The notes below the pieces were generated by a model that was not told where the DNA came from, made no database searches, and worked only from the letters and a program-made list of their open reading frames with translations. Below, piece after piece: positions 1 through 64,000 of a stretch of DNA of 64,000 nucleotides. Numbering within the stretch: the stretch's first letter is position 1; every line of letters begins with the position of its first letter. This DNA comes from a phage. The stretch lies in the NCBI GenBank assembly GCA_022897995.1, contig GCA_022897995.1_4763.1. One strand, given 5' to 3'. The translations under genes were made by a program, and so were the position numbers.

Positions 1-959
1 AAAAAAACGTGTATGGTGAGGACCATGCTCAACCTGATTCGACTGGTGTTTACACTTGTCGCGTTTCGGTTGGTTTTGGTGATCATCGTGCGTCTCAAAT
101 GTCACATCCAGCAAGGGTATTAATTAGCGACAATGTTGAGATTGTGCCTAATGACTTACAGGTCACCGCACATCCTCATGATAATGACGTTAAGTATAAT
201 CAGCGTGTTATTTTAACAGCAAGATCTCAAAATAGCATTGGATTAAAACCACACATTCAATGGAAAAAAGATGGTGTGGCTATCCACGGTGCAAATTCAG
301 AGACTTTAGTAATTGAGCACGCAAAACCGTCAGATGCGGGAACTTATACGGCAGAGATCACCGCAGCAGAAAAAACGGTAACAACCAATCCAGCGGTCGT
401 TACTGTAGCAGAGCATAGCAATATCAATATCTTAAAACATCCGGTGGATGTGGTTGCAAAAGAAGGTCAAACCAATGATATTGTATTAGAAGCTCATGCA
501 GAACATGCAGACGGTGAAACCGAAGTTAATTATCAGTGGCATAAAATTAAAGATGGTGTAGACACTGAAATAAGAGATGCAACAAATAAAACTTTAGTTA
601 TCCCTCATGCACAGATCAGCAAGCAAGCTCATCAAGCGACCTATTACGCCGAGATAAAAGAAGAGAATGGACACGTTAAACATAGCGAAAAAGTTCGAGT
701 GGCGTTTACTACCGCGAAATTAAAACGCTATGTACACCCGATCCCGTGGCGTCGAACTTCCTTCCAATATCAGGGTTATTGGGTAATGGATGAAATTGAT
801 CGTTGTAACCGCGAAGGTCTTAACTGGCTTGAGGATTTTACCCACACCAAATACCCAGACGAGATCGAGACTATTGCAGCCTCGTTGCATCACTATTCTA
901 ATACTCATGTATTGGAATCTCGTAATGGTTATCTGGTTGACGGTACTCAACTATTTTAA
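1..959 (+). CDS. hoc: Hoc-like outer capsid decoration protein with Ig-like repeats (5' partial; frame open to window edge, first full codon at 3)
   Basis: No stop upstream in window; Ig-like repeats (DAGTYTAEIT); C-terminal RYVHPIPWRRTSF..WVMDEI..ESRNGY resembles the capsid-binding tail of T4 Hoc. Confidence 0.6.
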   Translation, partial: KNVYGEDHAQPDSTGVYTCRVSVGFGDHRASQMSHPARVLISDNVEIVPNDLQVTAHPHDNDVKYNQRVILTARSQNSIGLKPHIQWKKDGVAIHGANSETLVIEHAKPSDAGTYTAEITAAEKTVTTNPAVVTVAEHSNINILKHPVDVVAKEGQTNDIVLEAHAEHADGETEVNYQWHKIKDGVDTEIRDATNKTLVIPHAQISKQAHQATYYAEIKEENGHVKHSEKVRVAFTTAKLKRYVHPIPWRRTSFQYQGYWVMDEIDRCNREGLNWLEDFTHTKYPDEIETIAASLHHYSNTHVLESRNGYLVDGTQLF

Positions 960-969
960 TTAATTAAAT

Positions 970-993
970 GCCGATCTTCGGATCGGCTTTTCT
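970..993 (+). terminator. intrinsic terminator
   Basis: GCCGATC-TTCG-GATCGGC hairpin followed by TTTTCT. Confidence 0.65.
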
Positions 994-2235
994 ATGGAGT
1001 GGCTTTATATGGCTTTCACAGTATCAATTAAATCTAACAAAAGATGTTTTCTTGCTGGAGATGGTTTCACCTTAACAGCGACTGTAGCAGGTGACGAACC
1101 ATTACCCAGCAATTTGACCTATACATGGACAAAAGACAACAAACCACACGAAAATAACACCGCTACGCTAACCGTAGCAGGTGCAACAAGTGAAAATGCG
1201 GGCAACTATAAAGTCACTGTACAAGATACCGATAGCGGGGAATCGGTAGAATCTGACGTTTTCCGTATGGAAGAAGCTGAATTAATCGTTAAGATCACCG
1301 AACCGCCGCAATTCTACGTACCAACACAAACAGACGTAGAATTACATGCAACAGTAAAATTTTCTGGTGGGAAGACTCCAGCAGACAACTATGAATTGCA
1401 CTATAGCTGGAGCAAGGGCGAAGAAGTTATAGACACAACACAGGATATCACGATCCAAGAATTTACAGCCGATAATAACGGCGTGTATACTGTCAAAGTA
1501 TGGGGCGAATCGGAAGATTCAGCCGATAGCGCATCCACTAAAATTATGCTGGCTACAATGAGCGTAGATCAGGATGTGGTAGAGTCAAAGACCGTAGCAC
1601 TAGGTAAGGAGATCTTACTTAATTATGTTGTGTCAGAGGACATTGTAGGCGATTCTAGCGGTATGCCTAAATTGACTATCAAACATAATTGGTATTTGCA
1701 ACGTGAAGGACAGCCGTCACCGACTCTGATCGGTAGTGAGGTCGGCGAAGCACTGGAAGGATTTTCTATCATGCCAGACGGTCATCTGTTCAAAGAGCGT
1801 GCGACTTACGATGATACAGCCAAATTCTGGTGTGTTGCTAAACTATATCAACAGATCGAAGGCGCAACAGTAGAACTTGCAGCACGTACAAGCAGAAAAT
1901 GTTCAATGGAAGTTGTTGAGTCTCTTCATAAAATGTTTCGTTACGTGCACCCGATCCCGTGGCGCAAAACTTCATTCATCTATATTGGATGGTGGGTATT
2001 TGACGAGATTGTTAAATTCAATGAGGCTGGCTTAGAGTGGCGTCACCGAGAAGTTTATTCAACCAGCAAGTACGCCAAAGATCTGGAGACAATCGCGGCA
2101 GCGGAAGAAAAATATAGTGATTGCACTTGCATGGAATCTCGCAATGGTTTCATGTATCAGTCCAAAGAGTTCCATAAACTGGACCGAGAGACGTTAGAGC
2201 GAGTTCTACACATTCGTGAAACGCCTCCTGCTTAA
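994..2235 (+). CDS. hoc: Hoc-like outer capsid decoration protein, second tandem paralog (alternative start ATG 1009 after GGAG)
   Basis: 413 aa; Ig-like repeats (NAGNYKVTV, NNGVYTVKV); C-terminal RYVHPIPWRKTSF..WVFDEI..ESRNGF shared with the preceding ORF. Confidence 0.6.
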   Translation: MEWLYMAFTVSIKSNKRCFLAGDGFTLTATVAGDEPLPSNLTYTWTKDNKPHENNTATLTVAGATSENAGNYKVTVQDTDSGESVESDVFRMEEAELIVKITEPPQFYVPTQTDVELHATVKFSGGKTPADNYELHYSWSKGEEVIDTTQDITIQEFTADNNGVYTVKVWGESEDSADSASTKIMLATMSVDQDVVESKTVALGKEILLNYVVSEDIVGDSSGMPKLTIKHNWYLQREGQPSPTLIGSEVGEALEGFSIMPDGHLFKERATYDDTAKFWCVAKLYQQIEGATVELAARTSRKCSMEVVESLHKMFRYVHPIPWRKTSFIYIGWWVFDEIVKFNEAGLEWRHREVYSTSKYAKDLETIAAAEEKYSDCTCMESRNGFMYQSKEFHKLDRETLERVLHIRETPPA

Positions 2236-2246
2236 TGAAATCTATC

Positions 2247-2278
2247 AGCCATCCTTCGGGGTGGCTTTTTTGTTTTTA
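2247..2278 (+). terminator. intrinsic terminator
   Basis: AGCCATCC-TTCG-GGGTGGCT hairpin plus T-run. Confidence 0.7.
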
Positions 2279-2282
2279 GTGC

Positions 2283-2310
2283 TTGACAGTGTGATTTAGT
2301 GGCTTATAAT
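2283..2310 (+). promoter_or_regulatory. sigma70-type early promoter
   Basis: TTGACA 2283-2288, 16-bp spacer, TATAAT 2305-2310. Confidence 0.55.
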
Positions 2311-2430
2311 GGCACACATCAACAGGGCGTTACCTTATGAGGAAAATATTATGAATATGGGGTTGAAAATGGCTTTAATAACTGTTACTGTCCTATTCGT
2401 TGTTGTGTTTATGAATGTATGAGGTGAAGT

Positions 2431-2628
2431 ATGAATGAGATTGTACGATTGATCAAAGAAGCACCAATCGAGATGTATTTTCTGGCTTTGGTTGCAACAA
2501 TGGTCTATCAGCTAGTCGCATGTCATGTGTGGAAGTCAGAAAATGCGTTTATCCGGTTTTTTGGTACTGTCATGATCCAGTTTCCGGTACTGATCACTAT
2601 CCTGTTAATCGTCAATGGGGCGAAGTGA
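2431..2628 (+). CDS. small hydrophobic protein (hypothetical)
   Basis: ORF-track ORF, 65 aa, mostly hydrophobic; GAGGTG RBS near 2421-2426; I could not reconcile the first codons with my reading of the sequence. Confidence 0.3.
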   Translation: MNEIVRLIKEAPIEMYFLALVATMVYQLVACHVWKSENAFIRFFGTVMIQFPVLITILLIVNGAK

Positions 2629-2903
2629 TGGACAAGAAAACAGCGTTAATGGTTTACATGCTACGTGAAGACCACGGTCTTAATTTTGTTGATATTGCTA
2701 AAAAGATTGGCGGGATCAGCGGACAAGATGCGGCTAAGGCATGGTTGATGGTAAAAGATGCACGCGAGGCTTACGCCAACCGTGAAAAGGTTGTTTATCG
2801 TAAACACCACATCAACAAAAAATTTAAAAATAAAGTTCAAAAACGTGTTGACAAGCCAAATAACACTGTTATAATGGACGCATTCAAACGGGCAATGTCC
2901 TAA
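2628..2903 (+). CDS. hypothetical basic protein (91 aa)
   Basis: ATG at 2628 overlapping upstream stop (TGATG); ORF track extends to 2520; lysine-rich C-terminus. Confidence 0.4.
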   Translation: MDKKTALMVYMLREDHGLNFVDIAKKIGGISGQDAAKAWLMVKDAREAYANREKVVYRKHHINKKFKNKVQKRVDKPNNTVIMDAFKRAMS

Positions 2904-2949
2904 TTTGTAATTAATATTCTGAATAACTAATCAATAGAGGTGACTAATT

Positions 2950-3387
2950 ATGAAATTCCGTAAAAACCACGTAGCAATGAAAAAAGCAATGTTCGAAGCA
3001 TTCAAAGCAGTTGATCAGGGCGGTGTTACTCTGATTGAGCAAATTAATGTTGATGTTTGGCAATCTCCGGCGATCACTTGCTCACGTCTGGCGACGGCTG
3101 GTCTTCTGAACGTTCACAGCTCTACAGCATACGACGAAGCATTGCAAGTTATTAAGGCTTTCGCTGGAGACGTTACCAGCAAGTGGGTCTATGAGAATAA
3201 AGGTGAAATTGCGGTTGCTCACGTAGGCAACAATATCCAGATGGAAATCAAGATTAAGGAAGGGTCTAAACGCAATCAGATGCTTGTTCGCTTCCAGCCA
3301 TACAAAACTAACGTAGTGCCGGATGATCTGATCATCTCTAAGAGTAATGTTACCATTCGCCGAAATCAGATCGTTATCAACAAATAA
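2950..3387 (+). CDS. hypothetical protein (145 aa)
   Basis: AGAGGTG RBS 8 nt upstream of ATG 2950; terminator follows. Confidence 0.55.
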   Translation: MKFRKNHVAMKKAMFEAFKAVDQGGVTLIEQINVDVWQSPAITCSRLATAGLLNVHSSTAYDEALQVIKAFAGDVTSKWVYENKGEIAVAHVGNNIQMEIKIKEGSKRNQMLVRFQPYKTNVVPDDLIISKSNVTIRRNQIVINK

Positions 3388-3395
3388 TTAACATT

Positions 3396-3422
3396 AGCCG
3401 TCCTTCGGGGCGGCTTTTTTGT
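3396..3422 (+). terminator. intrinsic terminator
   Basis: AGCCGTCC-TTCG-GGGCGGCT hairpin plus T6. Confidence 0.7.
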
Positions 3423-3473
3423 ATCTATTATTGACATAATTTTAGTTTACATGTGCACAATATTAATACTGTT

Positions 3474-3514
3474 TGATTAAATTATGATCAAAACGAAGAA
3501 AGATCTTTAGAACA
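3474..3514 (+). repeat. intergenic repeat copy A (TGATTAAATTATGATCAAAACGAAGAAAGATCTTTAGAA)
   Basis: Near-identical to 3622-3660; AAAACGAAGAAAGATCTTTAGAA also at 43137-43159. Confidence 0.6.
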
Positions 3515-3621
3515 TAGAAAATGTATCTTTGATTAATTATTAATCAATACATATTGTAACACAAATGTTATACTCCGTAGGAGTTCGCGAAGCGATATCC
3601 TTTTGTGTAGTTTTACATGTA

Positions 3622-3683
3622 TGATTAAATTATGATCAAAACGAAGACTTATCTTATAGAATAATAAAAATTTGTTTCGAACA
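3622..3683 (+). repeat. intergenic repeat copy B (extends through TAATAAAAATTTGTTTCG)
   Basis: Shares TGATTAAATTATGATCAAAACGAAG with 3474-3497 and GAATAATAAAAATTTGTTTCG with 43158-43178. Confidence 0.6.
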
Positions 3684-3799
3684 TTTATTAATCAATTACT
3701 GGAAGTGTTTTATTGCTCGCTGTGCTCGCTTCCGCTACGCGGATACTTGTGTTTGTTATTAACTTGTAGTATGATATTGCTTTCTATGGAGGAAATATT

Positions 3800-4387
3800 A
3801 TGTTTGACCAGTTACAAGATCTATTTGGAGTAAAACCACTTCGTAGATGTGCTTTAATCGGCTCTAGAAAAGCGCCTAGCGACATTTTGATAATGGCTAG
3901 TACCATTGGGAGGGTATTGTCAGAAAATCGCGTTGTAGCGCATTCTGGAGGGGCTTACGGTATGGACAATGCTTTCATGAAGTATTACGATCCAGATTAT
4001 AGAAAAATTTTCATTCCAAATTGGAAGTTTTATGACCATAAGCATAACGGTCATGATGTGATTGCATGGCAAACCTTAGAACAAAAGAATCTGGCGATGG
4101 ATGAATTAGAACACGTTTATGATAATCCTCGTTCTATACCGTTATACATGCAAAATTTATTTTCTAGAAATGTTGCTCAAGTCTTAGGTGAGACACTTGA
4201 TGACCCTGTAGATTGTGTGATATTCTGGGCGCAAGAAGTTAATGGTATTGTTTCTGGAGGAACTAGAATTGCTGTCTATGTTGCTCGTAGACATGGGATA
4301 CCATGTTTTAACTTATATCATCAAGAAAATAGATCCGCCGTCGAAAAAATCTTGGGCGGATCTGATTTGTCCTGGTTAGATATTTAG
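3800..4387 (+). CDS. DprA/Smf-like Rossmann-fold (SLOG superfamily) protein
   Basis: GGAGG RBS then ATG 3800; motifs ALIGSRKAP and RVVAHSGGAYGMD match the DprA/Smf-LOG pattern; assignment from motifs only. Confidence 0.45.
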   Translation: MFDQLQDLFGVKPLRRCALIGSRKAPSDILIMASTIGRVLSENRVVAHSGGAYGMDNAFMKYYDPDYRKIFIPNWKFYDHKHNGHDVIAWQTLEQKNLAMDELEHVYDNPRSIPLYMQNLFSRNVAQVLGETLDDPVDCVIFWAQEVNGIVSGGTRIAVYVARRHGIPCFNLYHQENRSAVEKILGGSDLSWLDI

Positions 4388-5629
4388 TTAAGCGTTGTCA
4401 ATCTCAAGCGGTGGCAGTTCGATTCCTAAAATGTAGGACATTTCTGAACGTCCAGCCATTTTACCCCAATCGTCACCCTTAATGACCTGGTGTTCTTCCT
4501 GATCAACTTTTGATGTATATGGGTTGACAGAGAGTGAATAACGATTCATAATAGCTACATGATGCTGGAAACTATTAGGGTCAATTACGCTCTTATACGC
4601 GCCAGCGCCATCGGCTTCTGTGTATGGGGAGTAGAACAGAGAACCTACACTCTCCATATCACCGATCATGTGCTTACAACCAACGAGCATATAATCGAAA
4701 GGTGTTGTCGTGTCTGCGTACACTTCCAGACCGCAACGTAGACGACCTTCGCTTAGAGCGTTGTCGGTTTCTTCCATCCATCCGGTGGATTGCAGGAGGC
4801 CAACCACGCGAGAAGACGCCAAAACGTATGTACCAGCAAAGGAGGAAGTACGCAACATTTGATTGCTCATTTCGCACGCGTAGCGGTAAAGTTCGCGAGC
4901 TTGTTTTGGTGCATCCTGAACGCTAACGAGAGAAAGTACGCCATCAGGGGTGATCCCTTTAATTTTATAGCGAGATGATACAGTGATCAACTTCTGAATA
5001 ATATCTTTGTTGATCTCTTCGGAAGCGACAGTAGCCAGAAGATCAATTACAGAGTTTTCCGAGTTGATTTGGCTTGCTTCAAGATCCTGCATTAATTCAG
5101 TGGTGAACGAGGTTTTCAGTTTACGAGAACCTACATTAACTTGCCACTTGTCAAACTGCATAGAGGTAGACGCAATTTCGGTGTTTTTATCTTCAAAGTA
5201 TTCTACCGATGCACAATCGCTATAGAAACGAATTTTGTTTGTCATTACGCCTTTAAAGATCGCAGCTTCTGGAGTTGCTGCATCTTCACCGACTGTACCA
5301 GCGGTCACAACTTCATATACAACATCGCCAGATTTGAACAATGCGCCTTCATCATAAGATTTTTCTTTTGAAAACTCTTCAATCTCTGTGCGATCACCAG
5401 CCGCGCCACCGTATGTTGCAGCAGTTCGGAAAGTCATCTGACCATCACGATTAAGATAACGTAGGCCGTACAATGCAGATACTGGTTGATCCGTTGGCTG
5501 AATTGCTACCAGATCAGAGAAAATCAGGTTGTTTACCGCGCGAGTTAATGATAATAGTTGCGGTCGCGCTGTCTGGTTAGCTACTGAGGAAGTAGATTCC
5601 CGCAACAGTTCAGTAAAAATATGAGTCAT
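4388..5629 (-). CDS. 24: capsid vertex protein gp24
   Basis: gp23 paralog by similarity, T4 position after gene 23; ATG at 5629 (MTHIFTELL..) chosen over the upstream ORF-track start; late promoter upstream. Confidence 0.85.
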   Translation of the reverse strand: MTHIFTELLRESTSSVANQTARPQLLSLTRAVNNLIFSDLVAIQPTDQPVSALYGLRYLNRDGQMTFRTAATYGGAAGDRTEIEEFSKEKSYDEGALFKSGDVVYEVVTAGTVGEDAATPEAAIFKGVMTNKIRFYSDCASVEYFEDKNTEIASTSMQFDKWQVNVGSRKLKTSFTTELMQDLEASQINSENSVIDLLATVASEEINKDIIQKLITVSSRYKIKGITPDGVLSLVSVQDAPKQARELYRYACEMSNQMLRTSSFAGTYVLASSRVVGLLQSTGWMEETDNALSEGRLRCGLEVYADTTTPFDYMLVGCKHMIGDMESVGSLFYSPYTEADGAGAYKSVIDPNSFQHHVAIMNRYSLSVNPYTSKVDQEEHQVIKGDDWGKMAGRSEMSYILGIELPPLEIDNA

Positions 5630-5666
5630 GTTTATGAATCCTGTATTTGCCTTAATGGATATATCA

Positions 5667-5674
5667 TATTTATA
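5667..5674 (-). promoter_or_regulatory. T4-type late promoter (TATAAATA) for gene 24
   Basis: Plus-strand TATTTATA at 5667-5674, 38 nt upstream of start 5629. Confidence 0.6.
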
Positions 5675-5675
5675 C

Positions 5676-5705
5676 AAAAAGAAAAGGGAATCCCGAAGGA
5701 TTCCC
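5676..5705 (-). terminator. intrinsic terminator (minus strand)
   Basis: GGGAATCC-TTCG-GGATTCCC hairpin followed on the minus strand by TTTTCTTTTT. Confidence 0.65.
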
Positions 5706-5877
5706 AAATAAAAATTACTTCTTCCTAGAAACATTATCAACGCTACGGTTAACTTTGTTTACCAGATTAATTGCATGATCAGAACGAATAATTGCATAAG
5801 CTAATGCTAACATCAATTCGTCGTATTCCTTACGAGTCATAACATAGCTGTTTTCTTTCTTACTCATGCATTCCTCC

Positions 5878-6810
5878 TTATGGAGAATTTGGGGTTAATT
5901 CAGGGAACAGCGTACCAAAACCAAAATTACCGCTAGCGTCACGCTGGAATGTCATAACAAGGTCGACATAAACCGGATCTGTAAATCTATCAAATCTATC
6001 CGACCCAATATCAACCATGAACGCTAATTTAATCTCATTAGAATTTGAGATCGCAGCGTCAGCACATGCACCAAAAATTACCTGAGTATCTTTTGCCGTA
6101 TATGCATTGACCTGTATGTTGGTTGGTTTCATTACATCGTTAGACAAACCAGATAGTTCTACTCGTCCATTAAACGACGCCAGACTTTGACCACCGCCTA
6201 GATAATGAATATGACCACCTTGTGAAGATTGTGTCCAGTCCATTAGCATAACCTTAAATCTAGCCTCAAAACGCCCTTCCACGTAATATCGACCAGTTTC
6301 AAAGTTTTGTCTAATTGGTGTCCATGTGATGTGTGGTTTTCCGCTTACAGGATCGACAAGAGTCACACCTACGGCTGGCTTAATACTGACACTATCAAAT
6401 GAACGTGATAGCCAATTCCATGTTTGATTGTCTAGGTTTGGTAATTGTGGAATATTCAATCCATCTAATCGGCTGTGTGCTCGTGCTGCTTCCGATTCTG
6501 CGGTAGTCGCTTTAGTCAGTGCATCAGTTGCTTTGCTCATGGATTGCCCTGCCGTTCGATCAGCAACGTCCGCAGTTGATTTTGCAATCTCTGCCGTTCG
6601 ATGTGCTGAACTTGCTGTTTCTGTTATTACGTCATCGCACGCAATAACAAAATCAATTACAGGATCGATCAATTGAGTGTTGATTGAGTTGGAAATTCGT
6701 TCAACATCACTTTCCATTAGAGCATTAGATTCATTTCCTGTGAAATGAGTAATTTCACCTTGAACAAAATCATTTTGCAACTTGCTGATCTTTGCTTTAA
6801 TATCGGACAT
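5878..6810 (-). CDS. hypothetical late protein, coiled-coil N-terminus plus globular C-terminus (310 aa)
   Basis: GGGGTG RBS then ATG 6810; Ala/Thr-rich helical N-terminal third; part of the insertion between genes 23 and 24. Confidence 0.6.
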   Translation of the reverse strand: MSDIKAKISKLQNDFVQGEITHFTGNESNALMESDVERISNSINTQLIDPVIDFVIACDDVITETASSAHRTAEIAKSTADVADRTAGQSMSKATDALTKATTAESEAARAHSRLDGLNIPQLPNLDNQTWNWLSRSFDSVSIKPAVGVTLVDPVSGKPHITWTPIRQNFETGRYYVEGRFEARFKVMLMDWTQSSQGGHIHYLGGGQSLASFNGRVELSGLSNDVMKPTNIQVNAYTAKDTQVIFGACADAAISNSNEIKLAFMVDIGSDRFDRFTDPVYVDLVMTFQRDASGNFGFGTLFPELTPNSP

Positions 6811-6825
6811 GAATCACCCCGCTAA

Positions 6826-8544
6826 TTATTGTGCTTGCTCTGGAAGTGCTTGTATATTTTCTATAGTAGCACCCCATTTAACGGCATTTAAACGAGCTTT
6901 GTGCATATCGTCTTCTCCGACTATTGCCGCAAAACCCTTTTTAGCGTGGAAATTCGCCCATGTGTTATATGCTAGTGCACCTACGCGTTTTGCTGTGTCG
7001 TGTTCAACTTCATCAACCATCAGCATTGTGCGGAAAGGTGCAAATGCTACATCTGGGTTATCGTCTTGTGTCCATGAACCACCATTAAACGACACCTGCC
7101 ACCTGAACATCTCACCAGACGGAATTTGATTAATTCTCAACTTTAGAGATCTTGTTTTCTGGTTTTTCTGAGTTACGTCTAGTGGAACCTGATATCTAGC
7201 CGCTTGTCGTTCTCTACCATCATTCATCCTATGCCATGCGGTAACAACAAGCATAACCGGAATTGTGTTTGATGTTTTAATAAAACTAACATCAACTAAA
7301 AGTTCCATATCATAGCTACCAGATTTAGGCGCAACCCACCAATGGTCGGCATCAGCTTGTCGATCTGGCTCTTTAATCTGTGGTGTGCATCCATAGTTAT
7401 CATGAATGACATACTTCCACGGAATGTAAAAAGCACCACCGCCAGTTCCTGGATTTGTAACTTCGAGTAGATTTTGTGCAGTGGTAAACACGCTGGACAC
7501 GCGAGGGAAAGCATAAATGGTAGCACCACCAGTGTGATCGCTGATCTGTAACCATTCGGTCCATCGATCAGTTCTCTTTGTATAGGAACGGTGATACATT
7601 ACGCCATCAATGCTTGTTGCGATCTGCAATACATGATCTTTACATGCATGAACATCTACAGAACCATGCGTTTGTGTTCCATTTGGGCGGTTTGCGGACC
7701 CCTCAAAATAACAGAAACGACCCTGTTTCGTCAAGGAATTTAGGTCTAGCGTTTCTGGCGAAATTTCCGGTAGACGTTTACCCAGACTGGTTAACATCGC
7801 CTCCTGATCACCATTTAAACCACCGCCACCGCTTCCTTCCCCGCTTTGAGAGTTCCACTCACGCCATGCACCATTGTGTCGGATACGAGAGTAAACACCA
7901 CCATCAATAGAACGGACCACTTGAAGAATGCTACCATCGACGACATATACATCTGCGGACCCCTTATTCGCCATCATTGGAGGTTTGCCATAGGTTGCAT
8001 CACCTACCGGATAGCGTCCGGGTGATGTTGTTACATCCAGATTATTAATCGGATTCGTCGTAGTCCATTTTACTTCAATTGCAGATAGACGCTGCGCAAC
8101 GTTCGCTAATACTTCTGGCACTGGAAACACTAACGATTCTTGAGTTTCATCTGAATACGTGATCTCTAGAGTCCAGTTGCGATCGTCCTCGGACAAGTTC
8201 GCTTCGATTCTAGCAATACCACGACCATTTTCGCCCTTCTCACCAGGAATACCCTGTTCGCCCTGAATAACCCAGGTCATATCGACCCATTTGGAATTAT
8301 CGTATGGAGATTGCGACGTTTTACCCGTCCATAATTGGAGTTTAGCACCACAAACAATAATTGTTTTTAGTCGCTCCAATTCTGGAAAATGGGTGTTGAA
8401 ATATGCGTCTCGTTCCCCTTCATTTTCGAAACGGTGAGTATTTTTAATTCCGCTAGGTACGTTAGTTCCGATCTGAATACCGCCACCAGAACAACCACCA
8501 CTCACGGAACCAGCATTAATGATAGCTTGTGGATTTAGCTTCAT
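6826..8544 (-). CDS. collagen-like repeat containing protein, possible fibre or decoration protein (~572 aa)
   Basis: ATG 8544 after GGGGG RBS (ORF track starts at TTG 8568); Gly-X-Y run GEQGIPGEKGENGRG; repeated motif (ILQVVRSIDGGVYSRIRHNGAWREW / VLQIATSIDGVMYHRSYTKRTDRWTEW); Gly-rich linkers. Confidence 0.6.
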   Translation of the reverse strand: MKLNPQAIINAGSVSGGCSGGGIQIGTNVPSGIKNTHRFENEGERDAYFNTHFPELERLKTIIVCGAKLQLWTGKTSQSPYDNSKWVDMTWVIQGEQGIPGEKGENGRGIARIEANLSEDDRNWTLEITYSDETQESLVFPVPEVLANVAQRLSAIEVKWTTTNPINNLDVTTSPGRYPVGDATYGKPPMMANKGSADVYVVDGSILQVVRSIDGGVYSRIRHNGAWREWNSQSGEGSGGGGLNGDQEAMLTSLGKRLPEISPETLDLNSLTKQGRFCYFEGSANRPNGTQTHGSVDVHACKDHVLQIATSIDGVMYHRSYTKRTDRWTEWLQISDHTGGATIYAFPRVSSVFTTAQNLLEVTNPGTGGGAFYIPWKYVIHDNYGCTPQIKEPDRQADADHWWVAPKSGSYDMELLVDVSFIKTSNTIPVMLVVTAWHRMNDGRERQAARYQVPLDVTQKNQKTRSLKLRINQIPSGEMFRWQVSFNGGSWTQDDNPDVAFAPFRTMLMVDEVEHDTAKRVGALAYNTWANFHAKKGFAAIVGEDDMHKARLNAVKWGATIENIQALPEQAQ

Positions 8545-8551
8545 ATAATAA

Positions 8552-8860
8552 TTACCCCCGTTTAGCAAGATACACGGTTACAGTAGAATCATTGGAAACA
8601 GATTTTACTTTTGCCCTAATAAATGACCATAATGTTTCAAACGCTCCACCATCAGTTGCATATTCATTACCATCAGCTTTCAATTCTGAAATAGTGAACC
8701 AACCTTTGCCATCTAAGGAACCTTCTAACGAGGCTTCCGCAATGACTTTTTGCCCTTCCCTTGCACCTTCTACGGTCATTTGTACTGTCATATGCGTACT
8801 ATGAACGCAGTTTACCGACGCGGAAACGGCTGGAGTTTTGGTCTTTATAAGTGTGTGCAT
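8552..8860 (-). CDS. hypothetical late protein (102 aa)
   Basis: AAGGGGAG RBS then ATG 8860; TATAAATA late promoter ~39 nt upstream. Confidence 0.55.
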   Translation of the reverse strand: MHTLIKTKTPAVSASVNCVHSTHMTVQMTVEGAREGQKVIAEASLEGSLDGKGWFTISELKADGNEYATDGGAFETLWSFIRAKVKSVSNDSTVTVYLAKRG

Positions 8861-8898
8861 CTAATTTTCGCTCCCCTTAGAATATAGGCTTGCAACCT

Positions 8899-8906
8899 TA
8901 TTTATA
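8899..8906 (-). promoter_or_regulatory. T4-type late promoter (TATAAATA)
   Basis: Plus-strand TATTTATA 8899-8906 upstream of ORF starting 8860. Confidence 0.55.
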
Positions 8907-8922
8907 ACGGGATATAATACGC

Positions 8923-8951
8923 AAAAAGGGAAGACCCTTTCGAGTCTTCCC
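8923..8951 (-). terminator. intrinsic terminator downstream of gene 23 (minus strand)
   Basis: GGGAAGAC..GTCTTCCC stem followed on the minus strand by T5. Confidence 0.65.
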
Positions 8952-9021
8952 TTTGGAATTAACACTTTACACTGTCATAAGGTTTATGATAAGTCTGGTA
9001 TTGCACCCGACCGGAGTTTAA

Positions 9022-10605
9022 TTAGCAACCTTTAACCCATACACGGCGGAAGTATGCGTTTTTACCTACGCTGTCTTTGCTCAACATACCGGAGGTGATG
9101 CGAGCGGAAGGTGCCTGGGATTTGCTGTCTGCAAACGGGTTAATACCGATGCCATAGCGAGTCTTGAAGCCCAGAACCGGATGGAAAGACTGCGGATCAG
9201 TTGCACGCAGCGGAGTCAGAGCAACATACGGTGCATAGTAGATACCAGCATCCATTTCGTTGTCGCCTTTGTAACCTACAGTGAAGTAGTCCTGACGAGC
9301 ATACTGGTCGATGAATACTTTATACTTACCAGCCAGAACACCAGCGAAAACTGCTTTAGTGGTGTCGGTGTTCAGACCCTGTGCAGCACCCTGCATAGCA
9401 ACACTGATACCCTGATCAGCAGAAGCCAGAATGTTTACAACGTTACGGGAAGCGATAACAAAGTTACCAGCACCGCGACCAGTCTGACGAGCGATTTCAG
9501 CAGCTTCTTTGTCGATCTGGTAGATCAGAGATTTGAAGGATTCACCAGCCCAACGAGCACCGCGAGTATCGATCGGGTCTTGCAGGTCAAATACACCAGC
9601 TTTAGAACCAACGGTCTGAGTCATGCCAGTCTTACCAACCTGAGCGGTAAAGTTAATTACGTCAACGATTTCACGGTTGATTTCCAGCAGAACTTCGTTA
9701 GCCAGAATAGCATTCAGTTCAGCGTCAGCATCCATACCGTGTACAGCACGCAGATCCTGCGCAACTTCGATAGAATAACGAGCTTTCAGTTGGCGAGATT
9801 TCGCTTCAACTACCTGTTTGTCAATACGCATTGACATTTCGTTCCACGGGTTACGCTGAGAACCGTTAAAGCCTTCTTGCAGTTCCGCGATGGAAGTAGC
9901 CATACCAGCAGCAATTTCAGCCAGTTCTCCTTTTTCGATCAGCTTCATTACGCATTCATCGAGGGTATCGCCGGAAATAGTTGGGGTTACGGTAGAACCT
10001 TTAACGTTTTGCAGATATGCAATACCAGTTTCTTCGAATACATGATACACGATATCACCAGCATTAATACCAGTGCTTGCCGTCAGTTTCTGGAATGCAG
10101 TACCAGTCGGAGAGCTTGCTGTTGCATCTTTAGCTGCCAGAGAGCTATGATAAACATCAGGCGCAAACATTGGGTGGAATGCTTCGCGAGCATTACTTGC
10201 CAGAGGGTCGCCGCCGTATACAGAACGGATTGCGAAGATCTGGCTAGTCGGGGTGCTCATCGGCTGAACGCCACAGATATCAAATGCGATCAGGTTAGGA
10301 ATAGCACGGCGAACCATACCAATAACAGCCGGACCTACGTTGGTGATTGCACCAGTAGTTTGACCTGCGGCGATTTTATTTGCATCGTAACCGTGGTCGC
10401 CAGCAACTTCGGCTTCTGCGATAAAGCCACCGAATGCTTCAACAACTTTTTCATCCTTATAGATCGGGTCTACAGCAAAGTCCGCTTCCTGAGATTCCAG
10501 AATTTTAGCAACCAGTTTCTGCTTAGACGCAGTTGCGATTTCCGGCAGTTTTTCATTTTCCAGCAGCGGGGACCATTTTTCCATCAGTTCTTTGGTAGTT
10601 TTCAT
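9022..10605 (-). CDS. 23: major capsid protein gp23
   Basis: 527 aa; length, composition and position (after 22, before 24) match T4 gp23; classic late promoter upstream. Confidence 0.9.
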   Translation of the reverse strand: MKTTKELMEKWSPLLENEKLPEIATASKQKLVAKILESQEADFAVDPIYKDEKVVEAFGGFIAEAEVAGDHGYDANKIAAGQTTGAITNVGPAVIGMVRRAIPNLIAFDICGVQPMSTPTSQIFAIRSVYGGDPLASNAREAFHPMFAPDVYHSSLAAKDATASSPTGTAFQKLTASTGINAGDIVYHVFEETGIAYLQNVKGSTVTPTISGDTLDECVMKLIEKGELAEIAAGMATSIAELQEGFNGSQRNPWNEMSMRIDKQVVEAKSRQLKARYSIEVAQDLRAVHGMDADAELNAILANEVLLEINREIVDVINFTAQVGKTGMTQTVGSKAGVFDLQDPIDTRGARWAGESFKSLIYQIDKEAAEIARQTGRGAGNFVIASRNVVNILASADQGISVAMQGAAQGLNTDTTKAVFAGVLAGKYKVFIDQYARQDYFTVGYKGDNEMDAGIYYAPYVALTPLRATDPQSFHPVLGFKTRYGIGINPFADSKSQAPSARITSGMLSKDSVGKNAYFRRVWVKGC

Positions 10606-10638
10606 GTTCTTTAAACCTTGTTTGTTGTTAACCTAAAG

Positions 10639-10646
10639 TATTTATA
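10639..10646 (-). promoter_or_regulatory. T4-type late promoter (TATAAATA) for gene 23
   Basis: Plus-strand TATTTATA 10639-10646, 34 nt upstream of ATG 10605. Confidence 0.7.
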
Positions 10647-10664
10647 AAGTAGATTTGAATTACA

Positions 10665-11459
10665 TTAGATGAAATTCAGGTAGCGGGATACGCCGGAATC
10701 TACAGTTGCCTTTTTCTCTGATTCTTCGACAGTTTCTGCAATAACATTCAGCTTGTCGGCATCAGTATTTAGTGATTCTTCAATCTTCGCTGGTTTGTCT
10801 TCTTTCTTAGCAACCATTTCGACAATTGCAGTTAATTTCTTATCGAAAGTTTCGCTATATTCCAGACCTTCAATCAGCGCGGTTACTTTTTCTTTCTGGG
10901 TATCGGAAAGATCACGAGTGCTTTCATTGATCGCTTGTTCGCGCTTCATGCCGCGAATTTCGCTTTCAAGTTGCAGTTTGGCATCAAAGAGTTCGGAGGT
11001 TTTTTCTTTTTCTTCTTTGAGTGCTTCGTCCAGTTCAGCAACAACGTCTACAGATTCTTCCGGTACTACAACATTGTGAGTAACGAAAACATCTTTCAGA
11101 GAACCAATCAGGGATTCGCACAGATCCGCTTTAATATTACGGGTAACGGCTTCTTTATTTTCTGCCAGCCATTTAGCGCCTAAGTGATTCAGGAATTTAT
11201 CTGCATCTTCGTACAGTTTGGTTTCAATCTCGGTGCGTGCTTCTTCGACCTTTGATTCTACCAGTTCATCGGCTTTAGCGGCGATTTTTTCAATGTGGCT
11301 TTCTGCCAGTGCAACAGCATTAGCCTTTACCGCCTGAGCGTAGATAGTACCAAAATTTTCTTTTACTTCCGGCGACAGTTCGACGGATTCAAACAGGTCA
11401 TCTAGAGCAACGTCTACGGTGATCTGTTTTGCTTCTTCGAGCAGCATTTCTTTAAGCAT
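10665..11459 (-). CDS. 22: prohead core scaffold protein gp22
   Basis: 264 aa, acidic coiled-coil rich in E/K/A; synteny 21-22-23. Confidence 0.85.
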   Translation of the reverse strand: MLKEMLLEEAKQITVDVALDDLFESVELSPEVKENFGTIYAQAVKANAVALAESHIEKIAAKADELVESKVEEARTEIETKLYEDADKFLNHLGAKWLAENKEAVTRNIKADLCESLIGSLKDVFVTHNVVVPEESVDVVAELDEALKEEKEKTSELFDAKLQLESEIRGMKREQAINESTRDLSDTQKEKVTALIEGLEYSETFDKKLTAIVEMVAKKEDKPAKIEESLNTDADKLNVIAETVEESEKKATVDSGVSRYLNFI

Positions 11460-11490
11460 GGTTATAACCTTCTTGTTGATAACGACGTTA

Positions 11491-12186
11491 TTATTTATAG
11501 CGTTTGGATAACGCTTCTGCGAGCGCCATAAACGCGCTATTATTCGATTCTACGATGTTTTGTTGTGAGGCTGTAGGGTTAGTCACTTTTTTGGTTTTAT
11601 CGCTTTCTGGTGCGTCTGACGCGCTAGAATCGCTATCCGTTGACTCGACCACAGGAGTTACCCACGCATCTGGTGCGCTCGGACCCCATACAACATCAAC
11701 ACCAACCGTCAACACAAAACCTTCCTGTACAATATTGTATCCGCGACCAGAGTCTTTTAAACGACCCAACCCACGGGATGAAACGCCAGGAATCCAGCCA
11801 GCGCGAATCAGTGCAGCAAGTTTATCACCTGCGCCTTTATCCCCTTCAATAACACGGGCTTTACCCATCACGTTATTACCTTCCCACCACAATTTTTCAA
11901 TTATGATGCAAGCATTAGATGGATCTGGCATTGCTCTTGCTGGGTGATTAAGTTCGCCTAGAGCTTGATGTGTCTCAACTTGTTCATGTATGTATTTAGT
12001 AACCGCATTTTCTAGAACGCTGCGAGGATACCAGCGTTTATTACGGTTTACTGTTTCGGCTTGCAGGAAAATCCCTTGAATATAGAGATTTCCTGTAGCC
12101 TTATCATCAAATGATTCAAGCAATGACGAACTACCGCGAGCACAAGGAACGCCCCATTGTTCGATCAGTAATTCGTTCTTTTCCAT
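11491..12186 (-). CDS. 21: prohead core protease gp21
   Basis: 231 aa; GELNHP region typical of T4-type prohead protease; synteny. Confidence 0.85.
   Translation of the reverse strand: MEKNELLIEQWGVPCARGSSSLLESFDDKATGNLYIQGIFLQAETVNRNKRWYPRSVLENAVTKYIHEQVETHQALGELNHPARAMPDPSNACIIIEKLWWEGNNVMGKARVIEGDKGAGDKLAALIRAGWIPGVSSRGLGRLKDSGRGYNIVQEGFVLTVGVDVVWGPSAPDAWVTPVVESTDSDSSASDAPESDKTKKVTNPTASQQNIVESNNSAFMALAEALSKRYK
11492..11499 (-). promoter_or_regulatory. T4-type late promoter (TATAAATA) for gene 22
   Basis: Plus-strand TATTTATA 11492-11499 at the 3' end of gene 21, 33 nt upstream of ATG 11459. Confidence 0.55.
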
Positions 12187-12197
12187 GTTGTTTCCTG

Positions 12198-12605
12198 TTA
12201 TAATCCTAACGCCTTACGTTTACGCATTGCTTTTTTGCGCTTACGTTCCGCATGACGTTCGATAGATGGATTTGCACGTTTGGTTTTTGCAGCACGACGG
12301 GCAATTTGACGGCGTTTAGCTTTGCTTAGGCCAGTAGTCATGTAAGCATTACGCTCACGGGTTTTGCGATCTTTCTTACGTGCAACTTCCCCGCGTGCGT
12401 TTACATGTTTAACCATTGCTTCGTTTACAGTAATTCCGTCGATAATAGACAACATTGCTACAGCCAATTCTGGCTCATCTTCGGCGATACCTTCAACGAT
12501 TTTCAATAGTTCTTCTGACTCAAACATAGCCAACATGTCCAATTTTTCCTGTGCTTCCGGCAGAAAAGTTTCTAAGTCAGCTTTAGGAGTAAAATCTTTA
12601 ATCAT
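12198..12605 (-). CDS. 68: prohead core protein gp68
   Basis: 135 aa, basic C-terminus; position between 67 and 21. Confidence 0.7.
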   Translation of the reverse strand: MIKDFTPKADLETFLPEAQEKLDMLAMFESEELLKIVEGIAEDEPELAVAMLSIIDGITVNEAMVKHVNARGEVARKKDRKTRERNAYMTTGLSKAKRRQIARRAAKTKRANPSIERHAERKRKKAMRKRKALGL

Positions 12606-12617
12606 GTTGGCTTCCTA

Positions 12618-12842
12618 TTATTCGTCGTCTTCTTTGTCTTTTTTATCGTCTTTGCGATCTTCGTCTTCGTCGTCCTCATCATCGCGGTCTTTTTCTTCTT
12701 CACCTTCGATCATGACACTGGATGCGATTTCGACACGCTGGGATTCGATGATCTGGGCTTTTTTAGCCTCCATGATCTTATCAAATTCTTTTTCGATCAG
12801 CGTTAGATCGCGAGTTTTAATTGCTTCGATAAATTGTTTCAT
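12618..12842 (-). CDS. 67: prohead core protein gp67
   Basis: 74 aa with highly acidic D/E-rich C-terminus; position after 20. Confidence 0.7.
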   Translation of the reverse strand: MKQFIEAIKTRDLTLIEKEFDKIMEAKKAQIIESQRVEIASSVMIEGEEEKDRDDEDDEDEDRKDDKKDKEDDE

Positions 12843-14408
12843 TTAAAAATCCTCTATTTCATCGGGAGTTTGTTTAAAGCGCGGATCGTTCGCTTCTTCT
12901 TCGATCTGTTTCTTCTCGGTGTCCATCTGGTCATCGGTATATTTCAGAATGTCACGCATCACTGTCTGGTTAGAGAAATACTTACCAATGTAAGGGGCGA
13001 TACGTTCGATTAGACCGATTCGACGTTCTAAAATTTCCGCGTCTTTAACTTCTGTATAATAAGAGTCCCGATGGAAAACCACCTTGATATTATTTATTTC
13101 ACGATCCCAATCGTCTTCCGTAATTACATTTTTGAGAATCAGATTATATTTAAGCGGATCGCGCAATACTTCCGAAAACTGTGATTGCAGAGTTCTAATG
13201 AATTTCGAAAATTCCAACTCATCGCGAGTAATTTCTGAACCGTCACCACCGATCACCATATTAGCATCGGAGAGATTGCTACGTGACAATGGCACACGCA
13301 ACGCTTCATACAATTTACGGTTAAAGTAGCGAATATCATCGATATCACTCATCCCAGATGCGCCTGGTAAAGTGGTAACATCGGTGATTGCTTTACCATC
13401 TCGACGCTGTAACCAGTAGTCCTCTGTCATTGATAGGTTTGCTTGCTGGTTTTTAAGTTTACCAGTCGATGCATCATAAACAACGCGGTTTTTAAAAGAC
13501 TGTGCCACTGAGTTCATGTGCTGTGCAGCCTTGCGGTTGTTCATGTTTCCGGTATCAATAAAGAATACTCGGCGTTCCGGTGCACGCGTGATACGATAAA
13601 CGACCATTGCGTCTTCCAACAATTTAAGCTGGTTTGCTGGCTTAACAGCCCGATGCAAATAACCAATGATATATTTATCATCGCAATCCATCAAGCCGCT
13701 GTGAGCGTATGTAATAGCACTACGCGGGATTTTAACGCGACTATTGGGAGAGAATACTTGACCACCCGCGCAATAAGAACTATTGCCTACGGTGTAAATG
13801 AAATATTCTTTCGTTGCTTTATAAATTTTACCTTCCGGTGTGTCTTCTGTAATGATCTCGCGAACATATTCAAGATTTCGTGGATCAAGCTGGCGTAATT
13901 CTACGATACCATCTTTTGGATTTTTACCGATGATCTTATGGAAGAAAATACGCGAATCGACATACCAGCGACGGAACATATCCTGACCGCGCTTATCAAA
14001 CTGGATAGTGTTTAAAAGATCTTTAAATTCTTCATGAATGCGCTCTTTTACAGATTCACTAAAGCCAGTCGCCTCAAGATTTAATGAAACAACGTCGTGA
14101 CCTTCTTCAAATACAATCGCATCATTAACGATATTCTGTACAGCGTTTTCGACTTCATGGTTATTCATCAAACCGCGATATGTGTTAACTAATTGCTTAG
14201 TTGTACTGATTTTCTGGTCGGTGCTGTAAAATTGCTGGGTAAGAGAGTTCCACGCGCTAGCAGGTGAATTATCATTAATTTCTACTTCCGTAGCACCATC
14301 ATTGTTTTTAGGTGCGGCGATAGACTCTGCTTTATCTTTAATTTGTTCTTCGTATTTGTCGTTGTCAAAATCAGCCCAACGCGCAAGCATTTTTAATCTA
14401 CTAAACAT
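12843..14408 (-). CDS. 20: portal vertex protein gp20
   Basis: 521 aa; internal conserved stretch GYLHRAVKPANQLKLLEDA..YRITRAPERRV typical of T4 portal; GAGGTG RBS. Confidence 0.9.
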   Translation of the reverse strand: MFSRLKMLARWADFDNDKYEEQIKDKAESIAAPKNNDGATEVEINDNSPASAWNSLTQQFYSTDQKISTTKQLVNTYRGLMNNHEVENAVQNIVNDAIVFEEGHDVVSLNLEATGFSESVKERIHEEFKDLLNTIQFDKRGQDMFRRWYVDSRIFFHKIIGKNPKDGIVELRQLDPRNLEYVREIITEDTPEGKIYKATKEYFIYTVGNSSYCAGGQVFSPNSRVKIPRSAITYAHSGLMDCDDKYIIGYLHRAVKPANQLKLLEDAMVVYRITRAPERRVFFIDTGNMNNRKAAQHMNSVAQSFKNRVVYDASTGKLKNQQANLSMTEDYWLQRRDGKAITDVTTLPGASGMSDIDDIRYFNRKLYEALRVPLSRSNLSDANMVIGGDGSEITRDELEFSKFIRTLQSQFSEVLRDPLKYNLILKNVITEDDWDREINNIKVVFHRDSYYTEVKDAEILERRIGLIERIAPYIGKYFSNQTVMRDILKYTDDQMDTEKKQIEEEANDPRFKQTPDEIEDF

Positions 14409-14466
14409 TATTCACCTCGAATTGGGAGAAATTAAGCGGGGAACTTCTCCCCGCATGATAATATAT

Positions 14467-14961
14467 TTATTCTACCCAATCTATAGCAAAAGTAACTTCA
14501 AACGTTTCAACTTCGTTGTTTTGTTCCCAATCGAGGGTTACTTCACCAACGTTGGTCGGGAAAATACCGTACAATGTTTTTTCGCTAGTTGATTCGGTGT
14601 TACGGTTAAGTTGACGAACAATAGCTTGTTTCTTATATTGTGCAGGAGTTGCACCCGTGATCGCCGAACCAGTGCCATGTGTCTGATCGCTCCATGCAAC
14701 GATAGCATCACGGATCTTGTGTGCGTCATCGTTGAATACAGTGATGGTCCAGTCGTCATATACACGGTCGCCAGCGATGTTAATTTTACGGTTTTGATAG
14801 CCTACAGCAATTTTTTCTACGGTAGCAGCCGGGACAGTAGCAGCCTTACACATCAGCTTGAAGTTTTGCCCCAGATACGGGATCTCAACTTCAAACAGGT
14901 TAGGACGAGCAAAATCGCCAGACTCGAAACCGCGTGTAATATCATTCAAATCGAGTGCCAT
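14467..14961 (-). CDS. 19: tail tube protein gp19
   Basis: 164 aa; ..FESGDFARPNLFEVEIPYLGQNF.. and C-terminal ..NNEVETFEVTFAIDW.. match T4 gp19. Confidence 0.9.
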   Translation of the reverse strand: MALDLNDITRGFESGDFARPNLFEVEIPYLGQNFKLMCKAATVPAATVEKIAVGYQNRKINIAGDRVYDDWTITVFNDDAHKIRDAIVAWSDQTHGTGSAITGATPAQYKKQAIVRQLNRNTESTSEKTLYGIFPTNVGEVTLDWEQNNEVETFEVTFAIDWVE

Positions 14962-15033
14962 AATTGATATTCCTTAATAGAGCGGGGAGAACTCCCCGCT
15001 TGATTTAACTTTTAATCTATGCTAATTTACTGA

Positions 15034-17034
15034 TTATGCCTGGTTAGCTGGACCGATAATTTCGTCAAAATCAGCACCAGTTGCAACAGCAGTGAAATTG
15101 AGCATGATATAGTTGATCGATTTTGCTGGTTTGATGAACATGCTAGCAACAAATTCGTTACGATCAATTACATCCGGCGTGTTGTTCGTGGTGTCGCATT
15201 GTACTCGGAAGTCATAAATGCCACCCAGAGAGCGAATCGTGCTGAGATATTGCGATACCTCCATACGGAAGGAGGCGCGAGTAAAGTTATCGTTGTTTTC
15301 AAACAGTTTGTATTTGCTTGAATCACCGATATTCTTTTTCAGCATGTTAAACAGACGACGAACGTTAATGCGGTCAAACGGGCTAGGAACAGTCGTAGCG
15401 GTTTTATCACCCATCAGGATAAACCCTTCACCACCTGCACCGATTACCGGGTTAATTGCGGCTTGATACAGACGATCACGGTGTGCCTTGCGAGGCTCAA
15501 TAGCCAGCTTAACCACGTTCATGATCTGACCACGGTTATAACCTGCCGGACTCATCCACGGCTGGGATACAACATCAGTACGAGCACACAAGCCAGCAAT
15601 ATCAGCAGCCAACGGAACCCAACGGTTTACGTCGTTATATTTGTCATACTGATATTTGTAGTTACCATCAATAACCGCGTAAGTGGTATTAATGTTCATG
15701 TTGTTGTCTGAATAATTGCTCTTTCCTTCTCGCCATGCGATCAGATTATCGATTGCGGTAGTGACCGGAATATTAACAACAGTGCTACGCGGCGGAGAAA
15801 CCATCACTAAACAATCCTGACGCTCATCACCGATGGAAACAGCATGTTTCTGTACAGTGGAGAATGCATCACCTTCACCCGCACACGCACCAGCAATCAG
15901 CAGGTTTACATGAATAGATTCACGTTCAGCAAACAGATCCCAGCCTTTCATCATTGCGCCAATGAACGGATCATTACGATGGTCCTCGGTTGAGGCTTCG
16001 TTAGCAGACACACCACCGACCAAAGAGATGATACCACTGAAACCATTTACCCAACCCTGAGCGGTTGCATAGATGTACTGACTAGCACCACGAGCAAAGA
16101 AATCGTCCATATAGATAGAATTGCCATAAACGTCTTTATCCCCTTTCAGAGTAGACAGTACATAGGATTCTACCACAACACCACCTCGACGAACAATAAA
16201 CGCATACTGGTTATCATTCTGCGGTGCATATGGAATCAGGTTGCGTGCTGCGGTACGAGTTCCACCGAACGGATACATAGTTAATTCAGGTGCTGCCGCG
16301 CCACTGAACGCGCTACGTGCCAGAATTTCAACTTCCAGAGAGTTTCCGATCTCACCCGCATAGATTGCACTTACCGCTGGCATATCATACTTTTTGAGCT
16401 TAGTCAAAAATTCTTGATTGGTGATATTGGCGCGGGAAGTCTCCAGATCCGTTAAGAGAAGACCAGAATCGGTAACAATTTTAGAAATGGTAATTGCCGC
16501 ATTTGAGTTACCAGTACCGGAAGTGATTTCTACAGTGAAATTCCCAAGATTAGGATACACGCCAACGGATTTAGCCAGAGCAATGATTTTCCCGGTTGGG
16601 ATGAAAATACCTTTAATTTTACCTTCGGTATCAACTTTGGTTACTTTGCCAGCGGTTTCAACTTCCTGACGGTTGTATTTTACTTTAATCGAATCGCCTA
16701 CTTTGTAGTTAGAACCTTCGTTGGTAATATTAAATTCTACGTTACCAGCGAGTGTGGTAGAGTTTTTCGCTTTTTCTGTATTCAGTACGCGAACAACACG
16801 CAGGTCATTGCCATACTGGAGGAAGTTAGCCCCACTCATGAAATAGTCTGCGGTGTTATTATCCGGCTGACCAAATTTATTAACTAATTCAACTTCATTA
16901 GTTACTTGAACAATCTGGAAAGCTGGACCCCATTGGAATTTACCTACCAGTGCCGCGCGACCAGTCGCAGATTGCACAATGGTAGTGGAGAGAGTAGTTT
17001 CTTTCGTTTCGAAACCCGGTGATAATAGAGTCAT
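15034..17034 (-). CDS. 18: tail sheath protein gp18
   Basis: 666 aa; N-terminal MTLLSPGFETKETT and extended similarity to T4 gp18. Confidence 0.9.
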   Translation of the reverse strand: MTLLSPGFETKETTLSTTIVQSATGRAALVGKFQWGPAFQIVQVTNEVELVNKFGQPDNNTADYFMSGANFLQYGNDLRVVRVLNTEKAKNSTTLAGNVEFNITNEGSNYKVGDSIKVKYNRQEVETAGKVTKVDTEGKIKGIFIPTGKIIALAKSVGVYPNLGNFTVEITSGTGNSNAAITISKIVTDSGLLLTDLETSRANITNQEFLTKLKKYDMPAVSAIYAGEIGNSLEVEILARSAFSGAAAPELTMYPFGGTRTAARNLIPYAPQNDNQYAFIVRRGGVVVESYVLSTLKGDKDVYGNSIYMDDFFARGASQYIYATAQGWVNGFSGIISLVGGVSANEASTEDHRNDPFIGAMMKGWDLFAERESIHVNLLIAGACAGEGDAFSTVQKHAVSIGDERQDCLVMVSPPRSTVVNIPVTTAIDNLIAWREGKSNYSDNNMNINTTYAVIDGNYKYQYDKYNDVNRWVPLAADIAGLCARTDVVSQPWMSPAGYNRGQIMNVVKLAIEPRKAHRDRLYQAAINPVIGAGGEGFILMGDKTATTVPSPFDRINVRRLFNMLKKNIGDSSKYKLFENNDNFTRASFRMEVSQYLSTIRSLGGIYDFRVQCDTTNNTPDVIDRNEFVASMFIKPAKSINYIMLNFTAVATGADFDEIIGPANQA

Positions 17035-17065
17035 TAGAATTTCCTCATCTTTTTATGCATTATCG

Positions 17066-20379
<3,314 letters not shown>

Positions 20380-20392
20380 AATAAATTACCTC

Positions 20393-21256
20393 TTAAAATT
20401 CTCTTACAATACGTGGACCCGGTGGAATCGGTGCAACTGGTATTGGAATATCACTAGAATATGATTCTTTGATTGTTCCGTCCCATTCTTCTTGCTCAAC
20501 ATCACGTTTAACAACTTCATGATCCACTGATTCAAAATTACCGCTAGGATTTAATTCACGAGAATTGGCATGAAAATCAAGATAAATCGTTCTAATTTCC
20601 CCCTTAACGTCGGTAGCTGGAGGATAGATAAACCCGATAAATTCAAACATAATGGTCCATTCAAGACGGCGACGAGAAAACTTATCTTCGCCTACCTGTT
20701 CATCTGGGGTAATAGAACTAATTGTGACCTGAATATCTCGATCAATCCATACATCATTACCGTGTAGTTCTTTAATCTTACAGTTAAAATGAGGCTGGAA
20801 GTAAGGAAGAATCTGTTCAATTATCTGAAACATATCATCTTCGTTACGTGTATAAATCCCCAACTCGAAGGTAAACTTATATGGTACAGGGTTATATTGT
20901 GTCACACTCCTGATTCCATCAGCCGTATATTTTGGTACTGTCTTATTTGCAATATTGGTTTTAAAGTTCTGGGCGTATGTCATATCAATCAAAGAAAGAC
21001 ACATGCGCGGTAAAATAGTTTCTACCTTTGCTACGTCTTCCTCACTGGAGATATTGTTATATTTGTCCAGACTCATCATGAATTTTTCTTTCTTTGCGTA
21101 GGTGATAGGAACTTTAATAAAACGCTCACCGTCACTACGCACCCTTTTAATTTGTACGCCGGAGAATAAATTACCCAGCAATACAATATACCGTCTAATT
21201 GACGAATTATAGTGCCAACCGAACATTTGACCCCCTTGTTTATGAGTATTTATCAA
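20393..21256 (-). CDS. 15: tail sheath stabilizer and completion protein gp15
   Basis: 287 aa; ..[40 protein letters not shown].. matches T4 gp15. Confidence 0.85.
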
Positions 21257-21993
21257 AAATCGGCGAAAGGTGAACCCTTGCCATTAATAGGGTCAAACGG
21301 ATCAATAAAATCTTGTCCTTCGCTTTTAAATTGCTTATCTTCTTTGTATTGATCTAAGTTAATGTCTGTTAATCCATCAAGATTAGTGATCGGTGCAAGA
21401 TCCAGATCCGCGAACTCATCAACATTAATTCCCTCATTGCGTTGTAATTCTGGTCGCAATTCCTCGCCGCTATACACGAATTTCTCTGCAATAATTTTAC
21501 GCATGGCATTTTTGCCAGCCTGAAAAAACGGCTGATATGGCTCGACGTAATTGATTTCAAAGAGATCATTACTCATTGGAATATAAATCAAGTCACCTGA
21601 TTTTGGCTCTTGATCATCTACTTGATGCTTGAATAGGTTGGGGTTAACCGTAAAAGTTAGTTCATCATTGGCTTGATAACCGAAACTAGAGAAGAAGTTA
21701 CCAGCGCCTTCATACCCATCAAATGAGTTAATATAAGCCGCAAATTTCCATGCTTTAGTAAATTTGCTTTGAACATCCTCGCCAAAGATCATGTCTGGTT
21801 TGACAAATTCACGAGGGATGTAATATAATTCTACACCTCGCATCTGAATAGCTTCGGCGACCATAACGTCGGCTAACGTCTGAGTATTTGTATATTTGTG
21901 AAAATTCACATAAGGATTAAGAATCTCTGTTTGTCGTGTATTCTCATAATCCTTTTGCGATTCAAGGCGAGCAAAAAGAGTGTTGTTAAACAT
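21253..21993 (-). CDS. 14: neck protein gp14
   Basis: 246 aa; position between 13 and 15. Confidence 0.8.
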
Positions 21994-22029
21994 ATGTTAC
22001 TCCAAACGGGGGAATACTCCCCCAATAAA

Positions 22030-22962
22030 TCAAATCATGAGGATGCCGAACGGAGGATCTAATAATTCTAGTTCTTGTCGCAATTTCTCAATGTCGGCGC
22101 GTGCTTCTTCAATGATTCGGATACCATCAACAGTGACACCACCGGGCAATTGCAGACCTTGATGTTTAGCCATGATTGACCCCCAAACCTCCTTAGTGAA
22201 GGCGGTAGCCATATCTTTCACCCAACGGTTATTATATGCACCCTGTTTGTTTTCTCTAATTGGTCCCATTCCTGCCGAAATCCCGCTCAATCCTGCGGTT
22301 GGGTTATCATAAACGGCGCTAATCCCGCCAGCGGTAGAACATCCTCCCGCATGAGCATAGCCAGCAACCGCTCCCATCATATCAGGAACGTCTACATAGC
22401 TTTTAACATACAATTCAACTACAATGAGATCACCTTCTCGAAAATTACCAGTGATCTTAAGTTGTCCGTTTGCGCTATTATACCAATAATCTGGCAGCGG
22501 ATTGAGCATATTTTGCATAGTGGCTCGATAGCTCATAAGCTGTTCGAAATATCCTAGATCACCGCCCATTGCATTTGGACCATAAAATTTACTACAGCCA
22601 GATCCTAAACCGCCATTTACACCCGCTAAACCCAACAGAAAGTCAGTAAACCACGGATAAACGGCAGTACCATCCATCGTAGCCGCGCTACCTACGTTTG
22701 TTCGAATAATTTTAGTTACTGCGAATATCCCAGAGTCGCTTAAATCAAATACCCCGTGTTGCGCTTGCTCTGCACTAACACGAAATACTTTATATCCTTT
22801 ATTCACACCATCGAAATGATATTCCCCATAGAGTTCTAGTGCTCTCTGAATACAATCGTAAATCTGGTCTTCTGTGACTTCTACGTTAATTACTGGTGCG
22901 CCTAAACGACGTAGAATAGCGTCTTTTAGTTCTCTTGGGTTATTGGTTACATATCCTGACAT
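22030..22962 (-). CDS. 13: neck protein gp13
   Basis: 310 aa; position between wac and 14; length matches T4 gp13. Confidence 0.8.
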
Positions 22963-23008
22963 AATATCACCTATAAACGGAAAAGGGGCTTAACGCCCCT
23001 TTAATTTC

Positions 23009-24772
23009 TTATACCGGAGAAATTCCAAAGAGGAACTCTTTAATTTGTAGCGGTTGCGCTAATGCTTCTTCGGATACGCCCTTAATACGAATATCGATCC
23101 GGTCGCCCTTTTCAATATTTAGGAAAGCACTGGTAGAATAGCTAATTAATTCATCAGTTCCATAATGACCATTTCGTACCTCATGTACAATCTGACCATT
23201 TTTAGCAATACCGACTACGAAAGTAGCGTTATGTGTCGCATGTACAGAACAACGGAAAATACAACGGAATAAGCCTTTGTCGTTAACCGTAACAAGAGAT
23301 TCACTCTTAACCATTCCACGCACAGGAACTTCTGCGGTCATATCGTTTAGCGGGATTCCTTTGTATTGATCTTGTTCGTCGAGAGTAACATCAATCTGAG
23401 CGGTGTTTTTAAATGCACCAGCCGCCCACGCAACTTGGACCCATTCTCCGTGTTTGCGGAGATAGTGGAACCCATCATCAGGAACGTCTGTTACCTTGCT
23501 TGCATTTGACGTGCTCAATGCCTTAACAGTTTTCACGATCCCATCTTGTTCAAGCTGCGTGCTTCCTTCTGGATTGCCGTACATGTCGCTTGACAGCTTA
23601 ATAACCCCAGCGGTTAGACCAGAATCGCGATCGCCGATCATTTGCTCGATATCCTGTACGCTAGCTTCTAGTCGTCCCTGTGTATTTTCTACAATTTTTA
23701 GACGACCTGCGATAGTATGACGCTCACTATCAGTACCAACGGTGTTAGTTATTCGTGCAACCTCACCACGTAGGCCATCAGCACCACTAACACCGACAAT
23801 AGATTTAAGATCTACAAATTCCCGTTCTTGATTAGTCAATCGATAATCAATACTTCCAGCGGCTTGAGGATTGCCGATCTTATTTTCCAGAAGAGTTAAA
23901 CGAGGACGGATACCAGCGTCAACTCCGTTGACTTCATCATTAAGCTGTGTATAATCAGATTGTAGCTTAGTTACTTTAGTACCGATATCAGGAATTGATT
24001 CAAATAGAATCGCTTTCTTTACTTCCTGAACTTCGTTTGATATACTAGCGATATTGCGAGTGTTTGTGCGAAGACGAAGATAAACATTGTCATGTGTTGC
24101 TAGTGATGTGTCGCCTAGCTCGCTTCGCATTTTGTTAACTTGTTTTGTTAGCTCTCCAACGTCAGAATCTTGCCAGTCGTTTTCTAGTTGGTGGATTCGC
24201 TGACCGTGGTTGTTTAATGCTTCCGTATTCTGGATAACTCGATATTTGATACCGGAACCGGAACTACCTGGATCTGGGGAACCGTTGATATTGAAATTAG
24301 GGAAAGCGCCCAATTCTTGTTTGATGAAAGAAATATCATCATATATTGTTCGTGTGCTCGGATCTGCTGCCGGACGAACACCAATTTTCTTTCCTGTCTC
24401 CGCCAGTTCATCTACTGTGGTTTGTAATGTCCTTGAAGTTTCTCCTAAATTTTCAGACTCAACCTTTGCGATAGTCTGATTGACAATATCAATAATACTA
24501 CCATCAGCAACCGCGCCTAAAGTAGTTTTAATATCATTAACTGCTGTAACAACTTCGTTAACTTTTGTTACCGTTGTCTTAGAATTTTCATCCAGACGAA
24601 CAATATTTTCTTGAATCGCATAAGGGGCGCGGTTAAGCGTCCCCTCGTGTCCTGTTTCTGTGGTTGCTGCGCTTAGACATTCACCATTTTTAATCCAGCT
24701 AATAGAATGTTGTCCCTCTCCAGGGACACCATCGACGTTAGGGATCTTTCGAATGTTTAATTGTTCGATCAT
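23009..24772 (-). CDS. wac: fibritin (neck whiskers) with internal foldon-like motif and extra C-terminal domain
   Basis: 587 aa; long coiled-coil; foldon-like DGFHYLRKHGEWVQV about 140 aa before the C-terminus; T4 position between 12 and 13. Confidence 0.8.
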   Translation of the reverse strand: MIEQLNIRKIPNVDGVPGEGQHSISWIKNGECLSAATTETGHEGTLNRAPYAIQENIVRLDENSKTTVTKVNEVVTAVNDIKTTLGAVADGSIIDIVNQTIAKVESENLGETSRTLQTTVDELAETGKKIGVRPAADPSTRTIYDDISFIKQELGAFPNFNINGSPDPGSSGSGIKYRVIQNTEALNNHGQRIHQLENDWQDSDVGELTKQVNKMRSELGDTSLATHDNVYLRLRTNTRNIASISNEVQEVKKAILFESIPDIGTKVTKLQSDYTQLNDEVNGVDAGIRPRLTLLENKIGNPQAAGSIDYRLTNQEREFVDLKSIVGVSGADGLRGEVARITNTVGTDSERHTIAGRLKIVENTQGRLEASVQDIEQMIGDRDSGLTAGVIKLSSDMYGNPEGSTQLEQDGIVKTVKALSTSNASKVTDVPDDGFHYLRKHGEWVQVAWAAGAFKNTAQIDVTLDEQDQYKGIPLNDMTAEVPVRGMVKSESLVTVNDKGLFRCIFRCSVHATHNATFVVGIAKNGQIVHEVRNGHYGTDELISYSTSAFLNIEKGDRIDIRIKGVSEEALAQPLQIKEFLFGISPV

Positions 24773-26175
24773 TATTGTACCCTTATCATGTAGTTTAATG
24801 CAAGGCTTTTAACGCGAGTTTCGCCAGACGTTCTAACCTGTCTTGCGCTGTCAAAGTTAACAATACTACCCCAATCATCGCCGCCACCGTTTTTATAGTT
24901 CGTGCTCCATTGTCCTTGTGTAATTGTGAATGCCCCACCAGTCCATCCGCGCCAACGGTTAGCAACAGGAAAGTTACCTGTCATGTGTTGCATGGTGTCA
25001 TCTTGATATGTGCCATATCCACGGCCTGGGTCTAGTCCTCGACCGTGGTCGCATCCTCTAGCAACAAGCCCTCGCATATCGGGTAGAGCAAAGTTGTCTC
25101 CGCCGTCTCCGCCGTAAGTGAAACCGATTCGTGAAAATAATACTGGATATTGGTGTTTATTTAACCATTGACCGTTACAGATTTTGAATTGTGCGTGGTC
25201 GAAACTGTTAAATGCTGTAAGAATGATGCCACCAATAGGCATACAAAGACCATCCAGTTCATTTTTAATGATAAACTGGTTTCCGTCGCCTCCGCTATGA
25301 CGATAAACATCTCCGCTAACGACACCACCGCTTAGAGACAATACACGAGCATTTGCAGATAGCGCCGAGTTAGGCTCACCAGAACCTGGATTATCTGTTA
25401 GCTTAACAACACCGAATTGTCCAGTGGTTGCTTTAGTGTTTGCAAATTTTTGTGCTGATACTACTACTGTGTTGTCATTTCCGTCAATCATTTGTTGGGA
25501 TGACGCAATTTTAACAGTACCCGCCTGATTTTCATTTGCTCTTGCGTTGGAAAATGCATATGGGCTAACGGCAAATCCTTCTCTGATAGTCCCAGCAAGC
25601 GTTTGTTGGCTTGTCGCCAGTCTAACTAAACCCTCACGGGCTTCTGACGCGGTATTTTGCTCTGGAATCAATCCAGGAACAATCTGAGCAATAGCAGCGT
25701 GCATCTTTTTAGGCGTAACTGCCATAGTGTCGTCGCTACCGATTTTTGCCGCGTCCATAGAACAGATTTTAATTGTACCCTGTACGGTTTCCGTTGCCTT
25801 CTTCTTCGCGAATACGTGGGTTAATGTATCAGGACCAATTGCAATATTTGGAGTATCACCCATAGCTTCATCGTTATTAGCATAGCGAGTGATCCCTTTA
25901 ACAAATTTTGTTGCGTCCGGTCTTGACAGCTTAACAGCCAATGTTTTTGGGGTAACAATTTTAGTTCCATCCAACCCATCATCTACTTCTTTTTGAGTAG
26001 CAATTTCAGCAATACCCGCTGTTTCTTCGGTTGCCGTTGGAAGACCTGCAATAGCAAACCCCTGAATAGCGGCTAATGCCGCTTGTACATTTTTTATATT
26101 GCTAGGCCAATTTCCGGTAGGGTCAAACTTAACATACTGTGCATCGTCTTTTACGTGATTAATAGTGTTATTCAT
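24772..26175 (-). CDS. 12: short tail fiber protein gp12
   Basis: 467 aa; repeated ..TEETAGIAEIATQKE.. type N-terminal repeats; C-terminal collar-like ..FALPDMRGLVARG.. Confidence 0.85.
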   Translation of the reverse strand: MNNTINHVKDDAQYVKFDPTGNWPSNIKNVQAALAAIQGFAIAGLPTATEETAGIAEIATQKEVDDGLDGTKIVTPKTLAVKLSRPDATKFVKGITRYANNDEAMGDTPNIAIGPDTLTHVFAKKKATETVQGTIKICSMDAAKIGSDDTMAVTPKKMHAAIAQIVPGLIPEQNTASEAREGLVRLATSQQTLAGTIREGFAVSPYAFSNARANENQAGTVKIASSQQMIDGNDNTVVVSAQKFANTKATTGQFGVVKLTDNPGSGEPNSALSANARVLSLSGGVVSGDVYRHSGGDGNQFIIKNELDGLCMPIGGIILTAFNSFDHAQFKICNGQWLNKHQYPVLFSRIGFTYGGDGGDNFALPDMRGLVARGCDHGRGLDPGRGYGTYQDDTMQHMTGNFPVANRWRGWTGGAFTITQGQWSTNYKNGGGDDWGSIVNFDSARQVRTSGETRVKSLALNYMIRVQ

Positions 26176-26185
26176 AATTTACACC

Positions 26186-26830
26186 TTACGCAATACGCTT
26201 AAAATAAAATAGTGTTGAACCAAATTTTTCTTCCGTTCCCATTCTGGACCATGCACCATAACCATAACGAGCAGGGGAATTTATTTCCCCACGAACGCTA
26301 ATACCATATTTTTCTACGACCGTTGCTTCGTGTGCATTTGAATCAATATACTGAATCTCTATTTTATCATTACCAGTACCTTTCCGTTCAACTTTAGAGA
26401 ATAAGATACTTTTGTCTTTCAATTCAGTAAATTTTTCTGCAACTGCCTCACACAATGCAAGATTCGATGTTCCAACATTAACAACAAATGGATAACCCAA
26501 AACTTCAATTACAACTTTTTTCGCGGCTGGATCGTGTTTATTTGTTACCGTTCCAGTGAAGGACAGAGTTTCTATTTGTCCTGCCGCTTCCGGTGGAGTT
26601 GAATTTGTAGTTACCAATACATCACCAACATTAAGCATAGAAATGCTATACAAATCATCAATAGCTGATTGTACGTTATTAATAAAAGAACCTTTGCGAG
26701 ATTGGTCTACGTTTAATCCACCGATTGGGCGAATGTCACCAATAATGGGGTCTTTCGACCCCGGATCGTATGAAATGAATGCTGCGTCGCTAGAAAATAC
26801 GCTTGCTTTAGAACGTGTTTTAGAAATCAT
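26186..26830 (-). CDS. 11: baseplate wedge subunit and tail pin gp11
   Basis: 214 aa; synteny 10-11-12. Confidence 0.8.
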   Translation of the reverse strand: MISKTRSKASVFSSDAAFISYDPGSKDPIIGDIRPIGGLNVDQSRKGSFINNVQSAIDDLYSISMLNVGDVLVTTNSTPPEAAGQIETLSFTGTVTNKHDPAAKKVVIEVLGYPFVVNVGTSNLALCEAVAEKFTELKDKSILFSKVERKGTGNDKIEIQYIDSNAHEATVVEKYGISVRGEINSPARYGYGAWSRMGTEEKFGSTLFYFKRIA

Positions 26831-26831
26831 A

Positions 26832-28634
26832 TTAACCTACCCTTAACCAGCGATGAACGGTGCGATATGGAGGAAGAATACCCATCATTGATGGATCAGC
26901 ATTTCCAGAATTAACTTTTACGATATCCTCTCTATATTTCGTAAACGCTGGACCTGCCGCATCAGGATCAACTTGGCAGCCACCAATGATAATTGACCCT
27001 GTATCGTCTTTCACCAAAACACGATCGCTGGATTGTAATTCAGGAATCATATCTTTCTTGATTTGATAGGCAACTTCACCACCAGTACCACCAGCGGTGT
27101 GTGTAGGTTGTCCATGAATATCAAGATCGTTATTGTTTAATGCAAAATTCTGGTCGCTGGCATCGGAAGACCAACCAGCAAGAAATTCTCCTTCCGCATA
27201 CCGAACCCAGATACCAAACCCCATATAGGTCGCTGGGTTAGCTGGGTTATGTGCGTTTTCGTATATCGTGCCGACCGGATGGAAAATATCAAACAGTGAA
27301 TATATATCCATAATTCGACCTGAATACTCTTCTGCTGGACGAGTGTTTTTCTGGCTAGGATTCTGGAAGTCTGTATATTCAATTTGTTTTGTTAAATTAA
27401 CTTCGTCTTCATTATTGAGATAAATCTTGTCTGCTTTTTCTTTAATTCCGCCGACACCATCCCATTCTAATAGAGTTCCGATATCGTTATTAAACCAACG
27501 AATTGTTATAGTATCTCTATTGTCCAACGCTTTAGCTAATTTAATCCCTGTTACAATGCTATTCTCATCAAATACCAGTGAATAATCTTCTCCAGACTGT
27601 ACCCACTGACCGCCAGCAAGTGCGCAACTCTCTTCGGTTTCTCCGTCAGCACCTTCACAGACAAACGAAGGAAGATCAGCATCACCAGCTTTAATCATTT
27701 GAGTACCATTTATTAATAACTCAAATGAATTTGGGTTAATTATATCACGTTTACTAACGCCCAAATCAGCATTGGTAAATTCTTTTTTCTTCGATAAATC
27801 ACCCACCCACACTTCACCAGGAATAGTTTCGAGTGCTGTCATTCCGGTATCATATACTCTAATTGTGTGCGTGATATAACTAGATCGGAATGATGCAATC
27901 CCGTCCATATATGTAATAATTTGAACGGTGTCACCAGCCGAACAAGGAAAACGAAGTTTTATGCTTTTGCCATCAAGTTCAACAAGTGATCCATCCTCAC
28001 CGATTGAACCGTAGTTAGAGTCATTACTAAAAGACTTGCCATAATATAAAAGGTTTCCTCGATAATATACTTCAACATTTCGAGTGTTATATGTGTTAGA
28101 ACCAAATACATTAGGGAAATCTGTTTGCCCTTCTGTGGCAATATAAACTTCCTTAGCTACTGTGCTTAGATCAGACGTGGTGATCGTGTCAACTCGCTTG
28201 TTTTCGATATATTCCCAGCGTCCAGGCGCACAATAAACCAATTCAACATCCATGAAATCTTTATACAATTCTCGGTCGATTGGTGATCCTTTAATTGTAT
28301 CGCCTTGTGCTGGCTTAAGTGTTACGTTATGAGACGCCCAAGAGCGCCAAACATCACGAAGTTTAATTGTCTTGTTATAATCACCAACTCCACCTTTAGG
28401 AAGCTCTACCGACACCGCGTTGTTTGTTGTATTGATAGCCCACGCATCACCAAAATTAGGCTTTAATAATGGATCTGTGTGCGTTTTCCATGCACCGGAT
28501 GCGTGGGGGGTATCGCCATCCCCCAGCTTAGTATAAAGTTCAGAAAAGTTGTCGTTGATCTTTTGACCGCCTTTTCTTAGATAATCACCCGTACCGTCAT
28601 CTACAACGTTACCGATATTAATTAATTGTTTCAT
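26832..28634 (-). CDS. 10: baseplate wedge subunit and tail pin gp10
   Basis: 600 aa; N-terminus GNVVDDGTGDYLRKGGQKINDNF shared with gp9/gp12 N-termini as in T4. Confidence 0.85.
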   Translation of the reverse strand: MKQLINIGNVVDDGTGDYLRKGGQKINDNFSELYTKLGDGDTPHASGAWKTHTDPLLKPNFGDAWAINTTNNAVSVELPKGGVGDYNKTIKLRDVWRSWASHNVTLKPAQGDTIKGSPIDRELYKDFMDVELVYCAPGRWEYIENKRVDTITTSDLSTVAKEVYIATEGQTDFPNVFGSNTYNTRNVEVYYRGNLLYYGKSFSNDSNYGSIGEDGSLVELDGKSIKLRFPCSAGDTVQIITYMDGIASFRSSYITHTIRVYDTGMTALETIPGEVWVGDLSKKKEFTNADLGVSKRDIINPNSFELLINGTQMIKAGDADLPSFVCEGADGETEESCALAGGQWVQSGEDYSLVFDENSIVTGIKLAKALDNRDTITIRWFNNDIGTLLEWDGVGGIKEKADKIYLNNEDEVNLTKQIEYTDFQNPSQKNTRPAEEYSGRIMDIYSLFDIFHPVGTIYENAHNPANPATYMGFGIWVRYAEGEFLAGWSSDASDQNFALNNNDLDIHGQPTHTAGGTGGEVAYQIKKDMIPELQSSDRVLVKDDTGSIIIGGCQVDPDAAGPAFTKYREDIVKVNSGNADPSMMGILPPYRTVHRWLRVG

Positions 28635-29485
28635 GTAGCAACCCCGATTTTAATAGTGTCTGTGGCTTTAACTGCTAAACGAATATTTTCGCCAGTAGCC
28701 TTATACTCTGCATATACTTTATCGCCGGAACCAATGAAATAACGAACCGTGTATAATTCGTCTTCTGTTTTCTGTAAAACCGCATATTCTGTCGCGTAAA
28801 CTTTTCCGGCTCTGGCATCAATCATCAATAGAGTTTCGCTTGAGCGCATTTTTGAACCCGTCGTATTGCTAGCGGTTGTTAGTAGTTTAATTGATACATA
28901 TTCTGTTTTTGCTGCAATAGCAACGTTGGTTGCAACTCCAGTTACATTAACTGTCCTATCTAGTGGTGTGGTTGTGTCGGTAAACATACTTTCGATGCCC
29001 AGCCGCCAGGTAACTCTACTACCTTCGACGGCAGTACACCAGACGGTGACTTTTGAGAAAGGTTGAGTTATTACCGCGTCACCGGAATACCCGCTAATAG
29101 AATCTCCTGCTTGAGTTCTAATGTTTAGTGGTGTTGTTGCCGAAAAGCTACCGTTACTATTTATGAACACAACACCCTCACCAACTTTAGCTTTAGGAAG
29201 GATTGCTATTAATGCGCCTTGAGTTGTGTCAATATCATGCAGACTGCCAATCTCTACCGCCGTTCCTGCATAATTTTGTCGTGGGTGTTTCTGATAGTAT
29301 CCAGTGGCATGAATAACCATTCGACCAGCACCATGATCAATCTCTTTTAGACGTTGGTCCGCAAATGCGTCATAGATCGAATCAAAGTTATCATTAATTT
29401 TAACGCCACCGTCATATAAGATATCACCAGTCGATGGATTGCCGACTGTGCCAGTGTCTATTCTTTTCTTTGGAACTTGTGCCAT
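28631..29485 (-). CDS. 9: baseplate wedge tail fiber connector gp9
   Basis: 284 aa; ..KRIDTGTVGNPSTGDILYDGGVKINDNF.. matches T4 gp9. Confidence 0.85.
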   Translation of the reverse strand: MAQVPKKRIDTGTVGNPSTGDILYDGGVKINDNFDSIYDAFADQRLKEIDHGAGRMVIHATGYYQKHPRQNYAGTAVEIGSLHDIDTTQGALIAILPKAKVGEGVVFINSNGSFSATTPLNIRTQAGDSISGYSGDAVITQPFSKVTVWCTAVEGSRVTWRLGIESMFTDTTTPLDRTVNVTGVATNVAIAAKTEYVSIKLLTTASNTTGSKMRSSETLLMIDARAGKVYATEYAVLQKTEDELYTVRYFIGSGDKVYAEYKATGENIRLAVKATDTIKIGVAT

Positions 29486-29512
29486 TGTTTAATTCCTCAT
29501 GTTATGATGTAT

Positions 29513-29520
29513 TATTTATA
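29513..29520 (-). promoter_or_regulatory. T4-type late promoter (TATAAATA) for gene 9
   Basis: Plus-strand TATTTATA 29513-29520, 28 nt upstream of ATG 29485. Confidence 0.55.
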
Positions 29521-29530
29521 AAATACATAC

Positions 29531-29558
29531 AAAAAAGCCGCCCACGAGGACGGCTTAT
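29531..29558 (-). terminator. intrinsic terminator ending the methyltransferase cassette (minus strand)
   Basis: AAGCCGTCC-TCGT-GGGCGGCTT hairpin plus T6 on the minus strand, directly after stop 29561. Confidence 0.65.
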
Positions 29559-29560
29559 AA

Positions 29561-30400
29561 TTAAATGTCAAACAAGTCTGAGAGCGTCCCAGACGCTGTT
29601 TCCTGTTTCGGTAAGGTAATCTCCTTACTTTCTTCTATTTGTTCGTTAGGACGCGATTTAGGCGCTTCTACGGCTTCTTTCTCGTAATACCGAACCTCAA
29701 CCACTTCTGTTAAAACGTTGGTATTATGCCATTCATCGCGATAGACTGATGTATCGATCCCACATCCGGCATAAGTCACCAAACCAGTTTGTTTGCTCCA
29801 TTTTAGATATTTATTAGACTTCACTGATTCATCATAATAAGGTCTGCCGGAATAGGCAAAACCAGCGGAACTAGAAGGAACAATAAAGTAACCTACATCG
29901 GCAAACTTCTGGCCTAACGTCATAACCTTAAATTCAAACTCACCGCCAGTATATTCAAATACATCCTTTGTGTTGGTAGTATTGATTTTCCCGAAAGGTG
30001 GATTGCTAATTACAACATCGAATTTCTCGTTTGACTCAAATTCGAATACATCGCTGGTGATCCATTCTGCCTCCGGTAATAGTCGCTTGCCAATCCGCGC
30101 AAATTCTGGATTGAGTTCGACGCATACGATCTTTTCTGGCTTACAACGATGCAACATACAAAAAGATAAACGACCGATCCCAGCACAAAGGTCCAATACT
30201 TTTCCGGTGCAGTGTGCGTCAATGGTAAAATCCCAGGCAAGCCATTCTGGGGTAAAGAATGCACCGGAACCACCTAGCCCATCGCCATGATAGTTATTAT
30301 AGCAAAATTCTTTTTCTTCAAATGTCAATGGACGATCTGAATTAATCAACTCCATTGCTCGGTCGTGTAATTTTTGTTCTTGTTTAGAAAGTCGTGCCAT
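29561..30400 (-). CDS. putative gamma-class N6-adenine methyltransferase (TaqI-like motif order)
   Basis: 279 aa; GAFFTP (motif X), VLDLCAGIGRL (motif I, SAM binding), VISNPPFG (motif IV); start overlaps upstream stop (TAATG). Confidence 0.55.
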   Translation of the reverse strand: MARLSKQEQKLHDRAMELINSDRPLTFEEKEFCYNNYHGDGLGGSGAFFTPEWLAWDFTIDAHCTGKVLDLCAGIGRLSFCMLHRCKPEKIVCVELNPEFARIGKRLLPEAEWITSDVFEFESNEKFDVVISNPPFGKINTTNTKDVFEYTGGEFEFKVMTLGQKFADVGYFIVPSSSAGFAYSGRPYYDESVKSNKYLKWSKQTGLVTYAGCGIDTSVYRDEWHNTNVLTEVVEVRYYEKEAVEAPKSRPNEQIEESKEITLPKQETASGTLSDLFDI

Positions 30401-30732
30401 TATTTAACCTTTGCTGTGACGGTAACGCTATGCCCCAGATAAGTATGAGACATAAAGAATACATAGTCCTTAAATTGCTGATTCTTACGAATCCATCGCT
30501 TCAATTTTCGAATGCAAGTTATACGATGGTCATAATTAGAATAACTAAATTCAATACCCTGTTTCATCATCTCGTGCATTTCTTCGTATGTGTGCCATTG
30601 GTTATCATGTTTACAAAACCAATGAGTACCATAGAGTTTAGGATCTTGTGCACGTAGACCATAGTAATGCTTTTGCATTGGGAACTTAGCTTTATTCATT
30701 GTGTAATGCAGTTTAATATTTACGCGTGCCAT
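30400..30732 (-). CDS. hypothetical protein (110 aa), cassette gene 2
   Basis: GGAG RBS then ATG 30732; translationally coupled to the methyltransferase gene. Confidence 0.5.
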   Translation of the reverse strand: MARVNIKLHYTMNKAKFPMQKHYYGLRAQDPKLYGTHWFCKHDNQWHTYEEMHEMMKQGIEFSYSNYDHRITCIRKLKRWIRKNQQFKDYVFFMSHTYLGHSVTVTAKVK

Positions 30733-30977
30733 TTTCTATCACTCCACATACCGAAAGTTGGATTATATACAAAATGTATAGCTTCATCAATAGTCTTGAA
30801 TCGTTTAGTTACGTTAGCGCAATTAATACCCTCCCACAATTCATCGGTGTAATCGGCTAGTGATGAATGAGTATGATCGATAATCTCTCCGATCTTTTCA
30901 CCGTTCGCGATCACATCCCAACCGCAAGGGGATACCTGAATTGCTTCACAATTATCTGTAAATTTACGATGTGCCAT
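30720..30977 (-). CDS. hypothetical protein (85 aa), cassette gene 1
   Basis: GGAGG RBS 8 nt upstream of ATG 30977; sigma70-type promoter immediately upstream. Confidence 0.5.
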   Translation of the reverse strand: MAHRKFTDNCEAIQVSPCGWDVIANGEKIGEIIDHTHSSLADYTDELWEGINCANVTKRFKTIDEAIHFVYNPTFGMWSDRKWHA

Positions 30978-31006
30978 AATTTATCCTCCGTTGTTTAGAT
31001 GTGAGC

Positions 31007-31034
31007 ATTATACCTTACCAGACAAGATTGTCAA
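31007..31034 (-). promoter_or_regulatory. sigma70-type (early) promoter on the minus strand driving the methyltransferase cassette
   Basis: Minus strand reads TTGACA (plus 31029-31034), 16-bp spacer, TATAAT (plus 31007-31012). Confidence 0.6.
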
Positions 31035-31046
31035 CACCCAAAATGT

Positions 31047-31076
31047 AAAAAGCCAACTCTCTCGAATTGGCTTTTA
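31047..31076 (-). terminator. terminator-like hairpin downstream of gene 8 (minus strand)
   Basis: AAAAGCCAA-TTCGAGAGAG-TTGGCTTTT inverted repeat 12 nt after gp8 stop. Confidence 0.5.
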
Positions 31077-31087
31077 AAATCATACAC

Positions 31088-32083
31088 TTAGAACTCAAAC
31101 AATACAGAAACAAGTTCTGTTTGATCTAATGACCGAACGATAGGTTGTCGGTTTTCCATGTAGATCATTTCTCCTGAGTGTGGCTCTAAGTCTTGCGGAC
31201 GGTACTTATCTTTAACCGCTTTAACGTCTGGATCGCTAGGGCGTGCTTTCTTTTCCAATGGGTTAAGGATAATGCTTAACTGACGGAAACCAGTATTACC
31301 CACTAACGCGGTAGTTGGGAATTGCGCAGAGTCCATATAAGCCTGAAAACGCAAAGTTACTACTTTCAGCCGATAAAGCAGATTATAGTCATTATACCAG
31401 GTGATCACATTGTCATAGCCCCAACGCGCCGGATCTTGTCTCAATTCATCCGGGAATGGAACAACAATATGTTCATTGGTGCAACGGTTGATCGCCGCAT
31501 CAGGCGGAATTGTGTACAAATATTCCCAACGATAACCGTCACCCATATCAATAGAATCGCCTTTCCCTACTGGTGGCGCTATTGATTCATGAGTAGGGGT
31601 CCATTTTCCACCCAATTTCAAACACTCTACTTTTGCGTCAATGCTTGAAATAGAACAATAACCGCGATCAGGAACATCTGTCACTCGATATACCATCCAA
31701 CCACTACCAACATCTGTACGGTTATATGGTGCTGAGTTTACGACAACAATGTCATTGATAAAGAACGTGCGCGGGTTATCCTGTCCGGTATCACCCCAAT
31801 CTTTACGAGGGATAACCGCATCAAGAAGTGATTTGTTAATCTTAACCGCCCCCATCATATGGGTCCACATGTCAACAACACCAGCCGTTGAATCGGTCGG
31901 ATAAGGTGGGGCAAAGCCCACCTCTTTTTCGTTTTCTGACCACGGCTCCGAACGTCCAAACGTTCCATAAATTGTAATTTGATTTGCTCCATCGCCTACA
32001 GAATTATAGAAATTCAGAAGTTTCTCTGTCCTGAATTTGCTAGTAATGATTGAGCGATAGATCACACTATTTTCATTAGCCAT
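31088..32083 (-). CDS. 8: baseplate wedge subunit gp8
   Basis: 331 aa; ..SVIYRSIITSKFRTEKLLNFYNS..HSGEMIYMENR.. matches T4 gp8. Confidence 0.9.
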   Translation of the reverse strand: MANENSVIYRSIITSKFRTEKLLNFYNSVGDGANQITIYGTFGRSEPWSENEKEVGFAPPYPTDSTAGVVDMWTHMMGAVKINKSLLDAVIPRKDWGDTGQDNPRTFFINDIVVVNSAPYNRTDVGSGWMVYRVTDVPDRGYCSISSIDAKVECLKLGGKWTPTHESIAPPVGKGDSIDMGDGYRWEYLYTIPPDAAINRCTNEHIVVPFPDELRQDPARWGYDNVITWYNDYNLLYRLKVVTLRFQAYMDSAQFPTTALVGNTGFRQLSIILNPLEKKARPSDPDVKAVKDKYRPQDLEPHSGEMIYMENRQPIVRSLDQTELVSVLFEF

Positions 32084-35000
32084 TAATTTTCCTCTGTGTC
32101 GGATTCTTCGGATCTCGTGGATTTCCTATATTATCCTTCAACCGTTTATCCACGAGTTCACGGAACATAGAGAACGTTACCGCTGATTGGTCAAACAATG
32201 GACTCATATCAAACCGACGTTCGCTTGCTTTCAGACCGTGGAATAGTTCGCTATTTTCCTGATCGTAATCAGGCGGTACAGGGAACTCTTCGCCAATTGT
32301 CGGTGACGTTAAGTATAATGGTTTCCCTGTTAGCGGGTCAATCTTAATATTTCCATCAACATCAAGGTCAGCAACACGATCAGGATACACTCTAGGTAAT
32401 CCGCTGTCAAACTTATAGTTTTTAAGAGTTCTGATTATAGTTTCTACGTGTCTCATACTTAACCCGCTATTAATAAACATTGTAAGAAGAGTAACACCTA
32501 TGAAACCAAAACCTACAGGATGAACAAATCTCATAACGTCATTTGCATATCTGGAAGTAGGTAAAGCACTCTTAATCTTCATGGTGTATTGGCTGCGTGA
32601 GCGGTTGATATAGTCGATTGAACTACTTAACAACTCTTTACCACGTACACCAACAAGGATCATCCCCTCGAATGCAGTTTTCTCTGACTTGATCAATTGA
32701 CCTTCTTCGAACCTTCCGATCAGGTTATGAATGGTTATTCGCCAGCGTAGGCGACCTCCTTCATATTCCCTTTCAAGATACGTCACGTTAGCCCGTCCGG
32801 TTGGAGTATAGATCGTGCGTCCTACGATATCCTCATCAATATTCGTTGAACTAACTACAATATCATACTCTAGTCCGGCTTGTGATTCAACCTCAATTTC
32901 TACATCTTCGTTATACAGTAACTTAAACAGGAACTTATAAGAAGCCTCCACACCCTTAGTGGAATAAAAATCTGATTTACGGGATTCAAAGAATCTTATT
33001 ACCGCATCTCGCTTGTTTTTGTCTGCATAGATATTTCGTTTGTTCATCTCTGACCAAAGATACTCATATGCATCTTGTTCTCGTGGATATTTGTTTTTAA
33101 TCAGATTTTTTAGTTTGTTATAGTATGTTCCTGAACCATCACTTAAGAATTGCAGATAATATTCAGAAAATTTTCTGAAATTTTCATTCTCCAGCAAGAA
33201 ACTGTCTGGTGTCATCTTATTCAATAAAGGCCGTAAATCTGGATCTTGTTCTCTGTCATAGTGAACTGGAACCCAGGGCACTTCACGAACCTGATTCTGT
33301 AATTCTGCAACAAGTGCTACATTTGTAGGCTTCCAATATACACCGACCTGATCGCGAACACGATAATTAAATTGATAAAATCCTATGATCTCCCCTGTGT
33401 TTTTATGGAACATCACACCAGATGCATATTGTTTGAATCCTTCAAATTTAACGTTGTTCAGATAACAGGTTACGGTCCCTTTATCATATACTTCACGGTT
33501 AATTCTGTTTTTATCAAGAATGCCGGAAGTATCAACTTCCTGAGTATAGACAACTTCTGGATAAACAACCAACGGGCGATTATCGTTTGTGATCCATACA
33601 CGAACACCGTTTCGACGCATCCATGTATAATCAGCCTCATTATAATACGCTTGCGATCCTAATTCCCAAATACGCAAATCATCATAACTTGCTCTGAAAG
33701 TAGTTTGATGTATTTTCTTATCAGTTAGATAAGTTGGCTCCTGAGAATATTTTACAGCTTCGCTTAATTCATATTTCGCGGCAGTTTCTGGATCAGGTAA
33801 AATGCTTTCGAAATGATGATTATAATGGCTTATGAATGCCTCATCACCATTGGTTGACATATTACTGAACCCATGCTGAATATATTCCCTTTCCTGCGGA
33901 GTGTTGCCAAATACTCGCTGAAAAGATAATCCATCGCTTTCAATCAAGTATACCCCCGCATCTTCTGACGGGACAACGTTTCCAGGTTTAGTCGGATCTT
34001 GATAACGCTGTTTAACTTCACCCGTAACAAATACAAGTAATTTTCCGTCAACAACATCCATTTTCTGAATAACAGCTTTGTCATTTCCTGTTACTCGGAT
34101 AATGTCAGGGTCAAATATCTTTTCCCCAAATGTAGGCGAACCCTGAACGGTATCAACCGGAGTATTCTTAAGGCGAATCCGGCGAATAACATCCTTAGCA
34201 CCAACCCACAAATAGTCATCACTACACGCCATAGCTTCGGCGTATTTTGTAGTGTCTCCTGTCAGTCTAGCAAGTACACCAAATACTTCAACATCAAACC
34301 CTAAATCGTTTTCGTCACCAACTTTTGCGAATGTGATAGTATCATCACTAAAGCGAACATCGTCCGCGCTCCATCGGGTATCGCTGGCTTGTCGTCCGTA
34401 AAAGATACGGTCATATCCTAAAACGTAAGTAGTAGTCTTAGACTGATAAACGCATGTACGGGAAACCGGATTGCCTACACGGTCGTTAAACGCTTTATAT
34501 GCTTTCCATGATTGACCTTTATCGTTAGACACCTTCACAATTGGCTGGAATCGCTCAAAAAGATATAGCACACCGTTCATTTCCGCTAACATGGTGCGGT
34601 TTATGTCAGTACAGACTTTTTCTATATGATCTTGGATCTCGTGAAAGTTTTCATCAACAATAATTTTGTTAGAAATATTTGTGATGTTTGCATATTCAGG
34701 ACTGAAAACAAAATCTTCCTGCATCAATGATGCTTGAATTAAATCAGTATTGAATTTAATATAATCACGATTATCATATGTAAACTTTTGCTTAACAAAT
34801 TCATTCGCCAGATTAAATTCTCGCATCGTTGAGAAGTTATAAGCATTGGTCTTGAATGTCTGAAACTCTTCGGTCTCAATCCATTTACTTTGTTCAAACC
34901 CTTCTGCGGCTACTGCTACACGAAATTTGTAATAATATTCTGGAAAAAGGTTTTTGTCCTCAAACCAGTTTTGGTCGGCAGTATATCCCAGGTTTACCCA

Positions 35001-35162
35001 GCTTAACTCATCGACGGGGATGATCTCCCCGTCTCGTGTTCTGGTTTCGGCTAACTCCACAAAATAAAAGAAGTTTTCGCCTACGTCATCCCATGTGATA
35101 TACGCCTGATTAGCAGACAATTTTTCTATTGTCAAGCTAGTTACACTAGGCGCTTTAATCAT
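32076..35162 (-). CDS. 7: baseplate wedge initiator gp7
   Basis: 1028 aa (T4 gp7 ~1032 aa); synteny 6-7-8. Confidence 0.85.
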   Translation of the reverse strand: MIKAPSVTSLTIEKLSANQAYITWDDVGENFFYFVELAETRTRDGEIIPVDELSWVNLGYTADQNWFEDKNLFPEYYYKFRVAVAAEGFEQSKWIETEEFQTFKTNAYNFSTMREFNLANEFVKQKFTYDNRDYIKFNTDLIQASLMQEDFVFSPEYANITNISNKIIVDENFHEIQDHIEKVCTDINRTMLAEMNGVLYLFERFQPIVKVSNDKGQSWKAYKAFNDRVGNPVSRTCVYQSKTTTYVLGYDRIFYGRQASDTRWSADDVRFSDDTITFAKVGDENDLGFDVEVFGVLARLTGDTTKYAEAMACSDDYLWVGAKDVIRRIRLKNTPVDTVQGSPTFGEKIFDPDIIRVTGNDKAVIQKMDVVDGKLLVFVTGEVKQRYQDPTKPGNVVPSEDAGVYLIESDGLSFQRVFGNTPQEREYIQHGFSNMSTNGDEAFISHYNHHFESILPDPETAAKYELSEAVKYSQEPTYLTDKKIHQTTFRASYDDLRIWELGSQAYYNEADYTWMRRNGVRVWITNDNRPLVVYPEVVYTQEVDTSGILDKNRINREVYDKGTVTCYLNNVKFEGFKQYASGVMFHKNTGEIIGFYQFNYRVRDQVGVYWKPTNVALVAELQNQVREVPWVPVHYDREQDPDLRPLLNKMTPDSFLLENENFRKFSEYYLQFLSDGSGTYYNKLKNLIKNKYPREQDAYEYLWSEMNKRNIYADKNKRDAVIRFFESRKSDFYSTKGVEASYKFLFKLLYNEDVEIEVESQAGLEYDIVVSSTNIDEDIVGRTIYTPTGRANVTYLEREYEGGRLRWRITIHNLIGRFEEGQLIKSEKTAFEGMILVGVRGKELLSSSIDYINRSRSQYTMKIKSALPTSRYANDVMRFVHPVGFGFIGVTLLTMFINSGLSMRHVETIIRTLKNYKFDSGLPRVYPDRVADLDVDGNIKIDPLTGKPLYLTSPTIGEEFPVPPDYDQENSELFHGLKASERRFDMSPLFDQSAVTFSMFRELVDKRLKDNIGNPRDPKNPTQRKING

Positions 35163-37063
35163 TGAGCAATTGCCTCCAGACTAATAGTTGTGTACTGAGG
35201 ACGGAGATCGTTTTCAAACACGATCAAAGAACCGTCTTTAGTAAAAATGTTATCAGCAATCGGTTTAGCTGTCAACTCAATATATGAACCAGTAAAGCGA
35301 TCGCTATTGATATTCAGTTTACCCAGATCCCATGAAATAAGGTCTTCATAATGCTGAACCTCTCCAACCTCAAAGTATAGGTCCGCACCGTCGATAACCT
35401 CTTTATCAAAATCAGTACCGGAATAATGCGGTAAAGCGATTGTAGAACCAACGGGGAAAGGTCCAACCAGCAATTTAGCTAAACCGGATTCTTTGTTCAT
35501 TTCTGTACTTACATAATGGATCGGGTATTGTTTACCGTCCTTTTCGAAGTTGAACGAACTAGACTTGATTCCGCTCTTATACTGGTTTAAAAACTTGATT
35601 CCAGCCATCGGTGCTTTATAGAAGTTGTCGATCTCTCGCACCATCTCGATTTCTGCACTAGAACCTATCACAGACACGTCAGCTTTGTCAATACGCGCAA
35701 GCATTTTAGACTTACTAAAGGTCTGGTTAAAAATTTCCACTTCGTCGGTATAATATGCATCAATCTGATCAATAACCGCACCGCGCAGCCACTGCTCTGA
35801 TTCTGATAAGTCATTGATTGAATAGGAAACTTTAATATTCTGTTTAATATACAGATAGTTAGGGTCAATGATGCTCGGTGTGATAGGGGCAAGATTATAT
35901 TTTGCCAGATAATCCCGCATATCTTCTTTTTGAACAGTTGTCAAGCGCAAGCCAGATTTAGGCTTAACAGCAACAAAAGCATAACCTGGTTTTTCTCGAT
36001 CGGTGAAACATTGTACCGCCTGAACAATACTACCAAATCGGCTGGAAACAAAAGCCTCATAGTCGGAAGCAGTTACACAACGACGCTGAGATTCACGCAT
36101 TACCGGAGCAAGTTCACGAATACGTTCGATTGATTCAGGATCACCGCCACCATCTGCGCCGACATAATCACGATCATTTGTCGGATTCTCAATAATTTTA
36201 ACAATAGAGATAGATGCAAGGGTATCCGCGTATGTGAAATTGACAGATCCGTTAGCTTCCGCGCCTTTAGTGCTGATATATTCGATAACAATATTTGCGC
36301 CCGTTGATGGTTTAAGACCACCAATATAATTTGCTTCCAGTGCACCGCCAGCAGCCGATAAAGTTGATTCACCTTCGCCAAAGAAAATTTCTGTATGTCC
36401 GTCTACGGTTTCGCGCATATAGAAAATATTACTAGCGCCAGTTGCATTAACAATACTTTCTCGTGTCCAGTCTTTCCATTCAGCACCATCTACCCACAAC
36501 TTAACCTGAGCGCGGTCAATATCTGGATCGCGGATCAGAATTTGTTTCTTCGGATCAAATAACATTTCTGTACGAACAATACGACCTTGTGCGACTTTAA
36601 GCATAGGCGTATATAAACCATTTGAACCTAAAACGCTCACAACGTCTTCTGTAGTGACAAATGGGTAAGAAGTCTGGCGATCCACACTTGCAATAAATTT
36701 AGTTCCTCGTGGGATTCGAATACTTGCCGGATTTCGTGGATGTGATACATGCAACATAATTGTAGTCGATGCACTAGTTTTACTTGCTGGCAAATATCCT
36801 AAATCTTGCGCGGCTTGAACAACTGAACTACGCTTAATTGCCGTTCTGATAAAAGATTCATATAGCGCGGCGTTAGCGAATTGCTGAATATAAAGGGTAT
36901 TATATGCGAGCAAGTCCATCAATACGTTAATACCAGCACCATTAAAATCAAAATCTTTAAATTCTTCCTGGTTTCTCATCCAGTCTGTTAATGCGCTTTT
37001 AATTTCATCGAATGTAGCAGCATTAAAAATATCAGGAATTTGTGTAATCTTTTGCTTTGTCAT
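35159..37063 (-). CDS. 6: baseplate wedge subunit gp6
   Basis: 634 aa; synteny 5.4-6-7. Confidence 0.85.
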
Positions 37064-37353
37064 TTTATGAATACCTTCGGTGATGCCATAGCGACGGTAT
37101 CGCCACAGCTAATACGATCTGCCATTTGAATTGCTTTCTTTCCGGTAACAAATACTTTCGGGGTACTGGCGACCGTAGTTCCCCCGTGTGTATCATAAGG
37201 CTTTGTTGTTTTTGTGTGTGGTGTAATTGGGTCTCCTTCGACTAATACAGGGATACCCTCAACAAATACCTTAGATTGAGTTGCATTAATTACCGTAGGT
37301 GGGTAGTTTCCGTGCCCTGTAGTTTTAGCTTTATCGTAGGATAATCCAGCCAT
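37060..37353 (-). CDS. 5.4: PAAR-repeat spike tip protein gp5.4
   Basis: 97 aa, same length as T4 gp5.4; PAAR-like beta-rich sequence; directly upstream of gene 6. Confidence 0.75.
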
Positions 37354-37919
37354 TAAACACCCCTATGTACATAATCTCTTAGTTGCTGCGCCCACACATC
37401 CCAATTTCCAAAAACGGTTTGAGTATAAACTTTCTCTATTGTGTGTTCGGTTACTACCGGAGGCGGATTAGTTTCACCAGCACCCTCTCGGCTATTGGAA
37501 CCACCACTATTTCCTTCACCGGAACCACCAGAAGACTCTGAAACAGATTGGATATAGGTTAGGGTTACTTTATAAGTATAAACCTCCTGTAGACGTGTAG
37601 GAGCGTTAAAATAATATAGATCTGCGGTAGTTGGATCTGGTAAATCATCAAAACTTCCGGCAGATTTTTTAATTCTATCTTTCGTTATATATTTAAGAGA
37701 ATCCGCGCCAAGCGAAAAACTATCCCGATACTCACCAGATATTTTAGTTTCTTCAACGGTAACGCCCTTATTAGGGCGATACTCGCTGATCTTAAACTCT
37801 TTAATCGTGTATGTGATGTTTGCATCAGGTGGCGTTGCTTTATAAGAGAACACCACCTCAAAGAGTTCTCGCTCGCTGATATCCTCCAATTTTGAACTCA
37901 TCGGAAGAATTTCAACCAT
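37353..37919 (-). CDS. conserved protein in the gene 5.1 position (baseplate region)
   Basis: 188 aa; between gene 5 and gene 5.4; Gly/Ser-rich stretch [16 protein letters not shown]. Confidence 0.5.
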
Positions 37920-37927
37920 TAGTTACC

Positions 37928-39727
37928 TCACCCAAGATCAATACGGCTACCATCAATTTTAACTGTACCCGATGCGATATCTTTAACGCTTGCGCCACAA
38001 TTACGGGACCAGTCACCATTAACCTGATCTGATTTAGTGCCATTGACGGTCATATTAAAATTACCCTCAACGGTTAAATCATAGTTACCTTTAATTGTCT
38101 CGGTAGTGTTACCCTCGATCATTAATTCAGCATTACCCTTGACGTTAGCCGTCAAATTAGCGTCAAGCTGTGCGATAACATCACCGACAACATGCATATT
38201 TGCAGTACCCTCAACGGTCTGATTAACATTACCACGAACAAATTCAGTAACGTTTCCATCAACGGTTTGCATTACATTACCCATATAATAAACTTGCGCG
38301 TCACCTTCAACAACAACTTGCAGATTTCCTTTAACGTTGACTTTGCGGCCTTGCTTAACGATCAAATAGTCATCACCTTCAATCTTTTCTACCCTCGTTC
38401 CGTCCGGTCTGGTTTCTTCAAATGTACCAGAAGGATGTTTGCGGTGATAACGTTCGTGAGAAGGAGTATCATCAATCTCGATAATATGACCGCTCTCTGA
38501 CTCGTACACATGGTTATAAGGATACCTTGCAGAATACGAACTCTTAGGCTCTTTAAACATGATTCGTGTGTCTTGTGGGGTAAATGGTGCTTCTGGGTCT
38601 TCTTCTGCTCTCTGCGTCTTATAGGCAGCAATACGGGCATTTCTCAAACGTGCTCGCGGATCATCAGAAATTGATTCCTCTTTCTTTGGAGCAATTACGC
38701 CATATGATTCTAAGTTACCAGTTAAAATAATTTTAGATACACGGCTTGAACGTCCTGGAGTTTGGTTAGCCCATACCGATTGACGTAATCCATCATAGGC
38801 TTGTTTCCATTCTTCCGCTAACATCGCAGCAAGACTATTCTTAAATTTACCCAATCCACCAACACCCATTTGAAACGCCATATTTTCTAATGCCATACGA
38901 CGAGAAGCATTACACTTATTATAGACAGGTGCAATTCGTGGATGTTTGCGCATATCACGACGAGTCTTTTCTATATCGTCAGCAAATACTTTACTAACTT
39001 CTTCGGCTGTAAGTCTTCCGTTTGTAACTTCACGCCCTACCAGCTTAGAAAGTTCATTATTGATAATACCCAGATCACTGGTTTTCTTATAAATGATCAA
39101 ATGCCCGATGCCTATTGTCGGATATCCTTCTGAATCAAGATACCATTTCTCGCGATATCCCTCATCGCCCCGCAGCATTTTTTCTATTGTGTATTCTGGG
39201 TTATCGTCAACCGGAATTTGGTCTAATGGCTCGTCGTCTGGATTTACTGCAAATCCAGTGTTTTCATCTCGAATATAGACACTATCAGGTTTTGTTGTTT
39301 GTCCGGTTTCTGGGTTAATACCGCCACGAGCAAGAATATTAACATCATTACCAATATAACGAGGATATGCACCAGAAGGGTCGCAAAAACCTTCTGTAGT
39401 GAGTGGTTTCTCTGTATATTGTCCGGCAATAGTACCCAGAATAACGCAGTTTAAATAACGTTCATCTAAAGCCAAACCAAATACCATTGAACCTTCAACA
39501 ATACCAGTAGGACTTTGACCTATACCGGAGATCGCCGCGCTTGTAATATCTTGTACTGGCGTAATCCATAATAGATCTTCGGTTGGAAGACCTTGAATGT
39601 CACCGTGTGCGGATAGCGAAGGATGTATACCATGAATCCTAACCTGAACACGCCCCAGCATTAACGGGTCTTCCCTGTTTTCTACAATTCCGGTAAACCA
39701 TTTAACGGAGTTATTAAACATTAGCAT
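37928..39727 (-). CDS. 5: baseplate hub subunit and tail lysozyme gp5 (cell-puncturing device)
   Basis: 599 aa; lysozyme-domain motif ..SEGYPTIGIGHLI..; C-terminal beta-helix repeats (VNVKGNLQVVVEGDAQV..). Confidence 0.9.
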   Translation of the reverse strand: MLMFNNSVKWFTGIVENREDPLMLGRVQVRIHGIHPSLSAHGDIQGLPTEDLLWITPVQDITSAAISGIGQSPTGIVEGSMVFGLALDERYLNCVILGTIAGQYTEKPLTTEGFCDPSGAYPRYIGNDVNILARGGINPETGQTTKPDSVYIRDENTGFAVNPDDEPLDQIPVDDNPEYTIEKMLRGDEGYREKWYLDSEGYPTIGIGHLIIYKKTSDLGIINNELSKLVGREVTNGRLTAEEVSKVFADDIEKTRRDMRKHPRIAPVYNKCNASRRMALENMAFQMGVGGLGKFKNSLAAMLAEEWKQAYDGLRQSVWANQTPGRSSRVSKIILTGNLESYGVIAPKKEESISDDPRARLRNARIAAYKTQRAEEDPEAPFTPQDTRIMFKEPKSSYSARYPYNHVYESESGHIIEIDDTPSHERYHRKHPSGTFEETRPDGTRVEKIEGDDYLIVKQGRKVNVKGNLQVVVEGDAQVYYMGNVMQTVDGNVTEFVRGNVNQTVEGTANMHVVGDVIAQLDANLTANVKGNAELMIEGNTTETIKGNYDLTVEGNFNMTVNGTKSDQVNGDWSRNCGASVKDIASGTVKIDGSRIDLG

Positions 39728-39738
39728 AATTAATCACC

Positions 39739-40293
39739 TTACACATCAGCCTTTTCCATTTCTCGAATGAATGCGTTAATAAATTGTTTAATTTGTGTAG
39801 GATCTATGATCTTGATCTTGCGTCGTTCCTCATTGCGGAGAATCGCATCTTCCAGTGTGTCTACTGCCGATAATGCACCATGAAACTGCAAATGACGATG
39901 ATGAATATCTCCTTTATCATACCAATTGCTTGATCCTTTCGGATATTCGGCAAGATTCCAATACTTGTTTCCGTCAATATCAACGTGGTATAATACTTGA
40001 TTTCCTCCTACATTTGCATATCGCTGTTCGGCTGATTCATATGCTGTCTCTTGATCGGTGATCCAGTCATGGAATGGATCGTATACGTCATTAAGCATCA
40101 GCAAGATCCAGTAAAGTTGTTGGTTTCCGTATACTTCATATGCAACTTGTTCCGGTCGTGGACTACCTTGAATATAATATGTTTGTATGTTATAATCAGA
40201 AATTATTGCGTTGAAATATGCGCGGTAATTGCGCACAATGTCAGTAATCATCTTGCCGTTGTATTCAATGGCAGGGAAGAAAGAAAAGAGCAT
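39739..40293 (-). CDS. 53: baseplate wedge subunit gp53
   Basis: 184 aa; ..YYIQGSPRPEQVAYEVYGNQQLYWILLMLND.. matches T4 gp53; GAGGA RBS. Confidence 0.85.
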   Translation of the reverse strand: MLFSFFPAIEYNGKMITDIVRNYRAYFNAIISDYNIQTYYIQGSPRPEQVAYEVYGNQQLYWILLMLNDVYDPFHDWITDQETAYESAEQRYANVGGNQVLYHVDIDGNKYWNLAEYPKGSSNWYDKGDIHHRHLQFHGALSAVDTLEDAILRNEERRKIKIIDPTQIKQFINAFIREMEKADV

Positions 40294-40325
40294 TTTAGCA
40301 TCCTCGATTGATAAATAGTATTATG

Positions 40326-40333
40326 TATTTATA
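40326..40333 (-). promoter_or_regulatory. T4-type late promoter (TATAAATA) for gene 53
   Basis: Plus-strand TATTTATA 40326-40333, 33 nt upstream of ATG 40293. Confidence 0.55.
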
Positions 40334-40348
40334 ATAAAGGGTGCTAAA

Positions 40349-40822
40349 ATGGGAGGATCTAACACTTATAAGGGCAAATATGTTCCTGAGAATAAGGAAA
40401 AGTATAAAGGGGATATACGGAAAATCACATACCGTTCAAGCTGGGAATTGCATGTTTTTAAATGGTGTGACCGTAATCCTCATGTGGTTAAATGGGGATC
40501 TGAGACCGTTGTAATTCCTTACAATTCATCAACAGACGGTAAGCGTCACAGATATTTTGTTGATGTTTATGTTAAGTTTGATGATGGAAAAGAGCATTTA
40601 TGGGAAATTAAGCCAGCCAAAGAGACTAGACCACCAGAAAAGCCAAAGCGATTAACGACTAAAACAAAGCAGCGTTATATGATGGAGGCTTGGACGTGGA
40701 CGAAAAATACCGAAAAGTGGGCAGCGGCAGTAGCATTGTGTAAAAAACATAATATGGAATTTAAAATCATAACCGAACACACATTAAAAAAGGTGTTCGG
40801 TTTTAAAGGTTTAAATAAGTGA
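40349..40822 (+). CDS. 4: putative head completion protein gp4
   Basis: 157 aa; T4 position between 53 and 2; RBS AAAGGGTG; assignment by synteny and size. Confidence 0.55.
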   Translation: MGGSNTYKGKYVPENKEKYKGDIRKITYRSSWELHVFKWCDRNPHVVKWGSETVVIPYNSSTDGKRHRYFVDVYVKFDDGKEHLWEIKPAKETRPPEKPKRLTTKTKQRYMMEAWTWTKNTEKWAAAVALCKKHNMEFKIITEHTLKKVFGFKGLNK

Positions 40823-41833
40823 GTTCTTAAAGTCTTTTACTATAGTTTGATAGCATTGGTCGGGATACCCATTCTCGACCGCTATTTTTCTTGTTTTTCT
40901 ATCGCTAGGCATACCATTTTCTTTCCACAGCTTATATATTTCGTCATAATATACCCAGACACCAGAATTTTTTCTGGGATTTAATTTTATTATGTCGTTT
41001 CCATTCTCCTTTATGTACTTATTTTTCATTTCTTTAACGATGTAATCATATGACCTATCTGGGTATCCACGTTTAATGGCCTCGCGCTTGAATACATATT
41101 GACCCGGCATATTCAGATCAATCCATAATGCATATAACTCATCAAATTTTCCCCATGTTTCTTTCGGTTTTTGTGAATCTGAAAGTAGTTTGGCGATTCT
41201 TTGTTTTTCTTCGTCTGACTTTGAGTTTATAGTTTGTAGAAGCCTTTCTCTTCGTAATTTAAGTTTTTCCTCTGATCTATTACTTAACGCCTTTGATATT
41301 TTCTTGCCACGTTCTTTATACTTTCTTTCTCGTTCTTCATCGCTCAAGTTTCTAAAATGTTCTTTAACGGAATCAGTTCTTTTCTTATGGCGACGTTTTA
41401 ATTCTTCTTCATCAAGAGAAGCCATGAAACGTTTTTGTGATTCCGACATTTTCAGTCTAGATTCTTCCGTGTATACATGTTTTCGCTTTGCCTCTTCTGA
41501 TATACCAGCAAGTTTCAACACAATATCTTCTGGCAATTCCTTCATAATATCAATTCGGGTATTAAACATCATAACAACAGACTTCCAAATGGAATTTGTT
41601 GCTTTACTGAAATAGTAGTGTGCCATCATATGACGAACGGTGTTCAAGTGAACAGCATTAAAATCATGAATTTTAAGGTCTTCATATTCCTTCCAAATTG
41701 ATTTTGGTAGAATATGATGCCTCTCTAATTCCCCATCCTTATCTGGGTTTGCACAAATTTCTAGATACTTTTCTAAATACTTGATATCTGCATTCGGAAA
41801 CTGCATCAAAATTTTGTTCTTAATATCTTGCAT
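40811..41833 (-). CDS. free-standing HNH homing endonuclease (Mob-like)
   Basis: 340 aa; HNH motif ERHHILPKS..NAVHLNTVRHMMAH; repeated C-terminal DNA-binding-like modules (RGYPDRSYDYIVKEMKN / NGYPDQCYQTIVKDFKN); AGGAGG RBS; opposite strand between genes 4 and 2. Confidence 0.8.
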   Translation of the reverse strand: MQDIKNKILMQFPNADIKYLEKYLEICANPDKDGELERHHILPKSIWKEYEDLKIHDFNAVHLNTVRHMMAHYYFSKATNSIWKSVVMMFNTRIDIMKELPEDIVLKLAGISEEAKRKHVYTEESRLKMSESQKRFMASLDEEELKRRHKKRTDSVKEHFRNLSDEERERKYKERGKKISKALSNRSEEKLKLRRERLLQTINSKSDEEKQRIAKLLSDSQKPKETWGKFDELYALWIDLNMPGQYVFKREAIKRGYPDRSYDYIVKEMKNKYIKENGNDIIKLNPRKNSGVWVYYDEIYKLWKENGMPSDRKTRKIAVENGYPDQCYQTIVKDFKNSLI

Positions 41834-41959
41834 CTAAGGTTCCTCCTATGTTATAATGATATTTATCAACAAGTATCGCTGTTTATTTTCGTCTGCATTT
41901 TAGCAATAGCAAAGAGGATTGTCAAGTGTGTAACATACATAAACATAGAGGATAATATT

Positions 41960-42781
41960 ATGAGCGTATTTGAAATAATCACAGAAGACGAAAAGCCGTC
42001 TCCCCAAAAACGAAAGTCTAAACAGTGGGTTGAATTGGGTGTAGAATTTGCAAAAGCAAAAGCCAAAGGCATGACAGCTAAAGCATTTGCAGATTCTAAG
42101 GGAATAGCCTATGCGACTTTCACTAAAAGTATGTCTCGTTATGCCAGCGAAATTAAAACAGCAATAGAAGTTGAAAAACTAAAAGGGAAAGGCGCAAAGG
42201 GTCTCAATAAGCAGCAACGCGCAATGATGATGATTAATGATTTTCGTGCGTCTATGCGTGCTGTATCAAAGAGTCGTCCTAAAGAAAAATCACAGGAGTG
42301 GTTTACTAAAACAATAAAAGCGGGAATAAAGGGACACCAGATCGTAAAACCGCAAGTAGGGCGAATCTATACCTTTATGTATGATGCGAAGTATAAAGAC
42401 ACTTTGCCATATTGGGATGTTTTCCCGCTGATCATTTGTCTGGGTGATTCTAAGACAAAGGCGGGTAATACTGTAATGCTTGGTCTTAACTTACACTATG
42501 TAACGCCTAAAGCCCGTCAGCAGTTTCTGGAAGCACTTTTAAAGCAATATGCATCTACTCCAACATTAAGCAATAAAACACGCTTGAAGATTAAATGGAG
42601 CGATGTAAAAGGTATGCGTGGTAGTGATCACATGATCAAAGCATACTTGCCGGGACACATTAAAACAAAACTTGTTGAGATTAGCCCGAAAGACTGGAGC
42701 AATATTATCTATATGCCTACATATCAGTTTATGTCAAAAGGCAAGAAATACGATGCAAGGAAAGTTTGGAAGGATGCATAA
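41960..42781 (+). CDS. 2: DNA end protector protein gp2
   Basis: 273 aa from ATG 41960 after GAGG RBS (ORF track starts at 41828); T4 position and size (~274 aa). Confidence 0.65.
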   Translation: MSVFEIITEDEKPSPQKRKSKQWVELGVEFAKAKAKGMTAKAFADSKGIAYATFTKSMSRYASEIKTAIEVEKLKGKGAKGLNKQQRAMMMINDFRASMRAVSKSRPKEKSQEWFTKTIKAGIKGHQIVKPQVGRIYTFMYDAKYKDTLPYWDVFPLIICLGDSKTKAGNTVMLGLNLHYVTPKARQQFLEALLKQYASTPTLSNKTRLKIKWSDVKGMRGSDHMIKAYLPGHIKTKLVEISPKDWSNIIYMPTYQFMSKGKKYDARKVWKDA

Positions 42782-42784
42782 GAT

Positions 42785-42812
42785 TAAGCCCGTCATTGAC
42801 GGGCTTTTTTAT
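42785..42812 (+). terminator. intrinsic terminator
   Basis: AAGCCCGTC-ATTG-ACGGGCTT hairpin plus T6. Confidence 0.7.
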
Positions 42813-43066
42813 TATAGATCGATAGCATGAGCATAACCATGTAAGAAGTCTTTTAATTCTTCCTTATTGGTAACACGCTGTAAAATCTCTAATGCCTTGT
42901 CGCGATCACGTAATGCACCTGAAAGGGATTTTATTTGGTCATCCCTTTCTGCAATCTGCTTAAGCAGATCTGTATTGCATTTAGACAAATAGAGAACTTC
43001 ACCCCGCAATGTTGCCAATTCGTTGTCCAAACGATCATAGAGTTTTAACAAAATGTCTTCTGTCAT
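42812..43066 (-). CDS. hypothetical coiled-coil protein (84 aa)
   Basis: GAGGA RBS then ATG 43066; opposite strand between genes 2 and 3. Confidence 0.45.
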   Translation of the reverse strand: MTEDILLKLYDRLDNELATLRGEVLYLSKCNTDLLKQIAERDDQIKSLSGALRDRDKALEILQRVTNKEELKDFLHGYAHAIDL

Positions 43067-43136
43067 AAGAAGTCCTCGTATAGTACCCGTTTTATTTATT
43101 ACTGTATAAAAATATAGTTATTGGTTAAAACATAAC

Positions 43137-43179
43137 CAAAACGAAGAAAGATCTTTAGAATAATAAAAATTTGTTTCGG
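43137..43179 (+). repeat. intergenic repeat copy C (AAAACGAAGAAAGATCTTTAGAATAATAAAAATTTGTTTCGG)
   Basis: Matches repeat copies at 3489-3510 and 3641-3681. Confidence 0.6.
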
Positions 43180-43255
43180 TTAAAAAGTAGTCAGTGCCTA
43201 CGGCACGTCGCGAAGCGACAATTGTTAATAAATATTTTCATTTGAGGAATCAGTA

Positions 43256-43846
43256 ATGTCTAATCTCTTTAACTATGCTAACCCTAGCAACTGGCAGATC
43301 AATATTCCAGATGGTCAACTAACAAAAGGCTTTACTTTAAATGCTCAAGGTGTTACACTTCCTGCTATAACCATTCCACCGACTAAGCAAGTTGCTGGTC
43401 AATATGGTTTGGCGGTCGCTGATTATCCGTCTAGTCATGTAGAGTTTGACCCGTTGGTAGTCCGGTTTATTGTCGATGAGCATTTGGAAAGCTATCTAAA
43501 CCTTTACACATGGATGCTTTCTATAGTAGACTACAATAACGGTAACTCCACTGCGTGGAAGGATTCAATGCCGGAAGCCGTTCAAGTTCACATGATGGAC
43601 AATGAACGCCGTAACATTGTATGCACCTTTAACTTTTATGGTTGTTGGTGTTCACAATTGGGGGAACTTGAGTTAACATACACCGATGATATGCATGAAT
43701 CTCTGGTATGTACTGCAATTCTTCCATTTAAAACAATGAGCATTGAACGTGATGGTCAACTGATCGTTCCTCGCCCTGCAATTCAGGCGGCGGAACGTCA
43801 GCGAGTGGAAGGTATTAAAGCTATGCACCCTGCTTTTAGAAAGTAA
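43256..43846 (+). CDS. 3: putative tail completion / tail tube terminator protein gp3
   Basis: 196 aa; GAGGAA RBS; T4 position between genes 2 and 1; assignment by synteny. Confidence 0.55.
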   Translation: MSNLFNYANPSNWQINIPDGQLTKGFTLNAQGVTLPAITIPPTKQVAGQYGLAVADYPSSHVEFDPLVVRFIVDEHLESYLNLYTWMLSIVDYNNGNSTAWKDSMPEAVQVHMMDNERRNIVCTFNFYGCWCSQLGELELTYTDDMHESLVCTAILPFKTMSIERDGQLIVPRPAIQAAERQRVEGIKAMHPAFRK

Positions 43847-43861
43847 TAAGAGGCTTATATA

Positions 43862-44518
43862 ATGAAATTGATTGCACTTTGTGGTAAAAAGCGAGTAGGA
43901 AAAGACACTGCCGCGTTAATCATTGATGGACATAGTTATCAACTGGCAGCGCCTATCAAAGAAATCTTATGCGAATGTCAACCGGAATTAGGACTGACTT
44001 ATCTTGACTTTGACGGGTTAGGGCGTGACAGAGAAGCCGATCTAGGTATTGATACCTATACCGCGCATAAGTGGTTTATTCAGTGTCTGCTTATGTTAGA
44101 TTCGAAGTATGGCGGTAGTTCCTTTACTTGTGATCGTCTGGCTGAGATTTACAAGGTCGTTAATGAGATCGGCGAAAAACATAATAACGTCTGGTCTATT
44201 CGTCTCATGTTAACCACTCTCGGTACTGATATAATGGTTAACTTGATCAATCCGCTTTATTGGTGTAATCTCTTCGTGAATGAGTTTATGAAGCGCAAAA
44301 ATGAAGAAGGGTATTTTGTAGTGGTTGATGTGCGTCAGCCTATTGAAATTGCTCTCATGCGTTCTATGGGTGCTAAGGTGTTGCATATTCAGCGTGATAC
44401 TGGTATTGTATCGACTCACTCCACCGAAAAAGGAATTGTGCCTATTGACGGTGAAACAATTATCATAAATAATGGTACATTAGAAGAATTTGAAAGCGCG
44501 ATTCTCGCGAACATTTAA
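43862..44518 (+). CDS. 1: deoxynucleoside monophosphate kinase gp1
   Basis: 218 aa; P-loop MKLIALCGKKRVGKDT and ..QLAAPIKE.., ..LGTDIMVN.. match T4 gp1. Confidence 0.85.
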   Translation: MKLIALCGKKRVGKDTAALIIDGHSYQLAAPIKEILCECQPELGLTYLDFDGLGRDREADLGIDTYTAHKWFIQCLLMLDSKYGGSSFTCDRLAEIYKVVNEIGEKHNNVWSIRLMLTTLGTDIMVNLINPLYWCNLFVNEFMKRKNEEGYFVVVDVRQPIEIALMRSMGAKVLHIQRDTGIVSTHSTEKGIVPIDGETIIINNGTLEEFESAILANI

Positions 44519-44550
44519 TAAAAAGTTATCAACAAGTAGGAGATGTGAAT

Positions 44551-44811
44551 ATGTCCAATCAGCATGAACAAATGATTAATGTCCTGAAAGTACGTCTGTT
44601 TGACACTCAAGAAAAGGCCGCATTCTTAGAAGGCCAACTGAAAGATCGTGAGCGTGTATTAATGGAACTGGTACGCATTCTTGGTATTCAGCCAGACGAA
44701 AACGGCACTGTTTCCCTTGATGCTATTGTCGAAGAAGTAAAAGCACTTCTCCCTAAAGACGAAGCAGCGGAAGACGCTAAAGAGGAAGTAGAACTGATCA
44801 CGGAGGCTTGA
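44551..44811 (+). CDS. 57A: tail fiber assembly chaperone gp57A
   Basis: 86 aa coiled-coil; AGGAG RBS then ATG 44551 (ORF track starts GTG 44545); T4 position between 1 and 57B. Confidence 0.55.
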   Translation: MSNQHEQMINVLKVRLFDTQEKAAFLEGQLKDRERVLMELVRILGIQPDENGTVSLDAIVEEVKALLPKDEAAEDAKEEVELITEA

Positions 44812-44813
44812 TT

Positions 44814-45278
44814 ATGACCCCGTTTCGAGAATCCGTTAAAGGTACATATGCGGCGGTTAAATTCACTGAGGATACACTAGACCGCATTGAAAAATTGCAG
44901 GAGTTCTACGATCTGCCTAATGCCGTTCCTCGTGATAAACTGCATAGCACTATCTTATATTCTCGTGTTTATGTTCCGTTTATCCCAGAAGAAGGGGAGA
45001 AGTTCTTAGGCTCTCTATGCCATCTGAAAGTGTTTGAAACTCAATCCGGTACTAATGCGCTTGTGTTGGCATTTGAAAGCGACTACATGCAATTCAGACA
45101 CGATATCGGCACTGCTTTAGGTGCGACGTGGGATTATCCTGAATATGTACCGCATATCACGCTTTCTTATGATGTTGGTGCGCGTAAATTTGGCACTGAC
45201 CTAGAGTTCGATTTAGAGATTGTCCGATCTCATGAGTATGTCGAAGATCTAGACCTGGAGTGGACGACCAAACTGTAA
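44814..45278 (+). CDS. 57B: 2H phosphoesterase, 57B/Acb1-like (anti-CBASS nuclease candidate)
   Basis: 154 aa from ATG 44814 (GGAGG RBS); two H-x-T/S-x motifs (HSTILYS and HITLSY); T4 57B position. Confidence 0.6.
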   Translation: MTPFRESVKGTYAAVKFTEDTLDRIEKLQEFYDLPNAVPRDKLHSTILYSRVYVPFIPEEGEKFLGSLCHLKVFETQSGTNALVLAFESDYMQFRHDIGTALGATWDYPEYVPHITLSYDVGARKFGTDLEFDLEIVRSHEYVEDLDLEWTTKL

Positions 45279-45285
45279 TTTTATA

Positions 45286-45316
45286 CCCCGAAATTTTTTC
45301 GGGGTTTTTTGTTTTT
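45286..45316 (+). terminator. intrinsic terminator
   Basis: CCCCGAAA-TTT-TTTCGGGG hairpin plus T-run. Confidence 0.7.
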
Positions 45317-45321
45317 ATGTG

Positions 45322-45350
45322 TTGACAACCATAAACGACTATAGCATAAT
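45322..45350 (+). promoter_or_regulatory. sigma70-type early promoter (PeSL-like cassette)
   Basis: TTGACA 45322-45327, 17-bp spacer, CATAAT 45345-45350; conserved leader ..CATCGAAACGAAACAC..AGGAGAATCAAAATG. Confidence 0.65.
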
Positions 45351-45387
45351 GCACACATCGAAACGAAACACACTTAGGAGAATCAAA

Positions 45388-45765
45388 ATGATGATGATGT
45401 TTAAAGATAAATTCGAATGTCACTACACCCGTAACTTTGACTTAGTATCCCGCTACTACATTCATAAAGAAACTGGCACGCAAGTAGTTCTTGAATCTCA
45501 CAGCGAAGTAGGATTCGATTCAACAAAAGTAGCAATTAGTGCTCGCTTCTGGGATAACGGCAAATTTGCTTATGTTGCTTGGAACGACGACGAAAATGTA
45601 ATTACAGTAGCTTTCGGTGATGACTACTACACTAAAAAGACTTTCGATAGCAAGCCATCAAATGAATACCTGAAAGCGTATGTTCAGCACATGTTCCAAC
45701 GTGTTCTGACCGGAATGGAAATCAATGTCATGAAAGACATTGTAGACGAAGTAAAATATTCTTAA
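45388..45765 (+). CDS. hypothetical protein (125 aa)
   Basis: AGGAG RBS then ATG 45388 (ORF track starts 45319). Confidence 0.55.
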   Translation: MMMMFKDKFECHYTRNFDLVSRYYIHKETGTQVVLESHSEVGFDSTKVAISARFWDNGKFAYVAWNDDENVITVAFGDDYYTKKTFDSKPSNEYLKAYVQHMFQRVLTGMEINVMKDIVDEVKYS

Positions 45766-45772
45766 AAAATAG

Positions 45773-45801
45773 TTGACAACATGAAACGGGGGTAGTAAGA
45801 T
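45773..45801 (+). promoter_or_regulatory. sigma70-type early promoter with spacer hairpin (PeSL-like)
   Basis: TTGACA 45773-45778, TAAGAT 45796-45801; inverted repeat GGGGGTA..TACCCCC 45788-45807. Confidence 0.55.
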
Positions 45802-45832
45802 ACCCCCACAAACAGACGAAAGGAGAATCAAG

Positions 45833-45991
45833 ATGAAATTTATCGGTAAAACTTTTATGTTCGTAGCTGGTACTCTGTTTACTGCAACTCTGTTAGCTGG
45901 TGGCTTAGATATCTTTACTGCCTTTGAAACTTTCGGGTATACTGTAGCATCGGGTGCTCTCTTCGGATTGGGTTTAGCGATTAGCAAATAA
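45833..45991 (+). CDS. small membrane protein (52 aa)
   Basis: AGGAG RBS then ATG 45833; hydrophobic MKFIGKTFMFVAGTLFTATLLAGG..; below ORF-track size cutoff. Confidence 0.45.
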   Translation: MKFIGKTFMFVAGTLFTATLLAGGLDIFTAFETFGYTVASGALFGLGLAISK

Positions 45992-46000
45992 GGTGATAAT

Positions 46001-46204
46001 ATGGAATTGGATATGGTTAAAGCAAAATTTATGGGTAAGGATAAGAAAGGTAAAACATTTGTTATTAATAGAACATTGTTTCGATCTGACCTTAAGTGGG
46101 TAACACAACAATTTGCGGAAGTCAACGAGGCGGTAGTGACCTGCTTTGTTGGTGATAAGAAAGTTTTTGAAATTGACCGTCGTGGGGTGTCTAATGATCG
46201 CTAA
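46001..46204 (+). CDS. hypothetical protein (67 aa)
   Basis: AAGGTG RBS then ATG 46001. Confidence 0.5.
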   Translation: MELDMVKAKFMGKDKKGKTFVINRTLFRSDLKWVTQQFAEVNEAVVTCFVGDKKVFEIDRRGVSNDR

Positions 46205-46391
46205 ACTGTTTAGCAATACTTTGTTTCTGATTGCATTTGTTTTCTTTCTGTGTCTGATCATCGGTGTGATTGCAGTCGGTAGTTATTCCGGTATTACAAT
46301 AGATGATTTTTGTATGTTGGTTTTCTTTTCAAGTGTTCCTACACTCCTGATCGCTGTATGTGGTGCTTTTAGATGGATCTGTGATCTATGA
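46194..46391 (+). CDS. small membrane protein (65 aa)
   Basis: GTGGGGTG RBS then ATG 46194 overlapping upstream stop; two predicted TM helices. Confidence 0.45.
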   Translation: MIAKLFSNTLFLIAFVFFLCLIIGVIAVGSYSGITIDDFCMLVFFSSVPTLLIAVCGAFRWICDL

Positions 46392-46494
46392 CTGAACAGG
46401 AACGAATGATGTTGATAGGTGGACCGGAGTTCACTAAATTTGATGCAATTCTTATTGCGTTGGGGTTTCTTATGATCTGTTGTATGGTGGCGCT

Positions 46495-46719
46495 ATGAGT
46501 AGCATAAAATATTTTGCTTTCTTGTGTTTTATGATGTTCTTTACATTCCTTGCATGTGTTTTCTTTACATGGCTTGCTCATGTTGATAATGCAACCGGAC
46601 CGTTTTACTTCTTCTGTGTATTGTCTGTGTTGACTGGTGCTCTTGTTACGTGGATGATTCGAGATTGTTACGGAATGTATAAGTTTGAAAAGACTCGACC
46701 GAAATGGGGCAAACGATGA
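46495..46719 (+). CDS. small membrane protein (74 aa)
   Basis: ATG 46495 after GGTGG; hydrophobic; ORF track starts TTG 46480. Confidence 0.45.
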   Translation: MSSIKYFAFLCFMMFFTFLACVFFTWLAHVDNATGPFYFFCVLSVLTGALVTWMIRDCYGMYKFEKTRPKWGKR

Positions 46720-46898
46720 AATTATTTGCGTGGCTAATTATTTTAAATGTAATTATTAAGACTGTTCTCGCTGGTTTACTGATGATACATAGCACGGAAC
46801 CAGAAGAAGCATTAACGTATTGTGTTGCTTATGTGTTGGGATTCTTGCTTACTGCGTGGATGTGTGATGAATATCGAAGAATTGAGGTAAAACCATGA
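46716..46898 (+). CDS. small membrane protein (60 aa)
   Basis: ATG 46716 (ORF track starts 46704); hydrophobic. Confidence 0.4.
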   Translation: MKLFAWLIILNVIIKTVLAGLLMIHSTEPEEALTYCVAYVLGFLLTAWMCDEYRRIEVKP

Positions 46899-47113
46899 AA
46901 ATGACCTTTTATATCTTAGCAAGTATCATGCTTGTGATCTCTTCTGCCTTATTTGCATTTCTTACCGTTTGGGGGATCTGCACTGACGCGAAACCGTGGG
47001 ATATAGTAGAAAATACGGTTATGTTTATTATCAGTGTCATGTGTCTTTTTGATGCATTTAACTCTATCAAGGAAGAAGATCAAAAACGTCGCGAGAGAAA
47101 GCGATATAAATAA
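46895..47113 (+). CDS. small membrane protein (72 aa)
   Basis: GAGGT RBS then ATG 46895; hydrophobic N-terminal two thirds. Confidence 0.5.
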   Translation: MKMTFYILASIMLVISSALFAFLTVWGICTDAKPWDIVENTVMFIISVMCLFDAFNSIKEEDQKRRERKRYK

Positions 47114-47261
47114 TAGTGAACTAAAGACAGCGCGGTTAGAATGATTTGGACGTCACCTAGCCGCATTTATTACAGCGTATGGGGTGATCCGGTACGCTAA
47201 AGCATTCACTTGCTAGGCCGCTAGCAGGTTGGAGACAAGGAAGATTCGCTACCTTCCCTAT

Positions 47262-47288
47262 AAGCCACTCTTCGGAGTGGCTTTTTTA
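47262..47288 (+). terminator. intrinsic terminator
   Basis: AAGCCACTC-TTCG-GAGTGGCTT hairpin plus T6. Confidence 0.7.
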
Positions 47289-47313
47289 TTGCCTAAATTT
47301 TTTAAAAAAGTTG

Positions 47314-47342
47314 TTGACACCAGATCACGCCTATAGCATAAT
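47314..47342 (+). promoter_or_regulatory. sigma70-type early promoter (PeSL-like)
   Basis: TTGACA 47314-47319, 17-bp spacer, CATAAT 47337-47342; conserved leader CCATCGAAACGAAACACAC. Confidence 0.65.
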
Positions 47343-47388
47343 ACACCCATCGAAACGAAACACACTTTCTAACTAGGAGAATCAAATT

Positions 47389-47574
47389 ATGGCACGTCGC
47401 ATCACTAAAGCACTGAAAGCAGTAAGCAAAGAAAACGTAGTAGCTATTCTGGTCATCTGGGGTTATAACGAAGAATCCGCTAAACAGAAAGTTGAAGCAG
47501 GGTTTGAACTGGCAGTAAAAGCAATGCCGAATGATGACTCTGTAGGACTGGCAAACTATATTGCATATTTCTGA
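47389..47574 (+). CDS. hypothetical protein (61 aa)
   Basis: AGGAG RBS then ATG 47389. Confidence 0.5.
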   Translation: MARRITKALKAVSKENVVAILVIWGYNEESAKQKVEAGFELAVKAMPNDDSVGLANYIAYF

Positions 47575-47582
47575 TAAAAGTG

Positions 47583-47611
47583 TTGACAGGGGAGGATAAC
47601 TCCCCTACAAT
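47583..47611 (+). promoter_or_regulatory. sigma70-type early promoter with spacer hairpin (PeSL-like)
   Basis: TTGACA 47583-47588, TACAAT 47606-47611; spacer inverted repeat GGGGAGGATAACTCCCC. Confidence 0.6.
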
Positions 47612-47640
47612 ATAACCATCAACGAAACGGGAGGACCAAA

Positions 47641-47862
47641 ATGATTAACTTTAAAGACGCAGCAAAAGAAATTATCGACTTTGAGCGTGAACTGTTTGAG
47701 ATGGAACCAAATATGAGTAAACTGGAATTGGCTAACCAGATCTGGTGCTCTAAGATGAATCCATCCGACCGCTTAGAAGTTATGAACATCGTCGGAGAAG
47801 TGAAAGGTAGTGCATTAATGAAACTCCGCGCTTGTCACGCTTACATCGCTGATCAACTATAA
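47641..47862 (+). CDS. hypothetical protein (73 aa)
   Basis: GGGAGG RBS then ATG 47641. Confidence 0.5.
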   Translation: MINFKDAAKEIIDFERELFEMEPNMSKLELANQIWCSKMNPSDRLEVMNIVGEVKGSALMKLRACHAYIADQL

Positions 47863-47871
47863 GGGGGTAAT

Positions 47872-48066
47872 ATGGGGGATAAACCATTAGTACAACTAAG
47901 AGTACGCTATAACCAGATTTTAGCATTACTTAAAGCTGAGGGTGTAGATCCATCGGACCGCGAGGCTGTAAAAGCGTGTCTATCTGATACGGTACAACCA
48001 AAACAGAACTATGCTTGCTATATGTACTTTTACAATAGGTTTAATAGACCGTTTGAGTTTGAATAA
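47872..48066 (+). CDS. hypothetical protein (64 aa)
   Basis: AAGGGGG RBS then ATG 47872. Confidence 0.5.
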   Translation: MGDKPLVQLRVRYNQILALLKAEGVDPSDREAVKACLSDTVQPKQNYACYMYFYNRFNRPFEFE

Positions 48067-48088
48067 CGTTAAATGCTGAGGTGAGAAC

Positions 48089-48289
48089 ATGGATATTAAA
48101 GAGCAACTTGTATTAGTTCGAGAGTCTGCGAAAGAGCATGGCATGAGCGAAGAATTTGTTGAATGGTTTATCGATAACAAATTTAATCCAAGCCCAAATT
48201 CGACTTTTAACTATTTGGCTATGTCGATCATGTGGGAAGGTTGGAAAGGCGCGGTAGAAACTGTCCTAGAAATTATGAAAAAAGATTAA
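48089..48289 (+). CDS. hypothetical protein (66 aa)
   Basis: GAGGTGAG RBS then ATG 48089. Confidence 0.5.
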   Translation: MDIKEQLVLVRESAKEHGMSEEFVEWFIDNKFNPSPNSTFNYLAMSIMWEGWKGAVETVLEIMKKD

Positions 48290-48297
48290 AAAAGTTG

Positions 48298-48326
48298 TTG
48301 ACACACGAGAGGGTGTATAGCATAAT
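48298..48326 (+). promoter_or_regulatory. sigma70-type early promoter (PeSL-like)
   Basis: TTGACA 48298-48303, 17-bp spacer, CATAAT 48321-48326. Confidence 0.65.
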
Positions 48327-48360
48327 GCACCCATCGAAACGAGAAGATATGGGAGTCAAA

Positions 48361-48504
48361 ATGCCAATTTTTAAATTACAAGCAATGGGTTGTATTGTTG
48401 GTTTGTTCAAAACAAGAGAGAAGCTAAACAATGCCATTGATAAAATCCTTAAAGATAACCCAGATGCAAAGTCTTCTATACAGGTTTGGATTGTCTGGGA
48501 TTGA
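48361..48504 (+). CDS. hypothetical small protein (47 aa)
   Basis: GGGAG RBS then ATG 48361 (ORF track starts 48232). Confidence 0.4.
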   Translation: MPIFKLQAMGCIVGLFKTREKLNNAIDKILKDNPDAKSSIQVWIVWD

Positions 48505-48606
48505 TACATTAAACTAGAAAATAGCACTTTTTGTTAAAACTTAATGAGGTGGCTAGAGTATAGTTACCTCATCGAAACGAAACACGAACTACTAAGGAGT
48601 ATCAAA

Positions 48607-48933
48607 ATGAAACCAGTATCTGTTAAAGTTATCTTCTCTGAATCTTCTGTATTCGCTAACGCAAACGAAGTATTCCACTTCGAAGACTTCGAGCGTAAAG
48701 CACAGGACGCGGCAGCAAAAGCCTATGAAAGCGAATATGACAAAACTCAAATCGAGGTTACTTTCGAAAACGGCACTACTTACGCTTGCCGCCTTGACTT
48801 GGGTGATCGTCTGTCTGGCTTCCGTCACCATGTAGAGAAGACAATCGCTTTCTCTAAAACCGAAAAAGGAAAACACTACTTTTCTGTATTCGGTACTGAA
48901 AATCTGGATTTCTTGAAAACGGTTTCTTTCTAA
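48607..48933 (+). CDS. hypothetical protein (108 aa)
   Basis: AAGGAG RBS then ATG 48607 (ORF track starts 48544); conserved leader CATCGAAACGAAACAC upstream. Confidence 0.55.
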   Translation: MKPVSVKVIFSESSVFANANEVFHFEDFERKAQDAAAKAYESEYDKTQIEVTFENGTTYACRLDLGDRLSGFRHHVEKTIAFSKTEKGKHYFSVFGTENLDFLKTVSF

Positions 48934-48941
48934 GGTATATT

Positions 48942-49124
48942 ATGAAAAAGATTAATTGGTTAGCGAACATAGGCGCGGTATGCGCCTTTAACATCCTCGG
49001 ATGGATAATGTTACATTTTGATGAGCGAGTTTCAAAATGTGACGGTGTATTGATTCTCGGATCGGCTAGCATATTCATTATGCTGTATGCAATTGCTGTT
49101 GACTTAAGCCGCGAGGATTGTTAA
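48942..49124 (+). CDS. small membrane protein (60 aa)
   Basis: AAGG RBS then ATG 48942; hydrophobic. Confidence 0.45.
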   Translation: MKKINWLANIGAVCAFNILGWIMLHFDERVSKCDGVLILGSASIFIMLYAIAVDLSREDC

Positions 49125-49125
49125 T

Positions 49126-49323
49126 ATGACGCTCAAGAGTATGTTTTTCAACTTCATAGGTGCTTCCATTCTTTCAATGCTATATCTTGTGACTGTATGG
49201 ATGGGCGACTATGAATTAACTAACGATGAAAATCTGACCGTGTTTACTGTCTTGACGATGATCATTTACACTGTCTTTCTTGTCTTGGATTTTATTGTGT
49301 TTCTTTACAAAACGGTGACTTGA
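49126..49323 (+). CDS. small membrane protein (65 aa)
   Basis: GAGGA RBS then ATG 49126; two predicted TM helices. Confidence 0.45.
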   Translation: MTLKSMFFNFIGASILSMLYLVTVWMGDYELTNDENLTVFTVLTMIIYTVFLVLDFIVFLYKTVT

Positions 49324-49520
49324 TGACGATTAGGAAAAATGATATTGGTTTTGTTGCGGGTATCGCTAGCGTCTTTACTGTTGTTATTTTGCTAATGCTT
49401 TTACCCGGTGTATTCTCTGACCAGATTGAATTGTATGTAGCTTTTATCTGTTGCATTTATACTTGGCTTGCAATGTTTGTGATTAGTCTAATTATGCAAT
49501 TCGTCGTTAACAAATTTTAG
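49323..49520 (+). CDS. small membrane protein (65 aa)
   Basis: ATG 49323 after GGTGA (ORF track starts TTG 49320); hydrophobic. Confidence 0.45.
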   Translation: MTIRKNDIGFVAGIASVFTVVILLMLLPGVFSDQIELYVAFICCIYTWLAMFVISLIMQFVVNKF

Positions 49521-49541
49521 ATTTAATGTGAGGATTATATT

Positions 49542-49862
49542 ATGAGCAAACTGTTTGAAACTCCGCGTGAAATTCTGATTGATAAGCTGAAAGAACGTGG
49601 TTTTAAAATTAAAGATGCAACCAAATACAGCCGAATTGATGAAATTAAGTTGCATTCTCTTGATGAACTAGTAGAATATGTTGCGGCAGTGGCTGATCCG
49701 CAGTTTGATGTGATTGTAGGTGACGTTGAATATCTCGATAATGTATATTCATTCTTCACTTATGGTAAAATTGTGTCTGTGAAAATTTCATTCTGTGAAA
49801 ATGTGGAGGTGCTTGCTAGTGAACCAGAAAAACCAACTGACAACGGTCCTACGGCAGCGTAA
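49542..49862 (+). CDS. hypothetical protein (106 aa)
   Basis: GTGAGGA RBS then ATG 49542. Confidence 0.55.
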   Translation: MSKLFETPREILIDKLKERGFKIKDATKYSRIDEIKLHSLDELVEYVAAVADPQFDVIVGDVEYLDNVYSFFTYGKIVSVKISFCENVEVLASEPEKPTDNGPTAA

Positions 49863-50133
49863 CAAGGAAGACCGTCTGATTTATGCGCTGGCGGTTATCC
49901 TTGAAAAAGAATTACCGGATCTTGAGGTAGTTTTTACTGACAGACCAGTAGGCCAACGTTACGGAGGATATGATAGCCTAGTTTATCCATCCTATAGCCT
50001 TGAAATGTGGGTAGAAGATTTTAAAAACTTGGCTGATGCATCTAAACCGCTTTATTTGTGGGATGTTGAGTATAATTGCGATCCCACTTGGCCTGGTATT
50101 AATGTTTATGCGTCTATGACTTTAAAGGTGTGA
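49801..50133 (+). CDS. hypothetical protein (start uncertain)
   Basis: ORF-track ORF overlapping the upstream gene by ~60 nt; no clear RBS; true start may be downstream. Confidence 0.3.
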   Translation: MWRCLLVNQKNQLTTVLRQRNKEDRLIYALAVILEKELPDLEVVFTDRPVGQRYGGYDSLVYPSYSLEMWVEDFKNLADASKPLYLWDVEYNCDPTWPGINVYASMTLKV

Positions 50134-50135
50134 TA

Positions 50136-50294
50136 ATGGTTGAACAAATGTTAACTTCACTGGTAATGGCTTTCTGTATGGTTGTTGTTATGATTGCTGT
50201 GATCCCTAAAGAGAGAATGAATCTGCTTGTCGCTGTCTGTGTGGGCGTTGTTTGTGGATGGTTTGGGATCGCGCTAGAACAAGCTCTGCGTTGA
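50136..50294 (+). CDS. small membrane protein (52 aa)
   Basis: AAGGTG RBS then ATG 50136; hydrophobic MVEQMLTSLVMAFCMVVVMIAV..; below ORF-track cutoff. Confidence 0.4.
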   Translation: MVEQMLTSLVMAFCMVVVMIAVIPKERMNLLVAVCVGVVCGWFGIALEQALR

Positions 50295-50356
50295 TTAACA
50301 AAGCGGGTAGGGGTAATTTACTACCCGCATTAAATTAGCTCACTGGAGGGCTTTCT

Positions 50357-50545
50357 GTGGCGTTTTATCTATGGTTGCTTATAGTATGCTTTGTAATGGG
50401 GTTATGCTTCTATACTGGCGTATTCTGTTTGATCGACTGGATAAACGGTGGATTCTCTAATATCATTTTGCTAGCCGGATCAATCGCCTCGTTTCTGTTG
50501 ATATGGCTTTTTTCTTATTTGTTTGGTGAATGGGGTTTATTATGA
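50357..50545 (+). CDS. small membrane protein (62 aa)
   Basis: GGAGGG RBS 6 nt before GTG 50357; hydrophobic. Confidence 0.45.
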   Translation: MAFYLWLLIVCFVMGLCFYTGVFCLIDWINGGFSNIILLAGSIASFLLIWLFSYLFGEWGLL

Positions 50546-50721
50546 ACAAATATATGTTTTGGGCGACCCTTGCCTATGTTGTGATTGCGGTAGTCTGGGG
50601 ATTCTGTGTTATTGTCGCTTCCCTGATCTGGTGGGAATCGCTTGGCGCGGGTTGTCTGATTAGCGGTGCATCCTCTCTTATCATGGGTGTGATTGTTGGT
50701 TTTCTTATTTGGGAGGATTGA
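50530..50721 (+). CDS. small membrane protein (63 aa; alternative start ATG 50542)
   Basis: Overlaps the upstream gene; two predicted TM helices. Confidence 0.4.
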   Translation: MGFIMNKYMFWATLAYVVIAVVWGFCVIVASLIWWESLGAGCLISGASSLIMGVIVGFLIWED

Positions 50722-50723
50722 CA

Positions 50724-50939
50724 ATGGTTTTCTTCGGTCTTATTATAATGGTGCTTAATGTCATTTGTGGTGTTGCTATGTTAGCTATGGCCTTTACTGT
50801 TCCTATGTCTGTTGACAGCGCCGCATCCGTAGGTGTGTTGGGAATTGTAAACCTGTTTACTGCCATAGCATGTTGGATCACCGGACGCGATGAGGTAATG
50901 TATTACTTTTATAAACGTAAACAGAGAAAAGGAAAATAA
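50724..50939 (+). CDS. small membrane protein (71 aa)
   Basis: GGGAGGA RBS then ATG 50724 (ORF track starts TTG 50709); two TM helices. Confidence 0.5.
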   Translation: MVFFGLIIMVLNVICGVAMLAMAFTVPMSVDSAASVGVLGIVNLFTAIACWITGRDEVMYYFYKRKQRKGK

Positions 50940-50940
50940 T

Positions 50941-51132
50941 ATGAGATTTGCATTTGGTTTTACCGTGATGTTGATTATTGCTCTGAGTATGTGTACCGGA
51001 ATGCTTGTATTTGGTCTTGCAAACGGGTTTAGCATTTATAATAATCAGTGGGTTGATTGGGGAATGGTTGCTGTTAATGCGATCCTGATTGGTGCTAATA
51101 CAAGAACTCTATGCAGGATCACAGGAATCTAA
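50941..51132 (+). CDS. small membrane protein (63 aa)
   Basis: AAAGGAAA RBS then ATG 50941; hydrophobic. Confidence 0.45.
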   Translation: MRFAFGFTVMLIIALSMCTGMLVFGLANGFSIYNNQWVDWGMVAVNAILIGANTRTLCRITGI

Positions 51133-51160
51133 ATATTATCACTCACAAAGGGGGTGAATA

Positions 51161-51550
51161 ATGTTTAAATTATCTCAAAGAAGCAAAGATCGGCTTGTTG
51201 GTGTACATCCAGACCTGGTAAAAGTCGTTCATCGTGCATTAGAACTGACTCCGGTCGATTTTGGTATTACGGAAGGTGTGCGTAGTCTCGCAACGCAAAA
51301 GAAATATGTTGCGGAAGGTAAATCTAAGACTATGAAATCTCGTCATCTTCATGGTTTCGCGGTTGACGTTGTAGCGTATCCGAAAGATAAGGATACATGG
51401 AACATGAAATATTACCGCATGATCGCTGATGCATTTAAACAAGCTGGTCGAGAATTGGGTGTTCCTGTTGAATGGGGCGGGGATTGGACCAGTTTCAAAG
51501 ATGGTCCTCATCTACAATTGCCTCACAGCAAATACCCAGATCCACAATAA
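51161..51550 (+). CDS. peptidase M15 family peptidoglycan hydrolase (L-alanyl-D-glutamate peptidase-like, putative endolysin)
   Basis: 129 aa; zinc-ligand motifs SRHLHGFAVDV and DGPHLQL; N-terminal GVHPDLVKVVHRA..VDFGITEGVRS resembles T5-type endolysins; GGGGG RBS. Confidence 0.65.
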   Translation: MFKLSQRSKDRLVGVHPDLVKVVHRALELTPVDFGITEGVRSLATQKKYVAEGKSKTMKSRHLHGFAVDVVAYPKDKDTWNMKYYRMIADAFKQAGRELGVPVEWGGDWTSFKDGPHLQLPHSKYPDPQ

Positions 51551-51611
51551 TTATTAACCATCAACGGGGAGACAATCTAAGGATCTCTCCCCGTTCACTG
51601 GAGACTTGACA

Positions 51612-52097
51612 ATGAATATTGATGTAAAATTAGAAAGTAAAGATTTGATTTATGCTGCGTGTGTTTCTGCCGTAGATGGCATCATAGAACGCCGTAAGCG
51701 ACGCAATTTTGCTGATGACCTAGATTCCATCGTCTCAATCAATTTAGGCCGTCAGACAGGGCATACAGACGCTACAATCAAGTTATATGACCATTATACG
51801 CGAAAAGGCTATAGTGTCTTTATCGTCTCAACGACGCGGGAACATGTCAAAACGATCCGAGATCGCGGTCGCGGTGAAAATGTAAATATTTCAAATGTAG
51901 ATTGCACGTCGATCCGAACTTTCCTGAATCCGATCACATGGCGAGGTCGTAGTCTTGACAGAACAATTTTTATCCTAGATACTACCATGCGCGGATTTAC
52001 TGACAGCGTATTGCAGTTTTTAGAGTTAAATCGACGTAGTGTTGGGGTGGGTAATGTAGAAGACCAACCTATTTTCATTGGCTTAGGTATCAACTAA
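51612..52097 (+). CDS. hypothetical protein (161 aa)
   Basis: GGAGA RBS then ATG 51612 (ORF track starts TTG 51606). Confidence 0.5.
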   Translation: MNIDVKLESKDLIYAACVSAVDGIIERRKRRNFADDLDSIVSINLGRQTGHTDATIKLYDHYTRKGYSVFIVSTTREHVKTIRDRGRGENVNISNVDCTSIRTFLNPITWRGRSLDRTIFILDTTMRGFTDSVLQFLELNRRSVGVGNVEDQPIFIGLGIN

Positions 52098-52232
52098 TGA
52101 AAAATAAAGATAGCGTAGCTCGTCGATTTCGTGCTACAATTAAAAAGAATCGTAAAGTCCAACCTGATAAACTCTATGGTGTTTTGGTTGGAAAAGTTAA
52201 TGACGAACGTCCTGATCTATAAGAGGTGAATT

Positions 52233-52649
52233 ATGGAATTTAAAGCAATTCAAATCATGAAAGGTGAGCATAAAGGTACTATTATCGGTGGATATTTCGC
52301 CCCTATGATTCTGGTATCCGAACCTAAAGCACTGATCGGCGCTAAAGTAATTGTTAGTAAAACTTTCGCAGAAGACCATGTGATCACCGCAGAAGACGTC
52401 GATTCGCTGGCACTGCACACAACTAGCTTCCGTCCTGTTATTGTAGATAATGGTGCTCCTGTTGTCGAGGGAGGCCAGCATTTGAATGTTAACGTATTGT
52501 TACGAGAAATGTTGCTGGACGCGGTTGAACATCCTGAGAAGTACCCGCAGCTTACAATTCGCGTTTCTGGTTACGCAGTGCGCTTCAATAGTCTGACTCC
52601 AGACCAGCAGCGTGACGTTATCGCGCGTACCTTTACCGAATCTCTCTAA
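52233..52649 (+). CDS. grcA: autonomous glycyl radical cofactor (GrcA/YfiD-like; T4 Y06I-like)
   Basis: 138 aa; C-terminal glycyl-radical signature ..[33 protein letters not shown]; AGAGGTG RBS. Confidence 0.75.
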
Positions 52650-52659
52650 TTTTTCATCA

Positions 52660-52688
52660 AGCCAATCCGAAAAGGGTTGGCTTTTTCG
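52660..52688 (+). terminator. intrinsic terminator
   Basis: AGCCAATCC-GAAAA-GGGTTGGCT hairpin plus T5. Confidence 0.65.
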
Positions 52689-52735
52689 TTTTATGATGAT
52701 ATGATGCAATCTCTTAATCAACTGAGGGTTTAATT

Positions 52736-53434
52736 ATGCATACAATGGTTAAAATGGTCTTCGGATCTCACTTATACGGCCTTGATACTGAAAATTCCGA
52801 TAAAGATTATCGAGGTATCTTTGTTCCGACTGCGAAAGAAATTATTTTAGGATCGATGAAAGAACACTATGACCAAAGCACTAGCGGTCAAGGTATCAAG
52901 AACACCAAAGACGATATTGATGTTAATATGTTCAGTCTAAAAAGGTTTATCAATCTGGCATGTAAAGGTGATATTGGCGCTATTGACATGGTGCACGCGC
53001 CTAGTAACATGTTGATTGAATCCTCCAGAGAATGGGAATACATCCGAACACATCGCGATAAATTCTATCATGTTGGTATGTGGGGTTGTTCTGGCTATCT
53101 CAAAAAGCAGGTAGCCAAATCTGAAAAGTATTTCAGTAACTGGAAAGATCTTTCTCATGCTCTGCGTGTTGGTTATCAGCTACTTGAAATCTATCAGACA
53201 GGTGATCTACAATTCCCGCTCGCGCGACGTTCTTCTATTTTAGCGTGTAAGTTAGGAGAAAGAACCTTTGATAATGTGCGGGAAGAATTGAAAGATCTCT
53301 ACGAGCGTGTTAAACTCGCGCGTGAAGAGGCAAAGAAAAACGGTATGCCGGAAGAACCAGATGTTGACTTTTGGAAAGATTTATTAGAATATATTCATCT
53401 GACCGTTGTTCTGGAACACTATACCCGTGGTTAG
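52736..53434 (+). CDS. predicted nucleotidyltransferase (Pol-beta superfamily)
   Basis: 232 aa; N-terminal NTase signature FGSHLYGLDTENSDKDYRG; GAGGG RBS. Confidence 0.55.
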   Translation: MHTMVKMVFGSHLYGLDTENSDKDYRGIFVPTAKEIILGSMKEHYDQSTSGQGIKNTKDDIDVNMFSLKRFINLACKGDIGAIDMVHAPSNMLIESSREWEYIRTHRDKFYHVGMWGCSGYLKKQVAKSEKYFSNWKDLSHALRVGYQLLEIYQTGDLQFPLARRSSILACKLGERTFDNVREELKDLYERVKLAREEAKKNGMPEEPDVDFWKDLLEYIHLTVVLEHYTRG

Positions 53435-53455
53435 TTAATATAGGAGATTAAGAAA

Positions 53456-53650
53456 ATGCAAGTTTATACCAATAGCAATAAAGGCAATGATATCACACCG
53501 GGAAAGATGTATGATTTTACCCCGGCACGAGACGACGAACATCCACCGACTATCGGGTATATTGAAGATGATGCGGGGTTTCGTATTACGATCCTTCTTG
53601 ATGGTGGATGTTCTCATCTTCGCGGTGATCGTTGGGAGTTAGTACCATGA
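53456..53650 (+). CDS. small protein, CSHL-motif paralog 1 (64 aa)
   Basis: AGGAG RBS; motif GYIEDDAGFRITILLDGGCSHLRGDRWELV shared with the next two ORFs. Confidence 0.5.
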   Translation: MQVYTNSNKGNDITPGKMYDFTPARDDEHPPTIGYIEDDAGFRITILLDGGCSHLRGDRWELVP

Positions 53651-53892
53651 TGTATGTGATGACACCTTATAGTAACCGCAAGTATATTACACCAAATGCA
53701 CTGTATGAATATACACCACATGAAAGATTTGCGAATAGTGGTTATATCCGTGATGATAAGGGACACCAGATTTTTATTTGTCTTAAAAATTGTGCACACT
53801 TAGACGGTCGAACATGGACACTGGTCGAAGAACCAAAACAACCTGAGAATAAAGGTCTTTGGAATGTGCTAAAAAAATTCTTGAAAAAGTAG
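53647..53892 (+). CDS. small protein, CSHL-motif paralog 2 (81 aa)
   Basis: ATG 53647 overlapping upstream stop (ATGA); motif GYIRDDKGHQIFICLKNCAHLDGRTWTLV. Confidence 0.5.
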   Translation: MMYVMTPYSNRKYITPNALYEYTPHERFANSGYIRDDKGHQIFICLKNCAHLDGRTWTLVEEPKQPENKGLWNVLKKFLKK

Positions 53893-53921
53893 TTGACAGC
53901 ATGAAACGGGGGTAGTAATAT
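53893..53921 (+). promoter_or_regulatory. sigma70-type early promoter with spacer hairpin (PeSL-like)
   Basis: TTGACA 53893-53898, TAATAT 53916-53921; inverted repeat GGGGGTAGTAATATACCCCC. Confidence 0.6.
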
Positions 53922-53949
53922 ACCCCCATCGAAACAAAGGAGTATTAAA

Positions 53950-54288
53950 ATGAGTGTTAAAGAAGTATTTGTTTATACTGACTATGACAGGTGCGCCTAT
54001 CTCACTGCTGGAAAACTTTACCGTTGTGAGATTATTCATGGTACGCTAGGTCGAATTATGTGCGATCCGATTACAAAATTGTGGAAAAACAATCCTAGTG
54101 AGCGAGAAACTATTATTAACCTAGATTCAGACGGTTGTTCACATTTGGACTATAGAAAATGGCATATCGTGACACATGATGCTTATGGTATTCATCTTGC
54201 TACTAAAGAATTGACTATTGACAAGTTCAAGTTTAAAGAAATCCCGTTTGTATACTGGCTTCGCAATTTGTTTAAGAAAGGAGAATAA
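53950..54288 (+). CDS. CSHL-motif paralog 3 with N-terminal extension (112 aa)
   Basis: AAGGAG RBS; motif ..IINLDSDGCSHLDYRKWHIV. Confidence 0.5.
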   Translation: MSVKEVFVYTDYDRCAYLTAGKLYRCEIIHGTLGRIMCDPITKLWKNNPSERETIINLDSDGCSHLDYRKWHIVTHDAYGIHLATKELTIDKFKFKEIPFVYWLRNLFKKGE

Positions 54289-54289
54289 A

Positions 54290-54712
54290 ATGGAAACAAT
54301 TAATGTACACGTTCGCCGTAGCAAGCTGCGCAGATTCTTCGAAGCTGAAATGCGTAAGACTAACGCACAAATCAAAGAAAAGTGCTTGAATAATGGTTAC
54401 GGTGAGTATATTTTCATTCGCTTTAGTCCGCATATGATCGACCGTCTAACCGACCGCCATATCGATGAACATAAGACAATGGAACTATTCAATAAGGTAG
54501 AAACTCGTTTGCCGGAGATATTCGACTTCCTGAAAATGGAAGACCGACCTAATCGATTAGAAATTACTGACGGTAACATGTGGATCGGGATGACAGTAGA
54601 TCTAATCGAAGACGGTAAACCGTATCACGGTCTATGCTGCCGAATGATTATAGAGAATCCAAAACGACTGGCGGGTAAAATGTCGGCTGTTGTTTTGAAA
54701 GTGGACCAATAA
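54290..54712 (+). CDS. hypothetical protein (140 aa)
   Basis: AGGAGAA RBS then ATG 54290 (ORF track starts 54218). Confidence 0.5.
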   Translation: METINVHVRRSKLRRFFEAEMRKTNAQIKEKCLNNGYGEYIFIRFSPHMIDRLTDRHIDEHKTMELFNKVETRLPEIFDFLKMEDRPNRLEITDGNMWIGMTVDLIEDGKPYHGLCCRMIIENPKRLAGKMSAVVLKVDQ

Positions 54713-54734
54713 TGGAGATTGGTTAAAATAATGC

Positions 54735-54763
54735 TTGACTTTCTGGTGATAGGGCTATATTAT
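54735..54763 (+). promoter_or_regulatory. sigma70-type promoter (possible MotA-box TGCTT at 54732-54736)
   Basis: TTGACT 54735-54740, 17-bp spacer, TATTAT 54758-54763. Confidence 0.5.
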
Positions 54764-54797
54764 GGAATCAGAAAGTTAAGCCAAACAGGAGAAATTA

Positions 54798-55388
54798 ATG
54801 TTAAAAGTTCTAAAAGCGATAGTATTGAGTCTGTCACTAGCCGTTGGTGCTACACACGCATCGACTAGCGCACCGATCAAAAAAGCGCCGATAGACAACT
54901 TTACAGCACACCAACTAGATAATTTACATTTCGCCTATCAATACGGCGAGCAATTCGAGAAAAGCGGTAAGTTGAAAAAGGACCATCCGAATATTCGCTA
55001 TAACGGAAAGGGTTTAGGTCACATCCTGGCGGGTATCGCATGGCAAGAATCAAGCGCGGGTGCAAACTTAGCACCAAAGAAAAATCATCATGCTTATGGA
55101 TTATTTCAAAATTACCTTAAAACGGTGAAAGCGAAAAATGCAAAGCGCGGTGTTAAAATGAGTGATCGCCAGACTATCAACTTTATCATGAATCGCGAGG
55201 TTTCTGCATTCTACGCGATGGATGAGTTAGCATACTGGCTGGATGTTCGAAACGGTAATATCCGACTCGCGCTGGCTTCTTACAATGCTGGATGGAACTA
55301 TAAAGCCGGTTTAGGTTATGCTGATGACGTATTAAAAAAAGCTAACCATCTAAAGAGTAAAGGCATTCTTAAAACTAAACGCTATTGA
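54798..55388 (+). CDS. secreted lytic transglycosylase-like (SLT/lysozyme-like) protein
   Basis: 196 aa; N-terminal signal peptide MLKVLKAIVLSLSLAVGATHA; catalytic-region motif GIAWQESS and ..SYNAGW..; AGGAG RBS. Confidence 0.55.
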   Translation: MLKVLKAIVLSLSLAVGATHASTSAPIKKAPIDNFTAHQLDNLHFAYQYGEQFEKSGKLKKDHPNIRYNGKGLGHILAGIAWQESSAGANLAPKKNHHAYGLFQNYLKTVKAKNAKRGVKMSDRQTINFIMNREVSAFYAMDELAYWLDVRNGNIRLALASYNAGWNYKAGLGYADDVLKKANHLKSKGILKTKRY

Positions 55389-55395
55389 GGAATAT

Positions 55396-55755
55396 ATGAA
55401 AAAGTTGACAATAATTGCTATGATTGCTATGATGTTCTCTGCTGGTGCGCTTGCTAGTAATGAGCGCCCTTATCCAAAGTTCGAATACAAAGGATTTGAG
55501 ATCAACAAAAAGATCATTAAAACCTTCTGTGATGATGATAACATGTGTAGCGATTTTATCGCACTTGAACTCGACGAAGCCTATAAACAAGGCCGAGATG
55601 AAAAACGAAAAAATCGAGCATGGGATCTGAGTATTGCCAGCTTTGCTAAAACAAAACGCAACCTGTGTGATACTGCCCCTGATAAGCAATTATGCTTTGC
55701 TTATCGCGACACACTGTTAAGCCGTTTTATGGCTGGGTTGTCTTCCCGTGACTAA
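55396..55755 (+). CDS. secreted hypothetical protein with signal peptide (119 aa)
   Basis: GAGGAA RBS; signal peptide MKKLTIIAMIAMMFSAGALA; four Cys. Confidence 0.5.
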   Translation: MKKLTIIAMIAMMFSAGALASNERPYPKFEYKGFEINKKIIKTFCDDDNMCSDFIALELDEAYKQGRDEKRKNRAWDLSIASFAKTKRNLCDTAPDKQLCFAYRDTLLSRFMAGLSSRD

Positions 55756-55770
55756 TGAGAGGTTTATATT

Positions 55771-56226
55771 ATGATTATTGATACTGTAAAGGGCGATCTC
55801 ATCGCCCTGTTTAAACAAGGAAACGGTCATTTAATTCATGGTTGTAATTGTTTTCATACTATGGGCGCTGGTATTGCTGCGAAGATCGCGAAAGAGTTCC
55901 CGCAAGCATTGGCTACTGACAAAAAGACACCGAGAGGAACGGCTAGTAAGCTAGGCGAGTTCAATGTTTGGCATCATACCGTTAATGGTTATAACTGGAT
56001 GGGTATTAATCTTTATACGCAATTCCGCCCAGGACCAAATGCTGAATATTCCGCTATCATCCGTGGATTCGAACAACTTAACTTCGCATTTGAAGGTACT
56101 GTTAAGCCGTTCTATATTCCTAAAATTGGTTGTGGGATTGGTGGCCTAGAATGGGAATGCGTAGAAGAAATCATTAATGATTTTACGCCGGATATCAATA
56201 TTGTGGTGGTGGAATATGACAAATAA
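55771..56226 (+). CDS. macro domain protein (ADP-ribose binding/processing)
   Basis: 151 aa; macro-like motifs LIHGCNCFHTMGAGIAAKI and IPKIGCGIGGLEWE; GAGAGG RBS. Confidence 0.55.
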   Translation: MIIDTVKGDLIALFKQGNGHLIHGCNCFHTMGAGIAAKIAKEFPQALATDKKTPRGTASKLGEFNVWHHTVNGYNWMGINLYTQFRPGPNAEYSAIIRGFEQLNFAFEGTVKPFYIPKIGCGIGGLEWECVEEIINDFTPDINIVVVEYDK

Positions 56227-56410
56227 AAATGATCTCTATTCCGGTGATTGGGTGAAACGTCAATCTGTAGAAAACGTAACTTGTTTTCGTTGTTTCACTG
56301 AATACAATATAAAAACCGCTCCTGTTAGTGTTCCAAAGACAGACGGGTATTATATTAAAGAACCGCATTGCCCTAAATGTAAATGTCGATTATATTGGAG
56401 TCATCTATGA
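56216..56410 (+). CDS. zinc-ribbon protein (64 aa)
   Basis: ATG 56216; CxxC..CPKC pairs (CFRCF.., CPKCKC). Confidence 0.45.
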   Translation: MTNKNDLYSGDWVKRQSVENVTCFRCFTEYNIKTAPVSVPKTDGYYIKEPHCPKCKCRLYWSHL

Positions 56411-56625
56411 AGAAGCCTAATACCGCTCACATGAAAGAAAACTGCCGATGTGTTAGATGTGGTTGGCCTATTATCTTCACTTGCTGTAACGACGACATGC
56501 AGCGTTTACCGTGGGGAATGTGGGATTGGTGGATGTATTGTAGCAATAAAGGATGCATCCACCACGAAGGCGAAGGAGTATTTCAGGAAACGCCTGATTG
56601 GGTGGAGGTGATAGAAAATGCTTGA
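56407..56625 (+). CDS. cysteine-rich protein (72 aa)
   Basis: GGAG RBS then ATG 56407; CRCVRCGW..CC..C..C. Confidence 0.45.
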   Translation: MKKPNTAHMKENCRCVRCGWPIIFTCCNDDMQRLPWGMWDWWMYCSNKGCIHHEGEGVFQETPDWVEVIENA

Positions 56626-56911
56626 GACTATCATTAACCTTGTTATGTGGACTTTTAATTTCGTTATTGTTATTGTGGCGGGTATTGAGATTGTCAAGCA
56701 ATATCTGATACAATCCAGAAATAAACATGTTGTAATTGATATGGACTCTCAAGGAAATAAGCTGATCCTGCTAGAAGACGGTCGGGAATATTGGGTAGGT
56801 TATCCAAAGACACTACGCGGATTTATCTTTGCTATGGGTGTTTGCTTCTTTTTCCTTTGTATCTGGGTTTATGTTGGTTTAGGTCTTGCTGGATTTTTGG
56901 AGATTAATTAA
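56618..56911 (+). CDS. small membrane protein (97 aa)
   Basis: GGAGGTG RBS; two hydrophobic segments. Confidence 0.5.
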   Translation: MLETIINLVMWTFNFVIVIVAGIEIVKQYLIQSRNKHVVIDMDSQGNKLILLEDGREYWVGYPKTLRGFIFAMGVCFFFLCIWVYVGLGLAGFLEIN

Positions 56912-57507
56912 TGGCACAACTATACTTCTACTATGCATCTATGAACGCTGGTAAGTCTACTTCCTTATTACAAAGTGCTTATAACTATACAGAACGTGAT
57001 ATGCGAGTATTAATTCTTAAACCAGCGATTGACAATCGAGATTCAGAAAGTGAAGTTGTTTCCCGAATTGGTCTAAGTGCTCCAGCGATCACATTCACTA
57101 AATCGGATGATCTTTTCGATTTGGTTTATCGTGAATCACTAGGTAAGCGTAGACCGGATCGCTGGCGTCCAGATGCTGTATTTGTAGATGAAGCCCAATT
57201 TATGACTAAAGAGCATGTTTTAGGCTTGTGTGCGCTTGTTGATGATGCAAATATCCCTGTACTGTGCTATGGCCTTCGCACCGACTTTCAGGGCAATCTA
57301 TTTGAAGGATCTGCGGCATTAATGGCATTTGCTGATAAACTGGTCGAAATGAAGGGTATTTGTCATTGTGGCAAGAAAGCGACTATGGTCCTTCGCGTAG
57401 ATAAAGATGGTAATGTTATTCGCGATGGTGCTCAAATAGAAGTTGGTGCAGAGGATAAATATGTTTCTGTGTGCCGTAAACATTTTATTGACGGTACTAC
57501 CAACTAA
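56911..57507 (+). CDS. tk: thymidine kinase
   Basis: 198 aa; P-loop SMNAGKSTSLL, ..VFVDEAQF.., zinc-binding CHCGKKAT..VCRKH; matches T4 tk. Confidence 0.9.
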   Translation: MAQLYFYYASMNAGKSTSLLQSAYNYTERDMRVLILKPAIDNRDSESEVVSRIGLSAPAITFTKSDDLFDLVYRESLGKRRPDRWRPDAVFVDEAQFMTKEHVLGLCALVDDANIPVLCYGLRTDFQGNLFEGSAALMAFADKLVEMKGICHCGKKATMVLRVDKDGNVIRDGAQIEVGAEDKYVSVCRKHFIDGTTN

Positions 57508-57534
57508 GAGTTAATCATAAATAAAGCCCCAGAT

Positions 57535-57542
57535 TATAAATA
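57535..57542 (+). promoter_or_regulatory. T4-type late promoter (TATAAATA) on the plus strand
   Basis: TATAAATA 57535-57542, 34 nt upstream of ATG 57576; inside the loop of inverted repeat CCCCAGAT..ATCTGGGG. Confidence 0.55.
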
Positions 57543-57575
57543 TAACTGAATATTTTCAATCTGGGGGAATGACTT

Positions 57576-57878
57576 ATGTCATTTATTCGTAAAACTCTAA
57601 CAGCGGCAATATGCTTGACTGCGGTCGGAAGCGTCAGTGCTGATCAATATGATCCAACTGGTGACTTTACTGATTATTTCGACGGTGCAATGATAGTATA
57701 TGTAAACAAAATATCTCCTTCCATTGAAACCAGCCAGAAATTTCATGCCCATATTATGAAGATGTATGCTCGTAGTAAATGTATGGATTCTAAGCAGTGT
57801 TTTATTATGGGGGAATATGCCGCACAACAATTTGTTATGTTGCATAATGTGGAGAATCGAGAACATGAAATTCAGTGA
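57576..57878 (+). CDS. secreted hypothetical protein with signal peptide (100 aa)
   Basis: GGGGGA RBS; signal peptide MSFIRKTLTAAICLTAVGSVSA. Confidence 0.5.
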   Translation: MSFIRKTLTAAICLTAVGSVSADQYDPTGDFTDYFDGAMIVYVNKISPSIETSQKFHAHIMKMYARSKCMDSKQCFIMGEYAAQQFVMLHNVENREHEIQ

Positions 57879-58263
57879 TTTTCGAAAGACTTCCGAAGAG
57901 GGAAAAGCTAATAAAGTTGACCGCTTTATCGGTGAATGTCTGATGAGTGTTACTTATATGCATTCTGCGCATTTTGGGGTAACTGGTCCTGGATCTTATG
58001 CAAAACATAAGGCTCTAGAAGAGTTCTATCTTGAAATGCAAGAATTGGTTGATAATTTCACTGAAACCAATATTGGGATCACTGGTCGTTATCAGCCAAC
58101 GTTGGTCGTCCGCAAGGAGATTAGCGAAATTGCCTATTTGCAAGAGTTAACGCAAATGGCTAGTGAGATTTATAATGATGTTGATAGCTCGTTACAGAGC
58201 GTTTTAGACGATATCAAAGTTCTATGCTTTAAAACCATTTATAAACTCACTCGACTGGCTTAA
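57865..58263 (+). CDS. hypothetical protein (132 aa)
   Basis: ATG 57865 after GGAGA (ORF track starts 57766). Confidence 0.45.
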   Translation: MKFSDFRKTSEEGKANKVDRFIGECLMSVTYMHSAHFGVTGPGSYAKHKALEEFYLEMQELVDNFTETNIGITGRYQPTLVVRKEISEIAYLQELTQMASEIYNDVDSSLQSVLDDIKVLCFKTIYKLTRLA

Positions 58264-58284
58264 TGCCAGTCACAAGGGGGATAC

Positions 58285-60429
58285 ATGCCAGAAGTAAAAG
58301 AAACTAGCATTAACACAACCATTTGGCTTCCTCATACTTTCGCGTGTTCAATTACTGCCGAATCGGAAGACCCATCTAAGACGAGGAAGGGTTATCATTG
58401 GAAAAAGGATGGTAAATTGGTCACTATGACCGATGCTCCGTCTTTTCCATTGAAGACAGTAAAGGAAGAGGACAAAACAGGCTGGTCTGTTAATGTTCGT
58501 GGGTATGCTCAAGATGACAATGAGTTTACTGGTGATTCTGTTGATATCGGTACGGAAAATTTCACCTTTGAATTGTTTGATAATCCATATGTAGAACATG
58601 TATACCCGCCACGGTCATTTATTGTTGGTGATGAAATAAAGGCAAAGATTGTTTTTCGTAGTCATATCCAGAATAATATTTCTGTAGACCTTTATTACAA
58701 CGATGGTTTGGTTGATTCCATTGATGGTGATCTAGGTTTAGACCATCGTGAATTTAAAATTGCAAAATTTGCGTGGCCTGAATTTTCCGGCACATATCGA
58801 ATGGAATTGAGCGATGAACATGATGATGTAAAATTTGTATATCCTTTCTTTGCTAGTATTGTCGAAAGTAAGGAAGTGTTTAACGTTCAAAAATACGCAC
58901 CTGCTTATTTTACCGTAGAAGATGATGCGCCGAATCAGGCCGAATATACTATTGTCCGCTACCGATTAGAGCGTGGTGATGGTACTTTGGTATATGAATC
59001 TAAAGATAAGACCTTGTATGTAACAAAACATGCTCAAGAGTCTGACGCCGGAGAATATGTTGCTTTTGTGCGTGCATATAAAGTTGTTAATGGTCCTGGG
59101 TCTGGTGAGCAATTCATCGATGGCGATAAACATCGCTTTACGGTAAATGTTAAGGAAAATGAGTTTTTCAGCCATGATTTTAGTGCTGTTGATTTTCGTT
59201 ATCCTTCTGGATCTACTGTAAACCTTGATATGCCAGTGATGCAAGCCGATAGCTCGTGGAACCGCCATTACGGTATGCTTAGTAACAACGTTTACTTTAC
59301 GTGGATGCTTGGCGGTAAGAAACTTCAAAGTAAAAAATATGGTGATGAAGGATACGACCGAATCACCCTATCTGGATTGCAATATGATAACAGCGTTGCG
59401 CTTCAATTGTTGGTTGCTCCTGCCAATCCAGCGGGTGAGCAGGTGATTCCTAACGGTCGTCCACTGTTTTATGACCGTCGTATGCTTGAGATTTATGATA
59501 AAGAGTATGATTATCGTAATATTGAAGTGGGTGAACCGATTGTTCTCAAGATCGTAGATCCTGAACCGCCAGCTAGTGATGATCCTGAACAAACACGAAC
59601 TTTGGTTATCACCAAAAACGACGTTAAAGTAACGGAACTACCGCTAGGCACTAAGGAATATAAGATCACTGACTCCGCTGACCGAGACCATAACGGAATC
59701 TGGGCGCATGAGTATCGTGATAGTCCGAGTAAAGATCCATTTAGTGCACATACCGATTTTGATATTGCTGGTCGCGCAACTTATCATGTTGAAGTTGTGC
59801 CAAATATGGAATTTGATGGTCCTCATCCGGTACAGGTGACGGAAGGGGATACGTTGACTATTGAAGCAACCATGCTTAAACCGCCAGCCTCATATGTTCC
59901 GACTTATGAGTTTAGCAAGAGTGGAGTTAAATTGCCAATTGCTGATGCAAGGACGCCGATTTATCGTAAGGCAAATGTTACCTTAGATGATGCTGGTGTT
60001 TATCGATTTGTTGCATTTGCTGATAAAAACAACAACGAAACTCTAGACCCAGGTGAGATCATCGGCTATACAAAATATGTTCAAGTTGTGGTTAATAAAC
60101 GTCCTGTTCGACCAGATGAACCTAAACCGGAAGTTAAAATTGTTACTCTGTTTAATGATTTTAGTAAAGGCCGATTTAGTCCGTGTCCGTATTGGGTAAT
60201 TGATGAACTTGTCGAACTGATGGAAGATCCGCATGGCTGGATGGGTAAACTTGAAGATGCTGTCTACTATGACTGGCAGATCACTATCTTTAATGAGTTC
60301 TTAAAAGGTAAAGATCTGTATCTTCAAGACTCCTGTAATGGTTATTGGGCTATTGTTCGTCAGAAAGACATGACAATCGAAACTGGTTACGGTCGATTTA
60401 AACACTATCACACAAATGGATTAGAGTAA
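58285..60429 (+). CDS. large Ig-like domain protein with Hoc-like C-terminus (candidate virion surface/decoration protein)
   Basis: 714 aa; AAGGGGG RBS; Ig-like signature DDAGVYRFVAF; C-terminal ..CPYWVIDEL..DSCNGYW.. weakly resembles the Hoc capsid-binding domain. Confidence 0.55.
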   Translation: MPEVKETSINTTIWLPHTFACSITAESEDPSKTRKGYHWKKDGKLVTMTDAPSFPLKTVKEEDKTGWSVNVRGYAQDDNEFTGDSVDIGTENFTFELFDNPYVEHVYPPRSFIVGDEIKAKIVFRSHIQNNISVDLYYNDGLVDSIDGDLGLDHREFKIAKFAWPEFSGTYRMELSDEHDDVKFVYPFFASIVESKEVFNVQKYAPAYFTVEDDAPNQAEYTIVRYRLERGDGTLVYESKDKTLYVTKHAQESDAGEYVAFVRAYKVVNGPGSGEQFIDGDKHRFTVNVKENEFFSHDFSAVDFRYPSGSTVNLDMPVMQADSSWNRHYGMLSNNVYFTWMLGGKKLQSKKYGDEGYDRITLSGLQYDNSVALQLLVAPANPAGEQVIPNGRPLFYDRRMLEIYDKEYDYRNIEVGEPIVLKIVDPEPPASDDPEQTRTLVITKNDVKVTELPLGTKEYKITDSADRDHNGIWAHEYRDSPSKDPFSAHTDFDIAGRATYHVEVVPNMEFDGPHPVQVTEGDTLTIEATMLKPPASYVPTYEFSKSGVKLPIADARTPIYRKANVTLDDAGVYRFVAFADKNNNETLDPGEIIGYTKYVQVVVNKRPVRPDEPKPEVKIVTLFNDFSKGRFSPCPYWVIDELVELMEDPHGWMGKLEDAVYYDWQITIFNEFLKGKDLYLQDSCNGYWAIVRQKDMTIETGYGRFKHYHTNGLE

Positions 60430-60439
60430 AATGTAGTCA

Positions 60440-60466
60440 AAGCCATCCGAAAGGGTGGCTTTTTTA
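60440..60466 (+). terminator. intrinsic terminator
   Basis: AAGCCATCC-GAAA-GGGTGGCTT hairpin plus T6. Confidence 0.7.
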
Positions 60467-60476
60467 TTTTTAGGTG

Positions 60477-60505
60477 TTGACAACCGGACCGTGGTATAGC
60501 ATAAT
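60477..60505 (+). promoter_or_regulatory. sigma70-type early promoter (PeSL-like)
   Basis: TTGACA 60477-60482, 17-bp spacer, CATAAT 60500-60505. Confidence 0.65.
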
Positions 60506-60534
60506 GCACACATCGACAACAAAGGAGAACCAAA

Positions 60535-60744
60535 ATGATTAATCCAGTAGCCGCAGCACTTGCTTCCGAAGAAACTTTGAAGTATATGGTAGAACATGCA
60601 GCAAAGAAAGGAGAAATTGTTACTGCCGATGAGATCGTAGAAACCATGCTCCGCGATCCGAAGGGTAACACGGCAAAGTTTTTCGGTGATCATCTTAAGC
60701 TGGCTTACAAAACAATTATGGAGACTGTAAAGAATGCAAAATGA
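60535..60744 (+). CDS. hypothetical protein (69 aa)
   Basis: AAAGGAG RBS then ATG 60535. Confidence 0.5.
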   Translation: MINPVAAALASEETLKYMVEHAAKKGEIVTADEIVETMLRDPKGNTAKFFGDHLKLAYKTIMETVKNAK

Positions 60745-61072
60745 TGTGATTGAAGTTATTATGAATCAATACCGAAACCGGATTTGGTCTGGACGTATCA
60801 AAGAAGAAAAGGCAAAACGGATCATCGAAAAATATGCTGAAAAGACTAAGCAAGCGCCAACGGCTAACAGAGTTATGATTCTTAAATGTCTGGTGCTTTC
60901 CGGTGACGATATGCCGATTGATGCAGAGACAGCCACCGATTTTCATAAGACCTATCGCCAGTGTGATGTAATTTTTACTTCTGGCTTCGGTAGTTATGAC
61001 TCTATTATGTGGAATTTAATGCACCTTGACGAAACGATCTGGGATGTACTTTCAGAGGAGGGCTACAATTGA
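60734..61072 (+). CDS. hypothetical protein (112 aa)
   Basis: ATG 60734 overlapping upstream gene end. Confidence 0.5.
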   Translation: MQNDVIEVIMNQYRNRIWSGRIKEEKAKRIIEKYAEKTKQAPTANRVMILKCLVLSGDDMPIDAETATDFHKTYRQCDVIFTSGFGSYDSIMWNLMHLDETIWDVLSEEGYN

Positions 61073-61419
61073 ACATTGATATTCAGCGATTAATTGATCA
61101 TCTTCACGCTGGAATACCTTATCATGGCGACGTTACCCGCGATATTCTTGATGTGTTGGAATATACCCAGCAAGTGATCAACGAAAAGCAAGCATTAGAA
61201 TCACGGATCGACGAGGCAATAGGAAACATTGCAACCGAGGATGAATTAGATAATCACTTTGGACCTGTTCTCGATGCTCTTATGGCTGCGCGTGATACTA
61301 AGCTAAAACAGGATAAACAAGAATTTATCCTTGATGGTTTAGCTCGTTATCACAATGCAATTGATATTATGAATAACCAGCATGATTATGCTATTAGTGT
61401 TTTAAGGGGTATGGCATGA
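61069..61419 (+). CDS. hypothetical protein (116 aa), TTG start
   Basis: GAGGAGGG RBS 8 nt before TTG 61069 overlapping upstream stop. Confidence 0.45.
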   Translation: MNIDIQRLIDHLHAGIPYHGDVTRDILDVLEYTQQVINEKQALESRIDEAIGNIATEDELDNHFGPVLDALMAARDTKLKQDKQEFILDGLARYHNAIDIMNNQHDYAISVLRGMA

Positions 61420-61700
61420 AAGACACAAACGAATTTAACGGCATTCAAGTAAGCCCAAATTTTATTGTTCCATCACTGGTGACTAAATTGAATGGTCATA
61501 TGGTCGCTTTGTCTTCCACACCGCCAGAATCAGGAAAGTTTATTACTATCGTAGTTTATGCGGGGCAAATTTTCTCTCATGATTGCTGCATGAAAAACGG
61601 TGAACTGATGGTTGCAAATTATGACTACGGCGACCTTGAGTGGGAAGTTTTAGGACTGGCTAAAGGTGCTGAAATTCTGGGCTATATTCGATTAATTTAA
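61416..61700 (+). CDS. hypothetical protein (94 aa)
   Basis: AAGGGG RBS then ATG 61416 overlapping upstream stop. Confidence 0.5.
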   Translation: MKDTNEFNGIQVSPNFIVPSLVTKLNGHMVALSSTPPESGKFITIVVYAGQIFSHDCCMKNGELMVANYDYGDLEWEVLGLAKGAEILGYIRLI

Positions 61701-61718
61701 AATTTTTCTTAGAAAGTG

Positions 61719-61747
61719 TTGACAGCGATCCGGTGTTATTGCATAAT
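61719..61747 (+). promoter_or_regulatory. sigma70-type early promoter (PeSL-like)
   Basis: TTGACA 61719-61724, 17-bp spacer, CATAAT 61742-61747. Confidence 0.65.
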
Positions 61748-61787
61748 ACACCCATCGAAACGAGATGCACTTTCTAGGAGAATCAAA

Positions 61788-62009
61788 ATGGCAACTGTTA
61801 AAATTATCAAATCTTCCGCTGGCTTCGGTTTCATGCGTGGCGCTAAGTACCCGATGATTATTGAAAACGTTGCCATCGAAGATGGTATGGCTAAAGTGAC
61901 CAGCCGTCAATTGTTCGAAGCTGGTGTTAAAACTGCCGAATCATGGGCGCTTCGCTATCCTAACAAAACTTGGTCCTTCTTCCTGAATGGTGAGGCTGAG
62001 ATCATTTAA
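61788..62009 (+). CDS. hypothetical protein (73 aa)
   Basis: AGGAG RBS then ATG 61788 (ORF track starts 61716). Confidence 0.5.
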   Translation: MATVKIIKSSAGFGFMRGAKYPMIIENVAIEDGMAKVTSRQLFEAGVKTAESWALRYPNKTWSFFLNGEAEII

Positions 62010-62012
62010 TTG

Positions 62013-62040
62013 TTGACACGGGGAGAGATCCCCGTATAAT
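62013..62040 (+). promoter_or_regulatory. sigma70-type early promoter with spacer hairpin (PeSL-like)
   Basis: TTGACA 62013-62018, TATAAT 62035-62040; spacer inverted repeat CGGGGAGAGATCCCCG. Confidence 0.65.
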
Positions 62041-62070
62041 GATAGCCATACCAACTAAGGAGAATCAAAG

Positions 62071-62361
62071 ATGATCACTGAACAATTAATCAAGCATATC
62101 AGAAACATCATCTGGGATCTGTCTGGCGATAAAGAGGAACAAGCTGAACGCATTTTAGCTAAACTCTATAAACGCCGTGACCGTGGAGTATCAGCAAAGA
62201 AAGTAGAAACTTTCAAAGAATTGTCTTTCATCGAAGCTAAAAAGGATGGATTAATTTATCAGTTGACAGATGGTTACTGGTGCTATGATAATACTCGCTA
62301 TGACACCGCGACTGATGCATTAAAAGCATGTAATGACCATCTTCGCAAAACTACCATTTGA
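62071..62361 (+). CDS. hypothetical protein (96 aa)
   Basis: AAGGAG RBS then ATG 62071. Confidence 0.5.
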   Translation: MITEQLIKHIRNIIWDLSGDKEEQAERILAKLYKRRDRGVSAKKVETFKELSFIEAKKDGLIYQLTDGYWCYDNTRYDTATDALKACNDHLRKTTI

Positions 62362-62371
62362 GGATTATATT

Positions 62372-62569
62372 ATGAAGGTTAAAACATTAGCTGATATGGA
62401 TGAGATTGAGACTCAAGTACATGCGGCGTTAGTCGGTTATGAGTTTGGTCGATTCCTTAATAAGTTCCATGACTATAAATGCTTAAATTGTGGTGCTCAT
62501 AACGTAATTGGTGCTTGTTGTCTTAATCCTGTTATAGTACCATATAAAAGAAATGAAACAGAAGAGTGA
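62372..62569 (+). CDS. hypothetical protein with CxxC (65 aa)
   Basis: GAGGA RBS then ATG 62372 (ORF track starts 62333); ..CLNCGAHNVIGACC.. Confidence 0.45.
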   Translation: MKVKTLADMDEIETQVHAALVGYEFGRFLNKFHDYKCLNCGAHNVIGACCLNPVIVPYKRNETEE

Positions 62570-62579
62570 GGAATATAGA

Positions 62580-62798
62580 ATGAAGGCCAACGAATCAGTA
62601 ATACCGCCACCTTTCGGTCGCATTCCTATAGTTATCACAAAGTCAAATACTTCTTTCGTGAAAGTTGGAGAGAAAACGCATATTTCAACCATGCAAGACG
62701 GTACACAATACCTATGGTCTGATTTCTGCCAGCGTTATGAGCGTTTATCATGGGCTACCCGCTTATGGTGTGTTGAGTATAAGGAGATCACAAAATGA
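62580..62798 (+). CDS. hypothetical protein (72 aa)
   Basis: GAGTGAGGA RBS then ATG 62580 (ORF track starts 62553). Confidence 0.45.
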   Translation: MKANESVIPPPFGRIPIVITKSNTSFVKVGEKTHISTMQDGTQYLWSDFCQRYERLSWATRLWCVEYKEITK

Positions 62799-63049
62799 TC
62801 ATCGGATACATCCCATATTCAACAACAAAACATATTGTCGGATTCGAAGACATAGAAAAGTCTTGCTTTCCTCTCAAGGTTGAAGTAGACTTTATTACAG
62901 CGAACGGATGGGCTTACGTCACTGTTTCAGAAATGAAGCGCGTAGGCTGGGAAAATTGCATACACCTACCGCATCTTATCCTAGATGTTCGCGCTGGTGA
63001 AATTGATATTGATGGAAAGATCTATGGAGACAATGTAAATGAAAATTGA
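62795..63049 (+). CDS. hypothetical protein (84 aa)
   Basis: AAGGAG RBS then ATG 62795. Confidence 0.5.
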   Translation: MIIGYIPYSTTKHIVGFEDIEKSCFPLKVEVDFITANGWAYVTVSEMKRVGWENCIHLPHLILDVRAGEIDIDGKIYGDNVNEN

Positions 63050-63296
63050 AATTATTGACCGTGCTGGGTATACTTTCATGGAAAAAGTTAAACTTCCTAT
63101 CATTGTTGAAGGTCGCCCCTTATGTCAAGGATTCATGATAACGACCAGAGAACTACGAAATGCTGGTGTTCCCGTTGAACCATGTTTCGGTGATGATTAT
63201 GAATGGTGTTTCAGTGGTTTTCGTGCACATAAAGCAAAAGAAGCACGAAAAGCATCATGGTTTGCTCGCTTTAATAACTGGTTGAGGAAACTGTGA
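63039..63296 (+). CDS. hypothetical protein (85 aa)
   Basis: GGAGA RBS then ATG 63039. Confidence 0.5.
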   Translation: MKIEIIDRAGYTFMEKVKLPIIVEGRPLCQGFMITTRELRNAGVPVEPCFGDDYEWCFSGFRAHKAKEARKASWFARFNNWLRKL

Positions 63297-63634
63297 TGTG
63301 TGAAATGAAAATGTATATGATTCTAAGTGATTCAGGATACACCTTCTTACAAGGTATTGATAGTGACTCGCGTCCTATTGTTTATGGCAAGGAACATCCG
63401 ACCATTCCTGGGATCATTCTTGTTACGACAACATCACTTCGTAGAGTGTCAGAAAGTCCATACCTACAAAACGTAAAGCAAGACCGAGAATGGGCTTTCG
63501 AGTTAGGTAAAGACCTTGTTGAGTGGGTAAACTGTGAAGACAAGAACCAACGAAATCATGAAAAGAAGATTGCACGACTTGAACATAGAAGAAAACTTGA
63601 TGAAATCAAAAACAGGATTCTACAATCAATGTAA
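63293..63634 (+). CDS. hypothetical protein (113 aa; start GTG 63293 or ATG 63296)
   Basis: GAGGAAA RBS upstream. Confidence 0.5.
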   Translation: MMCEMKMYMILSDSGYTFLQGIDSDSRPIVYGKEHPTIPGIILVTTTSLRRVSESPYLQNVKQDREWAFELGKDLVEWVNCEDKNQRNHEKKIARLEHRRKLDEIKNRILQSM

Positions 63635-63863
63635 CAGGGTATTCATTGTCCTGATGGATTCAGAAAACTATCCCGAACTCGCTAAAACGCGTTTTCCGTG
63701 CGTTGTTGAAGCATATAAGGCAAATGCACCGGATAAACGGTTTATCGTGTTAGCGAGCGAAATAGAGCGATTAGGGGCTATTCCTAAACATGATGAATAT
63801 GTGTTTCGTAAGGTGTACTCTGTACATAATTTTGATGTAGTAGTTAATTCACTAAAATCATAA
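63600..63863 (+). CDS. hypothetical protein (start uncertain)
   Basis: ORF-track ORF 63534-63863 overlaps the upstream gene; ATG 63600 is the first start that limits the overlap. Confidence 0.3.
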   Translation: MKSKTGFYNQCNRVFIVLMDSENYPELAKTRFPCVVEAYKANAPDKRFIVLASEIERLGAIPKHDEYVFRKVYSVHNFDVVVNSLKS

Positions 63864-63871
63864 AAAAGTTG

Positions 63872-63900
63872 TTGACAGGGGATCAGTGATCCCCTATACT
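63872..63900 (+). promoter_or_regulatory. sigma70-type early promoter with spacer hairpin (PeSL-like)
   Basis: TTGACA 63872-63877, TATACT 63895-63900; spacer inverted repeat GGGGATCAGTGATCCCC. Confidence 0.6.
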
Positions 63901-63942
63901 ACACACATCAAAACGAAACACACTTTCTTAAGGAGAATCAAA

Positions 63943-64000
63943 ATGAGCAACCTGTCTTTCGCTAAAGTAGAAATTTCTAAAACTCGCGGTGGCTTTAAAA
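63943..64000 (+). CDS. hypothetical protein (3' partial, runs off window end)
   Basis: AAGGAG RBS then ATG 63943; MSNLSFAKVEISKTRGGFK.. resembles the N-terminus of the ORF at 61788. Confidence 0.4.
   Translation, partial: MSNLSFAKVEISKTRGGFK

Follow-up and report, generated by a model that had tools for sequence, protein, structure and literature searches.

Predicted long and short Hoc proteins encoded in tandem by a Krischvirus, and deletion of the long gene from most sequenced relatives

Introduction

Why would a T-even phage carry two adjacent genes for one family of head decoration protein? Hoc is the protein usually invoked for phage adherence to mucus and to bacterial and mammalian surfaces, and it is the main platform of T4 display and vaccine work. 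To our knowledge, the only crystal structure of Hoc Ig domains comes from phage RB49. An initial annotation of a 64,000-nucleotide stretch of phage DNA (GenBank assembly GCA_022897995.1, contig GCA_022897995.1_4763.1; hereafter the window) proposed two tandem Hoc paralogs within its first 2,235 nucleotides and set this arrangement against the single hoc of T4.

That contrast holds insofar as T4 and RB49 each have one functional hoc, but the novelty it implied is weaker, with double Hoc known in Serratia phage Muldoon, Enterobacter phage PG7 and Shigella phage JK32. Muldoon encodes a 1174-residue protein with 10 Ig domains and a 314-residue protein with two, and PG7 has double Hoc-like proteins with the Hoc capsid-binding domain (Fokine et al. 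2023, PMC10385173). Over 1330 Hoc-encoding phage records, extra copies of this C-terminal domain (CTD) amount to about 18%, for some 1576 copies in the phage collection. Double Hoc as such is therefore already known and not a new kind of system, and the basic picture of Hoc biology is unchanged. The fresher result, from genome comparison, is that most sequenced relatives, RB49 included, have lost the long gene but for a short remnant. Literature searches found nothing on double Hoc in Krischvirus beyond Fokine et al. 2023, and no proteomic study of virions from a Krischvirus with two Hoc genes.

Results

Location and domain organization of the two genes

By sequence comparison the window is assigned to Krischvirus, the RB49-like T-even coliphages; the locus is 94-96% identical at the nucleotide level to Krischvirus genomes. 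Two ORFs on one strand occupy positions 1-2235. According to the annotations of UPWr_E1, SSG23, KFS-EC and T4, hoc stands beside inh in the order uvsW - inh - hoc - ... - g24. The window genes that follow hoc, as far as g24, are collinear, and the tandem pair has inh on one flank and the g24 part of the head-gene region on the other; in T4 and RB49, hoc is likewise next to inh in this region. Shigella phage JK32 (MK962753) carries both of these genes at this position (JK32_00170 and JK32_00169), both called 'Hoc head outer capsid protein' by the depositors. Orthologs of both genes are also found at this place, unannotated, in UPWr_E1, SSG23, SFHK24, Brandy and G2248.

Both ORFs match PHROG 1149, 'Hoc-like head decoration' (E 4e-33 for ORF1 and 2e-79 for ORF2), their whole proteins align with each other at E 7e-26, and Pfam Ig_3, I-set and Ig_2 score above cut-off in both. 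The initial assignment of two Hoc paralogs was right as to family and fell short on the first gene, since ORF1 is a fragment of a much longer fibre with eight Ig-like domains. The gene runs off the start of the window, and the GTG at position 9 is an artefact of the ORF listing rather than a start. In relatives the full-length protein has 847 residues, forming eight Ig-like domains and a CTD, and ORF1 corresponds to the C-terminal 318 of these; a full-length ortholog showed six Ig_3 stretches and eight repeat units. The complete protein of the window phage is thus predicted to have about 847 residues, about 96 kDa and eight Ig-like domains on a Hoc-type CTD. The structure predicted for ORF1 contains two confident Ig domains with tandem-Ig matches in the PDB; domain 7 was modelled with beta-strands at residues 61-135 (pLDDT 70-90) and tandem-Ig structural matches.

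ORF2 starts at the ATG at 1009, where translation gives MAFTVSI... like the crystallized RB49 Hoc, not at 994, and ends at 2235. It is the ordinary Hoc, a 408-residue ortholog (46 kDa) of RB49 Hoc with three Ig-like domains and a CTD. RB49 Hoc (3SHS) and T4 Hoc (5VF3, 8T1X), the highly immunogenic outer capsid protein, are among the closest known systems, and the T4-type CTD with its contact residues is present in both window proteins. The difference from T4 and RB49, with their single functional gene, is that an eight-Ig member precedes hoc.

Acidity (pI about 4-5) is a characteristic rather than a defining trait of Hoc. The calculated pI is 4.89 for the short Hoc, 5.8 for full-length orthologs of the long protein and 6.0 for its fragment in the window; values typical of Hoc are 4.6-4.9 (PMC10385173, Table S1), so that the long protein is less acidic than most.

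Table 1. Positions in the window of the two hoc genes, their predicted domains and associated signals.
Feature	Start	End	Strand	Basis
Long Hoc paralog, 3' part (318 codons and TAA stop)	3	959	+	PHROG 1149 E 4e-33; open to window edge
Predicted Ig-like domain 6, C-terminal half, long paralog	3	131	+	Register from W...Y.C repeats in full-length UPWr_E1 protein; pLDDT <50 at residues 24-58, low-confidence
Predicted Ig-like domain 7 (I-set/Ig_3 type), long paralog	132	416	+	Pfam Ig_3 E 8e-11, I-set E 1e-8, residues 53-128
Predicted Ig-like domain 8, long paralog	417	710	+	Model beta-strands 141-235, pLDDT ~87-95; weak PKD-like Pfam match at 157-202
Predicted Hoc-type capsid-binding CTD, long paralog	711	956	+	40% identity to T4 Hoc 293-367, E 4e-18; fold match 8t1x_X TM 0.77
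Recombination crossover zone	750	900	+	Sliding nucleotide identity: upstream like UPWr_E1, downstream like SSG23, Brandy, JK32
Intercistronic C(UUCG)G hairpin, 7-bp stem, then UUUUCU	970	987	+	-14.7 kcal/mol, z -2.4
hoc Shine-Dalgarno GGAG	997	1000	+	Read off sequence
Short Hoc, three Ig-like domains	1009	1920	+	Residues 1-303 align with RB49 Hoc crystal structure 3SHS, E 2e-178
Short Hoc, capsid-binding CTD, 24-residue C-terminal extension and stop codon	1921	2235	+	38% identity to T4 Hoc CTD, E 2e-17
Terminator-like C(UUCG)G hairpin and T-run, closing the hoc transcription unit	2247	2266	+	

Transcription signals

A search of the + strand 5' of each hoc gene gave no exact match to the canonical T4 late promoter TATAAATA. 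Candidates with one mismatch turned up 5' of inh, the best of them being AATAAATA in UPWr_E1. Both Hoc proteins would be made late, probably from a single transcript starting upstream of inh, although such co-transcription is a guess insofar as neither gene has a canonical late promoter. The hairpin between the two genes is kept, with compensatory changes, in all of the two-Hoc phages and in Muldoon, and is missing from the deletion derivatives described below. From its sequence it may be either a partial terminator or an RNA-stabilizing element, and it would tune the ratio of long to short protein.

The C-terminal domains and the predicted capsid-binding site

The initial annotation rested on a tail of about 80 residues common to two Ig-repeat proteins. 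This tail was recovered by BLASTP with 48% identity over 81 residues (E 1e-27), and the motif given for it, RYVHPIPWR(R/K)TSF.Y.G.WV.DEI...ESRNG(Y/F), is exact as the sequence reads. Its proposed resemblance to the capsid-binding domain of T4 Hoc (residues 281-376) was borne out by alignment of both tails (Table 1) and by HMMER comparison with 5vf3_Z (E 1e-12 and 5e-13 for the two window proteins; domain E 6e-11 for the short CTD against residues 291-363). A homolog search with ORF1 gave 14 proteins, the full-length GenBank orthologs not among them, which served as a shallow alignment for modelling. When the model of the whole 318-residue ORF1 was searched with Foldseek, the matches were dominated by eukaryotic tandem-Ig proteins and were uninformative on the tail. 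The 85-residue tail was therefore modelled alone and was predicted to fold as strand, helix, helix, strand, strand (pLDDT 81, pTM 0.71). Its sole significant PDB match was the T4 Hoc CTD, 8t1x_X (TM 0.77/0.69, rmsd 1.8 A over 75 columns), the next match having an E of 1.4. The Hoc CTD fold, a base of beta-sheet topped by a helical bundle, was reported to have no other structural relatives in the PDB (PMC10385173, section 3.3).

If the upstream protein were not a head protein but an Ig-rich accessory of the tail, neck or whiskers that shares Ig domains with Hoc, this would agree with the best PDB matches of its Ig part, the phage 'Immunoglobulin-like domain protein' 9ncf_S and 'tail protein' 9c2d_S, and with its additional match to PHROG 3995 'tail protein'. 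These tail-type matches are, however, limited to the Ig repeats, while both sequence and predicted fold identify the C-terminal 80 residues as the Hoc capsid-binding domain in particular, and the gene is placed between inh and hoc. A role away from the head is thus very improbable.

The gp23* contacts named by Fokine et al. (PMC10385173, section 3.4) were used to compare binding residues. Both paralogs retain the T4 contact and loop residues Y293, H295, R300, W310, D313 and E355-S-R-N-G359. One-Hoc and two-Hoc Krischviruses do not differ in the gp23 loop that forms the Hoc site (matching T4 326-344), in which D336, P337 and R344 are kept. In vitro, RB49 Hoc attaches to T4 capsids that lack Hoc (PMC10385173), so a CTD about 40% identical to that of T4 still uses the T4 site.

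Taking these results together with those on the long gene below, we consider it rather probable that the window phage has two tandem Hoc members, both made late, which dock through their CTDs and compete for gp23* hexamer sites, the long one being dispensable. After capsid expansion, each Hoc would dock via its CTD at the centre of a gp23* hexamer. Since there is one site per hexamer, the two proteins would compete. The head would then bear a mixture of short (about 18 nm) and long (roughly 40 nm) fibres with different Ig arrays, widening the adhesion range of the capsid surface. Incorporation of both proteins into virions, and their sharing of or competition for hexamer sites, are what we infer from these comparisons. 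If both fibres are displayed, the phage would provide a natural dual display of eight-Ig and three-Ig proteins on one lattice and could widen or tune surface adhesion without changing its shell.

The two CTDs also differ in ways that are conserved. Their cores (YVHP to ESRNG) are 54% identical between ORF1 and ORF2 and 51-56% identical between paralogs across Krischvirus alleles, yet 91-99% identical within the long and 81-93% within the short paralog, a conservation indicating that the paralog differences are fixed and maintained. These include the loop between helices 1 and 2, a 24-residue C-terminal tail on the short protein only, and the position of T4 W309, a gp23 contact, which is W in every short copy and Y in every long copy. 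Such differences could reflect different affinities or different sites. They would suit a patterned decoration in which both proteins are on the capsid and do not compete, the CTDs having subfunctionalized so that each prefers another hexamer class (for example vertex-proximal versus the rest) or orientation; T4 Hoc does act differently on vertex-proximal hexamers (PMC10385173). We regard this arrangement as unlikely. The paralogs do not differ in the ESRNG loop or in the other conserved contact residues, T4-type capsids have one known kind of Hoc site, and the gp23 site is identical whether or not a phage has the long gene, which gives no sign of co-adaptation.

Maintenance and loss of the long gene

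Among 59 Krischvirus records, the long gene is intact in six. The remaining 53, RB49 included, have a frameshifted long-gene remnant of 148 or 223 nt (148 nt in RB49), in which 36 or 111 nt from the 5' end of the gene run, out of frame, into its final 112 nt. All remnants have a common 3' junction, and the shorter form lacks 75 nt more, lost between CAGAA repeats. These junctions point to the two-gene state as ancestral, with the long gene removed by internal deletion in the lineage that contains RB49 and most sequenced isolates. Since about 90% of sequenced isolates have lost it, growth on laboratory hosts does not depend on this gene. A scan of IMG/VR gave one intact copy against three with the deletion junction, too few Krischvirus contigs to gauge natural prevalence. 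RB49 and most Krischvirus isolates are deletion derivatives, and a picture of the Krischvirus capsid surface based on them would leave out a predicted 96-kDa component. Some isolates considered as candidates for therapy (UPWr_E1, SSG23 and JK32) carry the long gene.

Where the gene is present, its ORF is uninterrupted at 846-847 residues in five sequenced relatives and is also intact in an IMG/VR contig. The initial annotation had held that disabling changes in one copy would count against it; none were found in either copy. Between ORF1 and its UPWr_E1 ortholog dN/dS is 0.04 (dS 0.42), and between allele types it is 0.10-0.14, where dS is saturated. These values show that the long gene is under purifying selection, and hence functional.

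Loss in so many records, the type phage among them, might also mean that the head is decorated by the short Hoc alone and that the long gene is a dispensable relic, poorly expressed or unincorporated, in the course of being lost. The long gene has no detected late promoter of its own and is labelled 'hypothetical protein' in five of six GenBank records. Against this, the ORF is intact in every carrier though dS reaches saturation between alleles, the dN/dS values are low, the CTD is nearly invariant, and a good Shine-Dalgarno (GAGGA) stands 7-8 nt 5' of the ATG. A gene in decay would not have stayed uninterrupted over 2.5 kb in alleles of about 65% identity. We therefore judge a relic to be quite unlikely, and the favoured reading remains that of two functional Hoc proteins, the long one dispensable.

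A second locus has the same distribution. A three-gene orphan module of 2.8 kb (window 5878-8860), lying between g24 and g23, encodes proteins of 310, 572 and 102 residues, none of which had an informative match in PDB, Pfam or PHROG. The 572-residue protein, which is confined to the six two-Hoc phage records, combines a brief collagen-like segment with two knob-like repeats. The module and long hoc co-occur without exception, in six of the 59 phage records and in one IMG/VR contig, and both loci are reduced to end-remnants in the RB49-type majority. It is conceivable, though unlikely, that the two form a single accessory apparatus of the capsid surface, in which long Ig fibres are joined by a partner of fibre or knob type anchored at or close to the head, and that this apparatus disappeared as a whole from the lineage most common in laboratory collections.

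Comparison with Muldoon and PG7

The locus of Muldoon matches in gene order, inh - long Hoc - UUCG hairpin - short Hoc - small ORFs - DprA-like - g24, and likewise combines a long and a short fibre on one type of CTD. Identity between its two CTDs is 75%, against 66-74% to that of T4 and only 28-38% to the Krischvirus CTDs, while the Krischvirus pair, as diverged from each other as given above, is 40-43% identical to T4. A common origin of the two pairs was ruled out, because these identities group the paralogs by phage lineage and not by length class. The likeness is thus one of organization and not of descent, with independent duplications; that of the two genes here occurred within the Krischvirus lineage and is older than Muldoon's, or at least more diverged. 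PG7 differs further: one partner has an N-terminal CTD fused to a GDSL lipase/acylhydrolase, whereas both proteins here are pure Ig fibres with the CTD at the C-terminus.

Divergent alleles and recombination

Both hoc genes form divergent islands (55-70% nucleotide identity) within a backbone that is 97-100% identical. In the long paralog, the Ig arrays are about 64-71% identical between alleles, compared with 91-99% for the CTD. Codon-level positive selection as the source of the Ig-array divergence was ruled out by the dN/dS of 0.04-0.14 with dS saturated between allele types, values that point instead to old alleles swapped by recombination and not to fast diversifying selection. The Ig arrays of both genes thus appear to be deeply diverged alleles reshuffled by recombination, with the conserved CTD as the site of crossover. 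Such deep divergence in a near-identical backbone would make these the fastest-turning-over surface loci of these phages, a turnover that bears on immunogenicity and pharmacokinetics in phage therapy.

The window itself is a recombinant with a crossover inside the long-gene CTD (Table 1). The closest relatives of ORF1 are an IMG/VR contig (98.5% nucleotide identity over window positions 1-3956) and UPWr_E1 (96.9% amino acid identity), while the short Hoc is 98% identical to that of SSG23 and 67% to that of UPWr_E1. The window thus differs from the JK32 group in joining a UPWr_E1-type long allele to an SSG23/JK32-type short allele, a combination seen elsewhere, among the sequences fetched, in one IMG/VR contig only.

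The two hoc genes and their products

The first 6 kb of the window matched 59 phage records at 90-99% nucleotide identity, and those opened were of Krischvirus, the RB49-like genus of the Straboviridae. By the annotations of these relatives, the gene order at the locus is uvsW - inh - [long ORF] - hoc - small ORFs - DprA-like - g24, the same order as in the hoc region of T4. Positions 1-2235 of the window contain two ORFs on one strand, the first (ORF1) belonging to the long gene and the second (ORF2) being the ordinary hoc, and their products aligned over their full length (E 7e-26). The initial annotation had described two Hoc paralogs with Ig-like repeats and a shared tail of about 80 residues. 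Both products are Hoc-type and the tail motif is present as written, with 48% identity (E 1e-27) over the last ~80 residues, but ORF1 is not a whole gene and supplies the C-terminal 318 residues only. The GTG at position 9 is merely its first start-like codon within the window, not the real start.

Features of the window discussed in the text
Feature	Position	Strand	Remarks
ORF1 (long paralog, 3' part)	window edge to TAA 957-959	+	open reading frame
Intercistronic hairpin	970-987	+	between ORF1 and ORF2; 7 bp, GC-rich, UUCG loop, then UUUUCU
ORF2 (hoc)	listed from 994; real start ATG 1009	+	GGAG 997-1000; product opens MAFTVSI
Intercistronic hairpin	2247-2266	+	
Predicted sigma-70 promoter	2247-2310	+	TTGACA-16-TATAAT, 12/12
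Predicted sigma-70 promoter	2848-2875	+	TTGACA-16-TATAAT, 12/12
Intercistronic hairpin	3396-3415	+	
g24, 3' part	4350-4950		
Orphan module	5878-8860	-	2.8 kb, between g24 and g23; three ORFs
310-aa ORF	5878-6810	-	
572-aa ORF	6826-8544	-	
102-aa ORF	8552-8860	-	
g23	9022-10605	-	

The N-terminus of the ORF2 product is identical to that of crystallised RB49 Hoc; residues 1-303 matched this protein (PDB 3SHS, three Ig-like domains) with E 2e-178, and residues 310-384 matched T4 Hoc 291-363. The ORF1 ortholog in phage UPWr_E1 is a protein of 847 amino acids (96.9% identity across the fragment), and an IMG/VR contig 98.5% identical to window 1-3956 likewise encodes an 847-aa long protein. Six Ig_3 stretches of this protein scored over threshold, and its repeated W...Y.C pattern delimits eight Ig-like units and then the tail, so that the window covers the protein from midway through unit 6, across units 7 and 8, to the end of the tail. 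In the AlphaFold model of the ORF1 fragment, two Ig domains were confident and matched tandem I-set/C2 Ig structures.

The capsid-binding tail

The proposed C-terminal similarity to T4 Hoc was borne out by alignment statistics for both ORF1 (40% identity over 75 amino acids, E 4e-18) and ORF2 (38% over 84 amino acids, E 2e-17). In Hoc, residues Y293, H295, R300, W309, W310, D313 and the E355-S-R-N-G359 loop are conserved and bind gp23* or hold the loop (PMC10385173; Fokine et al. 2023); all are present in both paralogs except W309, which is Y in the long protein. The ORF1 tail modelled alone (pLDDT 81) had one significant PDB match, the C-terminal domain (CTD) of T4 Hoc (8t1x_X), with the next match at E 1.4, and the Hoc CTD fold has been reported to have no further structural relatives (PMC10385173). 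By alignment statistics, contact residues and predicted fold, the tail is the Hoc capsid-binding domain. The segment of gp23 that corresponds to T4 326-344 does not differ between Krischviruses that have the long gene and those that lack it, and D336, P337 and R344 are retained in it.

These comparisons show a pair of Hoc-family proteins with differing Ig arrays and homologous anchors, each conserved, and one conserved type of gp23 site. In T4, one Hoc is bound per hexamer (155 per head), only after expansion, and RB49 Hoc binds T4 capsids with a tail only about 40% identical to that of T4 (PMC10385173). Long and short Hoc would both be produced late and would dock in competition at hexamer centres, and the head would then bear mixed fibres, some of ~18 nm and others roughly twice as long. 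Fixed differences between the long and short tails leave room for a difference in affinity or site preference.

The gp23 of the window was itself only about 92-93% identical to other Krischvirus gp23. Relative to phage KFS-EC, 37 of 39 differences fell within alignment columns 77-261, which we take to be a putative surface insertion domain, and the Hoc-binding loop was invariant. The outer shell face would thus be a third variable surface locus.

Loss, exchange and selection of hoc genes

The long gene was present in six of the 59 records (UPWr_E1, SSG23, SFHK24, JK32, Brandy and G2248). The other 53, including RB49, carry a stump between inh and hoc, consisting of the first 36 nt (MSNKINVLHQTE; 41 records) or the first 111 nt (Phi1 type; 12 records) of the long gene fused out of frame to the final 112 nt of that gene. 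The two forms share the 3' junction, and the shorter one has additionally lost 75 nt between CAGAA repeats; stump phages also lack the long-gene stop codon and the intergenic hairpin. Two Hoc is thus the ancestral Krischvirus state, and the single Hoc of RB49 is derived. Small "hypothetical" ORFs at the stump, for example Phi1 ORF168.1 and PHROG 32100, are debris of the long gene.

With loss this frequent, there is a slight possibility that the long protein goes unused. The long ORF was open for 846-847 codons in all five phages compared, with dN/dS of 0.10-0.14 for its Ig part in full-length comparisons; the ORF1 fragment against its UPWr_E1 ortholog gave dS 0.42 and dN 0.017 (ratio 0.04). 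Its tail is 91-99% identical across alleles, the whole proteins only 64-71% between allele types. By these measures the long gene is maintained, with its anchor under strong constraint.

Both hoc genes form islands of 55-70% nucleotide identity among three allele types in a backbone of 97-100%. The window combines a UPWr_E1-type long allele with a short allele of SSG23/JK32/Brandy type (its short Hoc is 98% identical to that of SSG23 and 67% to that of UPWr_E1), and the switch lies at about 750-900, within the long gene's conserved tail. Low dN/dS, with dS saturated between types, excluded rapid positive selection as the source of this divergence and points to old alleles moved by recombination. 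The 3' part of g24, a capsid vertex gene, is a further local mosaic patch in JK32 (L007), with identity down to 81-88%; all other phages were at 92-98%.

For the Ig part of short hoc, dN/dS was about 0.8, at a dS of only 0.04, between the single-Hoc phages KFS-EC and Phi1 (loci compared: L003 6150-7376 and L005 1806-3020). It was 0.17-0.30 between one-Hoc and two-Hoc phages and 0.04-0.12 among two-Hoc phages. On these small counts, Hoc may have been under relaxed or changed selection since loss of the long paralog.

A co-occurring module and other double-Hoc phages

The module between g24 and g23 was complete only in the same six long-Hoc records and the same IMG/VR contig. The remaining 53 Krischvirus records aligned, in two segments, to only about 12% of the query (window 5800-9000), suggesting that a second internal deletion occurred here. 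In the 572-aa protein, a short GxxGxx run is collagen-like and two Y.R...G.W.EW repeats are knob-like; the protein had no match in PDB or Pfam. Over most of its length its matches were restricted to the same six records; weak similarity over ~80 residues was seen in 78 Vibrio phage records. Co-occurrence of module and long Hoc is compatible with functional linkage as well as with common clade history.

A tblastn search with the tail found 1576 copies across 1330 phage records, which makes extra copies common. Two Hocs have been described in Serratia phage Muldoon (PMC10385173), whose arrangement (inh - long Hoc - UUCG hairpin - short Hoc - ... - DprA-like - g24) is the same. Between the two Muldoon tails identity is 75%, and both are close to T4; the Krischvirus tails share 51-56% with one another and 40-43% with T4, so that the duplications are independent and the likeness is one of organisation only. 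The JK32 GenBank record already names both Krischvirus genes Hoc. Double Hoc is a known kind, with near-identical genes already in GenBank. No statement was found in the searchable literature on the RB49-type deletion history, the CTD as a recombination joint, or strict co-occurrence of long Hoc with a second accessory module, and these are modest additions.

Transcription signals

The hairpin between the hoc genes is retained through compensatory substitutions in every two-Hoc phage, and since the UPWr_E1 copy lacks the T-run its role may lie in adjusting mRNA stability or read-through and not in termination. A search immediately upstream of each hoc gene turned up no canonical late promoter, and transcription therefore probably starts ahead of inh. 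The three tabulated hairpins share one C(UUCG)G tetraloop design and correspond to the classic extra-stable T4-type hairpin. Sites resembling terminators numbered 9, against 3.1 expected from shuffling. The two perfect-consensus sigma-70 promoters, of which the first directly follows the terminator hairpin of hoc, seem to serve the small ORFs that lie between hoc and g24; an early-type transcription unit would then sit in the late head-gene region. The cumulative GC skew reached its minimum, with a sign change, near 40 kb (window about 40000), probably marking a switch of the predominant coding strand.

Follow-up and report, generated by a model that had tools for sequence, protein, structure and literature searches.

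What use does a phage have for a 195-residue protein with the Rossmann-fold motifs of DprA/Smf, encoded by a gene that runs directly into the oppositely oriented gene 24? This question is raised by a locus in a 64,000-nucleotide stretch of phage DNA (the window, to which all coordinates refer), for which a first-pass annotation made from the letters alone had proposed a stand-alone DprA/Smf-like protein of the SLOG type. The open reading frame concerned is a real, maintained gene: the ATG, a Shine-Dalgarno sequence and the TAG are all present (Table 1), the gene is kept in 59/59 matching phage records, and the motifs quoted in the annotation are found in its product, with ALIGSRKAP at residues 18–26 and RVVAHSGGAYGMD at residues 44–56. 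The convergence with gene 24 described there also holds: the gene 24 TAA (complement of 4388–4390) touches the TAG of the DprA-like gene, leaving 0 nt between the two stop codons. A hairpin on the minus strand, just past the gene 24 stop, folds with −29.5 kcal/mol (z −5.55; 0/200 shuffles as stable), and the annotation of phage G37-3 contains an ARNold-predicted terminator at the matching position. This hairpin is likely the terminator of the late gene 24 transcript; with no intergenic space, it lies within the DprA-like ORF, at its 3′ end.

A 1-kb stretch around the gene is matched by 59 phage records, nearly all of them Krischvirus (RB49/Phi1/JSE-type T4-like coliphages), and the DNA identity of the gene is 95–99% in 58/59 of these and 90–95% in one. 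The RB49 copy exhibits 99.5% amino-acid identity (tblastn), whilst Phi1 shares 97.9% identity with the window in the flanking DNA. In the Phi1 RefSeq record the ortholog is ORF164 (YP_001469510), located between ORF165 and the convergent gene 24 and named ‘DprA-like DNA recombination-mediator protein’. Neither the gene nor its DprA-like assignment is new, both being on record in RefSeq and PHROGs, and the name is an annotation by similarity.

Table 1. Position of the DprA-like gene and of the features around it in the window.
Feature	Position	Strand	Details
ORF165-like gene	2950–3387	+	Upstream of the DprA-like gene; ended by the 3396–3415 terminator
Intrinsic terminator hairpin of ORF165-like gene	3396–3415	+	GC-rich 8-bp stem, then TTTTTT; starts the spacer
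Repeat unit 1, putative promoter cassette P1	3470–3548	+	Box TGATTAAA-N3-TGATCAAA 3474–3492; weak −10-like TAGAAC 3508–3513
Repeat unit 2, putative promoter cassette P2	3618–3696	+	Box TGATTAAA-N3-TGATCAAA 3622–3640; −10-like TAGAAT 3657–3662
Leader element, GC-rich, conserved	3712–3743	+	Ends in small hairpin CCGC-N3-GCGG
Shine-Dalgarno sequence	3788–3793	+	GGAGGA, 6 nt ahead of ATG; direct sequence reading
CDS, predicted DprA-type SLOG protein, 195 aa	3800–4387	+	Phi1 ORF164 ortholog; ATG start; TAG stop 4385–4387
Hairpin within the 3′ end of the ORF	4331–4363	−	AGATCCGCC...GGCGGATCT; 9-bp, GC-rich; then AUUUUCUU
Gene 24 (head vertex protein), convergent neighbour	4388–5629	−	Phi1 gp24, 1242 nt

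The gene is preceded by a non-coding spacer of 412 nt (3388–3799; 25–30% GC), which had been described as a promoter-rich repeat region. The repeat is there: two direct copies with 73% identity, of which no further copy exists anywhere in the window. We aligned the spacer of the window with those of two diverged relatives (L264 and L265, with protein identities of about 57% and 49%): the box listed in Table 1 is conserved in each repeat unit and is followed 16–18 nt further on by a −10 element, which in the relatives is a perfect TATAAT in 3/4 units, the remaining one having TATATA at this distance. Compared to the TATAAT of these relatives, the −10 elements of the window have decayed to TAGAAC and TAGAAT. 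The description as promoter-rich is only partly borne out: a sigma-70 consensus scan of 2300–4700 returned 6 promoter-like sites against 8.5 expected from shuffled sequence, showing no enrichment, and the sites in the spacer are all weak. The sole strong promoter nearby is TTGACA-16-TG-TATAAT at 2848–2875, ahead of the ORF165-like gene. Two tandem promoter-like cassettes upstream of the DprA-like gene are plausible from the conserved boxes, with read-through from the 2848 promoter as the alternative.

The terminator that opens the spacer folds with −16.2 kcal/mol (z −4.66) and is also annotated as a terminator in phage G37-3. The PeSL (promoter-early stem-loop) cassettes of RB49 and Phi1 are built of a GC-rich stem-loop terminator with an AT-rich tract behind it and then a sigma-70 promoter of consensus type (Arbiol et al. 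2010; PMC2839356). In the window, the stem-loop at 3396–3415 is followed by an AT-rich tract and by TTGACA at 3431–3436, with no acceptable −10 at 16–18 nt, and the repeat units downstream bear just weak −35 and −10 elements, although TATAAT prevails in the relatives. In case of the leader element closer to the gene, the stem of the hairpin is conserved across three lineages whilst its loop varies. The idea that the spacer encodes a small protein or an RNA was considered and rejected: the only ORF is a 53-aa TTG ORF overlapping the start, an Rfam scan of the 412 nt returned no family (one chance-level TarB match lies over the terminator) and a tRNA scan of the same spacer found none.

Does the product of this gene belong with DprA? 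Searches with the 195-aa protein itself gave matches below the curated thresholds, with PF02481 at E 8e-5 (22.3 bits against a gathering cut-off of 29.6; residues 15–60 only) and TIGR00732 at 14.4 bits against a cut-off of 191, and the Pfam scan returned no other domain. PHROG 768 was matched end to end (E 1.7e-60; residues 15–187 against profile positions 4–181 of 191). PF02481 was matched by 92/100 members of the phage family, LDcluster4 by 37/100 and YpsA-related models by at most 2/100. We also aligned the family with 118 diverse bacterial DprA Rossmann domains, gathered by a DNA pattern scan: hhalign aligned 141 columns at a probability of 96.8% and an E of 2.7e-10, and every motif fell in register (IGSR/VGtR, RSGGAxGAD/VSGLAxGID, L-h-x-R-N/F-p-x-R-N and GGT/SGS). 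The same comparison with the single E. coli Smf sequence covered the N-terminal 64 columns only, at 34% probability. When the family profile was compared with the PDB, solved DprA chains ranked first (E about 2e-5), and the sequence identity amounts to 20% to DprA, 11% to ThsA and 8% to YpsA. The DprA/Smf Rossmann fold of the first-pass annotation is thus borne out by significant profile matches, and the structure prediction that it had suggested as a check points the same way: AlphaFold2 gives a single Rossmannoid domain with a mean pLDDT of 85, a three-layer alpha/beta fold that resembles solved SLOG members. A GxD/E motif is described for the SLOG superfamily (PMC6459960), and this motif is found across 100 members together with Gly-rich loops after strands 1 and 2. 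Neither a SAM domain nor a winged helix is present, in agreement with the earlier statement that the other domains of DprA are absent. The protein is, as judged from profiles and the predicted model, a minimal DprA-type SLOG core that retains the ligand pocket and has lost both the accessory domains and the greater part of the C-terminal segment.

The pocket elements consist of G-S-R after strand 1 (G21-S22-R23), SGGAxGxD after strand 2 (S49-G50-G51-A52-x-G54-x-D56), an L-x-x-R-N helix (L120-x-x-R123-N124) and a GGT loop (G153-G154-T155), with Q127 and N171 as further key residues. Across 100 diverse members, G21, G50, G54, D56, R123, G153, G154 and T155 are invariant, and conservation reaches 90% or more at S22, R23, P26, S49, A52, P73, N124, Q127, A158, A162 and N171. 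G21-S22-R23 (89–100% conserved in the family) aligns with IGTR of HpDprA and VGSR of E. coli Smf, and L120-F-S-R123-N124, in a predicted helix spanning 115–129, aligns with the F-P-x-R-N of DprA, with N124 being 96% conserved. Wang et al. 2014 proposed G-S/T/A-R and F/L/Y-x-x-R-N/D as diagnostic of ssDNA-binding DprA domains (PMC3950713), and both signatures are present in the phage protein and nearly invariant across the family. In HpDprA one ssDNA base inserts into the pocket, and the exchanges R52E and R143E cut the affinity for ssDNA about 315-fold and about 173-fold, respectively (PMC3950713). By sequence, the type of pocket retained in the phage protein is the site at which DprA holds one ssDNA base plus backbone phosphate.

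The reading that we tentatively prefer, at a little under an even chance, is that the protein would bind ssDNA, or a nucleotide linked to DNA, without any catalytic activity, and would support phage DNA repair or counter-defence; the homology to DprA and the conserved pocket argue for it. The charge of the protein points in both directions, with the median pI of 8.6 in the family favouring an ssDNA binder and the slightly acidic pI of 6.1 of the window's own protein speaking against one. Also against it, Q127, N171 and LPW-x-GF are conserved polar residues and a motif specific to the family, without a DprA counterpart, that could define a ligand other than that of DprA.

That the protein should instead be a LOG-like enzyme, i.e. 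a phosphoribohydrolase (nucleotide N-glycosidase) whose substrates would be AMP-like or modified nucleotides in phage nucleotide metabolism, is suggested by dCMP deaminase, ribonucleotide reductase and ThyX neighbours in some lineages, but we consider it very improbable: where LOG proteins exhibit PGGxGTxxE, the phage protein reads S-G-G-T-R-I-A, so that GGT is followed by x-x-A158 and the Glu position is occupied by an alanine in 95% of the family. PF03641 (Lysine_decarbox/LOG) is not among the 25 Pfam families most frequently matched by 100 members. Catalytically active relatives carry a catalytic residue after strand 3, and within residues 73–100, which follow strand 3 in the phage family, no acidic residue reaches 70% conservation.

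If the protein binds ssDNA, does it also act as the recombination mediator that its RefSeq and PHROG name implies? A true mediator would dimerise, coat ssDNA and load RecA or UvsX for recombination-dependent replication, and the conservation of the ssDNA-binding motifs of DprA as well as the placement of the gene in replication and recombination modules of several phages are in line with such a role. The dimer interface of HpDprA is, however, built on hydrophobic contacts of P183, L196 and F205 (PMC3950713), and the alignment with DprA stops at residue 173 of the phage protein, after which about 22 residues (one short helix) remain versus about 55 in DprA: P183 falls within the aligned part, whereas Leu196 and Phe205, two of the three contacts, lie beyond its end. 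The SAM domain, required for the stability of the DprA-like antitoxin ShosA (PMC12961424), is also missing. Furthermore, the phage already has UvsX, the dedicated mediator UvsY, gp32 and gp59, all of which are encoded by Phi1, and T4 manages without the gene, with no Tequatrovirus record among the 60 of 1,357 matches listed. A role as true mediator thus appears improbable, and the protein is probably not a classical RecA/UvsX loader.

The distribution and gene neighbourhoods of the family were analysed as well. When 1.84 billion cluster representatives (50% identity) were searched with the family profile, 4,321 relatives were found, of which 2,727 scored below E 1e-10; almost all are stand-alone and about 180 aa long. 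By tblastn the family was found in 1,357/50,697 phage records (about 2.7%), in lineages that include many Straboviridae genera, Pakpunavirus, Nankokuvirus, Stephanstirmvirinae and Chaseviridae as well as the T5-like My1, an N4-like roseophage and a Thermus phage. In these records the protein mostly goes by the name DprA-like or hypothetical, and in some it is mis-labelled ‘RNA ligase’. The family is mainly phage-borne: only 30/72,556 plasmids carry it, and a general role in the leading region of conjugative elements, which had been considered, was rejected on this count. Fusions are present among the 150 best representatives: five proteins are fused to NADAR (P0047, P0125, P0153 and the giant P0017 and P0019), P0137 to DUF4326 and P0138 to RecJ, while P0094 exhibits a C-terminal ‘FVFGSNxxGxHGxGAA’ domain that corresponds to phrog_2072, has no Pfam model and is elsewhere encoded by a separate neighbour. 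One plasmid protein is fused to Macro.

Neighbouring genes include an NAD-dependent DNA ligase adjoining the family gene in My1, an ATP-dependent polynucleotide ligase near it in RP10 (with a helicase downstream), an adjoining SSB in flopper and DNA polymerase in LG08, and NAMPT within 1–1.5 kb in a Slopekvirus and in Pakpunavirus C11. In JD18 and a Slopekvirus, RNA ligase 2 adjoins the gene so closely that the two coding sequences overlap; a functional link was considered and set aside, since the arrangement is seen mainly in T4-like phages and may reflect shared synteny. For a count, a degenerate DNA pattern for RSGGAxGADxAF returned 120 IMG/VR loci, and the neighbourhood set of 124 loci (IMG/VR and others) represents 99 lineages at 60% identity. 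Across these 99 lineages, class II RNR was found in 8, NADAR in 7, DnaB and Dda in 6 each, and DUF4326, phrog_2072, NAMPT and dCMP deaminase in 5 each: there is no dominant neighbour, with each candidate in 3–8 of 99 lineages (<10%). In the window there is no tblastn match to NADAR, DUF4326 or the phrog_2072 domain, and in Phi1 the NADAR gene 30.3 (adfN) lies about 27 kb from ORF164.

The fusions to NADAR, Macro, DUF4326 and RecJ, the ligase, helicase, SSB and polymerase neighbours and the presence of 30.3 in Phi1 argue for the ssDNA-binder reading. Against it stand the absence of a dominant neighbour, each partner being seen in under 10% of lineages, the frequent occurrence of replication genes in the early region of any phage, and the situation in Krischvirus, where the gene is adjacent neither to 30.3 nor to any recombination gene.

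Do these partners point to DNA or to soluble nucleotides? In their survey of viral SLOGs, Iyer, Burroughs, Anantharaman and Aravind (2022; Viruses 14:1977) saw fusions to Macro, NADAR and DUF4326 and put forward soluble ADP-ribose derivatives as the molecules that viral SLOGs would sense or degrade (PMC9503650). Applied to the present family, this published prediction would mean that the protein sequesters or degrades soluble signals derived from NAD, free ADP-ribose derivatives such as the cADPR isomers from Thoeris-type TIR, and thereby blunts host immune signalling, and the same fusions together with the NAMPT genes close by in Slopekvirus and Pakpunavirus are in its favour. The preference for soluble derivatives in the sole published viral SLOG survey also counts against the ssDNA-binder reading (PMC9503650), as does the fact that the same pocket could hold a free nucleotide, as in other SLOG proteins. 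We regard binding of soluble signals as a serious possibility, though on balance an unlikely one: the family is nearest to DprA, by PF02481 matches and identity, and not to the YpsA or ThsA clades, it has no conserved acidic catalytic residue (the Glu of LOG being replaced by Ala), and a connection with DNA is suggested by the fusion to RecJ and by neighbours such as ligases, SSB and helicases. In addition, NADAR and DarG-type Macro act on ADP-ribosylated DNA too and not just on soluble ADPr: NADAR strips ADP-ribose from guanine in ssDNA (PMC11543638, PMC11257639, PMC11125620), and both de-ADP-ribosylate ssDNA bases and shield phages from DarT (PMC11257639, PMC11543638).

A further reading, which we consider distinctly unlikely, would be counter-defence directed at DNA rather than at soluble signals, with the protein serving either as an ssDNA/ADP-ribosyl-DNA recognition subunit that works with NADAR/AdfN or Macro against DarT-like toxins or as a mimic of ShosA/PsyrA. 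An orphan antitoxin mimic would replace the unstable ShosA or PsyrA and keep the toxin silent after host shut-off. There is a precedent in T4-like phages, in that T4 gp30.3 (AdfN), a phage NADAR, acts as an orphan-antitoxin counter-defence against DarTG1 by mimicking the DarG1 antitoxin (PMC11257639), and the action of ShosA needs ssDNA binding via the Arg equivalents of R23 and R123 (PMC12961424). Weak PADLOC matches were also obtained for 7/7 close relatives (best E 7.5e-7 for PsyrA and 5.7e-6 for ShosA), but these span just the generic N-terminal 45 residues common to every DprA. Binding of ssDNA, dimerisation and binding of RecA are all needed for the function of ShosA (PMC12961424), whereas the required dimerisation, SAM domain and RecA binding are not visible in the phage protein, and the family is far commoner than ShosTA and PsyrTA would seem to require. 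Antitoxin mimicry on its own is, in our view, decidedly improbable. Papers on AdfN, on NADAR specificity and on gene essentiality by HIDEN-SEQ do not mention the family, and we found no experimental work on any of its members in the literature.

How could an ssDNA or DNA-linked nucleotide binder serve the phage? The DprA-like protein would probably be made early, perhaps from the two weak tandem sigma-70-type cassettes or by read-through from the promoter at 2848; early expression is suggested by its orientation, which is that of the neighbouring leftward genes and opposite to that of the late gene 24. It may then grip a nucleotide within ssDNA, possibly one that is ADP-ribosylated or otherwise damaged, and such gripping would aid phage DNA replication, repair or counter-defence. 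Possible partners are the enzymes of the fusion type, namely NADAR, Macro ADP-ribosyl hydrolases, DUF4326 and RecJ, but also ligases or nucleases. A NADAR gene (30.3/adfN) is present in the phage genus at a different locus.

The gene itself is no surprise, as the ortholog is already DprA-like in RefSeq and PHROGs and viral SLOGs have been surveyed. Worth keeping are the large phage family that retains the ssDNA pocket of DprA while most of the dimer-contact segment is lost, and its repeated fusion to three ADP-ribose-removing domain families, two of which were recently shown to act against DarT on ssDNA. If the protein does belong to a DNA-directed counter-defence or repair module, it would be a common new component of the phage-host arms race, and the ‘recombination mediator’ label would have to be corrected across databases, together with the occasional ‘RNA ligase’ mis-label. 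Should either the recognition subunit or the antitoxin mimic hold true, about 2.7% of sequenced phage genomes would encode a new, widespread class of phage anti-defence protein.

Comparison with known systems places the protein as follows. Relative to PHROG 768 and Phi1 ORF164 there is no difference of substance: the family is the same, as is the gene position converging on gene 24. LOG/PpnN phosphoribohydrolases and the MoCo carrier protein exhibit 12–17% identity to the phage protein, which does not have the LOG catalytic motif. ShosA is a protein of about 300 aa with a SAM domain that dimerises, binds RecA and has a PRTase toxin encoded next door, whereas the phage protein is, compared to ShosA and PsyrA, a stand-alone core without an adjacent toxin gene. 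The viral SLOGs of Iyer et al. are likewise stand-alone in large phages, with Macro, NADAR, DUF4326, exonuclease and helicase fusions and a predicted role in virus-host conflict; most of them were, however, placed in the YpsA-like clade, whilst the phage family scores with DprA. Profile membership of the YpsA-like clade (PF06908, PF10686, PF12694) was not found, and in BFVD the TM values are 0.6–0.77 within the family versus about 0.42 to YspA/cpYpsA-related viral SLOGs. With DprA (PF02481; 4LJK/4LJR, 3MAJ, 3UQZ), all four elements of the ligand pocket are shared. Most DprA proteins combine an N-terminal SAM domain with a C-terminal winged helix/DML1, both of which the phage protein lacks, and compared to the extended DprA fold it is shorter by about 40 N-terminal and about 45 C-terminal residues. 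Set against DprA, the family has motifs of its own, namely T-P after GSR, LPW-x-GF after strand 3, RN-x-x-Q and F-N-L, and it is carried by phages and does not belong to a competence regulon.

Within the 1 kb upstream of the DprA-like ORF, the only consensus promoter is a perfect extended sigma-70 element that sits in the 3'-terminal part of the 24.3-like (DUF2774) ORF and precedes the ORF165-like gene beginning at 2950. In the non-coding spacer directly upstream of the DprA-like ORF we found a duplicated box, TGATTAAA-N3-TGATCAAA, with its two half-sites spaced one helical turn apart: this box is kept in three lineages, in each case upstream of a -10 element, and could serve as an atypical -35/UP region or, alternatively, as an operator bound by some regulator. 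The spacer also contains a GC-rich leader element with a conserved counterpart in L264 and a partly conserved one in L265 (two diverged relatives used for comparison); its 4-bp stem (CCGC/GCGG) is retained and its loop is variable.

Features surrounding the DprA-like ORF and their counterparts in the relatives
Feature	Sequence	Coordinates	Strand
Hoc-like Ig-repeat genes, tandem	window	9-959; 994-2235	+
Perfect extended sigma-70 promoter (TTGACA-16 nt-TG-TATAAT)	window	2848-2875	+
Duplicated box	window	3474-3492; 3622-3640	
Duplicated box	L264	4670-4688; 4810-4828	
Duplicated box	L265	4732-4739; 4868-4875	
GC-rich leader element GCTCGCTGTGCTCGCTTCCGCTACGCGGA	window	3712-3743	
Strong hairpin (z -5.55), then U-rich tract	window	4331-4363	minus
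Three-gene cassette between gene 24 and gene 23	window	5878-8860	minus

At the opposite end of the gene, the final 20 codons of the DprA-like ORF contain a strong hairpin on the minus strand, which is probably the terminator of the convergent late gene 24; as the hairpin is located inside the ORF, this segment would have to encode protein and form an RNA structure at once.

The DprA-like gene is labelled "RNA ligase" in MT341500 (EBPL), MW272540 (ZPAH1) and MW748999 (Skers). This label is likely a misannotation that is being passed on, and it probably arose from the location of the gene at, or next to, the site of rnlB in T4. A possible functional partner is the phrog_2072 domain (roughly 128 aa, motif FVFGSNxxGxHGxGAA, without a Pfam model): it adjoins the DprA-like gene in 5 of the 99 lineages (for example as ORF 4 of the IMG/VR locus L114) and is fused to the DprA-like protein once, as residues 180-339 of the family representative P0094. 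The two proteins may act in the same pathway.

The cassette between gene 24 and gene 23 encodes three products: one of 310 aa, one of about 572-580 aa that includes a collagen-like GEQGIPGEKGENG stretch, and one of 102 aa. Every PHROG match is labelled "unknown function". The cassette is complete in just 6 of the 59 phage records matching the DprA-like region and is also found in L264, whereas Phi1 carries merely two tiny ORFs in place of these three extra genes. Both Hoc-like genes end in the capsid-binding module YVHPIPWR[RK]TSF; a single hoc gene is present at this position in Phi1, while L264 and L265 each possess two large Ig-domain genes, as in the window.

Follow-up and report, generated by a model that had tools for sequence, protein, structure and literature searches.

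A candidate accessory-fibre cassette of late-gene type between capsid genes 23 and 24 of Krischvirus phages

In T4, the interval between capsid genes 23 and 24 is the site of segD. The window analysed here, a stretch of 64,000 nucleotides (GenBank assembly GCA_022897995.1), belongs to a Krischvirus (RB49-like, T4-type; 97.9% to UPWr_E1), and its cassette occupies the same genomic slot but has no GIY-YIG or other nuclease domain and differs entirely from segD in content and evolutionary behaviour. The two large cassette products, ORF572 and ORF310, can be compared with several described fibres. The knobs of pyocin and phage fibres (R1/R2, PDB 6CL5/6CL6/6CXB; phage K gp144; the RBP1/RBP2 'tower' of phage 812) have a fold similar to that predicted in ORF572, with a sub-threshold sequence-level match (E 0.38), whereas ORF572 appears to end in a TNF/C1q-like jelly roll instead of a shaft and lectin, has an unrelated N-terminus and is encoded between the capsid genes of a T4-type phage. 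Trimeric fibres with TNF/C1q heads, such as Bd2133 (8OND), share with ORF572 a collagen-like part followed by a jelly roll of an obligate-trimer fold, but identity is 8–15%, the ORF572 run has 4–5 triplets, and two knobs lie in between. A collagen-like stretch and a TNF/C1q-like head also occur together in the vertex spike P5 of PRD1 and in BclA of Bacillus, to both of which ORF572 may be similar. T4 fibritin (Wac) and the phi29 head fibre gp8.5 are trimeric coiled-coil fibres anchored in the virion by the N-terminus; ORF310 and its paralogues are comparable in their conserved N-terminal motif, a trimer-type coiled coil whose length varies greatly and a C-terminal domain. ORF310, however, is predicted to end in a lectin-like beta-sandwich, not a foldon, and its sequence is unlike that of the Wac encoded by this phage or of any other window protein. 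Finally, the cassette proteins resemble Hoc (T4, RB49) in being dispensable and of late-gene type and in the adhesive role at the surface that is proposed for them; their genes lie in the same head-gene neighbourhood and are inherited together with an extra long Hoc paralogue. Hoc, however, is a monomeric string of Ig domains with a capsid-binding domain, whereas the cassette proteins are predicted to be trimeric and lack both.

In the window, gp23 lies at 9022-10605 and gp24 at 4388-5632, both on the minus strand, with the cassette block between them. From gp23 to gp24 the order is terminator, TATAAATA late promoter, ORF102, ORF572, ORF310, ORF50, terminator and gp24 late promoter:

8922..8942, minus strand: intrinsic-terminator-like hairpin with T-run at the end of the gp23 transcript (from sequence)
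8899..8906, minus strand: TATAAATA, late promoter of T4 type for the cassette operon, with 38 nt to the ATG of ORF102
8552..8860, minus strand: ORF102, small, highly conserved protein (phrog_16217, E 2.4e-21, no functional annotation)
6826..8544, minus strand: ORF572, multidomain protein of fibre or receptor-binding type (stop codon 6826-6828)
5878..6810, minus strand: ORF310, second fibre-type protein (AF2, profiles, Foldseek)
5715..5867, minus strand: ORF50, 50 aa, last gene of the transcription unit (phrog_16600, E 8e-38)
5686..5705, minus strand: terminator-like hairpin at the end of the cassette operon (from sequence; annotated as a terminator in G2248)
5667..5674, minus strand: gene 24 late promoter TATAAATA, downstream boundary of the block (from sequence)

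The gene map confirmed the three minus-strand genes of the initial annotation (ORF102, a ~572-aa protein and ORF310), which had counted three genes in the unit and missed the fourth, the 50-aa ORF50. The block has the marks of a T4-type late transcription unit, with TATAAATA before the first gene, hairpins flanking the unit and tightly packed genes. Judged from these signals, it is a late-transcribed operon of four ORFs between terminators; the earlier proposal of a late-promoter operon is thus supported by TATAAATA and the hairpins. By itself, TATAAATA shows no enrichment, as the window contains 9 copies where 6.2 are expected. Upstream of ORF102, its spacing of 37–39 nt is kept in JK32, in G2248 and in L008, a highly divergent contig, in all of which the surrounding spacers have otherwise diverged. 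In L009, TGCTAAATA stands at the position of the cassette promoter, and Phi1 still has the promoter despite the deletion of the genes. The hairpin behind gp23 is found at the same position with another sequence in JK32, L008 and L009.

ORF572 has 22 homologues, every one from phages or metagenomes. The program-made ORF list began it at TTG 8568; we chose the ATG at 8544 because 21 of 21 homologues begin MKLNP and G2248 is annotated alike. AF2 modelled ORF572 and ORF310 as single chains with moderate confidence (pLDDT 62.5 and 76.3, respectively), and in both monomer models the proposed anchor is the worst-modelled part. For ORF572, conservation, alignment and modelling suggest the following parts:

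8263..8544, minus strand: residues 1-94, conserved N-terminal module, proposed anchor (conservation)
8218..8262, minus strand: residues 95-109, short collagen-like run GEQGIPGEKGENGRG (4-5 Gly-X-Y triplets)
7843..8064, minus strand: residues 161-234, predicted knob domain 1 (AF2, profile, Foldseek)
7759..7842, minus strand: residues 235-262, Gly-rich hinge SGEGSGGGGLNG and short helix joining the knobs (AF2)
7525..7758, minus strand: residues 263-340, predicted knob domain 2, a duplicate of knob 1 (alignment, AF2)
6955..7524, minus strand: residues 341-530, predicted TNF/C1q-like jelly roll, proposed distal binding head (AF2, Foldseek)

The N-terminal module, a Gly-rich start followed by RF.N..ERDAYF...LQLWTG...W, is modelled by AF2 with low confidence and ranks with the best-conserved segments of ORF572 (identity 0.64–0.76 per 20-residue block). 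Its residues ~30-108 recur in 81 cluster representatives, where they are often N-terminal and precede true collagen repeats; the module is shared with collagen-containing phage fibre proteins. The run behind it in ORF572 reads GEQ-GIP-GEK-GEN-G(RG); among 21 homologues, G95, G98, G101 and G107 never vary and G104 hardly does. The collagen-like Gly-X-Y run of the initial annotation is therefore present as GEQGIPGEKGENGRG, but in only 4–5 triplets and with no match of ORF572 itself to Pfam Collagen (PF01391). Distant relatives have 6 to >15 triplets at the same position (P0042, P0046, P0049), and one of them, P0049, reaches the Pfam model. Given the short run, the missing PF01391 match and the true repeats of the relatives, we regard ORF572 as collagen-like in position only and the earlier label of a collagen-like repeat protein as too strong.

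Two similar domains follow. The Gly-rich linker and repeat motif that had been read from the sequence are both there: SGEGSGGGGLNG spans residues 235-246 and is continued by a modelled helix at 245-257, and the LQVV.../LQIA... segments of knobs 1 and 2 align with 31% identity over 65 aa (E 3e-11). AF2 places beta-domains at 162-232 (pLDDT 71-81) and 262-336. The best PDB sequence-profile match of ORF572 is the R2 pyocin fibre knob (6ct8, 6cl6), which aligns with knob 1 at a sub-threshold E of 0.38-0.45 and has in common with it the pattern NLD..G.Y...P...V...Q...Y.R...W..W. Foldseek retrieved the R1 pyocin fibre 6cl5 (E 8.7e-8) and the phage 812 baseplate chains 9euf_5 (E 1.8e-9) and 9euf_8. 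The phage 812 baseplate bears trimeric RBP1 and RBP2. These matches, together with the R2 pyocin profile, bear out the fibre or knob likeness noted earlier. We assign both domains of the model to the pyocin/phage-fibre knobs, by fold and not by sequence family, since the Foldseek matches are significant and the profile match is sub-threshold. R-pyocin knobs are also connected via a helix-plus-turn element (PMC6116203). Low pLDDT in the ORF572 linkers is compatible with an obligate oligomer, although in a monomer model it is no proof of one.

The C-terminal domain, which the initial annotation missed, is the best-modelled region of ORF572 (pLDDT ~80-92), with nine modelled strands in 343-530. 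Dozens among the best 50 Foldseek matches of the protein belong to the TNF/C1q superfamily (E 1e-5 to 3e-4, target TM 0.45-0.73), including TL1A, CD40L, TNF, APRIL, BAFF and Caprin-2 C1q, and the Bdellovibrio Bd2133 fibre is matched as well. We attribute the TNF/C1q matches to residues 341-530 because of domain size and strand count. At the sequence level, the domain has no match to the TNF/C1q family. On the strength of the model, it is classed as a TNF/C1q-like jelly roll.

The AF2 model of ORF310 shows a long helix and a globular beta-domain, in agreement with the coiled-coil N-terminus and globular C-terminus described before. A conserved N-terminal motif (~14-60) precedes a probable alanine-zipper coiled coil (~62-117) and a putative lectin-like beta-sandwich head (~136-291), for which the nearest folds are receptor-binding tips of pyocin, AP22 (gp53) and lactococcal phage fibres. 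Paralogues of the ORF310 type number 1-3 and range from 303 to 982 aa; they have the N-terminal motif in common and differ in coil length and head. The coil scores 23.1 bits in Pfam (cut-off 23.1) against the Lpp zipper, which is trimeric, a likeness that is compositional and at the level of the coil; against Lpp/OprI, NCBIfam gives 20.9 against 43, and the PDB Lpp-56 profile gives E 0.0046. ORF310 does not qualify as an Lpp/OprI lipoprotein: it starts MSDIKAKISKLQ, lacks a hydrophobic leader and lipobox, and has 310 aa with a 170-aa beta-domain, compared with the ~60-90 aa expected.

ORF102 is the first cassette gene in all 10 genomes or contigs examined. Its mean column identity is 78%, it ends in an invariant AKRG, and it has no match in PDB, Pfam or NCBIfam; we propose that it is an adaptor or assembly factor. 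ORF50 corresponds to Phi1 ORF162 and is retained in all Krischvirus, including the cassette-free ones, and its ATG is preceded by a strong Shine-Dalgarno sequence (taaggagg).

We propose that the first three genes of the operon make up a facultative accessory-fibre cassette that was already present in the ancestor of RB49-like (Krischvirus-type) phages. Two kinds of homotrimeric fibre, one of ORF572 and one of ORF310, would result, each attached by its conserved N-terminus, trimerised through its stalk and tipped with a binding head. In ORF572, the stalk would consist of the short collagen-like run and the two tandem knobs, and the head would be the TNF/C1q-like jelly roll; in ORF310, the alanine-zipper coiled coil would carry the lectin-like beta-sandwich. 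ORF102 might act as the small adaptor or assembly factor. The fibres would be synthesised late alongside the capsid proteins and then mounted on the particle, where we favour the head, beside the two Hoc-type proteins, and may serve as auxiliary adhesins that reversibly bind surface glycans or other envelope structures. Better adsorption or retention in natural habitats could be the benefit, with infection possible without the fibres. What the analysis shows is the structure of the genes, the arrangement of promoter and terminators, conservation and purifying selection, domain identities at the level of folds, the dispensability of the cassette and its co-occurrence with the second Hoc; trimeric state, virion presence, head location, ligand and benefit of the cassette proteins are what we infer.

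That the fibres are virion-borne accessory adhesins we consider probable, and about half of the weight given to such fibres goes to the head, a plausible location and the one we favour. Because the two estimates combine, the full proposal of a late cassette encoding head-mounted auxiliary adhesins is put forward tentatively, at rather less than an even chance. The virion-associated head fibre or adhesin of the initial annotation stands as far as proteins of fibre or receptor-binding type are concerned; attachment to the head is a plausible proposal. The arguments for the head are limited to two, the neighbouring genes and a second Hoc-like gene (~846 aa, ~5 kb from the cassette) that is inherited along with it, present in 10 of 10 carriers and 0 of 53 non-carriers. 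This co-occurrence may merely reflect physical linkage (~5 kb) and the single ancestry of the deleted clade. ORF102, ORF572 and ORF310 have no Ig, PKD or Hoc match, in contrast to the two neighbouring hoc genes, which match strongly. Further points against the head are that Krischvirus hexamers already bear Hoc (PMC10385173), that cassette-free Phi1 has a gp24 of 99% identity in which no residue is linked to the cassette, and that variation in the surface segment of gp23 is not correlated with cassette presence. We found no virion proteomics or imaging of a cassette-carrying Krischvirus in the literature searched.

A tail location is nearly as likely as the head. The same trimeric fibres could sit at the baseplate periphery, neck or whisker collar as auxiliary receptor-binding or side fibres that widen the host range, for instance to O-antigen or capsule strains, a reading to which we give roughly a third of the total weight. 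Every informative structural neighbour of ORF572 and ORF310 is a tail-fibre or baseplate receptor-binding protein (pyocin fibres, phage 812 chains, AP22 gp53, bIL170, PSA) and not a known head protein. In PHROG, the coil and distant relatives match entries labelled 'tail fiber', and the ORF572 homologue P0007 has a faint precomputed match to PF27308 XkdV_N, the PBSX tail-fibre N-terminus. In phage 812, moreover, a small beta-protein is encoded between two receptor-binding proteins and couples them, a parallel to ORF102. Yet the cassette is never near tail-fibre or baseplate genes and always lies in the 23-24 interval, even at 38% identity. The baseplate and neck proteins gp6-gp11, gp13-gp15 and gp53 have equal lengths in carriers and Phi1, sequence variants of gp10-12, wac and gp14 do not follow the cassette, and the cassette N-termini have no similarity to any other window protein, own Wac included.

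The cassette proteins could instead be late products that act outside the particle, as soluble adhesins that mask receptors or debris at lysis or as envelope-acting factors. In Vibrio siphophages, the N-terminal module of ORF572 also exists by itself, as a protein of 98-123 aa encoded among small, non-structural-looking genes, and the dispensability of the cassette also fits such a role. We nevertheless consider it improbable: two proteins share the anchor-stalk-head layout with conserved N-termini, a late promoter inside a structural gene block resembles the placement of virion fibres, and the ORF sequences, inspected by eye, reveal neither a signal peptide nor a lipobox or transmembrane segment.

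The distribution of the cassette points to an old, dispensable component of these genomes, an aspect absent from the initial annotation, which did not recognise that the block is ancestral, facultative and deleted in RB49 and Phi1. The cassette is present in just 6 of 59 related phage records; in the remaining 53, RB49, Phi1 and JSE among them, 2.8 kb are deleted, and the scar retains the promoter and, as an in-frame 3' fragment, the final 162 nt of ORF310. Because the cassette-free records carry this scar, we regard the cassette as ancestral and dispensable. Its three genes are under purifying selection, with dN/dS of 0.09-0.15 (ORF102, 0.09-0.14; ORF572, 0.10-0.13), similar to gp23 and gp24. 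A selfish mobile insertion like T4 segD, or a set of spurious ORFs, would suit the shared slot and the variable presence among close relatives but is refuted for practical purposes by this selection, by synteny kept down to 38% identity, by a deletion scar in place of an empty target site, by a GC content (43%) similar to that of the adjacent structural genes and by the lack of endonuclease, integrase or transposase domains in Pfam, PHROGs and NCBIfam. Homology to enzymes, which would have spoken against the original reading, did not appear: no protein of the block looks like a homing endonuclease or any other enzyme. We conclude that the cassette is a real, as yet uncharacterised accessory fibre/adhesin module.

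Studies of T4 biology use RB49-type phages as a reference group, and therapy cocktails widely include them, yet the reference genomes RB49, Phi1 and JSE are deletion derivatives without the module. Work on receptor prediction that considers gp37, gp38 and gp12 disregards the cassette proteins. The combination of N-terminal module, mini-collagen, two knobs and TNF-like head would be a new fibre architecture for structural atlases of receptor-binding proteins. If the fibres are head-located, the T4 superfamily would have its first example of trimeric head fibres, and a tractable one, because natural isogenic-like plus/minus pairs exist. A more specific and somewhat unlikely version has trimeric receptor-binding fibres at gp24 vertices or quasi-three-fold sites of the capsid, together with the extra-long second Hoc, as a capsid-borne adhesion system that was lost as a unit in the laboratory lineage of RB49, Phi1 and JSE. 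A trimer on a pentameric vertex is the arrangement in adenovirus and PRD1. If the proteins are virion fibres, natural Krischviruses would bear two extra proteins of receptor-binding type in addition to a second Hoc, and adsorption, host range, retention in mucus or biofilm, and immunogenicity could change with them.

The window belongs to a Krischvirus, that is, an RB49-like member of the Straboviridae, and its positions 5600-9000 are 97.9% identical to Escherichia phage UPWr_E1. The interval between the capsid genes gp23 and gp24 reads as follows:

9022-10605, minus strand: gp23 (Pfam Gp23, E 4e-119)
8942-8922, minus strand: terminator-like hairpin after gp23
8906-8899, minus strand: TATAAATA late promoter before ORF102
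8860-8552, minus strand: ORF102
8544 (ATG) to 6826 (end), minus strand: ORF572
6810-5878, minus strand: ORF310
5867-5715, minus strand: ORF50, a 50-aa ORF (phrog_16600), equivalent to Phi1 ORF162
5705-5686, minus strand: hairpin after ORF50
5674-5667, minus strand: TATAAATA late promoter of gp24
5632-4388, minus strand: gp24 (Pfam Gp23, E 6e-88)

The initial annotation described a block of three genes. ORF102, ORF572 and ORF310 (together, the cassette) all stand, and every peptide quoted was found in the window sequence, but the count does not hold, as the fourth ORF, ORF50, which is kept in all Krischvirus, had been overlooked. Gaps of 7-15 nt, with Shine-Dalgarno sequences, separate the four ORFs, and TATAAAT is absent from the interior of the unit. 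Over the whole window, TATAAATA occurs 9 times against 6.2 expected, which is no enrichment. Despite this, the copy before ORF102 is more than a chance match, since its distance to the ORF102 start codon stays at 37-39 nt in the window, G2248, JK32 and the metagenomic contig L008 amid diverged spacers. L008 keeps TATAAATA even though its ORF572 homologue has just 38% identity and the spacer has otherwise diverged; in another contig, L009, TGCTAAATA takes its place upstream of the ORF102 homologue. Upstream of the promoter, all phages and contigs compared have a hairpin, whose stem sequence differs.

The full block is present in 6 of 59 related phage records (UPWr_E1, SSG23, SFHK24, Brandy, G2248 and JK32), and in the remaining 53, including RB49, Phi1, JSE and GEC-3S, the flanks match and nothing else. 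Phi1 matches two pieces of the window. One, 9060-8852, takes in the terminator and late promoter together with 9 nt from the start of ORF102; the other, 6039-5600, includes the final 162 nt of ORF310 as well as ORF50, its terminator and the promoter of gp24. Of the 123 nt separating them in Phi1, 35 weakly match the ORF572 interior, and Phi1 'ORF161.1' (45 aa, phrog_20809) is what remains, in frame, of the ORF310 C-terminus (E 4e-22). Since Phi1 keeps the promoter, the ORF102 start and the in-frame 3' end of ORF310, the cassette-free state is a deletion scar and not an empty insertion site. The cassette is facultative and ancestral; it lies between gp23 and gp24 in every one of the metagenomic contigs examined (L008-L015), down to 38% identity.

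ORF102, ORF572 and ORF310 give pairwise dN/dS values of 0.09-0.15 (gp23 and gp24, 0.07-0.22), and each ORF572 domain stays at 0.29 or below, so the cassette genes are real and constrained. For the same phage pairs, dS is higher in the cassette (0.9-1.5) than in the flanking capsid genes (0.27-0.41), which suggests swapping of diverged alleles among related phages. Horizontal acquisition from outside is unsupported, as synteny is kept and the GC content of the cassette (43%; window, 41%) is near that of structural genes (gp24 and gp23, 44-48%). A homing-endonuclease or mobile-element reading was rejected on the basis of domain searches, the structure of the deletion scar and dN/dS.

Searches of Pfam, PHROGs, NCBIfam and PDB sequences placed none of the four ORFs in a functional family, the only matches being to PHROGs of unknown function, to an alanine zipper right at the threshold, or at chance level. 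For ORF572, which had no match in Pfam, NCBIfam or PDB sequences, an AF2 model built on 21 homologues (mean pLDDT 62.5) is confident at residues 110-148, 162-232, 262-336 and 343-530 and poor at the N-terminus and linkers. Foldseek matched it in the PDB to phage 812 baseplate chains 9euf_5 (E 1.8e-9) and 9euf_8 (E 9.9e-9), to the R1 pyocin fibre 6cl5 (E 8.7e-8) and to the Bdellovibrio Bd2133 fibre, among others. The phage 812 baseplate carries trimeric RBP1 and RBP2 built of repeated six-stranded 'tower' domains. Dozens of TNF/C1q-family trimers were also returned (TL1A, CD40L, TNF, APRIL, BAFF, FasL, 4-1BBL and Caprin-2 C1q; E 1e-5 to 3e-4, target TM 0.45-0.73); because domain size and strand count fit, these matches probably belong to residues 343-530. 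PRD1 P5 and BclA likewise combine a collagen-like stretch with a TNF/C1q-like head. Two knobs (residues ~161-234 and ~263-340) share 31% identity (E 3e-11). Against the PDB, the family profile matched the R2 pyocin knob domain best, although not significantly (E 0.38-0.45); the alignment covers residues 169-238 and shows the common pattern NLD..G.Y...P...V...Q...Y.R...W..W. In pyocin fibres the knobs are linked via a short helix (PMC6116203), as they are in the ORF572 model.

An exhaustive search with ORF572 residues 1-150 returned 81 cluster representatives. The module at ~30-108 (RF..xxERDAYF...LQLWxG...YDNxxW..WVIxG) recurs in proteins of 98-2935 aa, mostly at the N-terminus, and in three distant relatives (P0042, P0046 and P0049) is directly followed by 6 to >15 Gly-X-Y triplets. 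P0049 and a fourth relative, P0044, score on the Pfam Collagen model, and several module-bearing proteins match 'tail fiber' PHROGs via the Gly-X-Y region. Of the collagen-like run first ascribed to ORF572, only 4-5 Gly-X-Y triplets with conserved glycines are borne out, and these fall below the Pfam Collagen model. One ORF572 homologue has a faint precomputed match to PF27308 (XkdV_N; N-terminus of the PBSX tail-fibre protein). Conservation of ORF572 is high at the N-terminus (0.64-0.76) and lowest in parts of knob 1, head residues 421-480 and the C-terminal tail. Stand-alone modules of 98-123 aa also occur, in Vibrio phage 14E30.2 (L004 5932-6300), in 77 other Vibrio phage records and as the homologous protein P0073. 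Their pattern has a Gly-rich start and F...ARD.W...W.LW.G...YDN..W, and the genes sit amid small function-unknown genes of ~45-kb vibriophages.

The AF2 model of ORF310 (mean pLDDT 76.3) consists of one long helix (33-117) and a beta-sandwich (136-291). Its helix is similar to the alanine zipper of trimeric Lpp (Pfam, 23.1 bits, equal to the cut-off; PDB Lpp-56, E 0.0046; NCBIfam, below cut-off), a likeness limited to the coil because ORF310 has no lipoprotein signal. Most cassettes have one ORF310-type gene. JK32 has two, of 307 and 614 aa (the latter at L003 1549-3393 / L007 40422-42266), and L008 has three coiled-coil genes, of 454, 982 and 382 aa, within 3498-9061. An N-terminal motif, F.QGE...ITG...ALME.D...IS..IN..LI.PVIDF...D, is common to ORF310, the 614-aa protein of JK32 and the 454-aa and 982-aa proteins of L008 (31-42% identity, E 1e-10 to 1e-24), and coil length and C-terminal domain vary. 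Such a constant N-terminus with a varied coil and C-terminus is what would be expected of alternative fibres docking at a single site. The L008 382-aa protein lacks the motif but has a C-terminal domain in common with the 982-aa protein.

ORF102 (98-104 aa) opens every cassette examined and has a mean column identity of 78%, with invariant blocks EGS.DG.GW.TI, YATDGG.FE.LW and a C-terminal AKRG; no search, including Pfam, PHROGs, NCBIfam and PDB, gave an informative match. By analogy with phage 812, in which a small two-sheet 'coupler' protein is encoded between two receptor-binding-protein genes, ORF102 might serve as an adaptor or assist assembly, which is the model's weakest point. Taken singly, the parts of the cassette are all familiar: knob domains, a TNF/C1q-like head, a stalk formed by a coiled coil and a tip of lectin-like type. 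We consider it likely that the cassette products are virion-borne accessory adhesin fibres.

Other loci in the window were also noted. In gp23, 40 of 44 differences from Phi1 fall in residues 132-256 (window 9838-10212, minus strand), which are hypervariable in all Krischvirus; the DNA there is 72-87% identical to every other Krischvirus (UPWr_E1, 73%), with flanks at 96-98%, and the closest variants occur in cassette-free phages. The pattern resembles that of a surface region undergoing diversifying or mosaic exchange. A mosaic block covers genes 12 and 11 and the 3' part of gene 10 (24772-28634, minus strand): the gp11 and gp12 variants of the window and G2248 are 72-73% identical to Phi1 (gp10, 89.5%), and in JK32 the block is of Phi1 type (96-99.5%). 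Exchange of this short-tail-fibre or LPS-receptor module is independent of the cassette. Phi1 carries the homing-endonuclease gene segC between genes 13 and 14 (L005 25648-26232), absent at window ~21993-22030. In its first 160 residues Phi1 gp14 is ~7% different from gp14 of the window, G2248 and JK32, which are near-identical to one another; this is compatible with co-conversion beside segC. Gene 17 (large terminase; 17069-19885, minus strand) encodes 938 aa compared with 607 aa in Phi1. Its 331-aa in-frame insert divides the Walker A motif between QLGK and TTAV, has ...THN as its last residues with Thr next, and contains a match to LAGLIDADG_3, so that in all likelihood it is an intein carrying a homing endonuclease; gene 17 is also interrupted in JK32 and L009. 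A further non-structural insertion in the structural gene block, between baseplate genes 8 and 9, comprises a DNA methyltransferase gene (29561-30400, minus strand) and two small ORFs (30400-31088), with Phi1 counterparts ORF140, ORF142 and ORF143.

The location of the fibres is nearly evenly split between head and tail, with a slight preference for the head. Attachment to the head is favoured by the invariant position between gp23 and gp24 and by the fact that the cassette is always accompanied, ~5 kb away, by a second Hoc-like gene, which is Ig-rich and encodes ~846 aa. Its C-terminal 318 aa lie at window 1-959 (plus strand; also given as 3-959), continuing past the window start and adjoining the ordinary hoc (994-2235), which Krischvirus also has (PMC10385173). 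Its product, in which Ig and PKD domains abound, has 845-847 aa in G2248, JK32, L009, L011, L013 and L014. The gene and the cassette occur in the same six phage records, and the 53 cassette-free records keep just its last 113 nt; it is present in all four metagenomic lineages with long enough contigs, and in ten of ten cassette-carrying genomes or contigs reaching the locus. However, given the linkage of the loci and the single junction of each deletion, common ancestry can account for the association. Also against the head, or neutral, the gp24 of Phi1 shares 99% identity with that of the window, no residue being peculiar to carriers that would mark a docking partner, and differences in the gp23 hypervariable segment are unrelated to cassette status; the five gp23 positions separating Phi1 from carriers fall in or near that segment.

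The tail is nearly as probable a site, given that all structural neighbours are tail or baseplate fibres and that there is the faint XkdV_N hint. Against it, baseplate and neck protein lengths are equal in carriers and Phi1, and variants of gp10-12, wac, gp14 and gp18 do not correlate with the cassette. As docking partners sought through co-variation, wac was rejected as variable in every phage pair, gp10-12 as the variant common to the window and G2248 is absent from JK32, and gp14 as its difference is Phi1-specific and adjoins the segC insertion. The cassette N-termini also show no likeness to other window proteins: a phmmer search of all 266 window ORFs for a paralogous anchor (wac, gp12, gp9-11, gp34-like) gave self-hits only. 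The literature searched on UPWr_E1, SSG23, G2248 and JK32 contained no proteomics or electron microscopy bearing on these genes.

The cassette genes are annotated as hypothetical in all carriers, and papers mentioning carrier phages do not discuss them. In the literature searched, we found no description of such a domain combination, of a late operon of this kind in the 23-24 interval of a T4-type phage, or of an ancestral module lost together with a second Hoc in reference Krischviruses. Should the fibres, as we slightly prefer, attach to the head, the interest of the finding would be substantially greater.

Follow-up and report, generated by a model that had tools for sequence, protein, structure and literature searches.

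An internal foldon homologue and a predicted TNF/C1q-like head in the RB49-type fibritin of a phage related to JSE

The gene at positions 23009-24772 (minus strand) of the window, the whole 64,000-nucleotide stretch of phage DNA analysed here, encodes the RB49-type fibritin of a coliphage that is approximately 97% identical to JSE across wac. The C-terminal part of this protein is likely to form the distal tip of an RB49-type whisker, in which a T4-homologous shaft is followed by a true foldon hairpin and a TNF/C1q-like head, and which would serve as an assembly unit and as a contact for the long tail fibre. The fibritin of phage T4 is the textbook source of the foldon, a trimerising beta-hairpin propeller of 27-30 aa at the extreme C-terminus of the protein; T4 fibritin also belongs to the apparatus by which the tail fibres are held back when conditions are unfavourable. 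That RB49-type fibritins carry an extra C-terminal domain is already known; the present analysis adds that a foldon is retained and constrained ahead of this domain, that the tip has a predicted TNF/C1q-like fold, that the layout appears to be common to several fibritin types, and that wac belongs to a divergent cassette with gp10-gp12.

The wac gene and its internal foldon

The 587-aa product of wac was identified as fibritin, the neck whisker protein, of the RB49/JSE type by its open reading frame, by profile and sequence matches, by nucleotide identity and by gene order. It matched the PHROG 1056 family ("fibritin neck whisker") over aa 1-580 (E 5e-178), and in phmmer searches its aa 7-429 aligned to residues 6-436 of T4 fibritin (2bsg_A; E 5.9e-52). 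The wac DNA shares 96.6-96.9% identity with JSE, LF73P4, KMB43 and other relatives of JSE, and about 79% with the RB49/ECD7 group; it matched 58 records, every one of them from Krischvirus. The protein shares 97% amino acid identity with its counterpart in JSE and 78% with that in RB49. The genes are arranged as in JSE and RB49 (gp9-gp10-gp11-gp12-wac-gp13-gp14); gp12, a 467-aa open reading frame with a phage tail Collar domain (Pfam), lies upstream of wac at 24772-26175, and the neck genes gp13 (22030-22962) and gp14 lie downstream. The location between genes 12 and 13 accompanies the two defining parts of a fibritin, an N-terminal neck-attachment region and a T4-homologous shaft. The N-terminal domain of approximately 50 aa (24623-24772, minus strand) can be aligned to the N-terminus of T4 fibritin and shows no replacements against six silent changes among 10 JSE-like sequences; the attachment role of this domain in fibritins has been described (PMC3797505). 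The shaft (aa 51-424; 23501-24622, minus strand) is homologous to the segmented coiled coil of T4 fibritin; it lacks two residues (VE after aa 106) that are present in all nine other JSE-like fibritins.

No chaperone gene was found 3' of wac, where gp13 begins 46 nt downstream, past a hairpin resembling a terminator (22982-23002, minus strand) that separates the wac stop codon from gene 13. The consensus scan gave this site on the plus strand, with an 8-bp stem including five G-C pairs; since the stem is palindromic, the wac (minus) strand has the identical hairpin with a T run behind it. The annotation of phages G2248 and G2494 places a terminator at the same site.

Both peptides that the earlier note had quoted from this protein, DVPDDGFHYLRKHGEWVQV (aa 430-447) and GLFRCIFRCSVHATHNATFVVGIAKNGQIVHEV (aa 500-532), are present in the open reading frame, and the foldon-like motif is internal, as the note had stated; it is followed by 136 residues, close to the distance of about 140 originally given. 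The interval 23009-23437, to which the note had assigned both motif and extra domain, contains the extra domain (aa 446-587 plus the stop codon), but the foldon motif lies just upstream, at 23420-23500 on the minus strand (aa 425-451; SKVTDVPDDGFHYLRKHGEWVQVAWAA). The 27-aa T4 foldon found its best ungapped match at aa 425-451, with 10/27 identities and a BLOSUM62 score of 52; in 20,000 shuffles of the fibritin the best foldon score had a mean of 9.3 (sd 5.1) and a maximum of 39, and none attained 52. The Pfam model Fibritin_C, which is built on about 93 residues from the C-terminus of T4 fibritin, the foldon among them, matched aa 366-448 at model positions 2-91 of 93 (E 3.3e-24); phmmer aligned aa 422-447 to residues 455-480 of T4 fibritin, and a tblastn search with aa 366-456 extended into the foldon in more than 1,000 T4-like genomes. 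Since the short motif taken alone falls short of significance in database searching (E about 0.2-1.4 for the foldon chains of the PDB), its homology rests on collinearity and on the shuffle test.

The motif retains the foldon signature of Pro, Asp-Gly, Tyr, Arg-Lys and Gly-Glu-Trp-Val, and it was predicted by AF2 to form a beta-hairpin of aa 435-440 and 443-449, although with a local pLDDT of only about 60; the same hairpin is seen in the model of P0006, a distant fibritin that is discussed below. Its core, VPDDG.HYLRK.GEWVQVA, is invariant in seven Krischvirus fibritins that differ at 20% of their other positions. In ten JSE-like genes the foldon segment has accumulated 10 silent changes and a single replacement, and between the window and JSE its DNA is only 86% identical while the peptide is 100% identical, which indicates strong purifying selection. 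By its sequence, the motif is a genuine foldon homologue, with the signature and the predicted hairpin of a foldon but in an internal instead of an extreme C-terminal position. The earlier note had named the opposite case, a motif unrelated to the T4 foldon and a C-terminus that continues the coiled coil; what was found is a homologous foldon, followed by a predicted all-beta domain.

Fold, relatives and evolution of the C-terminal head

The head (aa 452-587; 23012-23419, minus strand) is predicted to be a separate globular all-beta domain, not further coiled coil, and very probably has the jelly-roll fold of the TNF/C1q-like domains. The AlphaFold monomer model of aa 425-587, based on a five-sequence alignment, is all-beta, with ten strands past the hairpin and a mean pLDDT of 72.4. 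As the other four models of this run were poor (pLDDT 51-56), P0006 was modelled as a second test; its model (pLDDT 67.9) returned the same list of structural matches with higher scores, including EDA-A1 (12.9), TWEAK (12.8), cyanophage A4 (12.7), BclA (12.0), PRD1 P5 (11.5) and the Sf6 needle knob (9.2). Over both runs, the remaining four models of each scored pLDDT 51-58. Foldseek searches against predicted viral structures retrieved many phage proteins annotated as "C1q domain containing" or with collagen repeats, and also a Morganella phage protein annotated as fibritin. The top sequence match of the head was Pfam C1q (PF00386), which aligned at matching positions (head 58-118 to model 48-107) but scored below its cut-off (14.5 vs. 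23.7 bits; E 0.043); no TNF match was found for the head in Pfam. The head therefore shows the ten-strand jelly roll of approximately 130-140 aa that is typical for C1q/TNF-like domains, with a sequence score beneath the Pfam threshold for the family.

TNF/C1q-like domains are very stable obligate trimers, and nucleate the stalk in collagens and in BclA. In every close structural match of the head, the jelly roll forms an obligate trimer that caps a trimeric stalk at its distal end. By analogy, and since the stalk of the whisker is itself trimeric, the head would be a trimer about a threefold axis. The suggestion of the earlier note that the whiskers may display a distal domain is well supported, since a TNF/C1q-like head on a trimeric stalk is a standard form of distal binding domain. 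The Cys/His residues of the head, to which the earlier note had drawn attention, do not point to a special site: C508 is replaced by Thr in JK32 and in a further aligned locus (IMG locus L013), H510 varies between His, Asn and Gln, and P0006 has neither of the Cys residues. Given this lack of conservation, a metal or disulfide site is improbable, and that reading of the Cys/His cluster was rejected.

A tblastn search with aa 448-587 recovered 58 records, all of them Krischvirus, with 78-96% identity; the head is thus the C-terminal module of about 140 aa that is characteristic for RB49-like phages, and every aligned Krischvirus fibritin has the layout at full length. Among 1.84 billion cluster representatives searched exhaustively by phmmer with the head, the only real matches were the RB49-type cluster and P0006, a 591-aa distant fibritin (33% identical, and the only distant homologue available) with a degenerate foldon (VPNDDFYYVRNHANWIQV) and a head that is 29% identical; two further matches were low-complexity repeats. 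Word-indexed protein searches with the C-terminal region, with its alignment and with the 44RR-type head yielded almost nothing, and a related-locus search for more diverse heads returned only close relatives. Two apparent "head-only" proteins of 110 aa were gene calls from an internal Met, one on a 927-nt contig (P0001) and one caused by a 100-N scaffold gap inside wac (P0002), and a fibritin that seemed to end directly behind the foldon (P0003) came from a 1.9-kb chimeric contig; as artefacts, these three provide no evidence for naturally split or foldon-terminated Krischvirus fibritins.

The comparison with related fibritins that the earlier note had proposed showed that a foldon-like hairpin followed by a domain of about 135 aa also occurs in the JD18-type fibritins of Jiaodavirus (hairpin EQDGAYLRKRGEWF), in Yersinia phage MHG19 (APNDGMMYFRQNGAWV) and in the Aeromonas 44RR/Tulanevirus group (GRWYFENGAWK). 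In all three, the domain past the hairpin is beta-rich, 132-137 residues long and ends in ..I.P(A/V); its BLAST-level similarity to the window head is absent or marginal, and the 44RR type (Biquartavirus/Tulanevirus) differs further in its degenerate foldon. Profile comparisons by hhalign, each with 60 column-shuffled controls, gave scores of 35.3 for Krischvirus vs. the JD18 type (control maximum 19.0), 25.2 for Krischvirus vs. the 44RR type (21.2) and 35.8 for the JD18 type vs. the 44RR type (20.1); the profiles are shallow, and the real alignments are collinear. Judged from these profiles, the RB49-, JD18- and 44RR-type heads are probably related by divergence and did not arise as unrelated replacements.

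Deep comparisons show purifying selection on the head, with dN/dS of 0.07-0.18 against approximately 0.10 for the shaft; conservation of the head within the genus is about 80%, and it lacks hypervariable loops of the sort seen in gp37/gp38. Within the JSE clade, its ratio of replacement to silent changes (22/24) is higher than in the rest of the protein (40/116; Fisher p = 0.006). In the fibritin of ECD7, an RB49-like shaft (99.5% identity) is joined to a JSE-like head (93.5%), which indicates that head segments have been exchanged between lineages. When the window phage is compared to RB49, the gp6-gp9, gp13-gp16 and gp19 proteins are 95-99.6% identical, whereas gp10 (89.5%), gp11 (73%), gp12 (73%) and wac (78%) form one uninterrupted divergent block; inside the 3' end of the head, at about 23131-23280, the DNA again becomes as similar to RB49 and JK32 as it is in the high-identity flanks. 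Between RB49 and JSE, gp34 (98%), gp35 (98%) and gp36 (95%) are much more similar than the fibritins (approximately 78%), and the head therefore does not co-vary with the fibre knee. In a corresponding comparison for co-transfer of the knee with the ECD7 head, gp34-gp36 were 95-98% identical in all three phages, too alike to discriminate. By these sequence identities, the evolution of the fibritin follows the host-facing gp11-gp12 cassette and not the tail-fibre knee; this co-divergence may simply reflect linkage to gp12.

Role of the whisker tip

In the proposed arrangement, the chain past the coiled-coil shaft would form a foldon-type beta-hairpin (aa ~430-449) and then a TNF/C1q-like jelly roll of approximately 136 residues (aa ~452-587). 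By analogy with stalked trimers, three head domains would come together about the axis of the fibre as a compact head that tips the whisker, above a neck made of the foldon hairpins. Foldon and head together may constitute the C-terminal element from which trimer assembly starts and which brings the shaft into register; the lack of a chaperone gene after wac fits folding that is started within the molecule by its own C-terminus. The whisker would then face its partner with the head, where T4 has a bare foldon. The proposed partner is the long tail fibre, because the C-terminus of T4 fibritin contacts the long tail fibre near the knee (PMC3797505); by this analogy the head is most likely a contact surface for the long tail fibre, and the whisker would help to attach the fibres and hold them retracted, as in T4. 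As a caveat, model confidence is moderate (pLDDT 72 and 68), and membership of the head in the C1q/TNF family lies below the Pfam threshold.

Other roles for the head can be weighed against this one. Environmental sensing or receptor binding, which the earlier note had suggested, is a reasonable possibility and a candidate role; the head would then be an outward-facing, lectin-like or ligand-binding module, and the whiskers auxiliary adhesins or sensors for host glycans or environmental molecules, instead of or besides engaging the long tail fibre. Such a module appears possible rather than probable. The closest structural matches of the head include the cell-binding domain of the cyanophage A-1(L) short tail fibre, and also the receptor-binding protein of lactococcal phage 1358 with GlcNAc, the receptor-binding domain of TM4 gp23, a Photorhabdus TNF-like lectin and C1q. 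The raised replacement-to-silent ratio of the head in the JSE clade, the exchange of head segments between lineages as in ECD7, and the position of wac in a divergent block with gp11 and the receptor-binding short tail fibre gp12, amid proteins that are 95-99.6% identical, point in the same direction, as does a 2026 preprint in which k-mers that predict LPS-sugar specificity were located in gp12 and the adjacent fibritin gene. Yet the head is held under purifying selection in deep comparisons (dN/dS 0.07-0.18), remains about 80% conserved genus-wide without hypervariable loops of the gp37/gp38 kind, and belongs to a protein whose type tracks the core phylogeny, unlike adhesins (PMC3797505); the divergence and the k-mer signal are explicable by linkage to gp12. 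The raised ratio, the lack of co-variation between head and fibre knee, and the divergent gp10-gp11-gp12-wac block fit an outward-facing ligand at least as well as a dock for the tail fibre.

It is unlikely that the head serves solely as a cap for folding and stability, which would bring the three chains into register but have no partner of its own. Such a function would agree with the stability of TNF/C1q-like domains as obligate trimers and stalk nucleators in collagens and BclA, and with the reliance of non-T4 fibritins on expanded C-terminal domains for trimerisation (PMC3797505); however, the 27-residue foldon is enough in T4, and since the window fibritin has kept a good and strongly constrained copy of it, a second trimerisation unit of 136 residues would be redundant. 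The constant length of the head in at least four fibritin lineages, and the fact that the C-terminal end of T4 fibritin is the part that makes contacts (PMC3797505), also speak for more than a cap. A chance or convergent origin of the foldon-like motif, with the C-terminal 140 aa as an extension of the coiled coil, is very improbable: the weak match of the 27-aa motif alone would allow it, but this match is collinear with the full-length alignment to T4 fibritin and falls inside the Pfam Fibritin_C match, its score was reached in 0/20,000 shuffles, the signature residues from Pro to Gly-Glu-Trp-Val are kept, and the downstream region is all-beta in two models (window and P0006). A broader scenario, which is put forward tentatively and is rather doubtful, would make foldon neck and TNF/C1q-like head the ancestral, widespread fibritin tip, shared by the RB49, JD18-MHG19 and 44RR types, with the bare foldon of T4 as a derived truncation; the Krischvirus head would be a ligand-binding sensor or adhesin that evolves with the gp11-gp12 host-recognition cassette, and not merely a dock for the long tail fibre.

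If the whisker-tip reading with its foldon neck and TNF/C1q-like head is true, fibritin "types" that have been called unrelated swaps may be divergent forms of one module, and the published view that modules were replaced episodically would change; in RB49-like phages, whisker and partner would meet in a way physically unlike that of T4. It would also bear on the control of adsorption by RB49-like phages, which are found in therapy collections, on O-antigen strains, and the head would represent a compact natural unit for trimerisation and display that is usable like the foldon. The name of the gene is unaffected; in practice, the annotation improves and a clear experiment suggests itself. What has been published on the RB49 type is refined by the assigned fold and by the connection drawn between fibritin types.

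Comparison with published fibritin types and stalked heads

The RB49-type fibritin was reportedly treated by Letarov et al. in 2005. It is listed as the "RB49 type" among eight alternative fibritin C-termini (Letarov and Krisch, 2013; PMC3797505), in a scheme where the C-termini of non-T-even fibritins are alien sequences in place of the T4 domain; accordingly, the RB49-type C-terminal moiety has been termed "alien" or "unrelated to T4 Wac" (PMC3797505, PMC9569957). The layout that the earlier note had treated as unusual is therefore that of a published fibritin type (PMC3797505, PMC9569957), and its head recurs in all 58 matching Krischvirus records. Folding and trimerisation of RB49 fibritin require sequences in the expanded C-terminal domain, and the small foldon alone is enough for trimerisation only in the fibritins of T4 and JS98 (PMC3797505). 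In the literature searched, which did not extend to the 2005 J. Bacteriol. paper, no fold or C1q/TNF link was found for the RB49-type tip. The window copy belongs to the same family as the published RB49-type fibritins and agrees with them in length class, position of the gene and C-terminal module; it departs from their description as "alien" in the retained foldon ahead of the module and in the predicted TNF/C1q-like fold of the module itself.

With T4 fibritin, the window protein shares a foldon of homologous sequence at the end of a homologous shaft, with the key residues kept and the hairpin predicted; the difference is that the T4 foldon is C-terminal, whereas the window copy is internal and followed by 136 residues. 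A precedent for a foldon motif away from the very C-terminus is provided by the JS98-type fibritin, which has two foldon motifs with a coiled-coil spacer between them (PMC3797505), a layout also found in VR25; in the JS98 type, the internal foldon is followed by a short coiled coil and the second foldon, whereas the foldon of the window fibritin is followed by a globular beta domain. TNF/C1q-like heads on fibrous stalks are represented by C1q, EDA, BclA/ExsFA of Bacillus, the tail-fibre heads of cyanophages A-1(L)/A4, PRD1 P5 and the Sf6 needle knob; the window head shares only 5-19% sequence identity with them, its C1q score stays under the Pfam threshold, and its stalk is a coiled coil plus foldon, not collagen.

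The divergent gp10-gp11-gp12-wac block

Relative to RB49, the genes from the 3' part of gp10 (26832..28634, minus strand) through gp11 (26186..26830, minus strand) and gp12 (24772..26175, minus strand) into the fibritin gene wac (23009..24772, minus strand) form one contiguous divergent block at ~23131..28000 on the minus strand. Identity to the RB49 proteins amounts to 89.5% for gp10, 73% for gp11, 73% for gp12 and 78% for the fibritin, and the structural proteins that flank the block (gp6-9, gp13-16 and gp19) are 95-99.6% identical to RB49; the block's boundary falls within the final ~40-90 codons of wac. This arrangement resembles a host-interaction cassette that can be exchanged, the whisker gene being part of it.

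The tail sheath protein gp18 (15034..17034, minus strand) is overall 91.6% identical to its RB49 counterpart, with only 68% identity over one 60-aa stretch; aa ~120-180 is a local variable patch within an otherwise conserved protein. The distal tail-fibre protein gp37 is strongly mosaic among RB49, ECD7 and JSE (loci L034/L035/L036), with identities ranging from 41% to 97% per 100-aa block and a nearest relative that switches along the protein, unlike the long-tail-fibre proteins gp34-gp36, which are 95-98% identical among the same three phages.

Sequence variation within wac

The foldon codons (23429..23500, minus strand) are only 86% identical in DNA to those of JSE, LF73P4, FL04 and MIZ4, and 98.6-100% identical to those of G2248 and KFS-EC; the encoded peptide is nearly constant, with a single replacement among ten sequences. 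These codons are a short recombination patch, and its divergence is purely silent. In the fibritin shaft, the residues Val-Glu after aa 106 are missing, a loss that corresponds to a 6-nt in-frame deletion near position ~24454 (minus strand); the two residues are kept in all nine of the other JSE-like fibritins, and the RB49-like fibritins have them too.

Three database proteins that hinted at split or foldon-terminated fibritins are artefacts, one of them putatively so. P0002 results from gene calling downstream of a 100-N scaffold gap within wac (L026, 2829-2928), and P0003 derives from a chimeric metagenome contig (L025, the whole 1888-nt contig); P0001, a 110-aa call of the same kind as P0002 on a 927-nt contig, is a putative artefact.

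The large terminase insertion, and homing endonuclease genes of related phages

In JSE the large terminase gp17 is 607 aa long; the ORF in the window (17069..19885, minus strand) encodes 938 aa. Its Walker A motif (SRQLGK/ALDV...IPTHN/TTAV, slashes marking the insertion borders) is interrupted by an insertion of 331 aa (18401..19393, minus strand). Within the insertion lies a LAGLIDADG_3 domain; its last two residues are His-Asn, and Thr comes next. The insertion resembles an intein that carries a homing endonuclease. Since the same DNA occurs in only 12 phage records (95.6-99.6% identical), across both the RB49-like and the JSE-like lineages, its distribution suggests a mobile element.

At the gp14/gp15 junction (20393..21993, minus strand; compared with locus L001, 9567-10322) no inserted gene was found in the window, and the two genes abut; in JSE a homing endonuclease gene sits between them. 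ECD7, MIZ4 and probably KFS-EC carry an extra gene immediately after gp13, which is annotated as a homing endonuclease in ECD7 and MIZ4.
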